From a virus (Duplodnaviria; Caudoviricetes), in IMG/VR virus record IMGVR_UViG_3300031857_000259, positions 1 to 53,332 of that record: 53,332 nt of DNA, one strand, 5' to 3'. The position numbers and the translations under genes are program-made. The notes beneath the pieces are model-generated. The model saw nothing but the letters and a program-made list of their open reading frames with translations. It had not been told where the DNA came from and ran no database searches. Positions 1 to 53,332 of the stretch are shown one piece after another (positions within the stretch are counted from its first letter, which is position 1; each line of letters opens with the position of its first letter).

Positions 1-1
1 C

Positions 2-226
2 CGACCAGCGGATGAGATAGGCACAATGCCGTTCATTAGAACGCTTGAGGACTGGGCTAAGTTTGATATTAATGACCGAACAAAGCACGATGCATCAATC
101 AGTTCTGGATTAGCTATAATGGCAAATCAAAAACATGTATATTTACCAGATAAAAAAGAGTCGAAAATTAGTGTTAATTTCGCAAAGTACGCTAACACTG
201 GAAATCAAAGTCAAATTATTAGATGA
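2..226 (+). CDS. terL: Terminase large subunit, C-terminal fragment (5' truncated)
   Basis: Frame is open from base 2. It ends in FIRTLEDWAKFDINDRTKHDASISSGLAIMA, an RNase H-like nuclease end with a conserved Asp, and overlaps the portal start (ATGA). Confidence 0.75.
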   Translation, partial: RPADEIGTMPFIRTLEDWAKFDINDRTKHDASISSGLAIMANQKHVYLPDKKESKISVNFAKYANTGNQSQIIR

Positions 227-2658
227 AAGATGTCGTAGTTAATATATCTTCAACAGCATTTCCAAGCCAGTTTCTTTCGGATTCGGAGAAAGCTAGCCCT
301 GAGTTTGGTCTTCAGGTTGGTCAAGCCATTCAGTATGAGTGGTTTAGAAAAGATGGAAGTCAATGTAGATATTACAATCAGTGGGCTGAGTTTAATCGCT
401 TGCGTTTATACGCACGTGGTGAGCAGTCCATTCAGAAATATAAGAATGAGTTAGCGATTGATGGTGACTTGTCTTACCTAAACCTTGACTGGACTCCTGT
501 ACCTATCTTACCAAAGTTTGTAGACATTGTCGTTAACGGCATGAATGACAGACTATTTAAGGTTAAGGCGTATGCACAGGATGCAATGTCTCAGGCAAAG
601 AGAAGTAAGTATCAGGACATGATTGAGAGTCAGATGCTTGCTAAGGACCTGCTCTCTAAGATACAGAATGAAACTGGAGTTGACCCATTTGTAACAAATC
701 CAGAGGAGCTTCCTCAGACTGATGAGGAGCTATCACTATACATGCAGCTTAAGTATAAGCCTGCGATTGAGATAGCTGAAGAGGAGGCTATCAATACAAT
801 ATTTGATGAGAACCACTACCAGGATACACGTAAGCGTATTGACTATGACCTTGCTGTTATTGGTATTGGTATTGCTAAGCACGAGTTCCTACTAGGGTCT
901 GGTGTTGAGGTGTCCTATGTAGACCCAGCTAATGTTGTGTACAGCTACACTGAGGACCCATTCTTTAAGGACTGCTTCTATTGGGGAGAGATAAAGACTC
1001 TTCCAATGACAGAGCTACTAAAGATTGACCCGACTCTTACACGTGAGCAGATGGATGAGATATCCAAATACTCTCAGAGCTGGTATGACTATTACAATGT
1101 AGCTCGATTCTACGAGAACAGTATGTTCTATCGTGATACCTGTACCCTTCTTTACTTCAACTACAAGACCACTAAGAAGATGGTCTACAAGAAGAAGATA
1201 CTTGAGGGTGGAGGCAGTCGGATTATAGAGAAAGATGACAAGTTCAATCCTCCTGTAGAGATGATGGAGGATGGGAAATTTGAGAAGATTGAGAAGACAA
1301 TTGACGTTTGGTATGATGGTGTGATGGTGATGGGCACTAACTTCTTGTTGAAGTGGGAGCTATCAGAGAACATGGTAAGACCAAAGTCTTCTTCTCAGCA
1401 TGCTATACCAAACTATGTGGCATGTGCACCACGCATGTACAAGGGAGCTATTGAGTCGTTGGTTAGAAGGATGATACCTTTTGCTGACTTGATTCAGTTG
1501 ACTCACTTGAAGCTACAGCAGGTCATTGCACGTACGGTACCAGATGGTGTGTTCATTGATGCGGATGGATTGAATGAGGTTGACTTGGGAACAGGTGCGG
1601 CTTACAACCCAGAGGATGCGTTGAGACTATACTTCCAGACAGGTAGTGTTATTGGTCGAAGCTATACCCAGGATGGTGAGTTTAACAACGCACGAGTTCC
1701 TATTCAGCAGCTTACATCTAACTCAGGTGCGGCTAAGACTCAGATGTTGATTGCTAACTACAATCACTATCTAGATATGATTCGTTCTGTGACTGGTCTC
1801 AATGAGGCTAGAGATGGATCTAACCCTGACCCTAATGCATTGGTTGGTGTACAGAAGCTTGCAGCTCTTAACTCTAACACAGCTACTAGACATATCCTTG
1901 AGAGTGGTCTATTTATTTACCGCACACTTGCTGAGGCACTTACGTATCGTGTTGCAGATATTTTGCAGTACGCTGACTTTAAGGATGACTTCGCTAATAA
2001 GATTGGTAAGTACAACGTATCTATCTTGAACGACATTAAGGATCTGTACATCTACGACTTTGGTATCTTCATTGAGATATCTCCTGATGAGGAGCAGAGA
2101 GCACAGCTAGAGGCAAACGTACAGATGGCATTGTCTAAGGGTGACATCAACCTTGAGGATGCTATTGACATCAGGGAGTTAAAGAATCTTAAACTTGCTA
2201 ACCAGCTACTTAAAATGAAGAGGGTTAAGAAGCAGGAGAGAGAGGAGAAGATGATGATGCAGAAGCAGGACATGATGGCTCAGCAGCAGTTGCAGTCTCA
2301 GGAGTTTGCTGCTCAGGTAGCTATGCAACAGCTTCAGTTGGATACCCAATCCAAGATGCAGATTAAGCAGGCAGAGGTTGCGTTCGATATTGAGAAGCTA
2401 AAGGCAGAAGCTGAGCTAAAGAGAATGTTGATGGCTGAAGAGTTTAACTATCAGATGCAGATTGCTGGTGTCAAGGAGACCGCACTTGCAGATAGAGATA
2501 TGATGAAGGAGGACTCTAAGGCTAAGCGAATTAGTCAGCAGAATTCTGAGCAGTCTAAGTTGATTAATCAGAGGAAGAACAACTTACCTCCACTGAGTTT
2601 TGAATCCAATGAGGATACGCTCGATGGGTTCGACATGGCAGAGTTTGAGCCACGTTAA
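223..2658 (+). CDS. Portal protein
   Basis: 811 aa directly after the terminase. It has NLDWTPVPILPKFVDIVVNG and TGLNEARDGS motifs typical of Bacteroidota podovirus/crAss-like portals, plus a long Q/M-rich C-terminal coiled coil (barrel). Confidence 0.85.
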   Translation: MKDVVVNISSTAFPSQFLSDSEKASPEFGLQVGQAIQYEWFRKDGSQCRYYNQWAEFNRLRLYARGEQSIQKYKNELAIDGDLSYLNLDWTPVPILPKFVDIVVNGMNDRLFKVKAYAQDAMSQAKRSKYQDMIESQMLAKDLLSKIQNETGVDPFVTNPEELPQTDEELSLYMQLKYKPAIEIAEEEAINTIFDENHYQDTRKRIDYDLAVIGIGIAKHEFLLGSGVEVSYVDPANVVYSYTEDPFFKDCFYWGEIKTLPMTELLKIDPTLTREQMDEISKYSQSWYDYYNVARFYENSMFYRDTCTLLYFNYKTTKKMVYKKKILEGGGSRIIEKDDKFNPPVEMMEDGKFEKIEKTIDVWYDGVMVMGTNFLLKWELSENMVRPKSSSQHAIPNYVACAPRMYKGAIESLVRRMIPFADLIQLTHLKLQQVIARTVPDGVFIDADGLNEVDLGTGAAYNPEDALRLYFQTGSVIGRSYTQDGEFNNARVPIQQLTSNSGAAKTQMLIANYNHYLDMIRSVTGLNEARDGSNPDPNALVGVQKLAALNSNTATRHILESGLFIYRTLAEALTYRVADILQYADFKDDFANKIGKYNVSILNDIKDLYIYDFGIFIEISPDEEQRAQLEANVQMALSKGDINLEDAIDIRELKNLKLANQLLKMKRVKKQEREEKMMMQKQDMMAQQQLQSQEFAAQVAMQQLQLDTQSKMQIKQAEVAFDIEKLKAEAELKRMLMAEEFNYQMQIAGVKETALADRDMMKEDSKAKRISQQNSEQSKLINQRKNNLPPLSFESNEDTLDGFDMAEFEPR

Positions 2659-2667
2659 AAAAAAATA

Positions 2668-2675
2668 TATATTTG
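2668..2675 (+). promoter_or_regulatory. Bacteroidota-type -7 promoter box (TATATTTG) for the scaffold/capsid operon
   Basis: Exact TAnnTTTG match in the 36-bp intergenic gap, 20 nt before the ATG at 2695. Confidence 0.65.
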
Positions 2676-2694
2676 TAACATAAAATCTAATTAA

Positions 2695-3798
2695 ATGGAA
2701 ATCAAAGTAAGATCACTAGAAGGAGTTGAGCCTAAAAGTGTACAAGAAGTAGAGAGAGAACTACTTGAGAAACATGAAAAAGAACTCAATGGAGAATTAC
2801 AAAACGAACTTGTTATTGATACTACTAGTATTGACAATGGAGTTCAGGATACTACTTCGCAAGAAGAAGAACTATCTGAAGAAAAAGTTCTTTCATATAT
2901 TGGGAAGAGATACAATAAGCAGATAAACTCATTTGATGAGTTAATGGATCAGAGACAGAGCAATGAAGAATTGCCTGAGGATGTTTCAGCTTATTTGAAT
3001 TACAAGAAGGATACTGGCCGTGGCTTTGATGATTTCCTAAAGCTTAGGAAGGATTACGATGCGATGGATCAGAATCAACTTCTTAGAGAGTACCTTGCAG
3101 ATACACAGCAGAATCTAGATGACGAGGACATTGAGGTCTTGATGGAGGATTACACCTTTGATGAGGACCTAGATGATGAGTCAAAGATTAAGCATGTAAA
3201 GATTGCAAGAAAGAAAGCTATTGCCGAGGCTAAGAAACATTTCAATTCTCAGAAAGAAAAATATAAGCTTCCGCTTGAGTCAAGTGGAATGGGCTTATCT
3301 CCAGAAGAGAAAGAAGAATTTGAGGCTTATCGTCAGTATACAAAACAGTCAAAGAGTATAGAGGAGGAAAGTAATCGGAAGCGTAGATGGTTCGACCAAA
3401 AGACAGAGGAGGTCTTTAGTAAAGACTTCAAAGGATTTGAGTTCGACATTAACGAGAAGAAGATTTTATTTGCTCCGGCATCTGGTTCTGAATTAAAGAG
3501 TGCTCAGTCAAGCCCATTGAACTTTGTTAATAAGTTCTTGGATGACAGTGGACTAATTAAGGATGCAGCTGGATACCACAAGTCTTTGTCTATCGCAATG
3601 AATCCTGAAAAGTTTGCCAAGTTCTTTTATGAGCAAGGGCAAGCGGATGCTACCGATGACGTTTTACGTAAGACCAAAAATATAAATATGTCTGAGCGTA
3701 GAGCTCCTGAGGTTGTTAATAAAGGTGGAATGCAGGTGAAGGCGGTTGCGCCAGACTCTGGGAGGGGTCTAAAAATCCGCAGTATTAAAAAAATGTAA
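2695..3798 (+). CDS. Putative capsid scaffolding protein
   Basis: 367 aa, very acidic and helical, located between portal and major capsid protein. Confidence 0.65.
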   Translation: MEIKVRSLEGVEPKSVQEVERELLEKHEKELNGELQNELVIDTTSIDNGVQDTTSQEEELSEEKVLSYIGKRYNKQINSFDELMDQRQSNEELPEDVSAYLNYKKDTGRGFDDFLKLRKDYDAMDQNQLLREYLADTQQNLDDEDIEVLMEDYTFDEDLDDESKIKHVKIARKKAIAEAKKHFNSQKEKYKLPLESSGMGLSPEEKEEFEAYRQYTKQSKSIEEESNRKRRWFDQKTEEVFSKDFKGFEFDINEKKILFAPASGSELKSAQSSPLNFVNKFLDDSGLIKDAAGYHKSLSIAMNPEKFAKFFYEQGQADATDDVLRKTKNINMSERRAPEVVNKGGMQVKAVAPDSGRGLKIRSIKKM

Positions 3799-3817
3799 CA
3801 ACTAAAAAAACAAAACA

Positions 3818-5239
3818 ATGGCAGTATTAAACACTCCTGGGTTCCAGTTGCAGCCAAGTGCTGAGCAGGTGCCTTTATCAACTAACTACATTACCAACTT
3901 TGATTTCTTGAACCAGTATCTACCTGATACCTACGAAAAAGAATTCGAGCGTTATGGTAATCGTACCGTAGCTTCCTTCCTAAGAATGGTAGGAGCTGAA
4001 ATGCCTTCCAACTCTGATATGATCAAGTGGGCTGAGCAAGGTCGTTTGCATACTAAGTATGTGAACTGCGATTCTTCTGCTGCTGCTGCGGCAGATTCTG
4101 CAACCATCACTGTTTCTGATGCAGGTGTAACTGCAATCGCTATCCGTGCTGGCCAAACTGTATTCATTTCTGACAATGCTACAGGCCTTTCTAACAAGGG
4201 TATCGTTACCGCTGTTAACACAACTGCTGGTACTTTCGATGTTGCTTACTACGAAGCTGGTGGACAGACTTTCTCTGGAACTGCTGTACTTTCTGTATGG
4301 ATTTACGGTTCTGAATTTAAGAAAGGAACTGTTGGTATGATTGGGTCTTTGGAAGCTGAAGACGAAATCTTCGACAACTCTCCAATCATCATCAAAGACA
4401 AGTATGCAGTATCTGGTTCTGACATGGCTCAGATTGGATGGGTAGAAGTAACTACCGAGAATGGTGCGACTGGATACCTTTGGTATTTGAAGTCTGAGCA
4501 CGAGACTCGTCTACGTTTCGAAGACTATCTTGAGACTGCAATGATTGAAGCAGTTCCTGCTGAGACTGGGTCTGGTGTAGCTAACGCTGCTTTGAACCCT
4601 ATCTATGGTAACAAAGGTTCTGAGGGTATCTTCTACGTGGTTAACAACCGTGGTAACGTATGGGGTGGTGGTAACCCAACTACTCTATCTGACTTTGATA
4701 GCATCATCTCTCGTCTTGACAAGCAGGGATCTATCGAGGAGAACGTAATCTTCTTGAACAGAGCATTCAGCTTTGACATTGACGATATGTTGGCAGCTCA
4801 GAATAGCTACGGTGCTGGAGGTACTTCTTATGGTCTATTCGACAACGATGAGAAGATGGCTTTGAATCTTGGATTCACTGGATTCCGTAGAGGTTATGAC
4901 TTCTACAAGTCTGACTGGAAGTACTTGAACGATCCTACTTTGCGTGGTGGCTTGCCTACTGGGGCATCTGCAACTGGTACTGTAACTGGTCTATTGGTAC
5001 CTGCTGGTTCTACCACTGTGTACGATCAGATTATGGGTAAGAACGCTAAGAGACCATTCTTGCACGTTCGTTACAGAGCTTCTGAGACTGAAGATCGTAG
5101 ATACAAGACTTGGATTACAGGTTCTGCCGGTGGTGCACAGACTAGCGATCTCGATGCAATGGAGGTTAACTTCTTGTCTGAGCGTTGTGTATGTACCCTA
5201 GGTGCAAACAACTTTGTATTGTTCAGATACGGAGCCTAA
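3818..5239 (+). CDS. Major capsid protein
   Basis: 473 aa with WAEQGRLH and FLSERCVCTLGANNF motifs. It follows the scaffold, shows strong codon bias and is followed by a terminator. Confidence 0.85.
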   Translation: MAVLNTPGFQLQPSAEQVPLSTNYITNFDFLNQYLPDTYEKEFERYGNRTVASFLRMVGAEMPSNSDMIKWAEQGRLHTKYVNCDSSAAAAADSATITVSDAGVTAIAIRAGQTVFISDNATGLSNKGIVTAVNTTAGTFDVAYYEAGGQTFSGTAVLSVWIYGSEFKKGTVGMIGSLEAEDEIFDNSPIIIKDKYAVSGSDMAQIGWVEVTTENGATGYLWYLKSEHETRLRFEDYLETAMIEAVPAETGSGVANAALNPIYGNKGSEGIFYVVNNRGNVWGGGNPTTLSDFDSIISRLDKQGSIEENVIFLNRAFSFDIDDMLAAQNSYGAGGTSYGLFDNDEKMALNLGFTGFRRGYDFYKSDWKYLNDPTLRGGLPTGASATGTVTGLLVPAGSTTVYDQIMGKNAKRPFLHVRYRASETEDRRYKTWITGSAGGAQTSDLDAMEVNFLSERCVCTLGANNFVLFRYGA

Positions 5240-5250
5240 TTTAAAATAAT

Positions 5251-5276
5251 AGGAGGGGCCGATTGGCCCTTCCTTT
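5251..5276 (+). terminator. Intrinsic terminator after the capsid gene
   Basis: AGGAGGGGCC-GATT-GGCCCTTCCT stem-loop followed by a short T tract. Confidence 0.65.
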
Positions 5277-5298
5277 AATCTTTAAAACAAACAAGACA

Positions 5299-5568
5299 AT
5301 GGCAAAGAAAGCAATGGGACCAGGTCCAAAGAAAAATGTAGTAAAAGCTAAGGCCCCATCTGTTGGTAGCGGTAATCCTTTTACAGGAGCATCTAAGCCA
5401 AGAGGTAGTGCATACAGTACGGCTGCTCAAAAAAGAATGTCATCTGAATCTGAGGCATTCGGTAAGTATGGAGTTCCAACAAAGACTAGAGTTCTTCCTG
5501 AGTTGATGAGCGGTAAGGTTACAGTAAAGGCATCTGTAAAGAAGCCTATTATTAAGAAGAAGAAGTAA
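5299..5568 (+). CDS. Small Lys-rich basic protein (start revised to ATG 5299)
   Basis: MAKKAMGPGPKK...KKPIIKKKK. The ATG follows an A-rich leader, whereas the track's upstream TTG start lies inside the terminator. Confidence 0.65.
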   Translation: MAKKAMGPGPKKNVVKAKAPSVGSGNPFTGASKPRGSAYSTAAQKRMSSESEAFGKYGVPTKTRVLPELMSGKVTVKASVKKPIIKKKK

Positions 5569-5576
5569 TAATTAAC

Positions 5577-5607
5577 AGAGGGGGTCTTGGTTGACTCCCT
5601 CTATTTT
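5577..5607 (+). terminator. Intrinsic terminator
   Basis: AGAGGGGGTC-TTGGTT-GACTCCCTCT followed by ATTTT. Confidence 0.65.
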
Positions 5608-5630
5608 AAATTTTAATCAAATTATATCCA

Positions 5631-6380
5631 ATGAAAAAATCAGCAACAAGTTCTGACAAAGTCTATAAACTCAAGGGAGATTCTGCTCCTTTATCTTTTA
5701 CTCTACCATCAAGAAATACTAGGAGATATCCTCTACTTTATTTTGATGAAGACAACAATGTAAACAGACCACTAAGATACGCCATCAATCAGAAGTCTCC
5801 ATTTGAGGATGAGCAGGATGGCAACGCAATCTTAGAGCCAATCGTATTCGAGAATGGCTTCCTATCAGTACCAAGAACTAACCCAGTCCTACAGCAGTTC
5901 CTTCACTATCACCCACTAAATGGTATCTCATTTATGCAGGTTGATTATGAAAGAGATGCAGCTAAGGAAGTAGAACAACTTACATCTGAGGTGGATGCAT
6001 TGATTGAAGCACGTCAACTTAGTGTTGATCAGCTTGAGACAATCGCTAGAGTATTGTTTAGTAAGGACCCAAATAAGTTCACAACATCTGAGCTTAAGCG
6101 TGACATCTTGATTTACGCAAAGAGAGATCCAAAAGGATTCTTGAATATCCTACGTGATCCAATGCTAAAGCTTCAGGCAAATATTCACGTGTTCTTTGAG
6201 AACAAGTTATTGTCATTCAGAAACAACAACAAGGAGGTGTGGTTTAATACACCATCAGTGAAGAAGAAGATGCTTACTGTTTCCTATGGTGATGACCCAT
6301 ACTTTGCCGTGGCTCAGTTCCTAAAGACAGATGATGGTATCGATGCTTTGAAAATGTTAGAAAATAATTTAGATTTGTAA
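5631..6380 (+). CDS. Conserved phage protein (head module, function unknown)
   Basis: 249-aa ORF between capsid and neck genes with normal codon usage. Confidence 0.6.
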   Translation: MKKSATSSDKVYKLKGDSAPLSFTLPSRNTRRYPLLYFDEDNNVNRPLRYAINQKSPFEDEQDGNAILEPIVFENGFLSVPRTNPVLQQFLHYHPLNGISFMQVDYERDAAKEVEQLTSEVDALIEARQLSVDQLETIARVLFSKDPNKFTTSELKRDILIYAKRDPKGFLNILRDPMLKLQANIHVFFENKLLSFRNNNKEVWFNTPSVKKKMLTVSYGDDPYFAVAQFLKTDDGIDALKMLENNLDL

Positions 6381-6411
6381 TCATGTTTTTCATAGTTTGA
6401 TGATCAAAAAT

Positions 6412-6440
6412 GGGGGTGTAATAACACCCTCTTTTTTTTT
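6412..6440 (+). terminator. Intrinsic terminator
   Basis: GGGGGTGT-AATA-ACACCCTC followed by T9. Confidence 0.75.
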
Positions 6441-6443
6441 GTT

Positions 6444-6451
6444 TATATTTG
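6444..6451 (+). promoter_or_regulatory. -7 promoter box (TATATTTG) for the tail operon
   Basis: TAnnTTTG immediately after the terminator and 14 nt before ATG 6465. Confidence 0.65.
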
Positions 6452-6464
6452 TAAAAAGACTAGA

Positions 6465-7208
6465 ATGATCAACTCAGTTCGAAATACCGTATTGGCAATT
6501 CTGAACAAGAATAATTACGGATACATCTCACCTTCTGACTTTAACCTGTTTGCCAAGCAGGCTCAGCTAGAGATATTTGAGGAGTACTTTTCTGACTACA
6601 ACGATACTATCAATAAGGAGAACGCTCGTGTTTCAGGTACTGACTATGCTGATATTAGAAAGGCTTTAGAGGAAGCTATTGAAGTATTTGCTACTACATC
6701 TACTCTTACTCAGGTGACTGCGGCTTCAAATAGATTCTATCTACCATCGGTAACAACTACTGGGTTTGATTACTTTATGATTAACAAGATACTTTGTTAC
6801 GATGCATCTGGTGCTACTAGGGTATTCAAGGGTGAAGCAGAGAAGGTTACTCATGGTAAGATTACAATGTTGGTTAACTCTAACTTGACTGCTCCAACAG
6901 AAACATATCCTGCTTATACTCAGGAGGGTAGTATACTTACCGTATACCCATCAACGATTAATCTTGCTAACGAGGTGGATGCTGTCTACTTCAGATATCC
7001 TAAAGATCCTAAGTGGACGTTCACTACGCTAACCAATGGTGAGCCAGTGTTCAATCAGTCTCCTGGTCTAGGATACCAAGACTTTGAAGTCCCTATTGAG
7101 GATGAGATAAAACTTGTGTCAAAGATTCTTCAGTACGCTGGTATGTCTATTCGTGAGATTGAGGCGGTTCAGTTTGGAGGCAATGAAGAACAAAAACAAT
7201 CTGTATAA
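6465..7208 (+). CDS. Tail adaptor/ring protein (putative)
   Basis: N-terminal INSVRNTVLAILNKNNYGYISPSDFNLFAKQAQLEIF is typical of podoviral adaptor/ring proteins, and the position fits. Confidence 0.6.
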   Translation: MINSVRNTVLAILNKNNYGYISPSDFNLFAKQAQLEIFEEYFSDYNDTINKENARVSGTDYADIRKALEEAIEVFATTSTLTQVTAASNRFYLPSVTTTGFDYFMINKILCYDASGATRVFKGEAEKVTHGKITMLVNSNLTAPTETYPAYTQEGSILTVYPSTINLANEVDAVYFRYPKDPKWTFTTLTNGEPVFNQSPGLGYQDFEVPIEDEIKLVSKILQYAGMSIREIEAVQFGGNEEQKQSV

Positions 7209-7210
7209 TC

Positions 7211-8137
7211 ATGGCATACATAACTCAAGAAAAATACTACGAAAATAATGGTGTGACTCCTAAGGATGCAAACTGGGGGTCATATCAGTATGTTAGTCTA
7301 CAGGACATTGTCAACAACTTTATGTTGATGTACGCTGGTAACCACTCCTTGATAAATAATGAGGAGCGATATAAAATTTTGTTCCATGCCAAGAGAGCAA
7401 TACAAGAACTAAACTATGATGCGTTTAAGCAAATAAAAGTTCTTGAGCTAACTGTGGATGATACGCTTAAATATATTCTACCATCAGACTATGTCAACTG
7501 GGTTAGGGTCAACCTATACAAGGATGGGTACCTAAGACCATTGACTGAGAACATTCAGGTTCTTTCTGCTAAGGCGTACTTGCAAGACAACACTGGTAAG
7601 ATATTGTTTGACAACCAGGGCAATGCATTGTCTCCTGAGTTCTCTGATATTGACTTGCAGAGATTAGAGGGTACTAAGAAGAGCATCTACTTAAATCCTC
7701 AGAGCAGATACAATGGTCAGGAGGGATGGGATTTAGGAGGAGGTGAATGGTACTTTGATTATAGCATTGGCACTAGATATGGTCTTAATAATGAGACTGC
7801 TAACTTCAACCCTACATTTAATATAGATGCCAAGAGTGGTGTGATTAACTTCAACTCAGACATGTATGATCAGTCTGTGATATTAGAGTATGTATCTGAT
7901 GGCATGGAGAATGGTGACGATGCAAGTGTAAGTGTAAATAAATTGTTTGAAAAATTTATTTATGCGTACATTCAATACGAAATACTGAATGCCAAGCTTG
8001 GTGTCCAAGAATACATTGTGGCTCGTGCTAGAAGAGAGAAGTCTTCGCTTTTAAGAAATGCTAAAATAAGAATAAGCAACATTCATCCGGGTAGACTATT
8101 GATGAACCTACGTGGTATGGACAAGTGGTTGAAATAA
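7211..8137 (+). CDS. Second tail ring/structural protein (putative)
   Basis: 308 aa with an LPSDYVNWVRV motif seen in adaptor/ring proteins; it directly precedes the nozzle gene. Confidence 0.55.
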   Translation: MAYITQEKYYENNGVTPKDANWGSYQYVSLQDIVNNFMLMYAGNHSLINNEERYKILFHAKRAIQELNYDAFKQIKVLELTVDDTLKYILPSDYVNWVRVNLYKDGYLRPLTENIQVLSAKAYLQDNTGKILFDNQGNALSPEFSDIDLQRLEGTKKSIYLNPQSRYNGQEGWDLGGGEWYFDYSIGTRYGLNNETANFNPTFNIDAKSGVINFNSDMYDQSVILEYVSDGMENGDDASVSVNKLFEKFIYAYIQYEILNAKLGVQEYIVARARREKSSLLRNAKIRISNIHPGRLLMNLRGMDKWLK

Positions 8138-8138
8138 T

Positions 8139-11100
8139 ATGACGAATATCACAAGAAACTTCATAGCTGGGAGAATGAATAAAGTCGTTGATGAACGACT
8201 CATTCCTGATGGAGAGTATATCGATGCGCTTAATATTCGCATGGGATCTACAGAGAACTCTGAGATTGGTGTCATTGAAAATACTAAGGGTAACAGCAGG
8301 CTGACTACAATTAAGTATGTTGATGGTACACCGCTTAGTTCCTCAGCTAGATGTATTGGTACTATAGCCGATAATACAAGTGAGACTATCTATTGGTTTA
8401 TTCATGACTCCAACTTTGGTGTTGGTGCTACTGGTAAGCTTGATATGATTGTATCGTTCAATGTGTACAACAACATATTGACATACCACGTGATTAGCAT
8501 CAACGATGGAGATGGTGATAATACCACTCTAAACTTTAACCCAGGATATCTTATCACAGGGATAAATATTATTGATGACTTGATATTTTTCACGGATGAT
8601 TACAATCCGCCAAGGTTCATAAACAGATTAAAGAACTACCCTGATCCTGTGGGTAACATAGACCAGTTTAGTGCTGAGTCTATTCTTGTTATTAAGAGAC
8701 CACCGGTAGAGTCTCCTGGTGTTACATTAATCAACACAGGGAATCAAAATGACTTCCTAGAGAACAGGTATATATGCTTTGCGTATCGATACCTATATGA
8801 GGATGGAGAATACTCTGCTACATCTCAGTGGTCTGCTCCTGCGTTTCAGCCTAAGCCGTTTGACTTTAGCATTAACAGCTACCTGAATGAGGGTATGCAG
8901 AACCAGTTTAATGCAGCTAGAGTAACTTACAATACAGGCGGACCGCTTGTGGTTGGCATTGACTTGCTATTTAAGGACACCACTAGCAATGTAATTAAGG
9001 TTATTGAGAAGCTTAACAAGGCAGACCTTGGACTAGCGGACAACCTTAACCGTACATACACATTTACAAATAGTAAGATATTTACCATCCTTCCTGAAAG
9101 TGAGCTGCTAAGATTGTACGACAACGTACCATTGCTTGCTAAGGCACAGACCATCATGGGTAACAGACTCATGTATGGTAACTATGTTGAGGGGTACGAC
9201 ATGATAGATGTCAATGGTAATCCTATTAACTTAGAGTATTCTGTTGATTTGATATCAGAGGAGATTGGAACTACTGAGGTAACAGATTCGCTTGGCTCAG
9301 GGACCTATAATTTTGGCCCTCCTCAAACGATTCCAGGAGCGGTGGTATACTTAGACCTTTCGCCATTTGAACTTGTCACAGGGGCCTCTATTACAGCCGA
9401 TATAACATTTGAGCATGAAGGGTTTGCTGGAGATACTCCGTTCCCTTCAGAAACAACAGATAGCACGTCTATCAACTTCTCATTTGTTTTGCCTAGATCA
9501 TATGCTTCAGTGTATGAGTTGGCAACAAGTGTTGAGTTTCAAGATGCGATAGGCATATCATCAAACATAGAGCCTGTAGTTGACTCTTGTAATGGCACTA
9601 CATTTACGGATCAGTTTAACTGCTCACTGCTACAGAACTTAGATGCATTGGATAAATACCAAAGCGGTATCAGTGCTGCTGGTCAGGGGATTGGTATTAT
9701 AACATCTCCAGCTAGTCAATCAATTGGTCTTCAGTTGCTTGCAATGAGGTATGTTGATGATACTACTACGCCTACATTTAGCGTGTATGAGTACTATCAG
9801 TATAATGCTGTTAATGCATTCTATCAAAAGATTAACTCTCCGAGAAGCTTACATAGCAACAGAGGGTATGAGATTGGGATTGTTTACATGGATGACTTTA
9901 ACAGATCAACAACTGCTTTAGTTAGTCCAAACAATACGGTTCATGTACCATGCTCAGCATCGGATACTAAGAACTCTATTCAAGTAACTATACCACCAAC
10001 ACAGAAGGTGCCTTATTGGGCAACACGATATAAGTTTGTGATTAAGCCTGATGAGGAAAACTACGATACAATATATAGCAGCATATTCTTTAATGATCCG
10101 CTGACTAATAACGTGTTCTTCTTGCTTGAGGGCGAGAATGCTAGGAAGGTTCAGCAGGGTGATAGATTGATTGTGAAGGCTGATACTAATGGACCTACAC
10201 AAAATTGCGTGTATACTACTGTGCTTGAGAAAGAATCTCAGGTAGAGGGGTTTATTGAGATTCCAAGTGAGCTAGATCCAAGCGTAAATATTCCTGTACC
10301 TGCTGGTGTATACATAAAGATTCTTCCAAATAACTTCTCTGTAGTTAAGGAGCAGGACGATATTATTGCTCCAGGTACTATTCAAGTAGATGAGAATAAC
10401 GGTGGGGATTATCCAATCCTAAAGTATCCAATGAATGTCTATAATGGCACTACTTGGGTTGATTATACTGTACCTGCTGGTAGTAGAATAAAGATAAACC
10501 TGAAGTTCCAAAGACTTGGTGTTGGTAAGGGTAATGGAGATTGCGAGACAAGAATCTATACCCTAGAGAAGACCATGATTGCATCAGCGGACTATGACAA
10601 CATGGTGTCTTGGTTTGAGGGAGACAATGTTCAAGTAGTTCTCAATGAGGGTGTTCAAGATGTAGGTGGAGATGGATGCGAGATTGATAATGAATACATT
10701 ACTGGAGTCTATGATTATCCTCCAGGATCAGCAACAGATGCTATTTCTGATCCTGCAACATGTACCAACAAGTATCGATTTGCTAGAAACACAACGACAA
10801 ATGAGTTGTCACTAGTTATATCTGGTACTGTTCGTTGTACAGGAACTCTTGCAAGAGAGAAGAGAAGGTCTACTATCATTGCTACCTTTGAAGTATTCAG
10901 AGCTGACAGCATAATTATATTTGAGACTGAGCCATCTGATGCTTTGCCTGATGTATTCTTTGAGAATGACTTGTCTCTCCCAATTGTAAATGGATACCAC
11001 GGAGGGAATGTTCAGACTCAGACAGCATTACTACCAGCAATAATTGACACTAATTTCTTCAACTGCTTTGCATTCGGTAACGGAGCGGAGAGCTATAAGA

Positions 11101-12545
11101 TTCTTGACTCAATTATTGGTAGGACACTTACCTTTGGTAACAGAGTAACTGCTGTAGCTGCTCAGGACTACAGAAGAATCAGAAGATTTGCAGACATTAC
11201 TTATAGTGGTGTCTATAACTTTGAGTCTAATGTAAATAAGCTGAACGAGTTTAATCTTGGTCTACTTAACTTCAAGTATCTTGAGGTAGCATTTGGTCCT
11301 ATCTTCATACTAGATGGACGTGAGACAGATGTGCTTGTGCTACAGGAGGATAAGATATCTTATGTGCTTGCTAGTAAGAATTTGATTTCTGACTCAGCAG
11401 GTGGAGGAGCTATCTCATCAGTGCCTGAGATACTAGGTACACAGATTGCTAGAACAGAAGAGTTTGGTATTAGCTTTCATCCAGAGAGTTATGTTCAGTG
11501 GGGATACGATAGATTCTTTACTGATGTAAAGCGTGGTGCAGTACTTCAATTGAGAGGGAATGACCTTGCTGTAATATCTGAGATGGGCATGAGGACTTGG
11601 TTTAGAGATGAGTTTATTGAGTCATTCAACACTCAGAAGCTTGGTGGATTTGATCCGTATCTAAATGAGTATGTTCTAAGTACTAACTCTCAAGAGTTGC
11701 CTAGACCATTAGATTGTTTATCATGTGGTATTGGTCAGACATTTACTATCCCAAGTGGTGATACATTTACTTATTGCGTTGACTTAGGTCAGCCAATTGG
11801 TGTTGTTAATATACCATATAGTGTTTCACCTTCTTCTACTGCTGAGTTTACTATATCGGTAACTTACGATGGAGCTACTGAAACTTCTGGTCTTGTAGAT
11901 GAGTCAGGGTCATTGCAGTTTGATAAGGACAAGAATAATGTTAACGTAGCCACAGTTACAATAACAGCAGCAGATCCTCTTGAGATAACTGTAACACCTA
12001 GATGTCCTGTAGAAGAGACACTTACAATTGTTAATGTAACATTGACTAGCGTGGTTGATGCAGGCAAGTTTATCCATAATCAGTACAGATATACTGATGG
12101 AACATTTGTATCACCATTGCAGTCTACTCTTGTTACATTTGCTACAAATGATTCAAGTCCAGTGGTATCTCAATACGATACAATAAATGGGCCAGAGGGA
12201 AGTTCTGGTATACCAACGGGAGGATCTACCTTACAGATTATATCGAATAAGATTGATTTTGATACATTTGATTTTGTATTAGGTCAAGATAAGTTTAGAT
12301 ATTTGCGTAGTAATACCTTATATCCAAATACTTCTGTAGGTATTTCAAACTTACTTGCAGCATCTTCATTGGTTTCACCAATAACAGGTAGTGCAGGATT
12401 ATTCTCAGGTTCATTTACTGTGCCTAGCAGTGGTGATTATCTTTATCTAATTTGGGATTACAGAAATTCATTGCCTGTAACTCTTTGTTATTCTAATACA
12501 ACTACTCAAGACGCATGCTGCGGCTGCGAAGAAGAACCAAGTTAA
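8139..12545 (+). CDS. Tail nozzle/muzzle ('stabilisation') protein, N-terminal part with insertion domains
   Basis: 1468 aa. Starts NFIAGRMNKVVDERLIPDGEYIDALNIR and contains FAYRY, GNRLMYGNY and FGISFHPES, motifs of crAss-like/P22 gp10-like beta-propeller nozzles. Confidence 0.7.
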   Translation: MTNITRNFIAGRMNKVVDERLIPDGEYIDALNIRMGSTENSEIGVIENTKGNSRLTTIKYVDGTPLSSSARCIGTIADNTSETIYWFIHDSNFGVGATGKLDMIVSFNVYNNILTYHVISINDGDGDNTTLNFNPGYLITGINIIDDLIFFTDDYNPPRFINRLKNYPDPVGNIDQFSAESILVIKRPPVESPGVTLINTGNQNDFLENRYICFAYRYLYEDGEYSATSQWSAPAFQPKPFDFSINSYLNEGMQNQFNAARVTYNTGGPLVVGIDLLFKDTTSNVIKVIEKLNKADLGLADNLNRTYTFTNSKIFTILPESELLRLYDNVPLLAKAQTIMGNRLMYGNYVEGYDMIDVNGNPINLEYSVDLISEEIGTTEVTDSLGSGTYNFGPPQTIPGAVVYLDLSPFELVTGASITADITFEHEGFAGDTPFPSETTDSTSINFSFVLPRSYASVYELATSVEFQDAIGISSNIEPVVDSCNGTTFTDQFNCSLLQNLDALDKYQSGISAAGQGIGIITSPASQSIGLQLLAMRYVDDTTTPTFSVYEYYQYNAVNAFYQKINSPRSLHSNRGYEIGIVYMDDFNRSTTALVSPNNTVHVPCSASDTKNSIQVTIPPTQKVPYWATRYKFVIKPDEENYDTIYSSIFFNDPLTNNVFFLLEGENARKVQQGDRLIVKADTNGPTQNCVYTTVLEKESQVEGFIEIPSELDPSVNIPVPAGVYIKILPNNFSVVKEQDDIIAPGTIQVDENNGGDYPILKYPMNVYNGTTWVDYTVPAGSRIKINLKFQRLGVGKGNGDCETRIYTLEKTMIASADYDNMVSWFEGDNVQVVLNEGVQDVGGDGCEIDNEYITGVYDYPPGSATDAISDPATCTNKYRFARNTTTNELSLVISGTVRCTGTLAREKRRSTIIATFEVFRADSIIIFETEPSDALPDVFFENDLSLPIVNGYHGGNVQTQTALLPAIIDTNFFNCFAFGNGAESYKILDSIIGRTLTFGNRVTAVAAQDYRRIRRFADITYSGVYNFESNVNKLNEFNLGLLNFKYLEVAFGPIFILDGRETDVLVLQEDKISYVLASKNLISDSAGGGAISSVPEILGTQIARTEEFGISFHPESYVQWGYDRFFTDVKRGAVLQLRGNDLAVISEMGMRTWFRDEFIESFNTQKLGGFDPYLNEYVLSTNSQELPRPLDCLSCGIGQTFTIPSGDTFTYCVDLGQPIGVVNIPYSVSPSSTAEFTISVTYDGATETSGLVDESGSLQFDKDKNNVNVATVTITAADPLEITVTPRCPVEETLTIVNVTLTSVVDAGKFIHNQYRYTDGTFVSPLQSTLVTFATNDSSPVVSQYDTINGPEGSSGIPTGGSTLQIISNKIDFDTFDFVLGQDKFRYLRSNTLYPNTSVGISNLLAASSLVSPITGSAGLFSGSFTVPSSGDYLYLIWDYRNSLPVTLCYSNTTTQDACCGCEEEPS

Positions 12546-12546
12546 T

Positions 12547-13467
12547 ATGGCAACATCATCAACATACTATTTAGATGCCCCATCACTTAGCAGTGCTACC
12601 GTGGTATACTCAAATGCTGCGCTAACTACAGTCGCTGCAAATGGGTTCTACTCTGATGGAGCTATAGTAAGAGAGCAAGTATCAGGAGTGCTATTGCCTC
12701 AGCAAACTTGCCCTTCTTGTGCTGTCCCTTGTGGTGGTACAATAAGCGAAAGTGGAAGTCAGGGCATATATTATCTTAATACTGATTTAGGTACAGATAT
12801 TGGAGCAGTAATTATTGAGTTTGATCCTCAAAGTGTTCCAGATGGAATATTAGCAGTGTACGATAGTATTGCATATAATGGATTATCTTCACCTTCTTTT
12901 GGGTGGCTTCAAGGTACACCAAGCCTACCTACTTATATAGGATCTTCATCTAGTCCTTGTAGTAGTACAATTGTTTCTGGCTCACCATATAATTTAAATG
13001 AATTTCAATATGATGGGTCTTCATTTGTTCCATTAGGAACTGCAATTAGTGTAACTGTAACTTCGGGTCAAATGGCGTTGACTGGTTCAGGGCCTGGTAA
13101 TTGTGTGATGGTTATACCAAAGACAACTGCATCTCCATCTATTATAAACCTAACATTTATTGGTCCATGCACAGGAACTGTATTTGATGTTTCAGTATCA
13201 TGTCCAGCTGCGTTGACATCATTTGCATCTAGCACTATTAATGCAAGTAGTGCATTAGCTTGTGCTGATACTATTGACCAAACATACTACGTGGCTCACG
13301 TTACTGGGTCTGGGGGTAATTTAAGTTTGTATGATTTAGTTTTTAGTGACCCTAATGGTGAGTTTAAACTTGGTGCAGGTTACTATAAGACTAATGATGC
13401 AGGCTTATATGAGTGGTATCAAGTGGATTCCAATGGCGTAATTATTTTATTCGGATTTTGTCCTTAA
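12547..13467 (+). CDS. Ser/Thr/Cys-rich beta-structured virion protein (putative nozzle-associated or adhesin)
   Basis: 306 aa, S/T/G-rich with several Cys and almost no basic residues; lies inside the tail operon. Confidence 0.5.
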   Translation: MATSSTYYLDAPSLSSATVVYSNAALTTVAANGFYSDGAIVREQVSGVLLPQQTCPSCAVPCGGTISESGSQGIYYLNTDLGTDIGAVIIEFDPQSVPDGILAVYDSIAYNGLSSPSFGWLQGTPSLPTYIGSSSSPCSSTIVSGSPYNLNEFQYDGSSFVPLGTAISVTVTSGQMALTGSGPGNCVMVIPKTTASPSIINLTFIGPCTGTVFDVSVSCPAALTSFASSTINASSALACADTIDQTYYVAHVTGSGGNLSLYDLVFSDPNGEFKLGAGYYKTNDAGLYEWYQVDSNGVIILFGFCP

Positions 13468-13472
13468 TAACT

Positions 13473-14279
13473 ATGGCAAACTATACACTATCATATAGCG
13501 AATCGGCCCAGGGGTGGCCATCATTCTACTCCTTCATTCCTGACTACATGATTGGGATGAACAACTACTTCTATACATTTAAGGGAGGGAACTTGTATCG
13601 TCACAATGTGAATGAGACCAGGAATAACTTCTATGGAACTCAGTATAACTCTAGGCTTCAGAGCGTATTCAACGTATCCCCTCTTGAGAATAAGATATTT
13701 AAGACTCTTAATTTAGAGGGTAATCAAAGCTGGGCAACGCTGATGGAGACAGACATTCAAACCTCAGGCTTCATTGAGTCTGCTTGGTATGAGAAGAAGG
13801 AGGCATCATGGTTTGCATTTGTACGTAACGCAGGTACGGTACCAGCACAGCCATCAGAGTATGCGCTTAGATCAGTGAATGGCATTGGCTTAAGTCAGAA
13901 CATAGTAGGAGGCGCATCATCACTACAGGTATTGTTTCCTATAGCTCCTGACTTGACTGAGATTGGAAGCATCGTAAGTGTAGGGGACTACCTATACTAC
14001 AGCCTACCTCCTAGCTACAGCACACCGGTGTTATGTGGTCAGATTACAAGCATTGTGGTAGACTATTTAACAGGGAACAACAAGATAGTTGTAAATGCAT
14101 TAATCGCTGGGGGTAGTATACCTCCAATAACTGACCCGTTCTTTATGTATATTAAGGGGTCCGTAGCTGAGTCTCATGGTGTACTAGGACATTATTGTAT
14201 ATTTACACTAGAGAACAACAGCACTACTAAGGTTGAGCTATTTGCAGTTGAGTCTGAAGTAATGAAAAGTTATCCTTAA
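13473..14279 (+). CDS. Tail nozzle C-terminal-like protein (start revised to ATG 13473)
   Basis: MANYTLSYSESAQGWPSFYSFIP...KIFKTLNLEG...KVELFAVES resembles the C-terminal blades of the nozzle family. Confidence 0.6.
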   Translation: MANYTLSYSESAQGWPSFYSFIPDYMIGMNNYFYTFKGGNLYRHNVNETRNNFYGTQYNSRLQSVFNVSPLENKIFKTLNLEGNQSWATLMETDIQTSGFIESAWYEKKEASWFAFVRNAGTVPAQPSEYALRSVNGIGLSQNIVGGASSLQVLFPIAPDLTEIGSIVSVGDYLYYSLPPSYSTPVLCGQITSIVVDYLTGNNKIVVNALIAGGSIPPITDPFFMYIKGSVAESHGVLGHYCIFTLENNSTTKVELFAVESEVMKSYP

Positions 14280-14284
14280 ATTTG
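14277..14284 (+). promoter_or_regulatory. -7 promoter box (TAAATTTG) for the GNAT/ejection operon
   Basis: TAnnTTTG overlapping the upstream stop codon, 5 nt before ATG 14290. Confidence 0.45.
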
Positions 14285-14289
14285 CATTC

Positions 14290-14700
14290 ATGGGGATCTT
14301 AGTAAGGCAACTAAATGCAAATGACTACGATGACATCCTAGTAAAGTGGTGGCAAGGATGGGGATGGAATCCCCCTAGCAGGGACTTCTTACCTGATGAT
14401 GGCACTGGTGGTCTAATTGTATTCGATGGTGATGAGCCAGTATGTGCTGGGTTTATTTACACCATGAACGCAAAGGTTGCTTGGGTTGAGTGGATAGTAT
14501 CCAACAAGGAGTACAGAAAGAAGCCAACAAGAAAAGAGGCATTAAATCTTCTTATCTTTACATTAACTAAAATTTGTGAGAATAAGGGGGCTAAGTATAT
14601 TTTCTCAAACAATAATAATAAATATTTGATTGATCTCTTTGTGGGCATGGGGTTCATAAAGGGATGCACAAATTCCACAGAACTAATAAAAGTATTGTAA
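14290..14700 (+). CDS. GNAT-like acetyltransferase preceding the ejection proteins
   Basis: 136 aa with a GNAT-like pattern (VRQL..D...GLIV...CAGF..AWVEWIVSN...LFVGMGF); this is the usual position before internal virion proteins in podoviruses. Confidence 0.6.
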   Translation: MGILVRQLNANDYDDILVKWWQGWGWNPPSRDFLPDDGTGGLIVFDGDEPVCAGFIYTMNAKVAWVEWIVSNKEYRKKPTRKEALNLLIFTLTKICENKGAKYIFSNNNNKYLIDLFVGMGFIKGCTNSTELIKVL

Positions 14701-14701
14701 C

Positions 14702-15631
14702 ATGGGACTAGAGACCGGAGCAATTATTGCTATATCAACATCACTAGCAAGCGCAGGGGCTTCTGCTAAACAGGCATCTAATGCAGCTGGATTTGCTAAG
14801 GACGCAAAAAAAGAATCAGAATTAGCTTTTAAAAGAGCTATGAATGAGCTGACTGCAAATAAGTTTGCAGGACTTAGTCTTCCAAAAGAAGCCTATGAAC
14901 TTGAGCGTGAAGCGATGTTATCATCAGGTGCTCAGGCTATTGAGGCAGGAAGAGAGAGTGAACGTGGAGCTGCTGCAACCGCAGGCCGTGTTCAGATGGC
15001 TCAGCAAGAAGGGCAGAGACAGATAGCTGGGGCTATGGGCGAAGAGCTTATGAAGCTAGAAGGGCTTACTGCACAGGAGGAAGCTAGACTTGCATCTCAA
15101 AGAGCAAACCTTGAGTTGGCTCAGGCAGAAGGTGCACAGGTTGCTGCTGCTCAATTTGGTGCGCAGAGTGATGCTGCTATAACTGGAGCGTTCTCATCAT
15201 TAGCAAGTGCAGGTCAGCAGTACATGGAAGGAGCTGAATTATATAAGAAAAATGAAGGTGCTAGAGAACTACAGAAACTTAATAGGGAGTATGACAAGGC
15301 TGCTAAGGGTGGTACTTTAGGTGGAAGATTTAAAGATGCAGATGGTAAGGCTTTGCCATTTAATCAGGCTTTATTAAGAATGGAGGGATACGATAAGGAC
15401 TTGGCTAAGATTGCAGACATGACTGATTTTGAGCAGAAATCTTATTTGGCTGATAGACCTGAGTTAATTAGAGAATTAAATAACTTAGGGTTTGGAAGTA
15501 ATAAAGAATATGTAGTTCAAGCACCAGCACAACAAGGATTTAGAGTTGGTACTTCTAACTTAGCTCCTAATAATCTTAGTAACATTCAGTTCAATACAGG
15601 TTTGCAATCTCCATTTTACAGAGGATTTTAA
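14702..15631 (+). CDS. Internal virion/ejection protein 1
   Basis: 309 aa, Ala/Gln/Gly-rich and helical, with a hydrophobic N-terminus (MGLETGAIIAISTSLASAGA); T7 gp14-like position. Confidence 0.6.
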   Translation: MGLETGAIIAISTSLASAGASAKQASNAAGFAKDAKKESELAFKRAMNELTANKFAGLSLPKEAYELEREAMLSSGAQAIEAGRESERGAAATAGRVQMAQQEGQRQIAGAMGEELMKLEGLTAQEEARLASQRANLELAQAEGAQVAAAQFGAQSDAAITGAFSSLASAGQQYMEGAELYKKNEGARELQKLNREYDKAAKGGTLGGRFKDADGKALPFNQALLRMEGYDKDLAKIADMTDFEQKSYLADRPELIRELNNLGFGSNKEYVVQAPAQQGFRVGTSNLAPNNLSNIQFNTGLQSPFYRGF

Positions 15632-15634
15632 GAT

Positions 15635-17122
15635 ATGGCAAGCTACTACAAATTCGCTGAGAGGCAGGCTGACAGTTTTGTAAACTGGGCAGAGATTGGT
15701 AAGGGTATTACTGACATGATCCAAACGGGAGTTGAAATCCGTGAACAGAAGAAGGCAGCTATCGACCAGGCTACTAGAGATAATCTCAAGAAGGTGGCTG
15801 AGGCTCCTGTTGGTGCACATGAGGGATTGAATACATGGACCCTAAACTATGCAGATAGTGCAAGAGAGGCAATCCTATTGCAGGATAAGTTGCTTAAGCA
15901 GGGCATGTTGAAGTTGAAGGACTATACTGTCATGCGACAGAACTTAAACGATGGCACTGATGAATTGTTTGGTGTCATTAAGAACTTCCAGAATACATTT
16001 AAGGAGAAGAGAGATAGACTAATAAGTAATGATCCAAAGAATAAGTCTCAACAAATTGAGATGGACTTGATGGCATACACTGAGCAGTTTGCTGACTTCT
16101 CTAAGTCTGCTGCTATTATTGACCCAAGAAACTTTAGTGTTAATGTTGGCCTAATGGAGCCTGATCCTGAGAACCAGGGTGTAATGAAGGTTGGTAAGAC
16201 AATTGCTACAGCTAGTTTCCTAAGGAAGATCCAGGATACCAAAGTAGATTACTTTGATGCTGATTCTGCTGCTGATTCAATTAGTAAAAGCATGGGCAAA
16301 TATGTTAGAACTACTATTGCTGAAATGAGTAGAGTTCAAGGAAAATTAATTACCAAGGAGGGTATTAAAAATAGTCCTGAATATAAAGAAATTATTAAGA
16401 CTTCTTTGAAAAGTGTATTTTCAAATCCATTTAATATGACTTCGATACTTACTGAGAACCTTATTCAAGACGATAAGGGAAGACCTTATGTATCAAGTAT
16501 ATCTGGGAAAGAAGGGAATGTAATTCAATTAAAGTTTAACCCTGCTACAAATTACTATGAACCAGAGTTAAATGAAGAGCAAAAGAATGCTGTTATAAAT
16601 TATATGACAGAGCTAATTGATATTAGACTTGATGATATTCAGAAGGAGGATCCATTCAATTACCCAACACAACCAAAAGGTGAGGCGGCACCAACTACTA
16701 GTGGTGGAGATTTTGAGTCAAAAAAGCAAGGCGTTAAAAATGATTTAATAAATATATCTAAAACTTTTAAACAGGGGGATTACCCATCAACAGTATTCCA
16801 GCCAAGCGTAGAAACTACACGAGAAAATTTACAAAAGCTATTCAGTTCTAGTCCATCTACTTCTGCTAAATATAAAGTAAAAACAATGGCTACTGATCCA
16901 GAAGATGTAAAAAGTAAAAACCTAGTTGTTGTAACAGATAATAATAATAACTTAGTGGTAAGTTACGATATAAAAAAAGTACCTCTTTCACTAGAAGGTA
17001 GAAGAGGATTTGATGCAGATGTAATTGATAAAGTAATTAACACTGAATTTGAGAGATTAATCCCTGGATCATTCTTAAATACAGGTGGACAACAATCAGG
17101 AACATCACTACCATCCAGATAA
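15635..17122 (+). CDS. Internal virion/ejection protein 2
   Basis: 495 aa, helical, between ejection protein 1 and the giant protein. Confidence 0.55.
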   Translation: MASYYKFAERQADSFVNWAEIGKGITDMIQTGVEIREQKKAAIDQATRDNLKKVAEAPVGAHEGLNTWTLNYADSAREAILLQDKLLKQGMLKLKDYTVMRQNLNDGTDELFGVIKNFQNTFKEKRDRLISNDPKNKSQQIEMDLMAYTEQFADFSKSAAIIDPRNFSVNVGLMEPDPENQGVMKVGKTIATASFLRKIQDTKVDYFDADSAADSISKSMGKYVRTTIAEMSRVQGKLITKEGIKNSPEYKEIIKTSLKSVFSNPFNMTSILTENLIQDDKGRPYVSSISGKEGNVIQLKFNPATNYYEPELNEEQKNAVINYMTELIDIRLDDIQKEDPFNYPTQPKGEAAPTTSGGDFESKKQGVKNDLINISKTFKQGDYPSTVFQPSVETTRENLQKLFSSSPSTSAKYKVKTMATDPEDVKSKNLVVVTDNNNNLVVSYDIKKVPLSLEGRRGFDADVIDKVINTEFERLIPGSFLNTGGQQSGTSLPSR

Positions 17123-17132
17123 TAAATAAAAA

Positions 17133-20100
17133 ATGGAAGAGCAATTACTAAAAGAATACGTTGGCACCTATCTTAATCCTAAGTACAACGGTGATTGGGA
17201 TGTAGTTAATTCAAAGTTCCCTGAATTGTCTGGAGTTGATAAGGAGATTTTAAAAGAATATGTTGGGACCTATCTCAACCCTAAATATAATGGAGACTGG
17301 AATGTAGTAAACTCGAAGTTCCCTGAGTTATTCCCAGCAGGTAAATCTTCTGCTGAAAGACCTGTAGCACAGAAACCTTCCGAGCCAGTAAAAAAAAAAG
17401 ATACGGTATCACCATTTGTGGATGGTGGTTCGGAGCTTACAAAGTTTGACCCACGTACTGGTCAGGTTGTACAGGATACCCCTGAGTTTGCCACAGCTAA
17501 GCCTGAGGTAAAGGTCCCGGAGCAGAAGCTACCAGCACGTACTGAGTTTCAGTTCCAGCCAGGAAAGCCATTGCCTGAACAGAAGACAGCACCACTTCCT
17601 AAGTTTGTTGAGGAGCAGTTATCTGCTGTTAAGCCAGAACTTATAGGTAAGACTGAAGAGAATGTTGTACCACAACTTAAGTATCAGTTCGGTCCACTAG
17701 GATTTAAGTTCGAGGAGACTAGAGCTGGAGATTACATGATGGCTACATCTCCATCTGGAGAGTCCATTTATATTTCTTTAGACGTTGTAGACAACAAGGA
17801 AAGGGAGGCTGAAGCCAATAAGCTAAATGCATTTTTAAGAAAGGGTGCCACTACTGTAAAGAACTTATCTACTTTACAGAAGCAGTATACAGACGCTAAT
17901 AAAAAGATTGTATCTCAGAAGGAACTTGATGAGTCTCTAGCAAGCATCAATGCAGAGGAGACAAAAATCTTGGCAAGAAACGCTGAGTTTGTTAAGGCCC
18001 AGAATAAACTAGAGGCAGAGAAAGCACAACTAGAAAGTGTTCCTGTACAGCAAAGAAATAATCCAGCTTACATTGCTAGAGTAAATGACTTTATATCAAG
18101 AGCGGATCAGTTTAGCACAGACTTTCAAGCATTTGCAAAAGATACTGAGGACTTATCAAAGAGAAGTCAGCAATTAAATAAGTCTATAGGAAAGTACACT
18201 GAGATGAAAGCTCAGCAAGGGACTTGGTATGGTGCTGGTTTAAATGCCTTTGCTAACAAGTATATTTATGAAGAGGCCAAAGGGCAGGTTGGTGTAGCTA
18301 TTGATTTTATAGGGGAGATAATTTCACTTACTGGATTACCAATAATGAGTCCAGAAAACTATGAGAAAAACTTCATTGAGCAAGCCAAGAAAGAAGGCAT
18401 AAATGTTACTGAAGGTGAAGACTTTATATCATTGGCTAATAAGCTTGATCCTAAAACCCTTGCTAAGATAGAGAATAGAGTTATAGATGCAGGAAAGAAA
18501 AGTGTAAAGGGAGAGATTATAGGTGGTTTAGATAAGGCTTCTAAGACGATTATGGAATCATCAGGGGTTTCTGCTGATTACTACAGGTCGATTGAAGAGA
18601 CACTTGTCGGAGGGGCCTTGCTTGGCACATTATCATCTATACCAGCTATGGCAGGTGGACCATTAATAAGAACAGTATTGATGGGGACTCAAGTGCTATC
18701 AGGTATAGATGCTGAGATGGCTAACGACCCTGAGTTTGCAGACGTATCAGAGAATGAGAAGTACCTTGTTAAGGGTCCTATTGCAGTAGCTGTTGGTGTA
18801 CTAGAAAGCCTTGGCTTAAGTAACTTACTAAACCAGAAAGGCTTCTTGAATGGCTTAGTTCTTAAGGCTCTAGGCAAGGTAGGTAAAGGTGCTAGTTATA
18901 AAACATTCGGTGAAGTAATTAAGAACGAGATTGATAGTGCTGTAGGAAGAGGAGCATTAACTCTAGGAGCTGGCTTCCTAGCTGAGGCTGAGACAGGTGC
19001 GTTACAGGAAGTAGCTACTATTGGCATCAAAGAAATTTATAACATGGCTAAGGAGAAGGAGATGTTTGATACTCCTGATTCTGTAGTTCAGTTTATTGAG
19101 CAGGTTGGTAAGGCTAGTTTACAGGAAGGTATTGGGGCTGGTGTATTAAGTATACCTGGATCTGTATCTGCCGCCTATACTGGCAAGGGATTCTTAGGTA
19201 TGGATGATTCTCAGTTTGCTATGTTTGAAAAGATGGCGAACGACTCAAACATTCAGAAGGGATTCGTTGCTAGACTTAAGACTAGAATTAATAATGGTGA
19301 GATTACTGCTGCTGAAGGAAAAGACATACTTAATAATTACAGAAATTCTGTAGGCTTATTCAACTCATTACCTGAGAACCTTGACATGCAAGGTAAGAAG
19401 GAGGCTATGAACTTGCTTAAGGAGAAGCGTGACTTGGAACGTCAGATTGAGGGCAAGGATCAAGCATTGACAGTACCTCAGCGTAATAGAGTAAACGAAA
19501 TTAATAATCAACTAACTAAACTATCAGAAGATGCCATTCAAAAGCAAGCAGCAGGTGAAGTACCTGTACAGCCAGGAGCCACAGTTAGCGAAGAAGTGGC
19601 GCAAGGAGAACCCCAAGCAGAACCTCAAGGCGTTAGCCAAGAAGGTCAAGAAAAAATAAATGACATTGAAAGCAGAAGACAGGAGGAGCTCAGTGCTTAC
19701 GATGAAGAAGGACTTAATGAAGCTTATTCAGTAGGTAGCGATCAAACTGTAGGTGAGTTTATAAATGCCAAGTATGACACAGAACTAGCTGCATTAGAAC
19801 AACCTACTCAGGAGCTAGACTTAGATGGAGAGGTATCCTTACTTGAGCAGTTACTTGCACAGGAGGAGACTGCACCTACTGTATCCGCTGGTATATCAAT
19901 CTCAAGTGATACTGATGTTGAGGAGTTGAGAAATAGAACTCAGTCAAGATCTCAGCAGGCAACAACACCAGAAGATAAGGAGTCTGCAAATACAAGAGTT
20001 AAGATTATTGATACAGCTAAGAAGGCTATTAATACATTGAAGTCTATCTTACCTAATTTTGATATTGTAATACATGAAGATGAGGGTAGCTACAATGCTG

Positions 20101-23100
20101 CCATGTCAGAAGTAAGTGGGGTAGCAGGATCTAGAGGAAACTTCTTTAGTGATACAACTCCTGATGGAAATACGACAGGAAGGATTGATATCAACCTTTC
20201 TAAGGCAAACTCTAGAACAGTAGCTCATGAGATTGCTCATGGTATACTAATAAATACATTTGGAGACAATGCAAACTTGTTCAATGATTTTAGAACAAGA
20301 CTATCTAAGGTACTTAAGGCAGATGCAAACAAGCAGCTAAATGATTTTGCTGATAGGTATGTAGACCCTAATACGGGAGAGCTTCTAGATGTAAACCACG
20401 AGGAGTTCTTGGCTGAGTTAACCGGTATGTTAGAGCAGCAGGAAACCAATGTATCTGTAAGTACAATGCAGAAGGTTGCTGCGTTAATTAATGAGTTTAT
20501 ATCTAAGATTACAGGTGGTAAGTTCAAACCTTTTGAGGATACTAAGAACACCAAGGATGTAGTCGACTTCTTCAATACCATATCTGAGTCTATCCGCAAA
20601 GGAGAAGATATAGAACTAAATGGTGGAGGTGAGGTAGGTACATTTAACTTTATTTCAAGAAGCAGTTTAGATGTAAAAGAAGCTCCTAGTGTAGCGAATG
20701 ATAATAGGTCTTTCATCAGAGATTTAGTCGAGGATATCGACATGATAGATTTTAATGGAAGAAAGTTTGTCACCAATATGTATGACTACACTACTGCTGG
20801 GATTGCTGACTTGGGAAATGGTCTTAGTATAAATATGATGGGTGGCAAAAACTATGTGCCATACATGATGTCTTTACAGGACAAGAAAATAGGAGACGTT
20901 TCTAATCTAGCCGCATTCAATACCAAGGCACAAGCAGAATCCTTCGCACGTAATGCAATAAAAGGGGACGCATCCTTGTTTGCACCACACTCAGGTACAC
21001 TATCTGAGTCTTGGCAGTTTCAGCAGCACACGTTTGCAGAACTTGTGAACTTGGTTATAGATAAAAATATAATGAGTGATGCTGAATTGATTGATGTATT
21101 TAATAAAACAATTAATTCAAAGGCTAATAAAAAAGCTTTCAATGCATTTAAAAACAAGTATGGGAAAGACATCTCTAATTTTGATTCGTTTAAGGATGAC
21201 CCTAAAAAAATAGTAGAGTTATTAGATATTAAAAATAATTATTCTCCAAACTTAAGGAAGGCTCTCAACAATGCTATATCAGCAGACAAGACTTTCCAAA
21301 AGGCCATAGGTATAAAAAACAAAGAAGAGTTTTTTAAAAGAATAATGGACCCTCTTAATGATGGTGTAAAGGGAGGAGAGATAATTAACGTGGTTGAATT
21401 TGATCCTAAAACATTTCAAATAGTTCAAACAAAAGCAGGTGCTATAGACCATCACCCTTCATTTGGGTGGTCTATTCTATCCAAAATAAATGGGATATAT
21501 CAGCCTACTAAATTTTACCAATCAAGTAATGTAACTGATAGTTATGTTAAGTATAATAAGTCAGGCGAGCAGGTATCAAGAAAGGCTGAAGAAAGTAACT
21601 TTGAGAAGAAGAATGTATCATCAAGCGCAGGTTCAATTCCAAAAGTTGCAGAATTTAATGAGCCTTCAGACGTAGATACTCCAAGCTCAAAGCGTATATC
21701 AAGATCTCAAATAAATGACGCACTATCAAAGGCATCTGGATCAACACAAGTTGCAACTACAAAGGGCAGTTATAGAAAGGCTGCAAATATTTTAAAGAAT
21801 ATTGGTGTAGATGGTGATGTCCTAGACTATGGAGCAGGGCTTGGATTAGGGACTGATGCCATGAGTGAGGTCCTTGATAAGCCTGTTGATTCATTAGAAA
21901 TTAATCCAGAAAGATGGAAGGGAATTAGGCCAGTAAAATATACTGATGCCAATCAAATAGATAAGAAGTATGATGGAATAGTATCCTTGAATGTAGTGAA
22001 TGTAGTTCCAAAAGAAGTAAGGGACTTCATTGTTCTTGACATATTTAATAATCTTAAGGAAGGTGGAACTGCTATTATAAGTTCAAGAGGATTTAAAGGA
22101 GACATTGATGGTGCTAAAAACTTTGTCGATGGAGGTGAAGAAAAAAGCTACATAATAAAAAAGAGAGAGAAGGGCAAATTTATTTATGTATTCCAAAAGG
22201 GATATGATGGTAATGAGTTGTTTGAATATGTTAAAGGCTTATTAGGAGACTCTGCTGAAGTAGTATCTAACAATACATTTGGTAAAAGAGGAGTTGTAAT
22301 AACTAAACTTAGCAATGTAAAAAGCAGATCTCAATTACCTGGCAATGATGCACAGAGAATAGTTAATCTAGGACGTGCTAATGGTTTGTCTGATCAAGCG
22401 ATATCAAACGTATTGGAGAAGCGTGGCTTCACTCAAGAAGCCATTGACACTGCATTAGGTAAGGAAGCAAAGGCTGCCAAGAAGGTTGAGGTAACTGAGG
22501 AGTTTGCTCCTGGGTATAACAGAGTACTCAATAACATGTTCGGTGAAAAGGGTGTAGTAGCCAAGTCACGCAGACGTGGTGTATCTAAGGAAGATACAAT
22601 TAAAAATGCTATTAACTACTTACAGGGCACTAAGGTATATGAGAACGCTACTGATGTACAGCGTGAGGCTATGGTCCGCAATGTAAACAAGGAGCTTGAG
22701 AAGCGTGAGAAGCGTGCTCCTAGTGCTAAGAAGGTATTGGGCCAGAAGAAAGACGTTGTAACAATCACCGTTGATTTAGCTAAGGAAAGAGATAGAATCA
22801 TTAAGGAACAGATAAAACTAGCAAAGGAAGTTACTGGTGACCTTAACGAGAAGAGAGCAGCATTAGCTGATGCCATACGTATGTTTGAAGATGGAGGAGT
22901 TATAACGACTGCTCAAACTAAGACCATAGTAAATAGAATTAGTAAGGTCAATCTAAATAATCCTATCATGGTAGATAGGTTGCTTGCATACATTGAGAAA
23001 GTATTCGACAATGCAAACTATGCTGCTGACATGGATGAGCTAAGAAAGCTACAGCGTCAGGCTAGGTCTAGAAACCATACCTCAATGACTAACGTAGTCA

Positions 23101-26100
23101 AACAGTTCACGTCTATCAACCCTGAGAACATCCCACTAGATAGAATACAAGACTATAAGAAAGCACTTGACTTCTTAAACAACCTAACCCCATTCTATGG
23201 GGAGATGAATGATGTGCTTGATGAGATGTTGTCCTATCAGGTATCTGAAGAGTTCGATGCTATCAAAACATTAGAGGCTCTTGAGAAGAAGTATGAAAGT
23301 ATACAGCTTAATGAAGTAGGCAGTGTAGAAGAGTACAGGAATTTAATAAAAGACATCAACTCCTTTAAGAGAAAAGCATTCCAGTTACTACAGAACGAAG
23401 CTATTAATCAGAAGGATTATGATGACCTAATCAATATGGTTGGTAAGGATCAAGCTGAGTTAGAGAAGAGATATAAAGAAGAAATCACTCATATAAAGAA
23501 GGACTTCATTGCTGAGATAAAGAATCAGCGACCAAAGGTAAGCAGAGACTTTAGTAATGTAGAAAACGATTTGATTCGTAAGTACCTAGAGCTTAGCGAT
23601 GCTGACCTTGAGAGTCTATCTCCTGAGGAGCTATTCATCTTGAATGATTTGCTAGAGAACATTAGCAATGGGGAGATTGATGTATCTAGATTTGCGCCTA
23701 TTGTTTCAAAAGCTTATACAAGTAGTGGGCTTGATCCACTCGCTAAACAAATTAACAAATCTAAGTTTAACAAGAACTCAGAGGAAGGTAGACAAGAACT
23801 TGCTGAACAAGAGAGCTCATTCTGGGAAGGTCTTCTTGGCATGGGTCGTGCTAAGGTTGGGGCACTACAGAAGTTAATTATATCTCCATTCAATAGGGCT
23901 ATTTCATCTTTTGAGAAGTTTAACAGAGAGGGATACAATGAATTCTTAAAGCTTAAGAATAAGTATAAGATTGATAAGTTTGATCTATTAAAGAATTCTA
24001 AGGATATGCATAAGATAGGGATGCTAACCACATACCTACAGGAGTACATGGCTCAGTTTGATTCCAAGAATAAGGACGTTAAGGATATAGGCAAACGGGA
24101 TTGGTTTAAGGAGATACTTAACAGCAGGGCAATGAGAGATAACTACTCATCTGGTAAACCATCTGTATTCAAATCAATTGGATTAGGTAAGTCTGAATTA
24201 GATATCATTAAGGAAATCTGGGATAGCCTACCAAAAGATAAGGATGGTAATGTAGATCCTAAGGCGGTATATGATAGCTACATGGCTAACGATGGTAAGT
24301 TCTTTACCAAAAATCAGAAAGCATTCTTTGATGATGTGATGGCATACAAGGCATCTGAAATTACACCAAAACAAAAGTTTGCTAATGAGCTTAGTGGTGC
24401 TTCATTCAAGGAGATTCCATTCCATATGATGAGAGTTAGACTTGACAAAGGTAAAAGTCAGATTGCACCAACCTCATCTTCAGAGAATAATAACGTGAGG
24501 ATAACTGCTGGTACTGGTAAAGAGAGGGTAAGCGAAAATGTGGGGGCTGTTATGACTAACTTTGAGAAGCTATTTATATCAGGTATAGAGCAGACTGGGC
24601 GTGATTATTTCTTATCTAATGCACTACAAGATATCAACAACACTATTTCAGGTGTAAAGAAAATAGTTGGTGATAGTAAAATAGAGTTGATTAACACCAT
24701 ATCGTATACATTATCTGACGCATTAAAATTTGAGTTTGATAGAACTAAGAGCAACTTTATATTTAGGAACTTGTTGTCAGCGAGGGCAGCTCAGACATTG
24801 TTAAGACCTATTAGGACTGCTGTTGAACTTGGGTCAACACTTGTATCTTATCCGGTTCGAGCTAAAACTTTATCAGGATACAAGTCATTGTTCGGTGAAC
24901 AAGGGTCTATGAAAAAACTTCTTGAGTTTACAGATAGCCCTATGTTGCTTAGAGATAATATTAGTAAGGCTATTGATATTAACGATGGAAGTATTGAACC
25001 ACAGAGTAGATTTACTAAGGCCACTAACTACCTATCTGGTCTGCCTGAAAGGACAATGATGGTGACCTCATGGATGCCAACATTCAAGTCAGAATTTAAG
25101 ACCATTACTGGTATAGACTTTGACATTAATAAGTTTAATAATAGCGAAGCATACAGAGAGAAGTATGGTAAGGCTATTAGGGAATCATCAGCAGCGGCAG
25201 ATGCTCAGACTGAGAAGATTATTGGACCAACTACCAAAGCAGGACAAAGACGTGAGGTTAGAATAGCCCCAAGGTTCTTAGCTAATCTTGTTGGATCTGA
25301 AGGTACTGTATCAAAGAACACCGCAACCGGACAGATCTTAGGATTCTTCAGTAACTATCCATTCAGGGAGTCAACAGAATTTCTAAATGGATTTAGAGAA
25401 GCAGCAGAGGTGTTGAATGATGAAGGTGCCTTGAGTTCATTGAGTCAATTACAAAAGCCCCTAGGGGTGGCTTTGAACGTGGCTGCTTATAGCTTCCTTT
25501 CATCTGCAACATATGCATTAGGATTAATACTTCTTGGAGATGATGAAGATGAGAAGAGAGGTGAAGACCTTTTAAAAGCTTTATTAACAGGAGAGGGATT
25601 ATTAGAAGAGTTAAAATCAAATGCTATATCCCTTGCAGGAAGTCAGTATGCGGCTGGAGGAAAGGCCATAATTCAATTAGCGGTTACCATATTAATTGAA
25701 TCTACAGATGACGAGAAGCTAAAGGCTAAATATAAAAAGCTACTTAAGGATAGTGTATTCATTGATCCACTACCGGTAGATAAGGTGGTAGGATTTAAGG
25801 GAGAGCAGGAGGTAGCTGGTGCAATAGGAAAATATATCCCTCCGTTTATAGTCGCATACGCTAGGTATGCTGACTTAATCGGAACTAAAAACGAGCTCAA
25901 ATATATATACGATAAGGTAGAAAGTAAAGGTGTCGAGAGCTTAACAGAAGATGAAGGTCTTAAGATACTTGCTTTGAATACATTATTCAATGGTACTCAA
26001 ATAGTACTAAACCTATACGGAACATCCCTACCTGAATACAACAACATCAAGACTTACATGAAGAAACTTAAGGGAGAGGCAGGAGTAGCTGAAGTATACA

Positions 26101-26315
26101 AGGGAGAAGCACCTGCCAAGAAGAAGTCATCTGGTGGAAGTGGCGGTGGCAGAACTAAGACCATCAACAAGTCTGACCTTAAGAGGTACTACCCTGGTCT
26201 TAGCAAGCAATTAGAGTCTGCTACGTATGAAGTAGAGCAGGAAGTAAAAGCATTCGAGAAGGAGCAGAGAGAGTTTAAAAAGAAGATGAAGGACCAGTTA
26301 TATGGTGGGGACTAA
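17133..26315 (+). CDS. Giant polyvalent internal virion/ejection protein with zincin metallopeptidase and class I SAM methyltransferase domains
   Basis: 3060 aa, last gene of the structural operon. It has hydrophobic G/A-rich segments, HEIAH (aa 1032-1036) with a downstream EEFLAE, and VLDYGAGLG (aa 1563-1571) with YDGIVSLNVVNVV. Confidence 0.75.
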   Translation: MEEQLLKEYVGTYLNPKYNGDWDVVNSKFPELSGVDKEILKEYVGTYLNPKYNGDWNVVNSKFPELFPAGKSSAERPVAQKPSEPVKKKDTVSPFVDGGSELTKFDPRTGQVVQDTPEFATAKPEVKVPEQKLPARTEFQFQPGKPLPEQKTAPLPKFVEEQLSAVKPELIGKTEENVVPQLKYQFGPLGFKFEETRAGDYMMATSPSGESIYISLDVVDNKEREAEANKLNAFLRKGATTVKNLSTLQKQYTDANKKIVSQKELDESLASINAEETKILARNAEFVKAQNKLEAEKAQLESVPVQQRNNPAYIARVNDFISRADQFSTDFQAFAKDTEDLSKRSQQLNKSIGKYTEMKAQQGTWYGAGLNAFANKYIYEEAKGQVGVAIDFIGEIISLTGLPIMSPENYEKNFIEQAKKEGINVTEGEDFISLANKLDPKTLAKIENRVIDAGKKSVKGEIIGGLDKASKTIMESSGVSADYYRSIEETLVGGALLGTLSSIPAMAGGPLIRTVLMGTQVLSGIDAEMANDPEFADVSENEKYLVKGPIAVAVGVLESLGLSNLLNQKGFLNGLVLKALGKVGKGASYKTFGEVIKNEIDSAVGRGALTLGAGFLAEAETGALQEVATIGIKEIYNMAKEKEMFDTPDSVVQFIEQVGKASLQEGIGAGVLSIPGSVSAAYTGKGFLGMDDSQFAMFEKMANDSNIQKGFVARLKTRINNGEITAAEGKDILNNYRNSVGLFNSLPENLDMQGKKEAMNLLKEKRDLERQIEGKDQALTVPQRNRVNEINNQLTKLSEDAIQKQAAGEVPVQPGATVSEEVAQGEPQAEPQGVSQEGQEKINDIESRRQEELSAYDEEGLNEAYSVGSDQTVGEFINAKYDTELAALEQPTQELDLDGEVSLLEQLLAQEETAPTVSAGISISSDTDVEELRNRTQSRSQQATTPEDKESANTRVKIIDTAKKAINTLKSILPNFDIVIHEDEGSYNAAMSEVSGVAGSRGNFFSDTTPDGNTTGRIDINLSKANSRTVAHEIAHGILINTFGDNANLFNDFRTRLSKVLKADANKQLNDFADRYVDPNTGELLDVNHEEFLAELTGMLEQQETNVSVSTMQKVAALINEFISKITGGKFKPFEDTKNTKDVVDFFNTISESIRKGEDIELNGGGEVGTFNFISRSSLDVKEAPSVANDNRSFIRDLVEDIDMIDFNGRKFVTNMYDYTTAGIADLGNGLSINMMGGKNYVPYMMSLQDKKIGDVSNLAAFNTKAQAESFARNAIKGDASLFAPHSGTLSESWQFQQHTFAELVNLVIDKNIMSDAELIDVFNKTINSKANKKAFNAFKNKYGKDISNFDSFKDDPKKIVELLDIKNNYSPNLRKALNNAISADKTFQKAIGIKNKEEFFKRIMDPLNDGVKGGEIINVVEFDPKTFQIVQTKAGAIDHHPSFGWSILSKINGIYQPTKFYQSSNVTDSYVKYNKSGEQVSRKAEESNFEKKNVSSSAGSIPKVAEFNEPSDVDTPSSKRISRSQINDALSKASGSTQVATTKGSYRKAANILKNIGVDGDVLDYGAGLGLGTDAMSEVLDKPVDSLEINPERWKGIRPVKYTDANQIDKKYDGIVSLNVVNVVPKEVRDFIVLDIFNNLKEGGTAIISSRGFKGDIDGAKNFVDGGEEKSYIIKKREKGKFIYVFQKGYDGNELFEYVKGLLGDSAEVVSNNTFGKRGVVITKLSNVKSRSQLPGNDAQRIVNLGRANGLSDQAISNVLEKRGFTQEAIDTALGKEAKAAKKVEVTEEFAPGYNRVLNNMFGEKGVVAKSRRRGVSKEDTIKNAINYLQGTKVYENATDVQREAMVRNVNKELEKREKRAPSAKKVLGQKKDVVTITVDLAKERDRIIKEQIKLAKEVTGDLNEKRAALADAIRMFEDGGVITTAQTKTIVNRISKVNLNNPIMVDRLLAYIEKVFDNANYAADMDELRKLQRQARSRNHTSMTNVVKQFTSINPENIPLDRIQDYKKALDFLNNLTPFYGEMNDVLDEMLSYQVSEEFDAIKTLEALEKKYESIQLNEVGSVEEYRNLIKDINSFKRKAFQLLQNEAINQKDYDDLINMVGKDQAELEKRYKEEITHIKKDFIAEIKNQRPKVSRDFSNVENDLIRKYLELSDADLESLSPEELFILNDLLENISNGEIDVSRFAPIVSKAYTSSGLDPLAKQINKSKFNKNSEEGRQELAEQESSFWEGLLGMGRAKVGALQKLIISPFNRAISSFEKFNREGYNEFLKLKNKYKIDKFDLLKNSKDMHKIGMLTTYLQEYMAQFDSKNKDVKDIGKRDWFKEILNSRAMRDNYSSGKPSVFKSIGLGKSELDIIKEIWDSLPKDKDGNVDPKAVYDSYMANDGKFFTKNQKAFFDDVMAYKASEITPKQKFANELSGASFKEIPFHMMRVRLDKGKSQIAPTSSSENNNVRITAGTGKERVSENVGAVMTNFEKLFISGIEQTGRDYFLSNALQDINNTISGVKKIVGDSKIELINTISYTLSDALKFEFDRTKSNFIFRNLLSARAAQTLLRPIRTAVELGSTLVSYPVRAKTLSGYKSLFGEQGSMKKLLEFTDSPMLLRDNISKAIDINDGSIEPQSRFTKATNYLSGLPERTMMVTSWMPTFKSEFKTITGIDFDINKFNNSEAYREKYGKAIRESSAAADAQTEKIIGPTTKAGQRREVRIAPRFLANLVGSEGTVSKNTATGQILGFFSNYPFRESTEFLNGFREAAEVLNDEGALSSLSQLQKPLGVALNVAAYSFLSSATYALGLILLGDDEDEKRGEDLLKALLTGEGLLEELKSNAISLAGSQYAAGGKAIIQLAVTILIESTDDEKLKAKYKKLLKDSVFIDPLPVDKVVGFKGEQEVAGAIGKYIPPFIVAYARYADLIGTKNELKYIYDKVESKGVESLTEDEGLKILALNTLFNGTQIVLNLYGTSLPEYNNIKTYMKKLKGEAGVAEVYKGEAPAKKKSSGGSGGGRTKTINKSDLKRYYPGLSKQLESATYEVEQEVKAFEKEQREFKKKMKDQLYGGD
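17148..17330 (+). repeat. Intragenic tandem repeat, 2 x 27 aa at a 34-aa period
   Basis: LKEYVGTYLNPKYNGDW[D/N]VVNSKFPEL at 17148-17228 and 17250-17330. Confidence 0.95.
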
Positions 26316-26509
26316 AAGTCCTCATCATATTCTATTGTCTTAATGATATCCCTAAGATCCTTGATGAGGCTCTTAACGTCATCCTTAACAGACTCATACT
26401 CCCTATCCACGATCTTCTCGTAGATGTTACTAACGCTAGCATGGAATCCTTCTGTAGTGAAGGCTATCCTTGCAGCTCTGTCTCTTTCTTGTTGGAGTGT
26501 TCCATCCAT
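26312..26509 (-). CDS. Hypothetical protein
   Basis: 65-aa ORF converging on the giant gene; last gene of the minus-strand operon. Confidence 0.55.
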   Translation of the reverse strand: MDGTLQQERDRAARIAFTTEGFHASVSNIYEKIVDREYESVKDDVKSLIKDLRDIIKTIEYDEDF

Positions 26510-26925
26510 TCTTGCTCAGTTATAAAATTGTAAATAGGCCTCATTCTTTCTTTGAGTAATCTAAGTTCATGCTTAAGTGCCTCATTCTCTTGCACTAATC
26601 TACCAACAATATTGTATGAATTTACAGGTTCGTCCTTAAATTTATTCATTACAGCCATCTCCTTGCATTTAAGATACTTTAATCTGAATTCTTTGTCTGT
26701 CTCTGCAAGGTCATTGCACTTGTTTAAATAATATTGAGCAGCATACTTGCTCTTCTTTAGGTTGTATGCTATGCTCTCTACATGCATATCCATATCCTTT
26801 AGCATTGAGGCAAATATAATTCTAGCTTCAACTTGTGATCTGTGTCTTGAGTCAGAGATTACCCTTACACCAGTGACTAGTTCTATTATGTCCTTCAGTG
26901 CCTTAATCTTTTTCTGATCCTCCAT
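26464..26925 (-). CDS. DnaA domain IV-like HTH protein (start 26925 or 26949)
   Basis: SDSRHRSQVEARIIFASML...IA pattern resembles Bac_DnaA_C (R....V.AR); C-terminal coiled coil. Confidence 0.5.
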   Translation of the reverse strand: MEDQKKIKALKDIIELVTGVRVISDSRHRSQVEARIIFASMLKDMDMHVESIAYNLKKSKYAAQYYLNKCNDLAETDKEFRLKYLKCKEMAVMNKFKDEPVNSYNIVGRLVQENEALKHELRLLKERMRPIYNFITEQEWMEHSNKKETELQG

Positions 26926-27157
26926 AAAAGAGTTCCGCTTTAATTCCATGTTTCTGTAGTTCTTTGATTCTATATTCCTGTAGTTTACTTGGCTTACCTG
27001 TCGCTCGCTTCACCTCGTAGAACTCAACGTCAGAGTCCTTAGGTATGGCAATGAGATCCGGGATGCCATTCTTGTTGGTCTTGATTAGCTTGATGACGTA
27101 GTACCCCTGATCCTCAAGGTCCTTGATAAGCTTAGTCTGTACCTGCTGCTCTGTCAT
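26903..27157 (-). CDS. VRR-NUC domain nuclease (Holliday junction resolvase-like)
   Basis: E..VQ..., GIPDL, FYEVK and PSKLQEYR form the PD-(D/E)XK VRR-NUC signature. Confidence 0.85.
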   Translation of the reverse strand: MTEQQVQTKLIKDLEDQGYYVIKLIKTNKNGIPDLIAIPKDSDVEFYEVKRATGKPSKLQEYRIKELQKHGIKAELFYGGSEKD

Positions 27158-27215
27158 TATACCCCTTTTATACCCTATTTATTACCGCCATTACCGCCAA
27201 CATTACCGCCATTAC
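27156..27215. repeat. Intergenic short direct repeats (ATTACCGCC x3; TATACCC x2)
   Basis: attaccgcc attaccgcc aac attaccgcc attac at 27181-27215, preceded by two TATACCC copies. Confidence 0.85.
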
Positions 27216-27442
27216 TTTTTGTATGGTCTAAAGTTTTTCTTTGATATCTGTAATGCTTCTGCCTCAGTGTCAGCGAACCCTGTATCGTATGTGAACCCAT
27301 CGCTGTACCAGTACAGCCACTCACCTACGTGTGATTGGAACACACCTATTGATCCTACAGGAACCTCTCTCATGTAGAATAACTTTTTTGCTTGGTCTCC
27401 AATGTATATATTCATTTCATTATATCTTTTAGTTGACCCCAA
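27212..27442 (-). CDS. Hypothetical protein
   Basis: ORF in the minus-strand operon; the start could be a downstream Met. Confidence 0.5.
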   Translation of the reverse strand: MGSTKRYNEMNIYIGDQAKKLFYMREVPVGSIGVFQSHVGEWLYWYSDGFTYDTGFADTEAEALQISKKNFRPYKK

Positions 27443-27603
27443 ATAGCTTCGCTTAAATCTCCCCAGTACATATCACATTTACCATCCTTAATAGGTGGAT
27501 TTGTGAAGTAGGATTGATAGTCACTAGGCTTTGCCGTAAAGCGGTAGCAGCTTTCTTTGTAGGGACAATTTGTCCCCACGCACATTGTTATGTCCGGGCT
27601 CAT
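27412..27603 (-). CDS. Small Cys-rich conserved phage protein
   Basis: PDITMCVGTNCPYKESCYRF...CDMYW; four Cys, probably metal-binding. Confidence 0.6.
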   Translation of the reverse strand: MSPDITMCVGTNCPYKESCYRFTAKPSDYQSYFTNPPIKDGKCDMYWGDLSEAIWGQLKDIMK

Positions 27604-27607
27604 GACT

Positions 27608-27772
27608 TCATTTCTTCAATTCATTTATAGCAATCTGTGCTAATCTCTCTGCATCTTTTCTAACCCTGTTGTGATAATCTGAGTTGTCAGAAAATGGAGA
27701 CTGCCACTTTGTGCTTGCAACTTGATCGTAGACTAATGCATTGTAGAATCTTTCTGTTAGTAATTTTTTCAT
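27608..27772 (-). CDS. Hypothetical protein (54 aa, not in ORF track)
   Basis: Hand translation MKKLLTERFYNALVYDQ...ELKK*; its start overlaps the upstream stop (ATGA). Confidence 0.5.
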   Translation of the reverse strand: MKKLLTERFYNALVYDQVASTKWQSPFSDNSDYHNRVRKDAERLAQIAINELKK

Positions 27773-27930
27773 GTGTTTGTTAGTTTAATAATTAAATTGT
27801 TTATGTTCTCATCTGATAGGAAGTTCTCCTTGTCAGTATTCCAATACTCTAGGTACCTGTCCCTGTGTACAGCGTACCACTTCTGTGTGTATTCATTCCA
27901 ATGAAATACATAGTTCCAAATCTTATCCAT
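27769..27930 (-). CDS. Hypothetical protein (53 aa, not in ORF track)
   Basis: Hand translation MDKIWNYVFHWNEYTQKWYAVHRD...; A-rich leader. Confidence 0.55.
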   Translation of the reverse strand: MDKIWNYVFHWNEYTQKWYAVHRDRYLEYWNTDKENFLSDENINNLIIKLTNT

Positions 27931-27993
27931 ATCGTTTGTTGTTAAAGTTTGCTACTGTTGGTAGGCACTAGCGACCCAAGCATATAACCCTAT

Positions 27994-29361
27994 CTATGTA
28001 TTTTTAAAATGATTAACTGTGTAGTCCTTCTTCTTTATCACTGTCTTGTACACGTCATGCTCAATACCTCCCTTACTGAAGACCCAGTACACATGGTTGA
28101 ACGATCGCTCTTTAGTTGTCATCCTGTCCCTGCTCTGCCAGTAACTCGTAGCACTGAAGTCAATGTTGTAGTACACCAAGTACTTCGCTTGCCTGAGGCT
28201 GATCCCCTCCCTGCCACTAACTATCTGTAGTGCAATGCTCTTGTCTGTACTCTCAAATATACTAAGCTCAGTTGTAAGTTCATCACCAAACACATCCTTC
28301 AGGGCAGACAGCTCTTCCTTAAATTTATAGAAGATGCCTATCTTACTTCCTTGAAATTTTTGTTTAATGAACTCAGCCTTGGTGGTGTCAAGAACCATGC
28401 TGTTGCCACTCTCAAACTTAATCGTCCCACTGCATAGCTGGTGTACCTTCATCATTAACTTCACTGCCGTGTCCGCTAGTATCACCTCAGTCTTACCCTC
28501 AATCACGAGGTCCCTCTTTAGCTTCTTGATAAGCTGCATCGTAGACTCCTTCATCTCTACCTCTAGGATCTCCTCAGTAACTGATGAAACGAACCCTGCC
28601 TCCTTCTGTGAGAAGCTTATCATGTGTGGCTGCATCTCCTCAATGATGCTATCCAATCCAGTGCTGTAGTCATTAATGAATAGACCATTGATGTTCTTCT
28701 GCTTCACCTTCACATGCACCTCAGCAAACTTATAGAAGTTAACGAACCGCTTGAATGGGTTACCAGGTATGCCGTACACCTGGTGGTACATCTGTGAGTA
28801 GCTCTCCGGGGTTGGTGTGCCAGACATGAGTATCACCTTAGGTCTATACTTAGAGATGGCGTGTCGCATCATTACAGCCCGATTGCTGGGCTTTGGGAAC
28901 GCACCTATACTATGTGCCTCATCGATGACTATCAGGTCAAATTTGAAGATATCTACCACGTTGTGGAGGCTCTCGTAGTTGACCACCTTTATCTGGTAGC
29001 TAGGCTGTAGCAGATCGTAGTCCTTCTCGATGCTGCCGATGGCCTTCTTCTTGGTCACGAACAGCACAGACTTTGCTCCGCACTCACTGGCTATGCCAAG
29101 GCTGGTCAAGGTCTTGCCTGTCCGTACCTCCATCGCTAGGTACACGAAGCCATGTTGCTCTATGGCTCGTGCCCCCTGCGATATTATGTCCCTCTGATAT
29201 GGTCTAAACTCCATGCTTCTTGTTCCGTAATGAGATAAGCAATTCTTTACACTAGTTAGTACATCTGGGTCAACTGACTTGCTCTTTGATACAACATTGT
29301 AAAGTGTACCGCAGTAGCGTAGCATCTGCTCATCCGAATAGCCTGGTACTCTCTCAATCAT
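27994..29361 (-). CDS. SF2 (SNF2-like) DNA helicase
   Basis: FRPYQ, MEVRTGKT (motif I), DEAH (II), SGTP (III), GREGISL (V) and QSRDR (VI). Confidence 0.85.
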   Translation of the reverse strand: MIERVPGYSDEQMLRYCGTLYNVVSKSKSVDPDVLTSVKNCLSHYGTRSMEFRPYQRDIISQGARAIEQHGFVYLAMEVRTGKTLTSLGIASECGAKSVLFVTKKKAIGSIEKDYDLLQPSYQIKVVNYESLHNVVDIFKFDLIVIDEAHSIGAFPKPSNRAVMMRHAISKYRPKVILMSGTPTPESYSQMYHQVYGIPGNPFKRFVNFYKFAEVHVKVKQKNINGLFINDYSTGLDSIIEEMQPHMISFSQKEAGFVSSVTEEILEVEMKESTMQLIKKLKRDLVIEGKTEVILADTAVKLMMKVHQLCSGTIKFESGNSMVLDTTKAEFIKQKFQGSKIGIFYKFKEELSALKDVFGDELTTELSIFESTDKSIALQIVSGREGISLRQAKYLVYYNIDFSATSYWQSRDRMTTKERSFNHVYWVFSKGGIEHDVYKTVIKKKDYTVNHFKNT

Positions 29362-31744
29362 TTGAATGAATTATGATCCACCTGCCCATCATGTCACGCC
29401 CTTCCTCTGGAGCAACGCCATACTTGAACATGCCATAAGATACCAACCACTTGTAGAACTTAGTTCTGCTGATGGTCATCTTGGACTTTGGTCCGTAGTC
29501 AGGGTACTCGTTGACGAAGTCATTGTACAGATCGTTCTTGTACAGCCTTACCTCTGGCTCTAGCGTGGTGTTCTTAGGCTGACCCTCCACCAGACCACAC
29601 CACTCGATGAAGTCATGAGAAGTCTCAGCAGATAGCTGTCTGATCTTTAGGTTAACGAACTTACTTCTCACTAGCCCAGTGTTCAGGTAGTTAGCCAAGC
29701 ATCTGATCATGTAGTTGTCAAACTCACACCAGTCATCATCGTTCCAGTCCCCGAACATCAGCTTACCAAATTCGTCTAGAGGCGTAAAGGCTTTAGAATA
29801 ATACTGGTGCAGCTCTAACTCCCACTTACGTCTAGCAAACGAGTTGCCTGACCCCTTGATAGCATAGTTAGTAGTGATAGCAATCTTTGGAGACTTGCTG
29901 AACGGTATCTTGATTGCATCCTTGTTCTTCTTCTCTAGCGTGAGACCCTCAGTTACCACACTGAATAGTCTCTCGAAGTCAAAGTACTTCTTCACATCAT
30001 CGAACACTAGGATCTGCGTATCGGCAGACACTAGCTGGTAGGCGAAGCTACGCTCAAACGTGAAGGACTTGCCATCAATAGTTACTACCTTCTTCATCCT
30101 ACCCAATGCGTTCATGAACAGACCCTTGCCTGTGCCACCCTCAGGGTTGTCGCTTATCACCTCATCGTTGAGGATCACTGCCGGACAGAAGCTTAGGTTC
30201 TTGTAGCCATGTAGTAGGAACCCGATGGTACTCTCCATCGATTCAACTCTGCCATCATCACCCCCACAGATGTTACGTATAAACTTCCTGTAGCTGCATG
30301 CATCTGTCACATCGCACATGTTAAAGTTGCGGTCAATCACGTGGTCATTCCACACGTATCCACCCAAGTCAAGGTAGTCAATAGGCTTGACCTGATCCTT
30401 AGTCACCTGCACAGCACAGTTCTTGTAGTACAGGTAGGACGTATCCTTGGTGTCCTCAATGAAGAAAATGTCTATGGTTGATAGCATGGACAGGAACTCC
30501 TCCTTAAAGAAGCGAGTGTTGTCAGCAAAGTAGTTGTACACCATGATGTCATCCAACTCAAGTAGGTGGTTCAGAACGTAGTCCTTTATCTCCTTCTCAG
30601 ATGTGTGGTCAATCAAGTTGTTTGTAACCTTGACGAACACGTAGTTCTTACCACCCTCAGGGCAGTACTTGTAGAAGCCATTGTCCTCAAGGAACTGCTT
30701 AAACTGAATGTGTACTATTCGAATGACTCCCTTCTCGCTCTTTTCCCAGAATGTCTTCTTTGCGTTCTCCTCCTCCACCTTGGTCAAGACTGCTTCGATA
30801 GTATCCGTATCCAGTTGAGAGTCCTGTAGCTGAATACGTATTTCTTTTTTTGATACACCCCTTCTAAGCTTAGCCTTGATGGTGTTGATCTTCTCCTCGT
30901 CCTCGTAGTACTTGGTGCCAAAGTTGGTGGTGTTACGGTAGGCTGAGTCAATTGTGGTAGCGATCTCACGTACAGAGAAGTCCTCCGTAGCGTACTGGTT
31001 CAGCACGTAGGATGCAAGACTCTTGTTGATACCGAAGTCATTGAACGCCATCGCTAGGATGTACACGTTATGGTTACGCTGTCCCTCCATCATTGGGTAC
31101 TTCTTTACCCACCACTTGACCAAGATCTCAACCACCTTGTTCTCATCGGTGATAGGAATGGTAGGCTTGTCCTTGAACTTACTTACCTCTGTGTACTCTG
31201 GCTCCTCCAGTACATCCCATACAGATGAGTTCTCATTGATGTGAATGAGCGGATCATAAGACTCGTAGCATACACGTGATACGTTCTTGCTAGTCTTGTC
31301 AAAGTACTCGCTGTTGAAGTGCTTCTCTAGGCTGTTGAAGTAGTTGATGTGGTTGTCTTGGTCTGCCGGTATCTTTACCAATGCCTTAAGGCCATTGCCA
31401 GAGGGAGAGGTGAATACTGAGTAGACGTACTTGTTCTTCGATAGGGTCTCCTTGTCCTGTAGCAAGGTCTTCTGGTTCTGGTAGCCATCAAAGTCTAGGC
31501 ATATCAGACCACTGTGCTGGGTGAGTGATGCATCGGATCTCTTGGTGAATATACCACTGAAGCATATCGCTGGGAGTAACTTCTTTAAGTCATTCCTTTC
31601 CTGCTTACGCTTCTCTGCTCTGATCTTCTTGACCAGTTCCTTTGACGATCCAGATTTAATTCGCTCTAGGATTAGCCCAACATTCCTGTGGAATGGCATG
31701 CTTGTATCCTTGATACTCTGGAATATGGTCACTTGATGTATCAT
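29354..31744 (-). CDS. Primase-helicase (VirE/BT4734-like N-terminal domain, primase C domain, P-loop helicase)
   Basis: KKLLPAICFSG, GLICLDFD and FTSPSGNGLK (BT4734/VirE_N); EGQRNH (PriCT-like); GGTGKG Walker A, LVFDD Walker B and ITTN. Confidence 0.85.
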   Translation of the reverse strand: MIHQVTIFQSIKDTSMPFHRNVGLILERIKSGSSKELVKKIRAEKRKQERNDLKKLLPAICFSGIFTKRSDASLTQHSGLICLDFDGYQNQKTLLQDKETLSKNKYVYSVFTSPSGNGLKALVKIPADQDNHINYFNSLEKHFNSEYFDKTSKNVSRVCYESYDPLIHINENSSVWDVLEEPEYTEVSKFKDKPTIPITDENKVVEILVKWWVKKYPMMEGQRNHNVYILAMAFNDFGINKSLASYVLNQYATEDFSVREIATTIDSAYRNTTNFGTKYYEDEEKINTIKAKLRRGVSKKEIRIQLQDSQLDTDTIEAVLTKVEEENAKKTFWEKSEKGVIRIVHIQFKQFLEDNGFYKYCPEGGKNYVFVKVTNNLIDHTSEKEIKDYVLNHLLELDDIMVYNYFADNTRFFKEEFLSMLSTIDIFFIEDTKDTSYLYYKNCAVQVTKDQVKPIDYLDLGGYVWNDHVIDRNFNMCDVTDACSYRKFIRNICGGDDGRVESMESTIGFLLHGYKNLSFCPAVILNDEVISDNPEGGTGKGLFMNALGRMKKVVTIDGKSFTFERSFAYQLVSADTQILVFDDVKKYFDFERLFSVVTEGLTLEKKNKDAIKIPFSKSPKIAITTNYAIKGSGNSFARRKWELELHQYYSKAFTPLDEFGKLMFGDWNDDDWCEFDNYMIRCLANYLNTGLVRSKFVNLKIRQLSAETSHDFIEWCGLVEGQPKNTTLEPEVRLYKNDLYNDFVNEYPDYGPKSKMTISRTKFYKWLVSYGMFKYGVAPEEGRDMMGRWIIIHSND

Positions 31745-31754
31745 AAATGTCGTT

Positions 31755-31889
31755 AATATGTCATGTAACTTATTGATAATTAACTCTATGTCGATTATGT
31801 CAATTTAAAAACCCTTTTAGATTCAAAGAAATAATAATAATATATAAGTAATTATATATATATATAGGGAAAAGTAAAAATGACATGGA
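31755..31889. other. Origin-like element A (ATGTC iterons, IHF-consensus site, AT-rich/(TA)n tract)
   Basis: ATGTC at 31747, 31758, 31788 and 31797, inverted at 31882. WATCAANNNNTTR matches on the - strand at 31766-31778, with (TA)7 GGGAA downstream. It is directly upstream of the primase-helicase. Confidence 0.65.
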
Positions 31890-31895
31890 CTAGAG

Positions 31896-31923
31896 AAAAA
31901 AAAGAGGGGTAGTAAACCCCCTC
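31896..31923 (-). terminator. Intrinsic terminator after the SSB-like gene
   Basis: On the - strand: GAGGGGGT-TTACT-ACCCCTC followed by T8. Confidence 0.7.
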
Positions 31924-31927
31924 CATT

Positions 31928-32194
31928 TTAGAAAGGCACCTCGTTGGTAGGCTCATCTACCTTATTGTCCTCACCTGGGTTATAGGTGTTCACTACTAGG
32001 TGGTGACTAGGTTTGTTAGGAACTTGCTCCTTATTCTTTACTATATTTAGGTTGACCCACTCAAGGTTTTTCTCGTTAAGGTAGGCTAAAAGATTCTGCA
32101 AGTCCCTCTTGCTTTGGCTTACTGTTGTAAGCGGGCCGTACTTGGTTTGAATAACTCTAGAACTTCCTCCGTAAATTTTGTCTTTCTTTTCCAT
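31928..32194 (-). CDS. Putative single-stranded DNA-binding protein
   Basis: 88 aa with an acidic tail ending ...DEPTNEVPF (SSB-type C-terminus); follows the exonuclease and annealase. Confidence 0.55.
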   Translation of the reverse strand: MEKKDKIYGGSSRVIQTKYGPLTTVSQSKRDLQNLLAYLNEKNLEWVNLNIVKNKEQVPNKPSHHLVVNTYNPGEDNKVDEPTNEVPF

Positions 32195-32198
32195 TTGA

Positions 32199-32930
32199 TT
32201 AAAGTGTTTCGTTTATAAAGTAATTGTCAATATCATCTGTTGGATTTGGTCCGAAGTACCTGTAGTATACCTCCATTGCTCGCTCGACCTTAGCTTCTCC
32301 ACCCTTTACGAACTCCTCGGATGGTCTGAACAGACCAAGCTGCTCAGATTCCTTGTCAATAACGTAAAAGTATAGGGGTTTTCCAAATAATTGCTGGTAA
32401 ATGTAGCACTGGGAGTCATAGTTGTAGCTCTTTGCAGACCATCTGAACTTGTTGATGTCCGATGTAGTCTTCAGATCAATGATTGAATCGCTAGTAACTA
32501 TGTCTGCCTTTGCTTTCCATTGCAGTCCCTTGATCTCACCAATGGTTGGCTCCTCGTATAGGTTGCCATCCCTGTAGATGTCATCGTAGAACTGAAGGTT
32601 GGACTTCATCACACTAGCAAGTCGCACAATTTCCTCGTACTCCTTGGTCAACATGGCGAATCCAAGGTCGTTGTCCTCAAGGTACTTCTTGTACTCCTTT
32701 GTATTCCTTGTACTGACATCCACCTGTGGCACGATTACAGCCTTCTCAGGCTCAAGAATTAGCTGATGGAATAGTCTACCCTCATGAAAGTGTTTGGAGT
32801 CCCCAGATGGCACTCTAAATAGCTTAGGATTGGTAAGCAACGAATAGATGTCTGAGTTGGATAGGTAGTACCTACCCTTTCCATTGTAGTACTCATCATC
32901 ATTCCTTAGTTCATCGATTACTGATTGCAT
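32199..32930 (-). CDS. PD-(D/E)XK exonuclease (RecE/exonuclease VIII-like)
   Basis: YY...LSNS, GRLFH..ILEP, KAKADI, IIDLKTT and YDSQCYIY. Confidence 0.8.
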   Translation of the reverse strand: MQSVIDELRNDDEYYNGKGRYYLSNSDIYSLLTNPKLFRVPSGDSKHFHEGRLFHQLILEPEKAVIVPQVDVSTRNTKEYKKYLEDNDLGFAMLTKEYEEIVRLASVMKSNLQFYDDIYRDGNLYEEPTIGEIKGLQWKAKADIVTSDSIIDLKTTSDINKFRWSAKSYNYDSQCYIYQQLFGKPLYFYVIDKESEQLGLFRPSEEFVKGGEAKVERAMEVYYRYFGPNPTDDIDNYFINETL

Positions 32931-33538
32931 AGTTCAGCGATTTCTTTCTTAAGTTCTACAGAGATGTCATACTTGGTGGTCAACTGCTTGCCAATGAATG
33001 CAAGACCCTTGCTCTTGTTGTCAGCCACATACTTTAGCACCTTCTTCCACTCAGTGCTGTCCTTCACTAGGGTAACCAGTGCAGTAGGTACGCTCTGCTC
33101 CACTACCTTTGGCTCACTCTCTGGTAGATCCTCTCCGGCATAGATGTAGATGCCCAATCCAAACATCGCTAGGTTCTTAACCAAGCAACGCATCAAGGTC
33201 TTGTTGATGTCGAAGGTAGTCGCTGCATCCACCTGCTTGTCTCCGTACTTGGTAGCATAGGAGTAAGCCTTCTTCTTCATGCTCTTGTTCTTCCCATCCA
33301 TGACAGGCAACCACATCTCTAGGGTCTGACCCTCAATCGTAACTGATGTATGGCACATGAATCCTAAGTCATCATCGTAGTCCGTAGGTAGGATGGTGTA
33401 CGATGCATCTGGGCACTCCTTCTTAGTCACAGACCATGCCCATGCCCATGATAGGTAGGTTAGGTTGTCCTTCTTCTCAACATGCTCGTTCACATTGATA
33501 GCTGAGAGTCTCTCGAATACTGATTTTTCTGATTTCAT
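32918..33538 (-). CDS. Single-strand annealing protein (Sak3/DUF1071-like)
   Basis: INVNEHVEKKDNLTYLSWAWAW, MWLPVMD and DINKTLMRCLVKNLAMFGLGIYIYAGEDLP. Confidence 0.8.
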   Translation of the reverse strand: MKSEKSVFERLSAINVNEHVEKKDNLTYLSWAWAWSVTKKECPDASYTILPTDYDDDLGFMCHTSVTIEGQTLEMWLPVMDGKNKSMKKKAYSYATKYGDKQVDAATTFDINKTLMRCLVKNLAMFGLGIYIYAGEDLPESEPKVVEQSVPTALVTLVKDSTEWKKVLKYVADNKSKGLAFIGKQLTTKYDISVELKKEIAELCNQ

Positions 33539-33825
33539 TTCTCTAGGTTTTTAATTAGTTGCTTGTAGTCTGTGTCTGCTTGTACTTTACTGTCGATTGA
33601 TTTGATCCCATGAATAATGGATGAGTGACCTATCACATACCCATTCATGTCCATGTACCTCTGGATGTAGCTCACCGGTATGTTTCTCTGTGAGCATAGG
33701 TAGTACAGCATGTGTCTTGCATCCACTACCTCCATCTTTTTATTCTTTGAGAAGATCCATTCCTTGGGGATGGAATAACGCTTGATAATGTTTTCTAAAT
33801 AGTTATTAAAGATTTCAATTTTCAT
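33535..33825 (-). CDS. DnaA domain IV-like HTH protein
   Basis: IFSKNKKMEVVDARHMLYYLC...IGHSSIIHGIKSI matches the DnaA C-terminal signature (R..V.AR..AMYL...DHSTV.H). Confidence 0.65.
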   Translation of the reverse strand: MKIEIFNNYLENIIKRYSIPKEWIFSKNKKMEVVDARHMLYYLCSQRNIPVSYIQRYMDMNGYVIGHSSIIHGIKSIDSKVQADTDYKQLIKNLEK

Positions 33826-33988
33826 AATTATGTACGATTAAAATATATGCTAGGAATAACACGATGGATATCCCTATACTAACTGCATCCATGATGAGCT
33901 TCTCGTAGCCATCACGATCCTCTTTGTATAGTAGCCTAGATACTACTGCATTGGAAAGAATAACTATCAATCCCACTACGATATACAT
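33815..33988 (-). CDS. Small two-TM membrane protein (57 aa, not in ORF track)
   Basis: Hand translation MYIVVGLIVILSNAVV...AVSIGISIVLFLAYILIV. Confidence 0.5.
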   Translation of the reverse strand: MYIVVGLIVILSNAVVSRLLYKEDRDGYEKLIMDAVSIGISIVLFLAYILIVHNYEN

Positions 33989-33990
33989 AA

Positions 33991-34266
33991 TCATAGCTTG
34001 TCAAAAATAGCATCCACTATAGCATCAGTAAGTTCTCTGGTAGGCATAAGAGAAATTGTCTTGCCCTGTTCCTCATCCCATGTGCATAGCTGATGAGTAC
34101 CTAAAATATTTACAACTGTCTCGCTGTCACCAACATAGTCACAGTCCGACTCTTCACCATGACTAGCCACCTCGTAGCTACCCACCCAAAAGTAGTCCTT
34201 GTCATCAATGCTGAACTCAATCTCCTCATTGATGAACACCTCGCTTTCATTAAAATTTTTCCCCAT
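33991..34266 (-). CDS. Acidic hypothetical protein
   Basis: 91-aa ORF, first gene after the putative promoter at 34290-34318. Confidence 0.55.
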   Translation of the reverse strand: MGKNFNESEVFINEEIEFSIDDKDYFWVGSYEVASHGEESDCDYVGDSETVVNILGTHQLCTWDEEQGKTISLMPTRELTDAIVDAIFDKL

Positions 34267-34289
34267 TAGATTTGATTTAAATTTGATAC

Positions 34290-34318
34290 AATATAAGACA
34301 ATAAATAAACAAAGTCAA
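34290..34318 (-). promoter_or_regulatory. Putative promoter TTGACT-N17-TATATT for the recombination/replication genes
   Basis: On the - strand: TTGACT ttgtttatttattgtct TATATTG, about 24 nt before ATG 34266. Confidence 0.55.
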
Positions 34319-34446
34319 TCTTTTTTTGCAGAAACTTTGCTCCTGTTCAACCAGTAATGCTCGTTGCAGATCCGGTCAATCGCTTCCCACTTGGTGGTAC
34401 ATACCAATCTTGCGTATAGACTACCGCAGTAGTACACATTAAACAT
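34315..34446 (-). CDS. Hypothetical protein (43 aa, not in ORF track)
   Basis: Hand translation MFNVYYCGSLYARLVCTTKWEAIDR...; overlaps the upstream gene end. Confidence 0.45.
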   Translation of the reverse strand: MFNVYYCGSLYARLVCTTKWEAIDRICNEHYWLNRSKVSAKKD

Positions 34447-34633
34447 TTGCTTCGCTTCCATCCTTTAGTCTAGCTTCTGATCCATACCTCACCTCTCTTG
34501 GGCATGGATAAATTTGAAACAATGCATCCATCCCTTTCACAAACTTAGCCTTGCTCTTCTCATCTAGATAAAGCAGTCTGTCATTCATTCCATGTACCAA
34601 TCTGTACATCTCTAGTCTTCCTTCTAGTGTCAT
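34439..34633 (-). CDS. Hypothetical early protein
   Basis: ATGA-coupled ORF, 64 aa. Confidence 0.5.
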   Translation of the reverse strand: MTLEGRLEMYRLVHGMNDRLLYLDEKSKAKFVKGMDALFQIYPCPREVRYGSEARLKDGSEANV

Positions 34634-35133
34634 AATTCTTTTCCTGTTAATGCAAAATATATATTCTGTACTTGATGTATGTACCTGATGTTGGGCATTT
34701 CAAAACGTGCTCCATTGTAATCTGTTTTTGGTTCTAGTTTAGATCCAACTTCTATTCCATCTATGTCTATTATAAAAACATTTTGCATAGTATCAAAGTC
34801 ACATGATTCATCCCATCGTAACTTAAATACAGAAACTACTTTATCATAACCAATTCTATCACTTAGGTATTCACAAACTATTCTATTATCAATTTTTAAT
34901 TTTTTAACTAGTCCTTCTTCAATATTTATTGGACTTAAATCAAATACAGATACATTAACATAGCTTGAATACGCTACTCTTGAATCCATTAGTTGCTCTT
35001 TAAATATTTCATCATTAACATATTGATCCAAGTCTATGCATACATGATTCCTAAATGTATCTACAAACCGTACTTCGCAGGGGTATCCCTTGTAACTTAC
35101 AAGGTTACCACTTCTAAGTTCACTTATATTCAT
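34630..35133 (-). CDS. Hypothetical early protein (Bacteroidota phage family)
   Basis: MNISELRSGNLV...IRYIHQVQNIYFALTGKEL has termini common in Bacteroidota phage ORFs; AT-rich. Confidence 0.6.
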   Translation of the reverse strand: MNISELRSGNLVSYKGYPCEVRFVDTFRNHVCIDLDQYVNDEIFKEQLMDSRVAYSSYVNVSVFDLSPINIEEGLVKKLKIDNRIVCEYLSDRIGYDKVVSVFKLRWDESCDFDTMQNVFIIDIDGIEVGSKLEPKTDYNGARFEMPNIRYIHQVQNIYFALTGKEL

Positions 35134-35534
35134 TGTAGTTTTAGATTTGTGAATTCAATAATAGTATCAACCCAGTCCCCATCCCATACCCTATTCTCAT
35201 AGGTGTTACAGAACTCATTGGTCAACTCTATGCCCAAGTCATATAGTCCACCGAATCCTTCAGTATCTAGAATCTTTTCTAGTCTAGATGGCATCGTATC
35301 ATTGTCAATCATGGCATGAATCGTGCATACTATCTCATGGTGCGTCTCTGCCCAGTCTCTGAAGCCATGCTTTAGTATGCCTTTTGACTTATTGTATGCC
35401 AATTGATTGAGGATACTTGATACAAGCAATACTTCTTGCTTGCTTACATTGTCTGAATTGTACATGGCATCCATTACTGCTTGGTAGGTATGGTCAAGAT
35501 CCAAGTACTTCGGTACATTCACTTCGATTTTCAT
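35130..35534 (-). CDS. Hypothetical early protein
   Basis: 134-aa ATGA-coupled ORF. Confidence 0.55.
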   Translation of the reverse strand: MKIEVNVPKYLDLDHTYQAVMDAMYNSDNVSKQEVLLVSSILNQLAYNKSKGILKHGFRDWAETHHEIVCTIHAMIDNDTMPSRLEKILDTEGFGGLYDLGIELTNEFCNTYENRVWDGDWVDTIIEFTNLKLQ

Positions 35535-35752
35535 AGTTGAATTGTTATAGTGTCGCTGAAATTTGATAAGGTAATTCTCTTTGGATATGCATCCTCCAAT
35601 GCTACGATGTAGTCCTCGATGAAATAGTTCATCTCCTCATGTCGCTTAGCCATTGGTTCTAATACCTTTCTGAGTTGCTCCTCAGTTATAGTGGTGTATA
35701 AAGTACACTGGTCACCATCCCAGTTGCCGATTTTTAATTTGAATACATTCAT
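35531..35752 (-). CDS. Hypothetical early protein, paralogue of 37194-37418
   Basis: Shares T..[TN]E.Q..KV.EP...R..E and AL.DAYP with 37194-37418. Confidence 0.6.
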   Translation of the reverse strand: MNVFKLKIGNWDGDQCTLYTTITEEQLRKVLEPMAKRHEEMNYFIEDYIVALEDAYPKRITLSNFSDTITIQL

Positions 35753-36099
35753 AGTTCTACTTTAAGACTTAAGTTATATTGTTCAAGAAGATTTTTTATT
35801 TCAATCAATCCAATCTTCCCAAAATTTCTTAATTTCATTAGTTCTTTTTCTGTGTACATAGTTAAGTCCTCTAGTGTTTTTATCCTTGCAAAATAAAAAC
35901 AATTATATGTTCTTACAGATAAATTAAGTTCACCTATAGGAGTTTTAAGCAAGTCATTCCTTTCAAAAAATTCCTTTCTCATTTTAGTATTCCCATTGAA
36001 TAGCATAATATGTATTACCCTATCAGCTATTCTATCAACCAATGTATCGATATCAATCGATGTGAATACTAGATTTTCAGTTCCGTTTTTTTCTTTCAT
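35749..36099 (-). CDS. Stand-alone RNA polymerase alpha-subunit C-terminal domain (alpha-CTD) protein
   Basis: LLKTPIGELNLSVRTYNC...IKTLEDL...EKELMKLRNFGK.GL.EI..LL matches RNA_pol_A_CTD; no alpha-NTD is present. Confidence 0.85.
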   Translation of the reverse strand: MKEKNGTENLVFTSIDIDTLVDRIADRVIHIMLFNGNTKMRKEFFERNDLLKTPIGELNLSVRTYNCFYFARIKTLEDLTMYTEKELMKLRNFGKIGLIEIKNLLEQYNLSLKVEL

Positions 36100-36100
36100 A

Positions 36101-36343
36101 TTAGTTATCTGATAATTCTGTGAATTGGGTAAAGCCCTCTGCCATCTGAAGCAGATGATTGGTTGCTAGTAGCAGTAAGATGTTGTAGTCCACACATTTG
36201 TGCATCATCTCGCTTACTTTACTCACCCTATCCATCTCCCCACTAGATAGTAGGGTTAGGATCGTGGCTAACTGAGAAGCATACTTGTGCTGCTCCACTC
36301 CTAGTGATTCCACTAGGGAGATTGCTTCGTGATTGAATGTCAT
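36101..36343 (-). CDS. Hypothetical early protein
   Basis: 80-aa coupled ORF. Confidence 0.5.
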   Translation of the reverse strand: MTFNHEAISLVESLGVEQHKYASQLATILTLLSSGEMDRVSKVSEMMHKCVDYNILLLLATNHLLQMAEGFTQFTELSDN

Positions 36344-36723
36344 TTGTCTATTAAGTTTGAGAATTGTGCAACAATAAACTGCTCGTAGTTAAACATACTT
36401 TCCTTCATTGGGATGGATTCATACATCTCCCTAAGTTTATAACCATTATGTCCCATGTATTCATACATTACCTCAAGTACATCCGAATCCAAATCATCAA
36501 CCCATAGCGGAGTATTTTCCCCTACATAAGCATTGAAAGTATTGTACTCTAGGTAGTCTATTGCATCCTCATAAGACATGTCTTCATTCTGAACCAAAAT
36601 ATCTACACATTTTCTCCTAGAGTATACCACCTTCCACATGTTAGGCTCGAACCCAATGATCGCATCATCAAATCCATCCGCAAATAGTACCTCATCGTAT
36701 GATTCTAAAATCTTATCTCTCAT
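36340..36723 (-). CDS. Conserved phage hypothetical protein (start probably 36723)
   Basis: ADGFDDAIIG...VVYS...EDAIDYLEYN...YVGENTP is a widespread phage motif of unknown function. Confidence 0.6.
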   Translation of the reverse strand: MRDKILESYDEVLFADGFDDAIIGFEPNMWKVVYSRRKCVDILVQNEDMSYEDAIDYLEYNTFNAYVGENTPLWVDDLDSDVLEVMYEYMGHNGYKLREMYESIPMKESMFNYEQFIVAQFSNLIDK

Positions 36724-36926
36724 TTGATTTTTCTTTTCCATTCTGCTACAATTTTAGTTGCCTCGTATAGTGCATCGGCACATTCACCTATGCCCATGTC
36801 CTCGTTGGACATTATCCATTGGTAGATCTCTTCCACCAACATCTGCTCATGCTCCTCTCGGATCTCCTTGAGCCTCTTAATTTCGCTTCTGAGAAAGTCA
36901 TTCTCTAATCCTTCAATTGTCTTCAT
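36720..36926 (-). CDS. Hypothetical early protein
   Basis: 68-aa ORF. Confidence 0.5.
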   Translation of the reverse strand: MKTIEGLENDFLRSEIKRLKEIREEHEQMLVEEIYQWIMSNEDMGIGECADALYEATKIVAEWKRKIK

Positions 36927-37197
36927 TTCTTTCTAAGTTTAAGTCTTCTGCTACTAAATAAATTGTATCCCAAATCTGCTCCATGAGATACTCGTTTGTC
37001 AATGCATCATTTAGTACTCCGTAGGCTTGTTCATCCGTACATTTGTATGTGCTAGTCACATCATAAACATGCCATAGATTAGCCACAAAATAGCCATTGC
37101 TCTCTAAGATTTGTTTAGCATCCTCAATGCTCAATTGTGTTTTTGCGTAATCCAATACCTCTTGTCTTGCAGTCTCGCTTGTTGGGTTAAATGTCAT
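36913..37197 (-). CDS. Acidic hypothetical early protein
   Basis: 94 aa with a W.V.DV...TDEQA..VL motif. Confidence 0.55.
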   Translation of the reverse strand: MTFNPTSETARQEVLDYAKTQLSIEDAKQILESNGYFVANLWHVYDVTSTYKCTDEQAYGVLNDALTNEYLMEQIWDTIYLVAEDLNLERNEDN

Positions 37198-37418
37198 ATG
37201 CTTATTAGTTTAGGTTCGTTGTAGTAGTAGAATTTATTCTCTGGATAGGCATCCAATAGGGCATCGATAAGCATATCATTGTCGTAGTATATACCATCCT
37301 CTCGCTCCCGATTAACTATAGGCTCAATCACTTTCTTAATTTGAGTCTCATTCAAGTCTGTGAGGATTACAAAGTTCTCCTCATCATATGCAGTTGTGTT
37401 AATTTCAAAGGGTTTCAT
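37194..37418 (-). CDS. Hypothetical early protein, paralogue of 35531-35752
   Basis: See 35531-35752. Confidence 0.6.
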   Translation of the reverse strand: MKPFEINTTAYDEENFVILTDLNETQIKKVIEPIVNREREDGIYYDNDMLIDALLDAYPENKFYYYNEPKLISI

Positions 37419-37974
37419 TGTATATTTTAGTTAGTTCTTTCTTGTCATAAGTAGGTAAGTAGTCATAATCTTCTAGGAATTCCTCGACAGATTGTCCATC
37501 CTCAATTGCAGACTCAACATACCATTGAATTTCCATCCAGAAATAGTCTGCATCAAAATGATATAGTCCCTCCATGTATCCATAGTCCTCCTCTGTGTAT
37601 GTGCCATCTGAGTTGATGTATGTCTTGCCACAGAAATCGTTCCCTTGTTCATGGTAGAACATATCCACTTCCACACCATACTTCTTGGCTAGGTTAACAC
37701 AGAACTCAATTGGTGGAGACCATGCCGTGTTTGGAGTTAGTACCAACCCTCCATCAAATTCTTGGGGATCAGATTCCTCATGTGATACATCCCACTTTGT
37801 ACCAAAGTATTTAAGATTTGTGTTGTACCAGTCCTTTTCGTACTCATCCTGTGGTACATCAATTAAACTTTTGAATAAGTTTCTATCTTCCTTATTCTCA
37901 ATAGACTCCAGAGCTTGTACAATCTTTGTAACATCCCCAGAAATTGTGATTTCGTTTGAACACCAGTTTGGCAT
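37405..37974 (-). CDS. DUF1281/YubB ferredoxin-like family protein
   Basis: MPNWCSN, DWY...GTKWD and TAWSPP are the family signatures; highly acidic C-terminus. Confidence 0.75.
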   Translation of the reverse strand: MPNWCSNEITISGDVTKIVQALESIENKEDRNLFKSLIDVPQDEYEKDWYNTNLKYFGTKWDVSHEESDPQEFDGGLVLTPNTAWSPPIEFCVNLAKKYGVEVDMFYHEQGNDFCGKTYINSDGTYTEEDYGYMEGLYHFDADYFWMEIQWYVESAIEDGQSVEEFLEDYDYLPTYDKKELTKIYNETL

Positions 37975-37978
37975 AGCT

Positions 37979-38122
37979 TTATCCTTTTGATTGGTTTAAA
38001 TATAGTTCGTATGCTTCCTCAAAAGAGAGGACATCCATGCCCTCTCTTATACTATCCTCGTCCCTATAGACTCCATTAGGGTCGTTCCAACATAGCCATT
38101 CAATTAATTGTTCTCTGTTCAT
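37979..38122 (-). CDS. Hypothetical protein (47 aa, not in ORF track)
   Basis: Hand translation MNREQLIEWLCWNDPNGVYRDEDSIREG... Confidence 0.55.
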   Translation of the reverse strand: MNREQLIEWLCWNDPNGVYRDEDSIREGMDVLSFEEAYELYLNQSKG

Positions 38123-38289
38123 AGTTCTTTTATTTCTTTCTCATCCACTACTGACTCCGATATGAAATCAAATCCATGTTTCTTTCTTAACTTCTCTAAT
38201 GCATCTAAGCATGCATCGTAAGTCTCCTCACTATCAAAGATTGCCACTAGTTCGGCATGTACTTCCGTTTCAAAATATACCTTTACCAT
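38119..38289 (-). CDS. Hypothetical protein (56 aa, not in ORF track)
   Basis: Hand translation MVKVYFETEVHAELVAIFDSEETY...; ATGA-coupled. Confidence 0.55.
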   Translation of the reverse strand: MVKVYFETEVHAELVAIFDSEETYDACLDALEKLRKKHGFDFISESVVDEKEIKEL

Positions 38290-38290
38290 T

Positions 38291-38482
38291 TTATTTATTG
38301 ATTTGATTGATAAACATTCCAGTCACCTTGTCTTTCAAAGTGATTTCATCTTGCAATTCTATTTTCTCATAGACTACATTGCATTGTTCCAATTCCATTG
38401 CGTAGATTTCATTGCCCAATTCTTGGTCATCTTCTACTTCAATGTAGGTCTCGTAAACCCTAGTCATTTTGTAAGTTTTCAT
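38291..38482 (-). CDS. Hypothetical early protein
   Basis: 63 aa ending ITLKDKVTGMFINQINK. Confidence 0.55.
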   Translation of the reverse strand: MKTYKMTRVYETYIEVEDDQELGNEIYAMELEQCNVVYEKIELQDEITLKDKVTGMFINQINK

Positions 38483-38486
38483 AGTT

Positions 38487-38621
38487 TTATTCTTCTATAT
38501 CTGCTTTGATTACCCAGTTGTCTAAATCACCCACATTTGGATGCTGATTTTTAAATTCTTCAAGAATTAAAAGGTATAATTCTTCACTGATTAGGTCGAT
38601 GTTTAATTCAATTGTCTGCAT
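38487..38621 (-). CDS. Hypothetical protein (44 aa, not in ORF track)
   Basis: Hand translation MQTIELNIDLISEELY...; AAAACTATG leader. Confidence 0.5.
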   Translation of the reverse strand: MQTIELNIDLISEELYLLILEEFKNQHPNVGDLDNWVIKADIEE

Positions 38622-38625
38622 AGTT

Positions 38626-38841
38626 TTATTTGTTTAATTGATTGATAAACATTCCTGTAATTCTATCTTGTAGACTTAATTCTCTATATGGTTTACTCTC
38701 CTTTATCACATAGTACTCTCCTAATGCATCATCATCATTGGGATACTCACAATACAGAAAGTCCCATGCATCCTCATAACTTTTAAATTTTTTGTTGGAG
38801 TAACACCTTGTGCTTGTCCAATCTACAATTATCCATTTCAT
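38626..38841 (-). CDS. Hypothetical early protein
   Basis: 71 aa ending LSLQDRITGMFINQLNK. Confidence 0.55.
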   Translation of the reverse strand: MKWIIVDWTSTRCYSNKKFKSYEDAWDFLYCEYPNDDDALGEYYVIKESKPYRELSLQDRITGMFINQLNK

Positions 38842-38843
38842 AG

Positions 38844-39158
38844 TTATATTATATTAAGTTTTAAAATTGTTTCGGCAATCTCTTCTGTCATTGGTTCTAG
38901 TATATACATTGTGCCACCATAGTTATCATATGACTTCCTATCTATACTTCTTTCTTTTACATTAGTAGATAGTATTAACTGCTTCCTATCTGGTAGTCTA
39001 AAGTCAACTCTTACTTCTCTTGAACCAGCATTGCATGAGTACATTTTGCAATTCTCCCATTCAGATATTACAACAGGATTACTTGAATGTATATATAGTA
39101 CATTGCCATCCCAACTCCTATCAGATATTTTCTTGTGTAATTTTTCAGTAGCTTTCAT
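38844..39158 (-). CDS. Hypothetical early protein
   Basis: 104-aa ORF. Confidence 0.55.
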   Translation of the reverse strand: MKATEKLHKKISDRSWDGNVLYIHSSNPVVISEWENCKMYSCNAGSREVRVDFRLPDRKQLILSTNVKERSIDRKSYDNYGGTMYILEPMTEEIAETILKLNII

Positions 39159-39304
39159 AGTATTTTAGTTCCAATTACCTTAACTCGATTCTGATTTTTG
39201 TCCATCCATGACAGCCAATTGTCTAGATGTTTATCATCTTTGAATTCTTTAGTTTGACTGAATGTCCCTCCGTAGATTCCTCTCATGTGTATCACTGCTT
39301 TCAT
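39155..39304 (-). CDS. Hypothetical protein (49 aa, not in ORF track)
   Basis: Hand translation MKAVIHMRGIYGGTFSQTKEFKDDKHLDNW... Confidence 0.5.
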   Translation of the reverse strand: MKAVIHMRGIYGGTFSQTKEFKDDKHLDNWLSWMDKNQNRVKVIGTKIL

Positions 39305-39305
39305 A

Positions 39306-40013
39306 TTAATGTTCTAAGATTTGAATATTTGTTTTACCTTTTCTCATTCCACTACATAAGCCACATTTCTCACATGTAGATTTGTATCCCATCTCCTTAC
39401 TTGCAGGACATTGGACTGCATTTGGAATCTTATTTTTTACTGCCATGAATGACCTATAGCCTAATTTCATAGCCATATCCGATTGACCTACATTATGTGT
39501 ACTTGCCATGAAATAGGCTGAATACTCAGGCTTTTTTGCCCATTGATGTGTATATCCTGTATGTGATTTTGATAGACCAATCATGTTGGATACCATGTCA
39601 ATTGGAATCAAACTTGGCTCACCATATGTCCCAAATCTGATGTACCTATCCTTTGACATCTTCATTACTTTTGCCCAGACATCGTCCAAACTTGGGATTT
39701 CTTTCTCTTTGAATTCTTTCACCAGACTTTTAAACATGCTACAGAATCCTGCATATTGTTCGTACTTGTGAGTATAGCATTTCAGATATCCTCTGAATGG
39801 GCAATCAAAACAAACTGCATCCGCTAAGTCAAAGAATTCTTTTGGGATCATTTTCTCACCATTGGAATACTTATTATCGGCATACTCCAATTGAGATTTA
39901 CTGAATGAATAAACTTGCAAGATTCTTTCTTTGCCAGATGTTATCTTACCATTTGTACTTTTGTCCAATCGGAATACAATAATTGCATCCTTGATTTGTG
40001 CAGTTACTCTCAT
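39306..40013 (-). CDS. Cys-rich putative Fe-S / radical-SAM-like protein (GP88-like)
   Basis: CFDCPFRGYLKCY, RFGTYGEP, GYTHQW, FMAS and CPAS...TCEKCGLC: two Cys clusters. Confidence 0.55.
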   Translation of the reverse strand: MRVTAQIKDAIIVFRLDKSTNGKITSGKERILQVYSFSKSQLEYADNKYSNGEKMIPKEFFDLADAVCFDCPFRGYLKCYTHKYEQYAGFCSMFKSLVKEFKEKEIPSLDDVWAKVMKMSKDRYIRFGTYGEPSLIPIDMVSNMIGLSKSHTGYTHQWAKKPEYSAYFMASTHNVGQSDMAMKLGYRSFMAVKNKIPNAVQCPASKEMGYKSTCEKCGLCSGMRKGKTNIQILEH

Positions 40014-40077
40014 TTTTTTTGGGGTTTAAGTTTGATGCCATGAGGGAAAACGATTCCCTCCATGCTCCATAGATGGC

Positions 40078-40302
40078 CTATTTTAGTTTGCTTAGCAGTC
40101 CATTGATGTCATAGGACTGGAATACTATTCCTCCGCCAAAATCCTTTCCTCTGTATACCTTTCCGCCAAACTTTTTTGCTTTGCTTACTGCCAATTCATA
40201 CTTTTCCATGAATCTGAAATCTTTGCTTTCCTCATCATTTAGGATATCTAGAAAATGTACTACATATCTTGGATTCCCATTTACATCATTTTTGATTCTC
40301 AT
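40078..40302 (-). CDS. Conserved phage early protein
   Basis: DVNGNPRYVVHF...GG..Y....GGGIVFQSY is a widespread phage motif. Confidence 0.6.
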   Translation of the reverse strand: MRIKNDVNGNPRYVVHFLDILNDEESKDFRFMEKYELAVSKAKKFGGKVYRGKDFGGGIVFQSYDINGLLSKLK

Positions 40303-40448
40303 TTTGATAATTGTTTAAGGATTTCGAATAAGTTTTTTGCGACATCTAATGATAAGTTTGTAGTTATTTTGTCGCTATTTGCTACACCAAATTGCCCATT
40401 TTGAAACCTAACTAGGCTAATGAATCCATGCGTTTTGATAATTGTCAT
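40299..40448 (-). CDS. Hypothetical protein (49 aa, not in ORF track)
   Basis: ATGA-coupled at both ends; MTIIKTHGFISLVRFQNGQF... Confidence 0.5.
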   Translation of the reverse strand: MTIIKTHGFISLVRFQNGQFGVANSDKITTNLSLDVAKNLFEILKQLSK

Positions 40449-40627
40449 AATAGATAGTTTTTTACCTTGTTTTTTGCTTCTGCAATTGTATTACATTCGA
40501 AATATTTTGTACCAAAATCACAGTGATATTGCTGATTTGGTTTGCTATAGTATAGCCACAATGACCATTCATTCCCATTGAATTTTACTGAATAGCAATT
40601 CTCGTTTACTTTCTTAAATTTTACCAT
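40445..40627 (-). CDS. Hypothetical early protein
   Basis: 60-aa ORF. Confidence 0.5.
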   Translation of the reverse strand: MVKFKKVNENCYSVKFNGNEWSLWLYYSKPNQQYHCDFGTKYFECNTIAEAKNKVKNYLL

Positions 40628-40725
40628 ATTGTTTTTTCAAGTTCAAGGCCAAAGAAATGTCCGATTGTGATTGCTACTGCTAAGATTGCAATGGTGATAA
40701 GCCATGATTTTTTGTTGTCGCTCAT
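40621..40725 (-). CDS. Small single-TM peptide (34 aa, not in ORF track)
   Basis: MSDNKKSWLITIAILAVAITIGHFFGLELEKTIW*. Confidence 0.45.
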   Translation of the reverse strand: MSDNKKSWLITIAILAVAITIGHFFGLELEKTIW

Positions 40726-40952
40726 TTTATTTTTTCGTTTATGTAGTAATATCTCGAATAGTAATTAGGCTGTCCTACCCTATTGTCTTCATGTAAAAAT
40801 GAAAATCCTTTGTAGTTATCAGTCCTAAGTAGAATTTCCTCAATCATTACACAAATCCCAGCTTTGAACTTTGAATCTGCAAATTCATCTTCCCTTGCCA
40901 ATAAATTGTTAGCGTAGTTAAGGATTTCGAGTACTTCAATAGTTTTTCTCAT
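40722..40952 (-). CDS. Conserved phage early protein
   Basis: RKTIEV...AN..L...G...IE.IL..T.NY.GF..L...R.Y motif found in many phages. Confidence 0.6.
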   Translation of the reverse strand: MRKTIEVLEILNYANNLLAREDEFADSKFKAGICVMIEEILLRTDNYKGFSFLHEDNRVGQPNYYSRYYYINEKIK

Positions 40953-40955
40953 AGT

Positions 40956-41114
40956 TTATTTAATTAGTTCGTAAGTTCCATTTCCATGCACAAGGATTTT
41001 TACTTGTTTAGGTTTGAATCCAAATTTTTCCTCGTTTGTTATCCAAATAATGTATGGAATCGAATCCTCATACATTAACTCAGCACATGCATCGTAGATA
41101 GTCTTGAATTTCAT
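40956..41114 (-). CDS. Hypothetical protein (52 aa, not in ORF track)
   Basis: Hand translation MKFKTIYDACAELMYEDSIPY... Confidence 0.5.
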   Translation of the reverse strand: MKFKTIYDACAELMYEDSIPYIIWITNEEKFGFKPKQVKILVHGNGTYELIK

Positions 41115-41121
41115 AGATTTT

Positions 41122-41370
41122 TTAGTTTAGTCCGTGGAATAACTCATTTGTAATAAAGCAAACTTCATATTCTCCTCCAACTTCGTCAATCTCTCCTAAC
41201 TCATAGAAATCTGAATAGTCAGCCAATGCTAATTCTTCGCATACAACTATGATTGGGCTTTCGTCCCCTCTCAATGGGTGTTCTACCAATAGAATCAATT
41301 GGTCAAGTGAATTGGTGAATGTCTTATAAATCGTAGGATTCAGAGACATTAGTTTAGTGTAGTTTAACAT
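41122..41370 (-). CDS. First early gene, acidic hypothetical protein (start revised to 41370)
   Basis: MLNYTKLMSLNP...EHPLRGDESPIIVV. The longer track ORF runs through the promoter region. Confidence 0.55.
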   Translation of the reverse strand: MLNYTKLMSLNPTIYKTFTNSLDQLILLVEHPLRGDESPIIVVCEELALADYSDFYELGEIDEVGGEYEVCFITNELFHGLN

Positions 41371-41402
41371 GGGTTTGTTTATTTGTTGTTGTTTGATGAT
41401 GT

Positions 41403-41432
41403 AAAGTAAGTTCATTTCTAGTTCATATGCAA
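41403..41432 (-). promoter_or_regulatory. Putative early promoter TTGCAT-N18-TACTTT
   Basis: On the - strand, about 33 nt upstream of ATG 41370, at the head of the early operon. Confidence 0.45.
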
Positions 41433-41475
41433 GTGGTGTGTCAAAATAAATATGAATATTTCTTAAACTTTTATG

Positions 41476-41488
41476 TAACTGCTTGATA
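41476..41488 (-). promoter_or_regulatory. IHF-consensus site
   Basis: Reverse complement TATCAAGCAGTTA is an exact WATCAANNNNTTR match, with the same ATGTAACT..TTGATAAT context as 31763-31780. Confidence 0.5.
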
Positions 41489-41627
41489 ATCAGCGAGAAA
41501 AATTTCATGTGAATCGCATGAATAATTTATCTGTAGAATCTAGCTAGGGGATATAAAGCAAAGTATTGCTACATGTGATGCACAAAAAAGTCTTGGGGAT
41601 TTCATGGGGATTCCCCAAATGTATTTG

Positions 41628-41670
41628 TTGACTGATGGTCAAGTTCTCTGTATTGACTGGCAGTCAAGTT
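41628..41670. promoter_or_regulatory. Tandem operator-like palindromes TTGACTGnnnGTCAAGTT x2
   Basis: TTGACTGATGGTCAA (41628-41642) and TTGACTGGCAGTCAA (41653-41667), 25-bp period. Confidence 0.55.
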
Positions 41671-41687
41671 TAACTGGAACAAAGGCA

Positions 41688-41714
41688 AGGTAGCTAGGTA
41701 GGTAGCTAGGTAGG
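41688..41714. repeat. 12-bp tandem repeat (AGGTAGCTAGGT x2.25)
   Basis: Read directly from the sequence. Confidence 0.9.
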
Positions 41715-41907
41715 GATGCAAGCTAGGGCATAGGCGTTCGCAATGTCGCAGTCATGGTCATGCAGACATGCCCATAGGAAAAGCCAAAAAATCTAGGGCA
41801 AGCCTAAAGCATGCCTACCCCCCATGCCGAAAAAAAGATCACTTCCGGTTCGGGCCGGCTGTCGTAATTTGGTGGTATTACCCAATCTCTCCTATCATCT
41901 AAATTCT

Positions 41908-41915
41908 TATATTTG
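41908..41915 (+). promoter_or_regulatory. -7 promoter box (TATATTTG)
   Basis: TAnnTTTG 3 nt before ATG 41919. Confidence 0.55.
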
Positions 41916-41918
41916 TGC

Positions 41919-42116
41919 ATGTACGATGGACTAACAATTAAGAATGGTCGTTTGATAAATGATCGTCCTAACGGTATCACTGGGATTCAGGAGGCTCTTA
42001 ATATTAAGAAGACCTTGAAGCGAGCGGAGAAACTTCAGATGTATTCTGAGGCTGTATCACTAGGTGTCCAGAAAGCTGAGAATGTCGAAAATATTAAGGA
42101 GATGTTCTTGAAGTAA
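41919..42116 (+). CDS. Hypothetical protein (start revised to ATG 41919)
   Basis: MYDGLTIKNGRLINDRP...; has its own promoter box and terminator. Confidence 0.55.
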   Translation: MYDGLTIKNGRLINDRPNGITGIQEALNIKKTLKRAEKLQMYSEAVSLGVQKAENVENIKEMFLK

Positions 42117-42137
42117 TAGCTTTATGGGTTATTTGAG

Positions 42138-42168
42138 AAGGGGGATTTTATGGTCCCTCTTTTTTTTT
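42138..42168 (+). terminator. Intrinsic terminator
   Basis: AAGGGGGAT-TTTATG-GTCCCTCTT followed by a T tract. Confidence 0.7.
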
Positions 42169-42206
42169 ACCCTATATGCTAGAATATCTGTCATGGCATG
42201 TACGAA

Positions 42207-42342
42207 AATATGTCGTGTAACTAACTGATATTCAATCTACTGATAGATTATGTCGATTTTTAAACTGATTCTAAGTCAGAAAAAAAAATAATATATATAA
42301 ATATATATATATATATATAGGGAAGAAGGACTTTGACATGGA
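42207..42342. other. Origin-like element B (diverged direct repeat of element A)
   Basis: Colinear blocks shared with 31755-31889: AATATGTCRTGTAACT, GATTATGTCRATTT, TATATATATATATAGGGAA and TGACATGGA. Confidence 0.7.
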
Positions 42343-42363
42343 AAAGTGATTCCATTTTTTCAT

Positions 42364-42371
42364 TATCTTTG
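42364..42371 (+). promoter_or_regulatory. -7 promoter box (TATCTTTG)
   Basis: TAnnTTTG 25 nt before ATG 42397. Confidence 0.55.
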
Positions 42372-42396
42372 TCTGAACCAAAAACCAAAAAACAAA

Positions 42397-42687
42397 ATGG
42401 AGAAGTTTTTAAGTATCCCCGTAACAAACGAGCAGAGACAATTGCTTTCTGCAACAGGTATTGTATTAATCGAGCAGGAGTCAACAACAACTGTTCACGT
42501 GCACTACAAGGCAAGCACAGGAACTGATGTTGTGACAATTACTCACGCAGCAGCTCCAGCAGGAAATGAGTCTATGCGTGATGCTATTCAGAACGCTGTC
42601 GTTAGTGCATTGACTACATCATGGACGTATGTAGCCTTTGAGGTTGAGAACCTACCGTTTGCGGTATCAGGTATTACCATTGCTTAA
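42397..42687 (+). CDS. Small beta-rich protein, possibly virion (start revised to ATG 42397)
   Basis: MEKFLSIPVTNEQRQLLSATG...; monocistronic with promoter and terminator. Confidence 0.55.
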   Translation: MEKFLSIPVTNEQRQLLSATGIVLIEQESTTTVHVHYKASTGTDVVTITHAAAPAGNESMRDAIQNAVVSALTTSWTYVAFEVENLPFAVSGITIA

Positions 42688-42704
42688 TATTCCTGATGTA
42701 TTGA

Positions 42705-42733
42705 GAGAGCCATTCTTCGGGATGGCTTTTTTT
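42705..42733 (+). terminator. Intrinsic terminator with cUUCGg tetraloop
   Basis: GAGCCATTC-TTCG-GGATGGCTT followed by a T tract. Confidence 0.8.
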
Positions 42734-42760
42734 GTTTTATATAAAATTTCTTTAGATTTG
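42731..42760 (+). promoter_or_regulatory. Bacteroidota-type promoter for groEL (TTTG-N18-TAGATTTG)
   Basis: -33 TTTG at 42731-42734 and -7 box at 42753-42760. Confidence 0.6.
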
Positions 42761-42776
42761 GTAAAATTTAATTCAA

Positions 42777-44390
42777 ATGGAATACTCACCTAAAGATTTA
42801 GTGTTCGCCCAGGAGGGCAGGCTAAAGTTAATTTCTGGCATCAAGAAGATTGCTGGAGCGGTCAAGAGTACGTTGGGACCTTACGGTAACACGGTGCTTA
42901 TTGAGAGTCCTAACCACACGCATGGTATTACGGTAACTAAGGATGGTGTAACTGTCGCTAAGTCGGTTGACCTGATTGATCCTGTTGAGAACCTTGCGGT
43001 TAAGATGATGAAGGAGGCTGCGGATAGAACGGCTACCTCTGCTGGTGATGGCACGACTACTGCCATAGTGTTGACTGAGGGTTTGGTGCTTGGATGGTTA
43101 GAGCACATTGGTGCAGGCCAGACAGAGCTCAATACCACTGAGGTGCTGCGCAACATATCTGAGCTAAGTTCAAAAGTGATTGAGGGGTTGAAGAAGAAGG
43201 GCAAGAAGGTGACTAACTCAATGCTGCTTGACGTGGCAACAATCTCTGCGAACAATGACAGCCAGATCGGTCGCATTATTGCTGAGGTGTACAAGGAGGT
43301 CGGCAAGACTGGGATTGTAACGGTGGAGCGTAGCCAGACAAATGAGACCTATGCTGAGACCACTAAGGGTCTAAAGATTGACAGGGGGTATACAAGCCCA
43401 TTGTTCATCAACGATCAGAGCAGAGACGAGTGCGTATTTGAGGACGTGCATGTGCTGGTGGCTGACATTGAGATAAGTAACATCTTGCAGATTGAGAACA
43501 TTCTAAAGCCAATCATTACTGATGGGAAGAAGCTACTCATTGTATCGCCATGCCATGTGAACGTTGTGAATACATTGGCTGCAAATGTTATGAAGAACAA
43601 CCTAAAGATCTGCGTGGTACAACCACCTAGCTTTGGGTATCGACAGCATGAGCTGATGCAGGACCTGGCGGTGAGTGTAGGAGCGACATACTTCAGTGAG
43701 AAGACCGGAGATGACCTGAGTCAAATTACTATTGAGGACCTGGGGCATGCAGCCAGAGTAGTGGTTAGCAATGACAAGACCATCATTCTTAAGTCAGACT
43801 TGAGAATAGACCCAGTCAAGGTAGAGGAGCGAGTAGCTCAGCTATGGCAGTCACATAAGATTGCTAAGAGGAAGGCTGACAAGGACCACCTATTAGATCG
43901 GATTGCTTCGCTTACAGGTGGCATTGGTGTGATATACGTAGGTGGACAGACTGACCTAGAGCAGAAGGAGCTGTACGACCGTGTTGACGATGCGGTGTGT
44001 GCTGTGCGTAGTGCACTAGAGGAGGGCATCCTTCCAGGTGCCGGCAAGGCATTGCTAGATGAGACAGCTACTCTCATTCCAACTGGTAGCTTCCACTACA
44101 GCCCTGAGATGAGTGTGGCGATTAAAATCCTATCCAATGCGATGATGGCACCGTTCCAACAAATCCTTGCAAACGCTGGCCTAAAGCCTAGTGACGTGTA
44201 CAAGGATGGGGCTGAGATTGGTCATGGGTACAACCTAAAGACCGGGCAGATGGGTGACCTGATTAAGATGGGGGTGATTGACCCACTGAAGGTGACACGT
44301 ACTGCGTTGCAGAACGCTGTGAGTGTAGCGACAACTATTCTGAGCACTAACGCCATCATTACGATGGCTAGATCATACGAGACTAAGTAA
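42777..44390 (+). CDS. groEL: Phage-encoded group I chaperonin GroEL
   Basis: TLGPYG, TKDGVTVAK, AGDGTTTA, TISANND, DRGY, GGIGVIYVG and GVIDPLKVTRTALQNAVSVA; no GGM tail. Confidence 0.95.
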   Translation: MEYSPKDLVFAQEGRLKLISGIKKIAGAVKSTLGPYGNTVLIESPNHTHGITVTKDGVTVAKSVDLIDPVENLAVKMMKEAADRTATSAGDGTTTAIVLTEGLVLGWLEHIGAGQTELNTTEVLRNISELSSKVIEGLKKKGKKVTNSMLLDVATISANNDSQIGRIIAEVYKEVGKTGIVTVERSQTNETYAETTKGLKIDRGYTSPLFINDQSRDECVFEDVHVLVADIEISNILQIENILKPIITDGKKLLIVSPCHVNVVNTLAANVMKNNLKICVVQPPSFGYRQHELMQDLAVSVGATYFSEKTGDDLSQITIEDLGHAARVVVSNDKTIILKSDLRIDPVKVEERVAQLWQSHKIAKRKADKDHLLDRIASLTGGIGVIYVGGQTDLEQKELYDRVDDAVCAVRSALEEGILPGAGKALLDETATLIPTGSFHYSPEMSVAIKILSNAMMAPFQQILANAGLKPSDVYKDGAEIGHGYNLKTGQMGDLIKMGVIDPLKVTRTALQNAVSVATTILSTNAIITMARSYETK

Positions 44391-44393
44391 GCG

Positions 44394-44627
44394 ATGGACA
44401 CAATACTAAACCCATTTGGGCACGGACAAGCAATCAGAGTGATTGACGAGAACCATAAGGTGTGGCCTAAGTACCTCAGCACTGCTGTGGTGTACGATGA
44501 GAATGAGTTCTATGTGCTGTTCGAGGATGGGCTGCTAGTGAAGAAGGTCCGCTCTAAGTTCACTACAAGCCAGTACATCAATGGTGAGCGGTTCAAGACG
44601 TTAAGAGAACACTATGGAACAACTTAA
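44394..44627 (+). CDS. Hypothetical protein
   Basis: 77-aa ORF after groEL. Confidence 0.55.
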   Translation: MDTILNPFGHGQAIRVIDENHKVWPKYLSTAVVYDENEFYVLFEDGLLVKKVRSKFTTSQYINGERFKTLREHYGTT

Positions 44628-44709
44628 GAAGATGGCATTCACTGTAGGGCTAGCACTGCTATTCGCATTGCTAGTCATATGGTGGTATGAGTTCCTTAAA
44701 ATAAACTAA
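44614..44709 (+). CDS. Small single-TM peptide (31 aa, not in ORF track)
   Basis: MEQLKKMAFTVGLALLFALLVIWWYEFLKIN*; fills the gap exactly. Confidence 0.45.
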   Translation: MEQLKKMAFTVGLALLFALLVIWWYEFLKIN

Positions 44710-44710
44710 G

Positions 44711-44968
44711 ATGGAGGCACCATTTGCAATTAAAGTAGGCGAGGTACTTGAGCATATTGAGAGGATGCTCATTGAGAAGAACCGGAAGTACGGCAATTCT
44801 GCATTAGAGCCGCTTGGGGTGTTCAGTCAGTTGTCCGCAAAAGAAGGACTACTGGTGCGAATCGATGACAAACTAAAGCGAATCAAGAACGGGAGCTTGG
44901 ATAAGGACGATGAGGACGTGGTGAATGACCTGATTGGATACCTAGTGCTGCTAAAGATTAGTGGATAA
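44711..44968 (+). CDS. DUF1599/Nmad1-like all-alpha nucleotide pyrophosphatase-fold protein
   Basis: KNRKYGNS...VRIDDKLKRI...EDVVNDLIGYLVL. Confidence 0.7.
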   Translation: MEAPFAIKVGEVLEHIERMLIEKNRKYGNSALEPLGVFSQLSAKEGLLVRIDDKLKRIKNGSLDKDDEDVVNDLIGYLVLLKISG

Positions 44969-44969
44969 C

Positions 44970-45091
44970 GTAAAATATATTTTACAAATGAGTGACATAT
45001 TATTCATTGTGCTTTACATTATGGGTTAATGCATGAGATATGTCTCAAATATTGTCAATTTTTGAGACAGAACTCGGATGATATCCGAATT
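44970..45091. repeat. Array of consecutive unrelated palindromes
   Basis: GTAAAATATATTTTAC; AATGAGTGA..TTATTCATT; TGAGA-TATG-TCTCA; TGTCTCAAA..TTTGAGACA; TCGGAT-GAT-ATCCGA. Confidence 0.8.
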
Positions 45092-45098
45092 GTATAAT

Positions 45099-45145
45099 AA
45101 AAAAAAAATGACCCAAGAGCAGATCCTACGGTATGCTACTTGGGT
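45099..45145 (-). terminator. Intrinsic terminator for the minus-strand three-gene block
   Basis: ACCCAAG(T)AGCA...TGCT-CTTGGGT stem followed on the - strand by CA and T10. Confidence 0.55.
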
Positions 45146-45149
45146 ACTT

Positions 45150-45686
45150 TTAGAATAACTTTTTACTTACTCCTAAGCTGTGAATCTTTGTCACGGGTTG
45201 GTATTGGTACTCGAAGATATACTTGTTGTCCAAGTATGAAGCTTTAACACCTGGGTCTAGTAGAGAGTTTACTCCTACTCCTAGGTAAATACCCCTTGGT
45301 TTCTGTATAATTGTACGAGTTTCTGTGTTGGTAACAGTGTTAGTTACCACAGGTATTTTAAAATCGTTCGTAACGCTCATTTTAAGTACCTCTCCGAGGA
45401 CTTCTCCATTCACGTAGGTGTTACCATACTCGAAAGGTGTCGTTGAACTGAAGGCATTTATAGTAGGTGTATGGCCAACTAAGATTGTATCCCTAAGAAT
45501 CTCTGTTTTGATTTCTTTTTTAGGGATATAAACTGTCGACACTTTGTCGACAAACAAAGTATCGGTTTCTGTTACAGTTGTAAACTTATAAATCTCTTCT
45601 GCTTCAGGCTTAGGGTAGATAATAATCGTAAGGATTGCACCTATTAAGAATGAAATGATTGCGATTTGTATTTTTTTATCCTCCAT
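45150..45686 (-). CDS. Membrane-anchored protein, spanin-like (putative)
   Basis: N-terminal TM helix, DTLFV/DTILV extended region, and C-terminal amphipathic beta strands ending in Phe. Confidence 0.45.
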   Translation of the reverse strand: MEDKKIQIAIISFLIGAILTIIIYPKPEAEEIYKFTTVTETDTLFVDKVSTVYIPKKEIKTEILRDTILVGHTPTINAFSSTTPFEYGNTYVNGEVLGEVLKMSVTNDFKIPVVTNTVTNTETRTIIQKPRGIYLGVGVNSLLDPGVKASYLDNKYIFEYQYQPVTKIHSLGVSKKLF

Positions 45687-45907
45687 TATTGTTCTATAAA
45701 TAAATTGTCCTCTGCTAGTATTTTTCTTAGCTCCTCACGGCACCATTTATAGGCCTGATAAGTTTCGTCAGATAGTTCCTTGTACTTCATTTCAGAACGA
45801 AGTAGTTGGTCAAAGTCCCATATGGCACTACAATAATTACTTCCATTAATAGCGGCTTTAAAGTCGCTGTTATCTTCAGGTAAATTAAATTCTAGTACTG
45901 CTTTCAT
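45686..45907 (-). CDS. Conserved phage hypothetical protein (start revised to 45907)
   Basis: MKAVLEFNLPED...W..DQ.LR...KY is a common phage ORF family. Confidence 0.6.
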   Translation of the reverse strand: MKAVLEFNLPEDNSDFKAAINGSNYCSAIWDFDQLLRSEMKYKELSDETYQAYKWCREELRKILAEDNLFIEQ

Positions 45908-46785
45908 AGTGGAAACTTGCAACTATCTACTAATAATTCATAATTTCTAAAGTCTTTCTTGTGTATATCCTTACCAGATAGGGTAAGTATCCTTCCTCCT
46001 GTAGGTTTGACAGGAGCACCACGCTCTACGTGCCAGCCAAATGCCCCATCTTGGTACTCTTCCTTGTAAGATCCCGTGATTGCCATGTGAATCTGCTTGT
46101 GAACAATCTCATGTACATGCTTTCCAGGATTAAATTGAATAGCATCACGAACATCGTTACGGCTAGAGTTCTCATGTATGTGACCCATGATAAATATGTC
46201 CATGTTTTCGTAAATCTCTAAAGCTCTAGTCAAGTTAATAGCTCCCTTTGTAACTATTCCACCACCACCTGATCCATGGAAGTACTTCAAATTTTTTGAG
46301 AGTACAGTGTTACCATTTAGATTATACTTAATGACTAACCATCCGCCATATCCACCAGTATAAACACTTGTCTTGTTGGTATAGTTGAGCAGATCAACGA
46401 ACCGTTGTAACGGATCGGTCTCTAGGTTCTTAATGATTGCAGTCTCGTGGTTGCCATACCCAATAACTGTGAGTAGATGTGCGTACGGAGACCAATAATC
46501 TACTGCATCTTCAATAACTGCATCTATATAATTTGCTTTATTGTGTTCAGGCAGAATATCCTTCTTGTTTCTTCTTGGATCGTACTTACCCTGCATTAAA
46601 CAAAAGAAATCACCGTTGATAAAAATAGGGATATTATTTTTTTTGCAGTAGTCTAGGTGATCCTTTAGCTTTTCTCTATCACACTTTGGATTATCCCAGT
46701 GCACATCTGATAGTAATGCTAACTTTGTCTCTTCTCTTGTAAGTTCAAGGACGTGAACATTTCTGCTAATCTTTTTTAGATCCAT
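45904..46785 (-). CDS. Calcineurin-like metallophosphoesterase
   Basis: SDVH, NGD, GNHE, HG and GHIH motifs in canonical order. Confidence 0.85.
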   Translation of the reverse strand: MDLKKISRNVHVLELTREETKLALLSDVHWDNPKCDREKLKDHLDYCKKNNIPIFINGDFFCLMQGKYDPRRNKKDILPEHNKANYIDAVIEDAVDYWSPYAHLLTVIGYGNHETAIIKNLETDPLQRFVDLLNYTNKTSVYTGGYGGWLVIKYNLNGNTVLSKNLKYFHGSGGGGIVTKGAINLTRALEIYENMDIFIMGHIHENSSRNDVRDAIQFNPGKHVHEIVHKQIHMAITGSYKEEYQDGAFGWHVERGAPVKPTGGRILTLSGKDIHKKDFRNYELLVDSCKFPL

Positions 46786-46870
46786 CAGAAGCTTATTTGT
46801 TGTCCATAAAGTTACTATTATTTTTTATTTTACAAATTACTTTTTATATTGGAAACATAAAAATAATCTT

Positions 46871-46987
46871 ATGGCACTAAATCAAAGAGATTATCAGAAC
46901 TTCATAGATGGACTTCTGATAGGGGTTGTATTCGGGGTAGTTGTTTCTAGTATCTTGTTTCTAGTCTTTAGAGGAGTATCTTTGTAA
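46871..46987 (+). CDS. Small single-TM peptide (38 aa, not in ORF track)
   Basis: MALNQRDYQNFIDGLLIGVVFGVVVSSILFLVFRGVSL*. Confidence 0.4.
   Translation: MALNQRDYQNFIDGLLIGVVFGVVVSSILFLVFRGVSL
46977..46984 (+). promoter_or_regulatory. -7 promoter box (TATCTTTG) for groES
   Basis: TAnnTTTG 14 nt before ATG 46999. Confidence 0.55.
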
Positions 46988-46998
46988 AAAAAATACGC

Positions 46999-47256
46999 AT
47001 GAAGGCGATAGGCAAAAACATTGTAATCAAATCTATTGACGAGGAAGTTAAGACTTCTTCAGGATTAATTCTATCTGGTGAGGATACAAACCAATTACGC
47101 TACAAGCGTGGAGTAGTAATCAACTCAGGCACAGACGTTCATAACATTAAGGCTGGGGATGAGGTGTACTACGACAAGGCGAATAGCTATGTGATGATCA
47201 TCAATGATGAGCACTGCGTAATTATTCAGGAACGTGACGTAGTTCTTGTCCTGTAA
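46999..47256 (+). CDS. groES: Phage-encoded co-chaperonin GroES
   Basis: Mobile loop EEVKTSSGLIL, G.V...G, IKAGDEVYY and IIQERDV; 85 aa. Confidence 0.85.
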   Translation: MKAIGKNIVIKSIDEEVKTSSGLILSGEDTNQLRYKRGVVINSGTDVHNIKAGDEVYYDKANSYVMIINDEHCVIIQERDVVLVL

Positions 47257-47698
47257 GTCTATTCTCCTTTAGTTCCTCATTCATAGTGATAATCATATTC
47301 CTGTAGACCTTGTCAGAGAACCTTACGTTCTTCTTGAACATGGGATTGTTACACATTGTCTCAGGAATTTCTTCTCCTTCCAACTTTTTGTAGATTGAGT
47401 TAATCATTCTCTTTGCCTTATAGGAAAGGCAGTACATTGCCTTAGATCTCATGGCAGGTCTACCCTTTTGCCTGCTTGCAAATAGTTCAATCCATCCTTC
47501 ATCCTTGAGTCGGTAGAATCTTTTTTTGTCCCAGATAAATATTTTTTCATATTGTCTGAAGGTGGTAATATTAAAGTAGCGTTCTGAGTATAGGTACAGA
47601 AGCATGTCTAGGTCTGCTTGGCTGAGATTATGCCTTACCTTAAAGTATTCACGGATTACTTTCCAGAATTTCAGGTAGTCTCTTTTATTTGATTTCAT
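47222..47698 (-). CDS. Putative winged-helix (MarR-like) DNA-binding protein (start revised to 47698)
   Basis: NLSQADLDMLLYL...RLKDEGWI...YCLSYKAK pattern; basic. Confidence 0.45.
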   Translation of the reverse strand: MKSNKRDYLKFWKVIREYFKVRHNLSQADLDMLLYLYSERYFNITTFRQYEKIFIWDKKRFYRLKDEGWIELFASRQKGRPAMRSKAMYCLSYKAKRMINSIYKKLEGEEIPETMCNNPMFKKNVRFSDKVYRNMIITMNEELKENRLTGQELRHVPE

Positions 47699-47707
47699 TT
47701 TTATTAT

Positions 47708-47727
47708 TACATTTGTAAACAAAGGTA
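47708..47727. promoter_or_regulatory. Overlapping opposed -7 boxes: TACATTTG (+, 47708-47715) and TACCTTTG (-, 47727-47720)
   Basis: Both match TAnnTTTG and each points to an adjacent ORF. Confidence 0.55.
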
Positions 47728-47748
47728 TCACATTTAAACAATAACAAT

Positions 47749-47808
47749 ATGCAACCTTGCACTCAAAAAGTTAAAGCAGCAACATCTTACAAACCAAAAA
47801 AGAAATGA
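47749..47808 (+). CDS. Tiny basic peptide (19 aa, not in ORF track)
   Basis: MQPCTQKVKAATSYKPKKK*; ATGA-coupled to the next ORF. Confidence 0.35.
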   Translation: MQPCTQKVKAATSYKPKKK

Positions 47809-47936
47809 AAGGAGATCAAATGATGGCTATGGGTATGCCCAAGGCCGCAGTCCTAAGTGGACCAAAGAAAGCAATGGCTGCTAAGGCTGTAGTTAAGAAG
47901 GCAGTAAAAAAAGCTGTAGGTAAGAAGAAGAAGTAA
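47805..47936 (+). CDS. Histone H1-like Lys/Ala-rich peptide (43 aa, not in ORF track)
   Basis: MKGDQMMAMGMPKAAVLSGPKKAMAAKAVVKKAVKKAVGKKKK*; TAATG overlap with the next ORF. Confidence 0.55.
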   Translation: MKGDQMMAMGMPKAAVLSGPKKAMAAKAVVKKAVKKAVGKKKK

Positions 47937-48226
47937 TGGCTGAAAAGTCTACAATGAAATGTAACCGTGTCGTTGCTTCTGACAGACCCGGCAAGAAGAG
48001 AATGGTTAAGGCTTGTGCTAATGGACAAGAGAAGCTAATTCACTTTGGTGCTGAGGGTTATGGTCATAACTATTCGGCAGCGGCACGGTCTTCATTTAAG
48101 GCTCGTCATAAATGCGATAGTGCTACAGATAAATTGTCTGCTAAGTACTGGGCATGTAAGAACTTATGGGCAGGTCCTGGAGGATCTACTCAATCATCAC
48201 CTAAGAGTAAGAAAGGTAAGTACTAA
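47936..48226 (+). CDS. Small basic conserved phage protein
   Basis: KK..V....G..K.IHFG...R.SF.ARH.C....KLSA.YW motif; very basic. Confidence 0.65.
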   Translation: MAEKSTMKCNRVVASDRPGKKRMVKACANGQEKLIHFGAEGYGHNYSAAARSSFKARHKCDSATDKLSAKYWACKNLWAGPGGSTQSSPKSKKGKY

Positions 48227-48561
48227 TGAAAGACTCTTGCTACAAAAAGGTAAAGGCATCGTATGATGTGTTCCCTTCTGCAAGGGCATCTCAGGCTATT
48301 GCCAAGTGTCGTAAGGCATCTGGGAATGTTACTAAGTCTGATAAGGGTTCTAGTCTGAAGAGATGGGAAGCAGAGAAGTGGCAGGATACCAAGACTGGTA
48401 AGGCATGTGGTGCAGGAGGACGTAATGAGTACTGCCGACCAACCAATAGGGTATCATCAGAGACGCCAAAGACTAAGAGTGAAATAAGTTCAGCGAAGCT
48501 TGCTGCAAAGAAGGCAGAGAAAAGTAGAGTTGGCATGGGTAAAAGAATTTCTAAAGTTTAA
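48226..48561 (+). CDS. Small basic conserved phage protein
   Basis: DSCYKKVK..YDVFPSARAS..I.KCRK, LKRW..EKW and YCRP..RVS..TPKT. Confidence 0.65.
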   Translation: MKDSCYKKVKASYDVFPSARASQAIAKCRKASGNVTKSDKGSSLKRWEAEKWQDTKTGKACGAGGRNEYCRPTNRVSSETPKTKSEISSAKLAAKKAEKSRVGMGKRISKV

Positions 48562-48562
48562 C

Positions 48563-48570
48563 TATATTTG
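48563..48570 (+). promoter_or_regulatory. -7 promoter box (TATATTTG)
   Basis: TAnnTTTG 22 nt before ATG 48593. Confidence 0.55.
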
Positions 48571-48592
48571 TTCATCATTATAATCAAATCAA

Positions 48593-48994
48593 ATGGCACA
48601 GAAAGTAACAAAGACAAACGCTGAATTATTAGAACTAGTTAAAGCGTTAAACATCACTCCTGCTGAAAAAGGCAGCAAGGCAGAGGCTAAGCTTAAGAAG
48701 ATTGCTGAAAAGATTAAGCCTCTATTTGAACAGTACCATGAGAAGCGTGAAGACATTCGTCTTGATAATGCTCATACTGAATCCAATGGTGTATTGGACT
48801 TAAATGAGAAGGGTGAATACAAGTTCACTAAGGATGGTATCAAGGCTATGGCCAAGGACATGAAAGCATTGCTTGATGATACCTTTGAGTTCTATCAGTT
48901 TACTTTCTCAAGTGAAGGTATTGAGAGCTTTAAGTTCTTAGCAGGATGGGTAGAAAGTATTGAGGCTGAACAATCTGCTGAAGAGGTTGAATAA
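48593..48994 (+). CDS. Hypothetical protein (helical)
   Basis: 133-aa ORF. Confidence 0.55.
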   Translation: MAQKVTKTNAELLELVKALNITPAEKGSKAEAKLKKIAEKIKPLFEQYHEKREDIRLDNAHTESNGVLDLNEKGEYKFTKDGIKAMAKDMKALLDDTFEFYQFTFSSEGIESFKFLAGWVESIEAEQSAEEVE

Positions 48995-49022
48995 ATTATT
49001 CATCTAAAAAAACAGTAAGAGC

Positions 49023-49056
49023 GGCATCAGTCTTAATTGGTTGGTGCCATTCTTTC
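49023..49056 (+). terminator. Stem-loop / weak terminator
   Basis: GGCATCAGTC-TTAATT-GGTTGGTGCC followed by ATTCTTTC. Confidence 0.4.
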
Positions 49057-49067
49057 TTATAAAGAAT

Positions 49068-49226
49068 ATGAAAAGCAAAGGACTAGGGGATACTATAGAG
49101 AAAGTAACTACAGCTACTGGAATTAAGAAGGTAGTTGAAACTGTTGCTAAGGCAGCAGGAAAAGATTGTGGCTGTAATAAAAGAAAAGATGCACTTAACC
49201 GTGCGTTCCCATATAAAGAAGAATAA
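49068..49226 (+). CDS. Conserved small phage protein (start revised to 49068)
   Basis: MKSKGLGDTIEKVTTATGIKK...DCGC..RK..LN..FPY. Confidence 0.6.
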   Translation: MKSKGLGDTIEKVTTATGIKKVVETVAKAAGKDCGCNKRKDALNRAFPYKEE

Positions 49227-49237
49227 TTAATAAGATC

Positions 49238-49495
49238 ATGGCATATCAAAAATTACAACAATCAAGAGCGGCAGTAGTGACTAAGAGTGACACTGTTAAT
49301 ATTCCTAATCCAGGAAACGGAGCAGTAGAGGGATGCGTGTTATATGTTGGTACAGGAGGAATCCTACGAGTGCTTACAGCAGGAGGAGATGACATTACGT
49401 TTACAAACATACCAAACGGATTCCTAACTACCTTTCAAGTAATCAGAGTATTCAATACTACTACAACAGCTAACAATATTGTAGCACTCTGGTAA
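49238..49495 (+). CDS. Head-spike base-like protein (RcGTA Rcc01079-like)
   Basis: AAVVT.SD...LYVGTGG.LRV...G..ITF..IP.G....V.RV..T.TTA.NIVALW. Confidence 0.6.
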   Translation: MAYQKLQQSRAAVVTKSDTVNIPNPGNGAVEGCVLYVGTGGILRVLTAGGDDITFTNIPNGFLTTFQVIRVFNTTTTANNIVALW

Positions 49496-49780
49496 ATGAA
49501 TCCTCAAGAAAACAATAGGCTTGATTATATGGCAGCTGAATTGGATGCGTTAAAGAATGACGTAGCTGAGGTTAAAGCTATTGTTAAAGACATGCACACT
49601 TTACTTTCAGGGAACCCTATTGACAGAGACTCTAATGGAATGATTGGAGACTTGAGGACAATGAAGAAAGAGGTGTATGAATTAAAGTCTGAATTAAAAA
49701 AATACAAGAATTATTTCTATGCTCTTGTCACACTTGTTGGACTTGGTGCATTAAAAGTTATTGTTGAAATACTAAAATAG
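49496..49780 (+). CDS. Coiled-coil protein with C-terminal TM (lysis-associated, putative)
   Basis: Heptad pattern followed by a hydrophobic C-terminus. Confidence 0.5.
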   Translation: MNPQENNRLDYMAAELDALKNDVAEVKAIVKDMHTLLSGNPIDRDSNGMIGDLRTMKKEVYELKSELKKYKNYFYALVTLVGLGALKVIVEILK

Positions 49781-49781
49781 A

Positions 49782-49904
49782 ATGGCAAAGGCAGTTGCAA
49801 GTGCAAGAAAAGTTAGCTTCGGCAAAAAGAGAACCGGTGTAGCTAAGAAGTCATACGGGAAGTATAATCCAAAACCTAAAAAATACAGAGGACAAGGACG
49901 ATGA
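49782..49904 (+). CDS. Small basic peptide ending KKYRGQGR (40 aa, not in ORF track)
   Basis: MAKAVASARKVSFGKKRTGVAKKSYGKYNPKPKKYRGQGR*; ATGA-coupled to the next gene. Confidence 0.6.
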   Translation: MAKAVASARKVSFGKKRTGVAKKSYGKYNPKPKKYRGQGR

Positions 49905-50146
49905 AAAAGTTTTTCGAGTGGCTCAGTGGATTCTTGTCTGAGAATGGACAAGCATCAAGTAAGAGATTTGTAGGGGTGTTCTCAGCTATTGCTTTGTCCT
50001 ACACTTTGTACGCAAATCATGATTCAGTAAACGAGCCTTCAGAGGCTTTAGTATATTCAGTAGCGGCTTTATCTGCTGCTGCTTTGGGGATTAGTGCAGC
50101 TGAAAAGATATTTAAGAACCCAATTAAAAAAGAAGAAAATGACTGA
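49901..50146 (+). CDS. Putative holin (2 TM)
   Basis: SSKR followed by two hydrophobic segments and a charged tail; within the lysis cluster. Confidence 0.55.
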   Translation: MKKFFEWLSGFLSENGQASSKRFVGVFSAIALSYTLYANHDSVNEPSEALVYSVAALSAAALGISAAEKIFKNPIKKEEND

Positions 50147-50426
50147 GAAAAAAGAAATCAAAGCCAATCCTTTGCCTATTAGCTTTGCAGAATTTGCAAA
50201 AGAGCCTGTGAAAGGAATGCTATTCCTTGTGATTATTGCAATCGGATATTTGTACATTGATGGAAAGATTAACTACACTTCGCAAATCGAAAAGCAAGGT
50301 GTAAAAATTGATGCATTGGAATTAAAGATTGACAATGCCACGATGAATCTAAAGCGGTCTGATAGCTTGTTGTCTGCATCACTTGCAAAATTGACAACCT
50401 TACAGGAGCTAGGTAAAATCAAATAA
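50139..50426 (+). CDS. Inner-membrane protein with coiled coil (i-spanin-like; start revised to 50139)
   Basis: One TM (GMLFLVIIAIGYLYI) followed by a coiled coil; precedes a lipoprotein. Confidence 0.45.
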   Translation: MTEKKEIKANPLPISFAEFAKEPVKGMLFLVIIAIGYLYIDGKINYTSQIEKQGVKIDALELKIDNATMNLKRSDSLLSASLAKLTTLQELGKIK

Positions 50427-50428
50427 CT

Positions 50429-50788
50429 ATGAAATACTTATTCATCTTATCATTGCTGGTTTTAGCTTCTTGTGGTAAAGAGCAAGAGGTAATCGAAGAG
50501 CAGGTGGTAGATACCTTGTTTCTAAAAAGCGACAGTCTATTTAACCAGGCGATTGTAACTCTGCCCAAGTCAGATAAACAGTTTACCAAGATGGTCGAAA
50601 AGGTAGATAAGAAGATTGAAACGCTAAAGACAGAGGTAGTCGTAGCCAAGAAGGCGGTTGAATTAGCAAAGGCAGAAAAGACAATTGTCTACATTCGAGA
50701 TACTATTTTCATTAAAGAGGAAAAGAATTTTTGGGGAAAGAAGAAGGTAACCATAGATTCTGTTGGATTAGACTCACTTAACAACTAA
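50429..50788 (+). CDS. Lipoprotein (o-spanin-like)
   Basis: Signal peptide II MKYLFILSLLVLAS-C; adjacent to the endolysin. Confidence 0.55.
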   Translation: MKYLFILSLLVLASCGKEQEVIEEQVVDTLFLKSDSLFNQAIVTLPKSDKQFTKMVEKVDKKIETLKTEVVVAKKAVELAKAEKTIVYIRDTIFIKEEKNFWGKKKVTIDSVGLDSLNN

Positions 50789-50793
50789 AGTAA

Positions 50794-51255
50794 ATGAAAA
50801 TTAGTCAACACTTAAATCTATCAGAGCTTACTAGAAGTGACTCTGCAAAACGTAATGGCATTGACAACACTCCTACTTCTGAGCATTTGGAGAATTTTAA
50901 ATTGTTAGCTGAAAAAGTATTCGAACCTATCCGTTTACACTTTGGAGTTCCTATTCACATCAGCTCTGGGTACAGATCAGAGGCTCTTAATAAATTCATT
51001 AAGGGAAGTTCATCCTCTCAGCATTGCAAGGGTGAAGCGATTGATATCGATATGGATGGTAGCAGCAGTGGAGTTACTAATGCTGACGTTTACAATTTCA
51101 TTAAGGATAATCTTGATTGGGACCAATTGATTTGGGAGTTTGGTACTGACAAGAACCCGGATTGGGTACACGTATCTTATACTAAAGGCAAGAACAGAAA
51201 GCAAAAGTTAAAAGCTGTTCGTACAAATGGTAAGACTTCTTACGTTAATCTTTAG
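50794..51255 (+). CDS. Endolysin, peptidase M15A family
   Basis: SSGYRS..LN, SQH..GEAID and WVHVSY Zn-binding motifs. Confidence 0.85.
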   Translation: MKISQHLNLSELTRSDSAKRNGIDNTPTSEHLENFKLLAEKVFEPIRLHFGVPIHISSGYRSEALNKFIKGSSSSQHCKGEAIDIDMDGSSSGVTNADVYNFIKDNLDWDQLIWEFGTDKNPDWVHVSYTKGKNRKQKLKAVRTNGKTSYVNL

Positions 51256-51263
51256 TATATTTG
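51256..51263 (+). promoter_or_regulatory. -7 promoter box (TATATTTG) for the fibre gene
   Basis: TAnnTTTG 19 nt before ATG 51283. Confidence 0.6.
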
Positions 51264-51282
51264 TTTAATTACCTGAAAGCTA

Positions 51283-53332
51283 ATGGCAAAGATAAGTACA
51301 TACCCCATACTATCAGATCCTACTATCAATGACATTCTAATTGGAACTGATGTACAGGATTTAAATATCACTAAGAACTTTTCGATAGGTTCTATAATTG
51401 ATATAGTTGGGGAAGGATTTGTGCCATATGTTGGGGCTATTGATGATGTAAATCTAGGATCATTCGATATTACTTCTTCCGCATTTATTGTTGGAGGAGG
51501 ACTTTCTTCTGAGTTTTTAAAAGCAGATGGTAGCCTTGACCCAACAATATATCAGCCTGCTGGTAACTACATTACTCAATTATCAGGTGAAGCTACTGCT
51601 TTAGGGCCTGGTAATGCAACTATCACTCTTAGCAATTCTGCTGTAATAAACAAGGTCCTTACAGGACTCAACATTACAGGAAGTGCAGTTGTTGCTACTG
51701 ATAGCATTCTTACTGCATTTGGTAAGGTTCAGAATCAAATTAACACACTTGTTGGTGGAGTTCAGTACAAGGGTACATGGAACGCAGCAACCAATACACC
51801 AACATTGCAGAGCTCAGTGGGCGTGCAGGGTAACTACTATGTAGTGAGTGTAGCTGGTAGTACAAACCTTAACGGCATTACCGATTGGAGGCTTGGTGAT
51901 TGGGCTATCTTTAACGGATCAGCTTGGGAGAAGGTTGACAACACTGATGCAGTAATTTCTGTTAACGGACAGGTTGGTGCAGTTGTGCTTACAACTACTG
52001 ACATTGCTGAGGGTACTAACTTATACTACACTGACCTACGATCTAGAAGCGCAATTAGTTTAACGACTACAGGCAACAGCGGTGCTGCTACTTATAATTA
52101 CACGACTGGCATTTTTAATATCCCTAACTACACATTAGGGGGGCTTGGTGGTGTTCCAACAACTAGGACACTAACTATTAATGGTACAGCCTTTGACTTG
52201 TCTGCTGACAGAAGTTGGAGCGTGGGTACAGTTACGTCAATTGCCACAACTGGACCACTTACAGGCGGTACAATTACAGGTTCTGGCACAATTGCAATTA
52301 CGCAGGCAGGAGCAAGCTCAGATGGGTACTTGTCAAGTACTGATTGGAATACATTCAACAATAAGCAGAATGCTATTACTAACCCTGTAACGGGGACTGG
52401 TACTCCAAACACATTACCAATGTGGGGAAGTACTACGTCATTAGTAAATAGTCCACTTTCATATGCTGCTGATGCGTTTAACTTTCAATACAATAGCGCA
52501 ACCGGTGGTACGGTAAACTTTACAAACATTGGGTTGACTGCGTATACGTATTCAATTCAGATGAATAACTTCGGTTCTCCGAGGTCAACTGTACATAGCT
52601 ATACTGATGGCTTGGTGATTCAGTTTATTGGAGGCACTCAGGTGTCACGGATGTTTGCTAATGGCAACTTAATTCTAGGGACTGGAGTTGTAGACAACGG
52701 ACACAAGCTTGAGCTTAGTGGAACTTTAGCTTTAAGGGCATCTGCTAGTGCTTCGGCTGCTACTCAGGTACCTGTGTTTATTGCTGACCCATCAGGTACA
52801 ACTAGGGAGCTAGTAACACGAACTCCTGCTCAGTTGCTTGGTGATGCAGGTGGAGTAACAGGCACAGGAGCAAATGGTCAAGTAGCCTTTTGGAATGGCA
52901 TAAGGTCTCAGACGGGAGATACTTCATTCACTTGGGATAATACAAATAAGCGTTTAACTGTTGGTGCGGTATCTTCTTTTCCTTGGTTAGGCTCTCAGCT
53001 TGAAGTTAGAAATCAAATCAGAATATTTGACCCTCTTTCTAGTTCTCACGGCGTGAGATTTGGTTTTAATTCTAATATCCCTTTTATACAAGGTTTTAGA
53101 GAGACAGTCGGGGCTGTAAACCTTCAGTTGCAACCAAGTGGTGGCAATGTCCTAATCAACACCACCACCGACGCAGGCTTTCGCTTGGATGTGAACGGCA
53201 CTGCTAGGGTGCAGGGGGTGCTTACCACTACTGCTGATGCGGTGGTGAATGGGGTGAACATTGGAATTGGTGGAGGTGCTGTTAATACCAATACAAGGGT
53301 AGGACAAACTGCTTTAAGAGACAATACAACAG
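51283..53332 (+). CDS. Tail fibre / receptor-binding protein, 3' truncated (>=683 aa; absent from ORF track)
   Basis: Hand translation is open to the window end: MAKISTYP...YKGTWNAATNTP...SVNGQVGAVVL...GYLSSTDWNTFNNK...GGNVLINTTTDAGFRLDVNG. G/T/S-rich fibre modules. Confidence 0.85.
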   Translation, partial: MAKISTYPILSDPTINDILIGTDVQDLNITKNFSIGSIIDIVGEGFVPYVGAIDDVNLGSFDITSSAFIVGGGLSSEFLKADGSLDPTIYQPAGNYITQLSGEATALGPGNATITLSNSAVINKVLTGLNITGSAVVATDSILTAFGKVQNQINTLVGGVQYKGTWNAATNTPTLQSSVGVQGNYYVVSVAGSTNLNGITDWRLGDWAIFNGSAWEKVDNTDAVISVNGQVGAVVLTTTDIAEGTNLYYTDLRSRSAISLTTTGNSGAATYNYTTGIFNIPNYTLGGLGGVPTTRTLTINGTAFDLSADRSWSVGTVTSIATTGPLTGGTITGSGTIAITQAGASSDGYLSSTDWNTFNNKQNAITNPVTGTGTPNTLPMWGSTTSLVNSPLSYAADAFNFQYNSATGGTVNFTNIGLTAYTYSIQMNNFGSPRSTVHSYTDGLVIQFIGGTQVSRMFANGNLILGTGVVDNGHKLELSGTLALRASASASAATQVPVFIADPSGTTRELVTRTPAQLLGDAGGVTGTGANGQVAFWNGIRSQTGDTSFTWDNTNKRLTVGAVSSFPWLGSQLEVRNQIRIFDPLSSSHGVRFGFNSNIPFIQGFRETVGAVNLQLQPSGGNVLINTTTDAGFRLDVNGTARVQGVLTTTADAVVNGVNIGIGGGAVNTNTRVGQTALRDNTT

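Follow-up and report, generated by a model that had tools for sequence, protein, structure and literature searches.

A recurrent [K/R]-x-Gln motif at the module boundaries of a giant phage cargo protein as a candidate processing site for its embedded zincin

Polyvalent proteins have been proposed to release their domains autoproteolytically by means of their own zincins, in explicit analogy to the polyproteins of RNA viruses (Iyer et al. 2017, PMC5512222). Although such self-cutting has been a proposal since 2017, a defined site for it would be new: the searched text of that paper defines no cleavage or junction motif and makes no mention of PUA, ASCH, or YTH domains, and the literature that was searched offered neither a defined site nor a test of the idea. 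That paper also reports that known packaged proteins bearing a zincin, such as the virion RNA polymerase of N4, are packaged unprocessed (PMC5512222).

Here, we describe P0001, a 3,060-aa polyvalent virion- or cargo-type protein (17133..26315, + strand, as are all of its parts described below) encoded in a 53,332-nt stretch of DNA from a marine phage, hereafter the window. Judging from sequence and gene context, the phage probably carries this protein in its particle. The giant ORF sits in the structural module, downstream of portal, virion-protein, and crAss-type muzzle genes on the same 53-kb contig, and its distant homologues bear the annotation "structural protein." The muzzle is of the Crassvirales type, with a homologue at 8139..12545 (+ strand; Pfam crAss_MUZ, PF25731, 32.8 bits, cutoff 27) and a crAss_MUZ_C match (PF25729, 66 bits) in the ORF at 13413-14279. 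No terminase was seen on the contig, and ORFs run open at both of its ends; the contig is therefore incomplete, and a protease gene could be missing from it. Within this incomplete contig, a family search of the giant protein gave no RNA polymerase match, nor did a PDB sequence search with its C-terminal part.

The P0001 family and the polyvalent proteins are alike in being giant and multidomain, in having an HExxH zincin as a hub, and in their predicted delivery with the DNA (PMC5512222). P0001 itself combines a zincin, a PUA-like domain, and a SAM-dependent methyltransferase in one polypeptide, and variable conflict modules of the polyvalent type described there (ART-PolyVal, GNAT, ParB, methyltransferase, and LPD domains) are found in its relatives. 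It differs from the LPD-bearing polyvalent proteins in that no Pfam LPD domain was found in it at E <= 1; among its relatives, P0010, P0021, P0043, P0078, and P0120 do carry LPD23. The N-terminal region (aa 1-937, 17133..19943) is kept in close relatives as cluster c1, begins with a tandem 33-aa duplication, and contains two hydrophobic stretches that resemble TM segments (aa 386-404 and 545-566). Beyond the central modules, a small helical "RANGLSDQAI" domain (aa ~1738-1775) is followed by a conserved C-terminal region (22344..26315 for the two together), in which aa 2783-2801 resemble a TM segment.

The initial annotation had reported four copies of SRS[Q/S] in this protein, and all four are correctly placed: SRS occurs exactly four times in the ORF, at aa 938, 1175, 1523, and 1731. 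The first copy, J1 (SRSQQ; SRSQ at aa 938-941, nt 19944..19955), has the context NRTQSRSQQA, is invariant in the close clade, and is represented by AKKQV/EKQV-type sequences in more distant relatives. J2 (SRSSL; SRSS at aa 1175-1178, nt 20655..20666) is a Gln-to-Ser variant of the motif, and relatives show KRSSL, FRSQL, SKSQI, or RKLQK at its position. J3 (SRSQI; SRSQ at aa 1523-1526, nt 21699..21710) and J4 (SRSQL; SRSQ at aa 1731-1734, nt 22323..22334) complete the set. Three of the four sites are in or beside pLDDT<50 linkers of the AlphaFold models: J2 in or at the end of a disordered linker (model residues 239-254), J3 where the disordered model residues 1-21 end, and J4 within a low-confidence segment (model residues 230-237). 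The exception is J1, which is within a predicted helix (pLDDT 71-82). By count, SRS is expected 0.63 times in P0001, with four or more copies in 0.38% of 5,000 shuffles, and SRS[QS], expected 0.07 times, reached four copies in 0 of 5,000. However, some 4-mer is repeated at least three times in 86% of 1,000 shuffles, and P0001 itself has six such 4-mers. As repeated 4-mers are this common, the four SRS within P0001 alone are weak evidence, not beyond post hoc chance, and the case rests on the position of the motif and on the relatives.

Fold searches of the models agreed with the earlier description of the three bracketed segments as a zincin, a folded domain, and a Rossmann methyltransferase, the second of which can now be tentatively assigned a PUA-like fold. 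The zincin metallopeptidase domain (aa ~945-1161, 19965..20615) contains HEIAH at aa 1032-1036 (nt 20226-20240), which makes E1033 the catalytic Glu, as had been supposed, and has an invariant Glu pair downstream of HExxH. In a 38-sequence alignment, H91, E92, H95, and E150 are invariant, giving the HExxH and downstream Glu ligand of a zincin, and HExxH is present in 136 of 143 zincin-family domain matches, the other 7 being extra copies beside an intact one. By VIA-align, the fold matches PPEP-3 (9g0j; Z 7.0, rmsd 3.7 over 147 residues), anthrax lethal factor (1yqy; Z 6.8), and 6fpc (Z 6.7), and the top four PDB representatives are all lethal factor, PPEP, or Certhrax, at middling scores of Z 6.7-7.0; Foldseek against the PDB gave nothing at E <= 0.001. 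The model suggests a module with a fold like that of anthrax lethal factor and PPEP, at 11-16% identity and middling Z scores, which fall short of placing it in the M34-type family.

The next segment, domain B (aa 1179-1514, 20667..21674), has a model at pLDDT ~90 that resembles a beta-barrel of the PUA-like type (ASCH/YTH/EVE-like) and includes a helical insert. Its conservation is high, with invariant columns and the stretches SWQFQQH and DHHPSFGW. A search for a sequence-family match returned none, and the Atlas gave no usable hit; the PUA-like label comes from predicted-structure comparison, in which VIA-align, over model residues 286-588, matched PH1033 (Z 6.2), YTH 4u8t (Z 5.9), McrB-N (Z 5.1), and, also at Z ~5, ASCH and YTHDF. 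The third segment (aa 1527-1726, 21711..22310) is a class I SAM-dependent methyltransferase module, with a Rossmann-like fold and the Gly-rich SAM loop DYGAGLGLG within the motif VLDYGAGLGLG. Its best Foldseek match is 1y8c (E 3e-8), GSMT and CypM were matched as well, and the PDB entries matched at E <= 0.001 numbered at least 500; Pfam Methyltransf_23 falls below its cutoff of 27 in P0001 (21.4, E 2e-4) and above it in relative P0119 (30.6). The impression that these latter two segments are AT-richer than their surroundings reflects a modest but real difference (GC 0.351 in domain B and 0.346 in the methyltransferase, against 0.388 for the gene; methyltransferase GC3, 0.225 versus 0.333). 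The casting of the zincin and the PUA-like domain as variable effectors did not survive, as both are the conserved core of the family.

Conservation of the motif at junctions in homologues, on which its significance had been made to depend, was clear. S[KR]SQ occurs 129 times in 121 family proteins against 9.6 expected, and the J3 and J4 columns are near-invariant, with a basic residue at -2 in 27 and Gln in 27 of 28 diverse sequences at J3, and in 22 and 20, respectively, of 22 sequences at J4. These two residues stand nearly unchanged amid gap-rich, otherwise unalignable linkers, and they persist in clades with <50% identity. Of 105 distinct tails beyond the PUA-like domain, 82 contain [KR].Q[LIVKMQ] within 45 aa, versus 10.5% of random windows; this stricter pattern is absent from the other 23. 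The zincin family comprises 1,267 clusters, and its C-terminal edge was assessed in 141 representatives obtained independently by clustering at 50% identity. Within 30 aa downstream of the zincin, [KR].Q is present in 87 representatives against 15% of control windows and R.Q in 67 against 5.8%, and 54 are without [KR].Q. It is important to point out that [KR]xQ is a loose pattern that occurs inside folded modules as well (KAQA in the PUA-like domain, KRKQD in the methyltransferase). None of 14 further virion ORFs tested had the strict motif, and the only loose match among them was RAQL in the portal. On the strength of these comparisons, P0001 has one feature of a protease-processed polyprotein, namely, a conserved short motif at each domain junction.

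When 63 relatives were cut at the motif, discrete modules of conserved length emerged in many combinations, including zincin modules of 237-250 aa, methyltransferase modules of 207-213 aa (21 relatives), and three alternative modules for slot 2. Relatives also carry ART, LRR, ParB, GNAT, or second-zincin modules; the Pfam domains between consecutive motifs were ART-PolyVal, LRR_5, LPD23 plus SprT-like, ParB_N, and methyltransferase, and "empty" tandem motifs persist at a spacing of 15-18 aa. The proposal that domain gain and loss map to SRSQ junctions proved residue-exact at J3 and J4, with the hybrid junctions SKVV-SRSQ-LP (methyltransferase missing) and NFV-SRSQ-IN and with ten BLASTP HSPs that begin exactly at aa 1731 (J4). 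At J2, swaps break ~14 aa upstream of the motif, and each alternative linker there has its own motif variant. Taken together, these sequence patterns support the view that the motifs are genuine module boundaries.

We put at about even the chance that the motif serves the zincin in cis as a processing site and that P0001 is a phage "polyprotein." P0001 would then be a polyprotein-like cargo or ejection protein with a series of autonomous modules (the zincin, the PUA-like domain, and optionally an effector, for example the methyltransferase) set between fixed N- and C-terminal parts that are probably both membrane-active. The junction motif would read [V/I/K]-S-[K/R]-[S/A]-Q-[L/I/K/V], or loosely [K/R]-x-Q, and the embedded lethal factor-like zincin would recognize and cut it to give separate modules, either once the protein has been packaged or once it has been ejected into the host. 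Zincins have a P1' preference, and by analogy the scissile bond may lie after the Gln and before the hydrophobic or Lys residue. We infer the cutting of the motif, the cis zincin as its agent, the timing, and the scissile bond alike. Cleavage by the zincin in cis is plausible because an M15 cell-wall peptidase is the sole other protease candidate among the ~62 contig ORFs scanned and because [KR]xQ tracks the zincin family-wide; in addition, every primary zincin retains an intact active site. Counting against processing are the helical J1, the Ser for Gln at J2, the looseness of [KR]xQ, the 54 of 141 zincins without [KR].Q in the 30 aa downstream, the 23 of 105 PUA tails without the stricter pattern, the reportedly unprocessed packaged proteins such as the N4 polymerase, and fold matches for the zincin at Z <= 7.0, with none by Foldseek. 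Because every module would bring or meet the same site, modules could be exchanged between phages with processing kept.

Alternatively, the motif might be a functionless footprint of recombination, either a short DNA homology (TCAAGATCTCA) used for swaps or a linker inherited along with the modules. The exact hybrids at J3 and J4 would fit this, as would the phage's Sak-type annealing protein and exonuclease and the AGATCTCA common to three copies (nt 19947, 21702, and 22326; also at 31123 and 47444 elsewhere, + strand). However, the 11-12 nt that the three copies share are on a par with three further 11-nt repeats that occur by chance within this 2.7 kb, and AGA (58%) and TCT (31%) are merely the commonest codons. 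The motif's codons differ among copies and relatives (Ser TCA/AGC/AGT/TCC/TCT, basic AGA/AGG/AAG/AAA, Gln CAA/CAG), and Arg and Lys interchange while Gln is retained, which points to selection on the peptide. At J2, the breaks lie upstream of the motif, yet the alternative linkers carry motif variants of their own, and elsewhere the basic residue and Gln outlast flanks that can no longer be aligned. We rejected AGATCTCA as a DNA recombination signal, regarding it as a by-product of codon usage; the DNA-level recombination junction suggested in the initial annotation goes with it, and a footprint in general appears very unlikely. Frequent as repeated 4-mers are in shuffles, the probability that P0001 simply has four meaningless SRS in 3,060 aa is practically nil, being refuted by the family data (motif enrichment, modules, J3 and J4 columns, PUA tails, zincin edge, and BLASTP starts).

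It is also possible to take the motif as functional but not proteolytic, as a short linear motif that contacts the portal, tail channel, or DNA in packaging and ejection, or as a threading hinge, with the protein staying whole. The motif is basic and polar, J1 is helical, and precedents exist in the text of PMC10172136, where short segments of crAss001 gp45 bind portal and tail barrel and its extrusion is presumed to proceed in a partly unfolded state, and in the N4 polymerase, which has the same kind of zincin and is reported as unprocessed in PMC5512222. Left unexplained, however, are the motif at every module boundary, including the zincin C terminus family-wide, the retention of the "empty" tandem motifs, and the intact zincin active site, and we consider this reading unlikely. 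Cleavage by another protease, either the host's or one that the phage encodes beyond this 53-kb contig, with the zincin acting on host targets as an effector, strikes us as quite improbable. The contig being incomplete, such a gene may be missing, and the main text of PMC5512222 allows that such zincins may themselves be effectors. However, neither prohead-type proteases nor other protease families turned up in the ORF scan. A head protease would be expected to process further virion proteins too, yet those tested lack the motif, and in the 141 representatives [KR]xQ follows the C-terminal edge of the zincin itself.

Returning to processing by the embedded zincin, a broader version, which we offer tentatively and with somewhat more doubt than belief, is a "junction code" in which a lethal factor-like zincin reads a universal [K/R]-x-Gln at every module boundary in more than 1,000 clusters of giant phage cargo proteins. 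If true, any effector cassette placed between two such signals would be packaged, ejected, and released, amounting to plug-and-play injected effector arrays on the lines of MARTX toxins and RNA-virus polyproteins, and sequence alone would reveal the cleavage rule. The family is very large and for the most part uncultured, and for its members the motif would yield residue-level predictions of cuts, fragments, and abolishing mutations. It would also parse the giant proteins into functional modules from sequence, opening an effector catalogue of marine and other phages, and account for how modules swap freely with function retained.

Like gp45 and gp46 of crAss001 (PMC10172136), P0001 is encoded just after a crAss-type muzzle gene, has a predicted TM segment, and is presumed to be stored and ejected; it is far larger than either, has enzymatic modules, and showed no sequence similarity to them. 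The searched text of PMC10172136 makes no mention of proteolysis of these cargo proteins. With lethal factor and PPEP (M34-type), the P0001 zincin shares HExxH and a downstream Glu, a likeness at 11-16% identity that implies no toxin role. The internal proteins and Alt of T4 are encoded by separate genes and trimmed in trans by the prohead protease at a short Glu-based consensus. They are packaged, injected effectors processed at a short consensus, as P0001 is proposed to be; gene organization, protease mode, and motif differ. In RNA-virus polyproteins, 3C and 3C-like proteases (Cys/Ser, chymotrypsin-like) cut Gln-containing junction sites. They share with P0001 a Gln motif at junctions and a protease in the same chain, whereas P0001 has a zincin, belongs to a dsDNA phage, and would be cut only putatively, and its modules are accessory effectors where those of RNA viruses are replication enzymes. 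MARTX toxins are secreted bacterial proteins in which a cysteine protease domain cuts the linkers between domains by a simple residue rule, freeing an effector array. Both they and P0001 are mosaics of exchangeable modules with an embedded protease, which in P0001 is a zincin, probably carried in a phage particle, with cleavage proposed.

The giant ORF (window 17133-26315, + strand) encodes 3060 aa and contains the tripeptide SRS exactly four times, each copy forming one of the junctions J1 (SRSQQ, aa 938), J2 (SRSSL, aa 1175), J3 (SRSQI, aa 1523), and J4 (SRSQL, aa 1731), all on the + strand. The initial annotation had described four SRS[Q/S] motifs in this protein, and both their number and their nucleotide positions were confirmed. 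The HExxH sequence of the zincin reads HEIAH and occupies aa 1032-1036 (+). From composition, 0.63 copies of SRS and 0.07 of SRS[QS] would be expected in this ORF, and the observed counts were reached in 0.38% and 0% of 5000 shuffles, respectively, in a test whose patterns were picked post hoc, with the motif already seen. Some 4-mer was repeated at least three times in 86% of 1000 shuffles, and six 4-mers recur this often in the actual protein. Judged on the giant ORF alone, the SRS repeat is no more than suggestive. Two other candidate sites were set aside: KRSQQ at aa 343, which is KRGQQ in most relatives, was dropped, and GKSQI at aa 2441-2445 (window 24453-24467) is not claimed, as it has no constant basic residue. 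The latter belongs to an x-S/T-Q-I-[A/T]-P element that close relatives conserve in their C-terminal region; this element may be another site of the junction type or have nothing to do with the junctions.

A search with aa 900-1780 identified 294 proteins of 1683-5355 aa, 120 of which were retrieved. Members of the close clade retain the four motifs but differ in the flanks. Relatives P0086-89 have no methyltransferase (MTase), and their junction, SKVV-SRSQ-LPGNDA, combines the left flank of J3 with the right flank of J4. Further hybrid junctions are NFV-SRSQ-INDAL (P0016 and P0018) and GTFV-SRSQ-L (P0084, P0091, P0093, and P0099), and in P0010 the sequence KRI-SRSQ-II leads into another module, one that contains LPD23 and a second zincin. 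Among internal endpoints of BLASTP segments, 131 of 398 fell within 15 aa of J1-J4, zones that make up 4.4% of the protein, and ten segments begin exactly at aa 1731. S[KR]SQ was observed 129 times versus 9.6 expected, in 57 of 121 proteins, with six copies in one 4577-aa relative.

We cut the 63 proteins bearing at least two S[KR][SA]Q motifs (the other 58 were excluded) wherever [SFK][KR][SA][QS] was followed by L, I, V, K, or Q. The resulting 260 segments clustered into fixed-length modules: a zincin module (237-250 aa), three alternative modules for the next slot (341-375, 412-417, and 341 aa), an MTase module (207-213 aa, in 21 proteins), and, as alternatives in the MTase slot, an LPD23+zincin module (301-336 aa) and an LRR module (664-729 aa). 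The slot before the C-terminal part holds nothing, the MTase, LPD23+zincin, LRR, or others; the close clade alone displays at least seven different module arrangements, and Pfam domains were located between consecutive motifs in 14 relatives. At J2, homology to relatives stops at aa 1161, 14 residues ahead of the motif, and the alternative linkers each carry their own version of it (SRSSL, KRSSL, or FRSQL). The hybrid junctions, BLASTP endpoints, and fixed-length modules uphold the earlier proposal that the motifs are module boundaries, conserved at the junctions of homologues. In some relatives (P0024-26, P0030, P0015, and P0120), a pair of junction motifs is separated by 15-18 aa and encloses no module; two of these spacers are alike (VSTEVKDMGKQFTI in P0024 and VASEVKEMEDTFTV in P0030), and such pairs resemble a slot left empty or a conserved "junction box."

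At the same places, distant clades have SKAQ, RKKQL, RKQI, KIKAQK, KIKFQK, RRSQ, or QRQQK instead of SRSQ/SKSQ, with a constant core of a basic residue, one variable residue, and Gln, usually followed by L, I, V, or K. Of 28 diverse sequences at J3, where adjoining columns are mostly gaps, 27 have K/R at position -2 and 27 have the Gln; the corresponding counts at J4 are 22 and 20 of 22. The end of the PUA-like domain was present in 144 of 176 proteins, giving 105 distinct tails, and [KR].Q[LIVKMQ] followed within 45 aa in 82 of these, compared with 10.5% of windows drawn at random from those proteins. Searched against 1.84 billion proteins, the zincin profile alone matched 1267 clusters (50% identity) with E<=0.001; 534 clusters reached E<=1e-30, and almost every one of the 150 listed has a length of 2000-3700 aa. 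The match extended to the profile end in 141 of 144 new zincin representatives, and within the next 30 aa [KR].Q occurred in 87 of the 141 (versus 15% of control windows) and R.Q in 67 (versus 5.8%). The Flavobacterium elemo phage protein (3694 aa), whose zincin is only 29% identical, has AKKQV just ahead of this domain and SRFQA just behind. Recurrence of the motif is borne out far more widely than could be seen from the window, and chance, for which the frequent 4-mer repeats in shuffled sequence would speak, is practically negligible as an explanation of these family-wide counts. Of 143 distinct zincin matches, 136 have HExxH itself; the remaining seven are additional, degenerate copies, each accompanied by an intact zincin in the same protein. 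Such copies were seen in P0115, P0119 (aa ~1694-1799), P0059, P0065, and L052 (aa ~316-425). Stand-alone zincins among short family members were rejected, as they turned out to be fragments.

The initial annotation had also offered a recombination junction as a role for the motif, and this was not supported at the level of DNA. The sequence AGATCTCA does occur at nt 19947, 21702, and 22326, with two more copies elsewhere on the + strand, and identity over the 11-12 nt of the longest junction repeats may facilitate precise exchange at J3 and J4. Because AGA (58% of Arg) and TCT (31% of Ser) are the commonest codons of the gene for these residues, AGATCTCA is the usual spelling of SRSQ in this genome, and the same 2.7 kb has three unrelated exact 11-nt repeats. 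Across the copies and relatives, the motif Ser is encoded by TCA, AGC, AGT, TCC, and TCT, Arg by AGA/AGG, Lys by AAG/AAA, and Gln by CAA/CAG, and Arg and Lys interchange. The synonymous codons, the short repeats, and the break upstream of the motif at J2 together point to selection on the peptide. Judging from these sequences, the motif does not appear to be a DNA crossover signal; a site-specific recombination signal at the junctions was rejected, and a pure recombination footprint is very unlikely. DNA of hybrid-junction relatives came from only three loci in a metagenome scan and four in a second IMG/VR scan, so DNA-level breakpoint mapping is thin.

An AlphaFold model of aa 925-1540 (model 1; 28-row alignment, mean pLDDT 81) has two folded units with a disordered stretch between them. 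The first (aa ~945-1161) is the zincin, whose best PDB neighbor was PPEP-3 (9g0j; VIA-align Z 7.0, rmsd 3.7, 147 aligned), followed by others such as anthrax lethal factor (1yqy, Z 6.8), Certhrax, and PPEP-2. All six top-ranked VIA-align rows were of lethal-factor, Certhrax, or PPEP type, with middling Z scores, and Foldseek gave no PDB match to the zincin+PUA model at E<=0.001. The HExxH residues and one downstream Glu are invariant in a 38-sequence zincin alignment. By VIA-align, the other unit (aa 1179-1514, pLDDT ~90) resembles PUA-like barrels (PH1033/ASCH, Z 6.2; YTH, Z 5.9; McrB-N and EVE/THYN1, Z 4.6-5.1), and it carries a helical insert. Conservation across the family peaks in this domain (SWQFQQH, DHHPSFGW), and the ESM Atlas returned no usable match to it or to the alternative slot-2 module. 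A model of aa 1500-1830 (model 2; pLDDT 78) comprises a class I SAM methyltransferase and then a small helical domain. The best Foldseek match of the MTase was 1y8c (3e-8), and its neighbors were small-molecule and peptide N-methyltransferases rather than DNA methyltransferases. NCBIfam gave nothing useful (the sole match, ArsM at E 0.004, is far under the cutoff), nor did PDB sequence searches with aa 925-1736 and aa 1731-3060 give anything meaningful. The zincin and methyltransferase cassettes of the initial annotation thus stand, and its unassigned segment is now predicted to be PUA-like, which we regard as a lead rather than proof.

GC3 of the MTase module (21711-22310) is 0.225 versus 0.333 for the whole gene, consistent with later arrival from an AT-richer source. 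The same module, at 33-39% identity, occurs in large proteins of unrelated marine podophages, Pelagibacter phage HTVC104P gp54 (L001) and Roseobacter phage CRP-738 gp40 (L002), both without HExxH and S[KR]SQ; HTVC104P has SKSG at the place of SRSQ.

The genome available is the 53,332-bp contig itself, which also encodes a portal, virion proteins, and an M15 peptidase, with a helicase, primase, Sak annealing protein, and exonuclease on the strand opposite the giant ORF. Matches to the crAss-type muzzle lie at 8139-12545 (PF25731) and 13413-14279 (PF25729). The muzzle N-terminal family and C-terminal domain match two separate ORFs with another (12547-13467) between them, an arrangement that may reflect division of the muzzle in this phage's lineage. 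The giant ORF occupies the position that cargo proteins have in crAss001 (PMC10172136). Flavobacterium elemo phages encode distant homologues annotated as structural proteins, one of which is the best BFVD match (E 8.5e-17); TM-like segments span aa 386-404, 545-566, and 2783-2801. We infer that the giant protein is packaged and ejected. No PHROG family matched it, and megablast of its gene against phage records returned nothing. Its N terminus (aa 2-68, 17136-17336) is a tandem duplication with a unit of ~33 aa (…LLKEYVGTYLNPKYNGDW.VVNSKFPEL…), over which there is a weak match to Pfam DUF3471. The contig also encodes GroEL (Cpn60, E 5e-59; 42777-44390, +) and GroES (Cpn10; 46999-47256, +), and a phage with a 3060-aa multidomain protein may need its own chaperonin. 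A small ORF at 35749-36099 (-) matches the bacterial RNA polymerase alpha-subunit C-terminal domain (PF03118, E 1e-18) and may be a transcription hijack factor.

In the reading with the most support, the giant protein would be a polyprotein-like cargo whose modules are divided by a site for its own zincin. Self-cleavage by the zincin is plausible and now precisely testable, and we consider the chances roughly even that the junction motif is its site; that cleavage happens, by which enzyme, when, and at which bond are all points that we infer. J2 lies at the end of a stretch with pLDDT<50 (model 1 residues 239-254), J3 directly after disordered residues 1-21 of model 2, and J4 within a pLDDT<50 stretch (230-237) of the same model. 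Residues 1520-1526, at J3, are modeled as a weak strand. Counting against a cis-zincin site are the position of J1 within a predicted helix in model 1, the lack of Gln at J2, the looseness of the pattern, and its absence from the expected place in a substantial minority of the family. A non-proteolytic linker motif is a minor possibility that deserves to be kept in view, with the low-confidence stretches at J2 to J4 on the side of a processing site. Cutting by another protease we think quite unlikely; we rejected a head-maturation protease that would process every virion protein, as the scanned ORFs included no prohead-type protease family.

The zincin-site reading has a precedent in Iyer et al. 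(PMC5512222), whose text proposes autoprocessing by such zincins and draws the analogy with RNA-virus polyproteins. No cleavage site or junction motif was found in that text, supplements aside, and full-text literature searches returned nothing relevant on processing of such proteins or on SKSQ/SRSQ in bacteriophage. The same text reports that the N4 virion RNA polymerase, which has a related zincin, is packaged uncut, and this counts against a cis-zincin site. The kind of protein is already known, and the conserved junction motif is a new feature of it.
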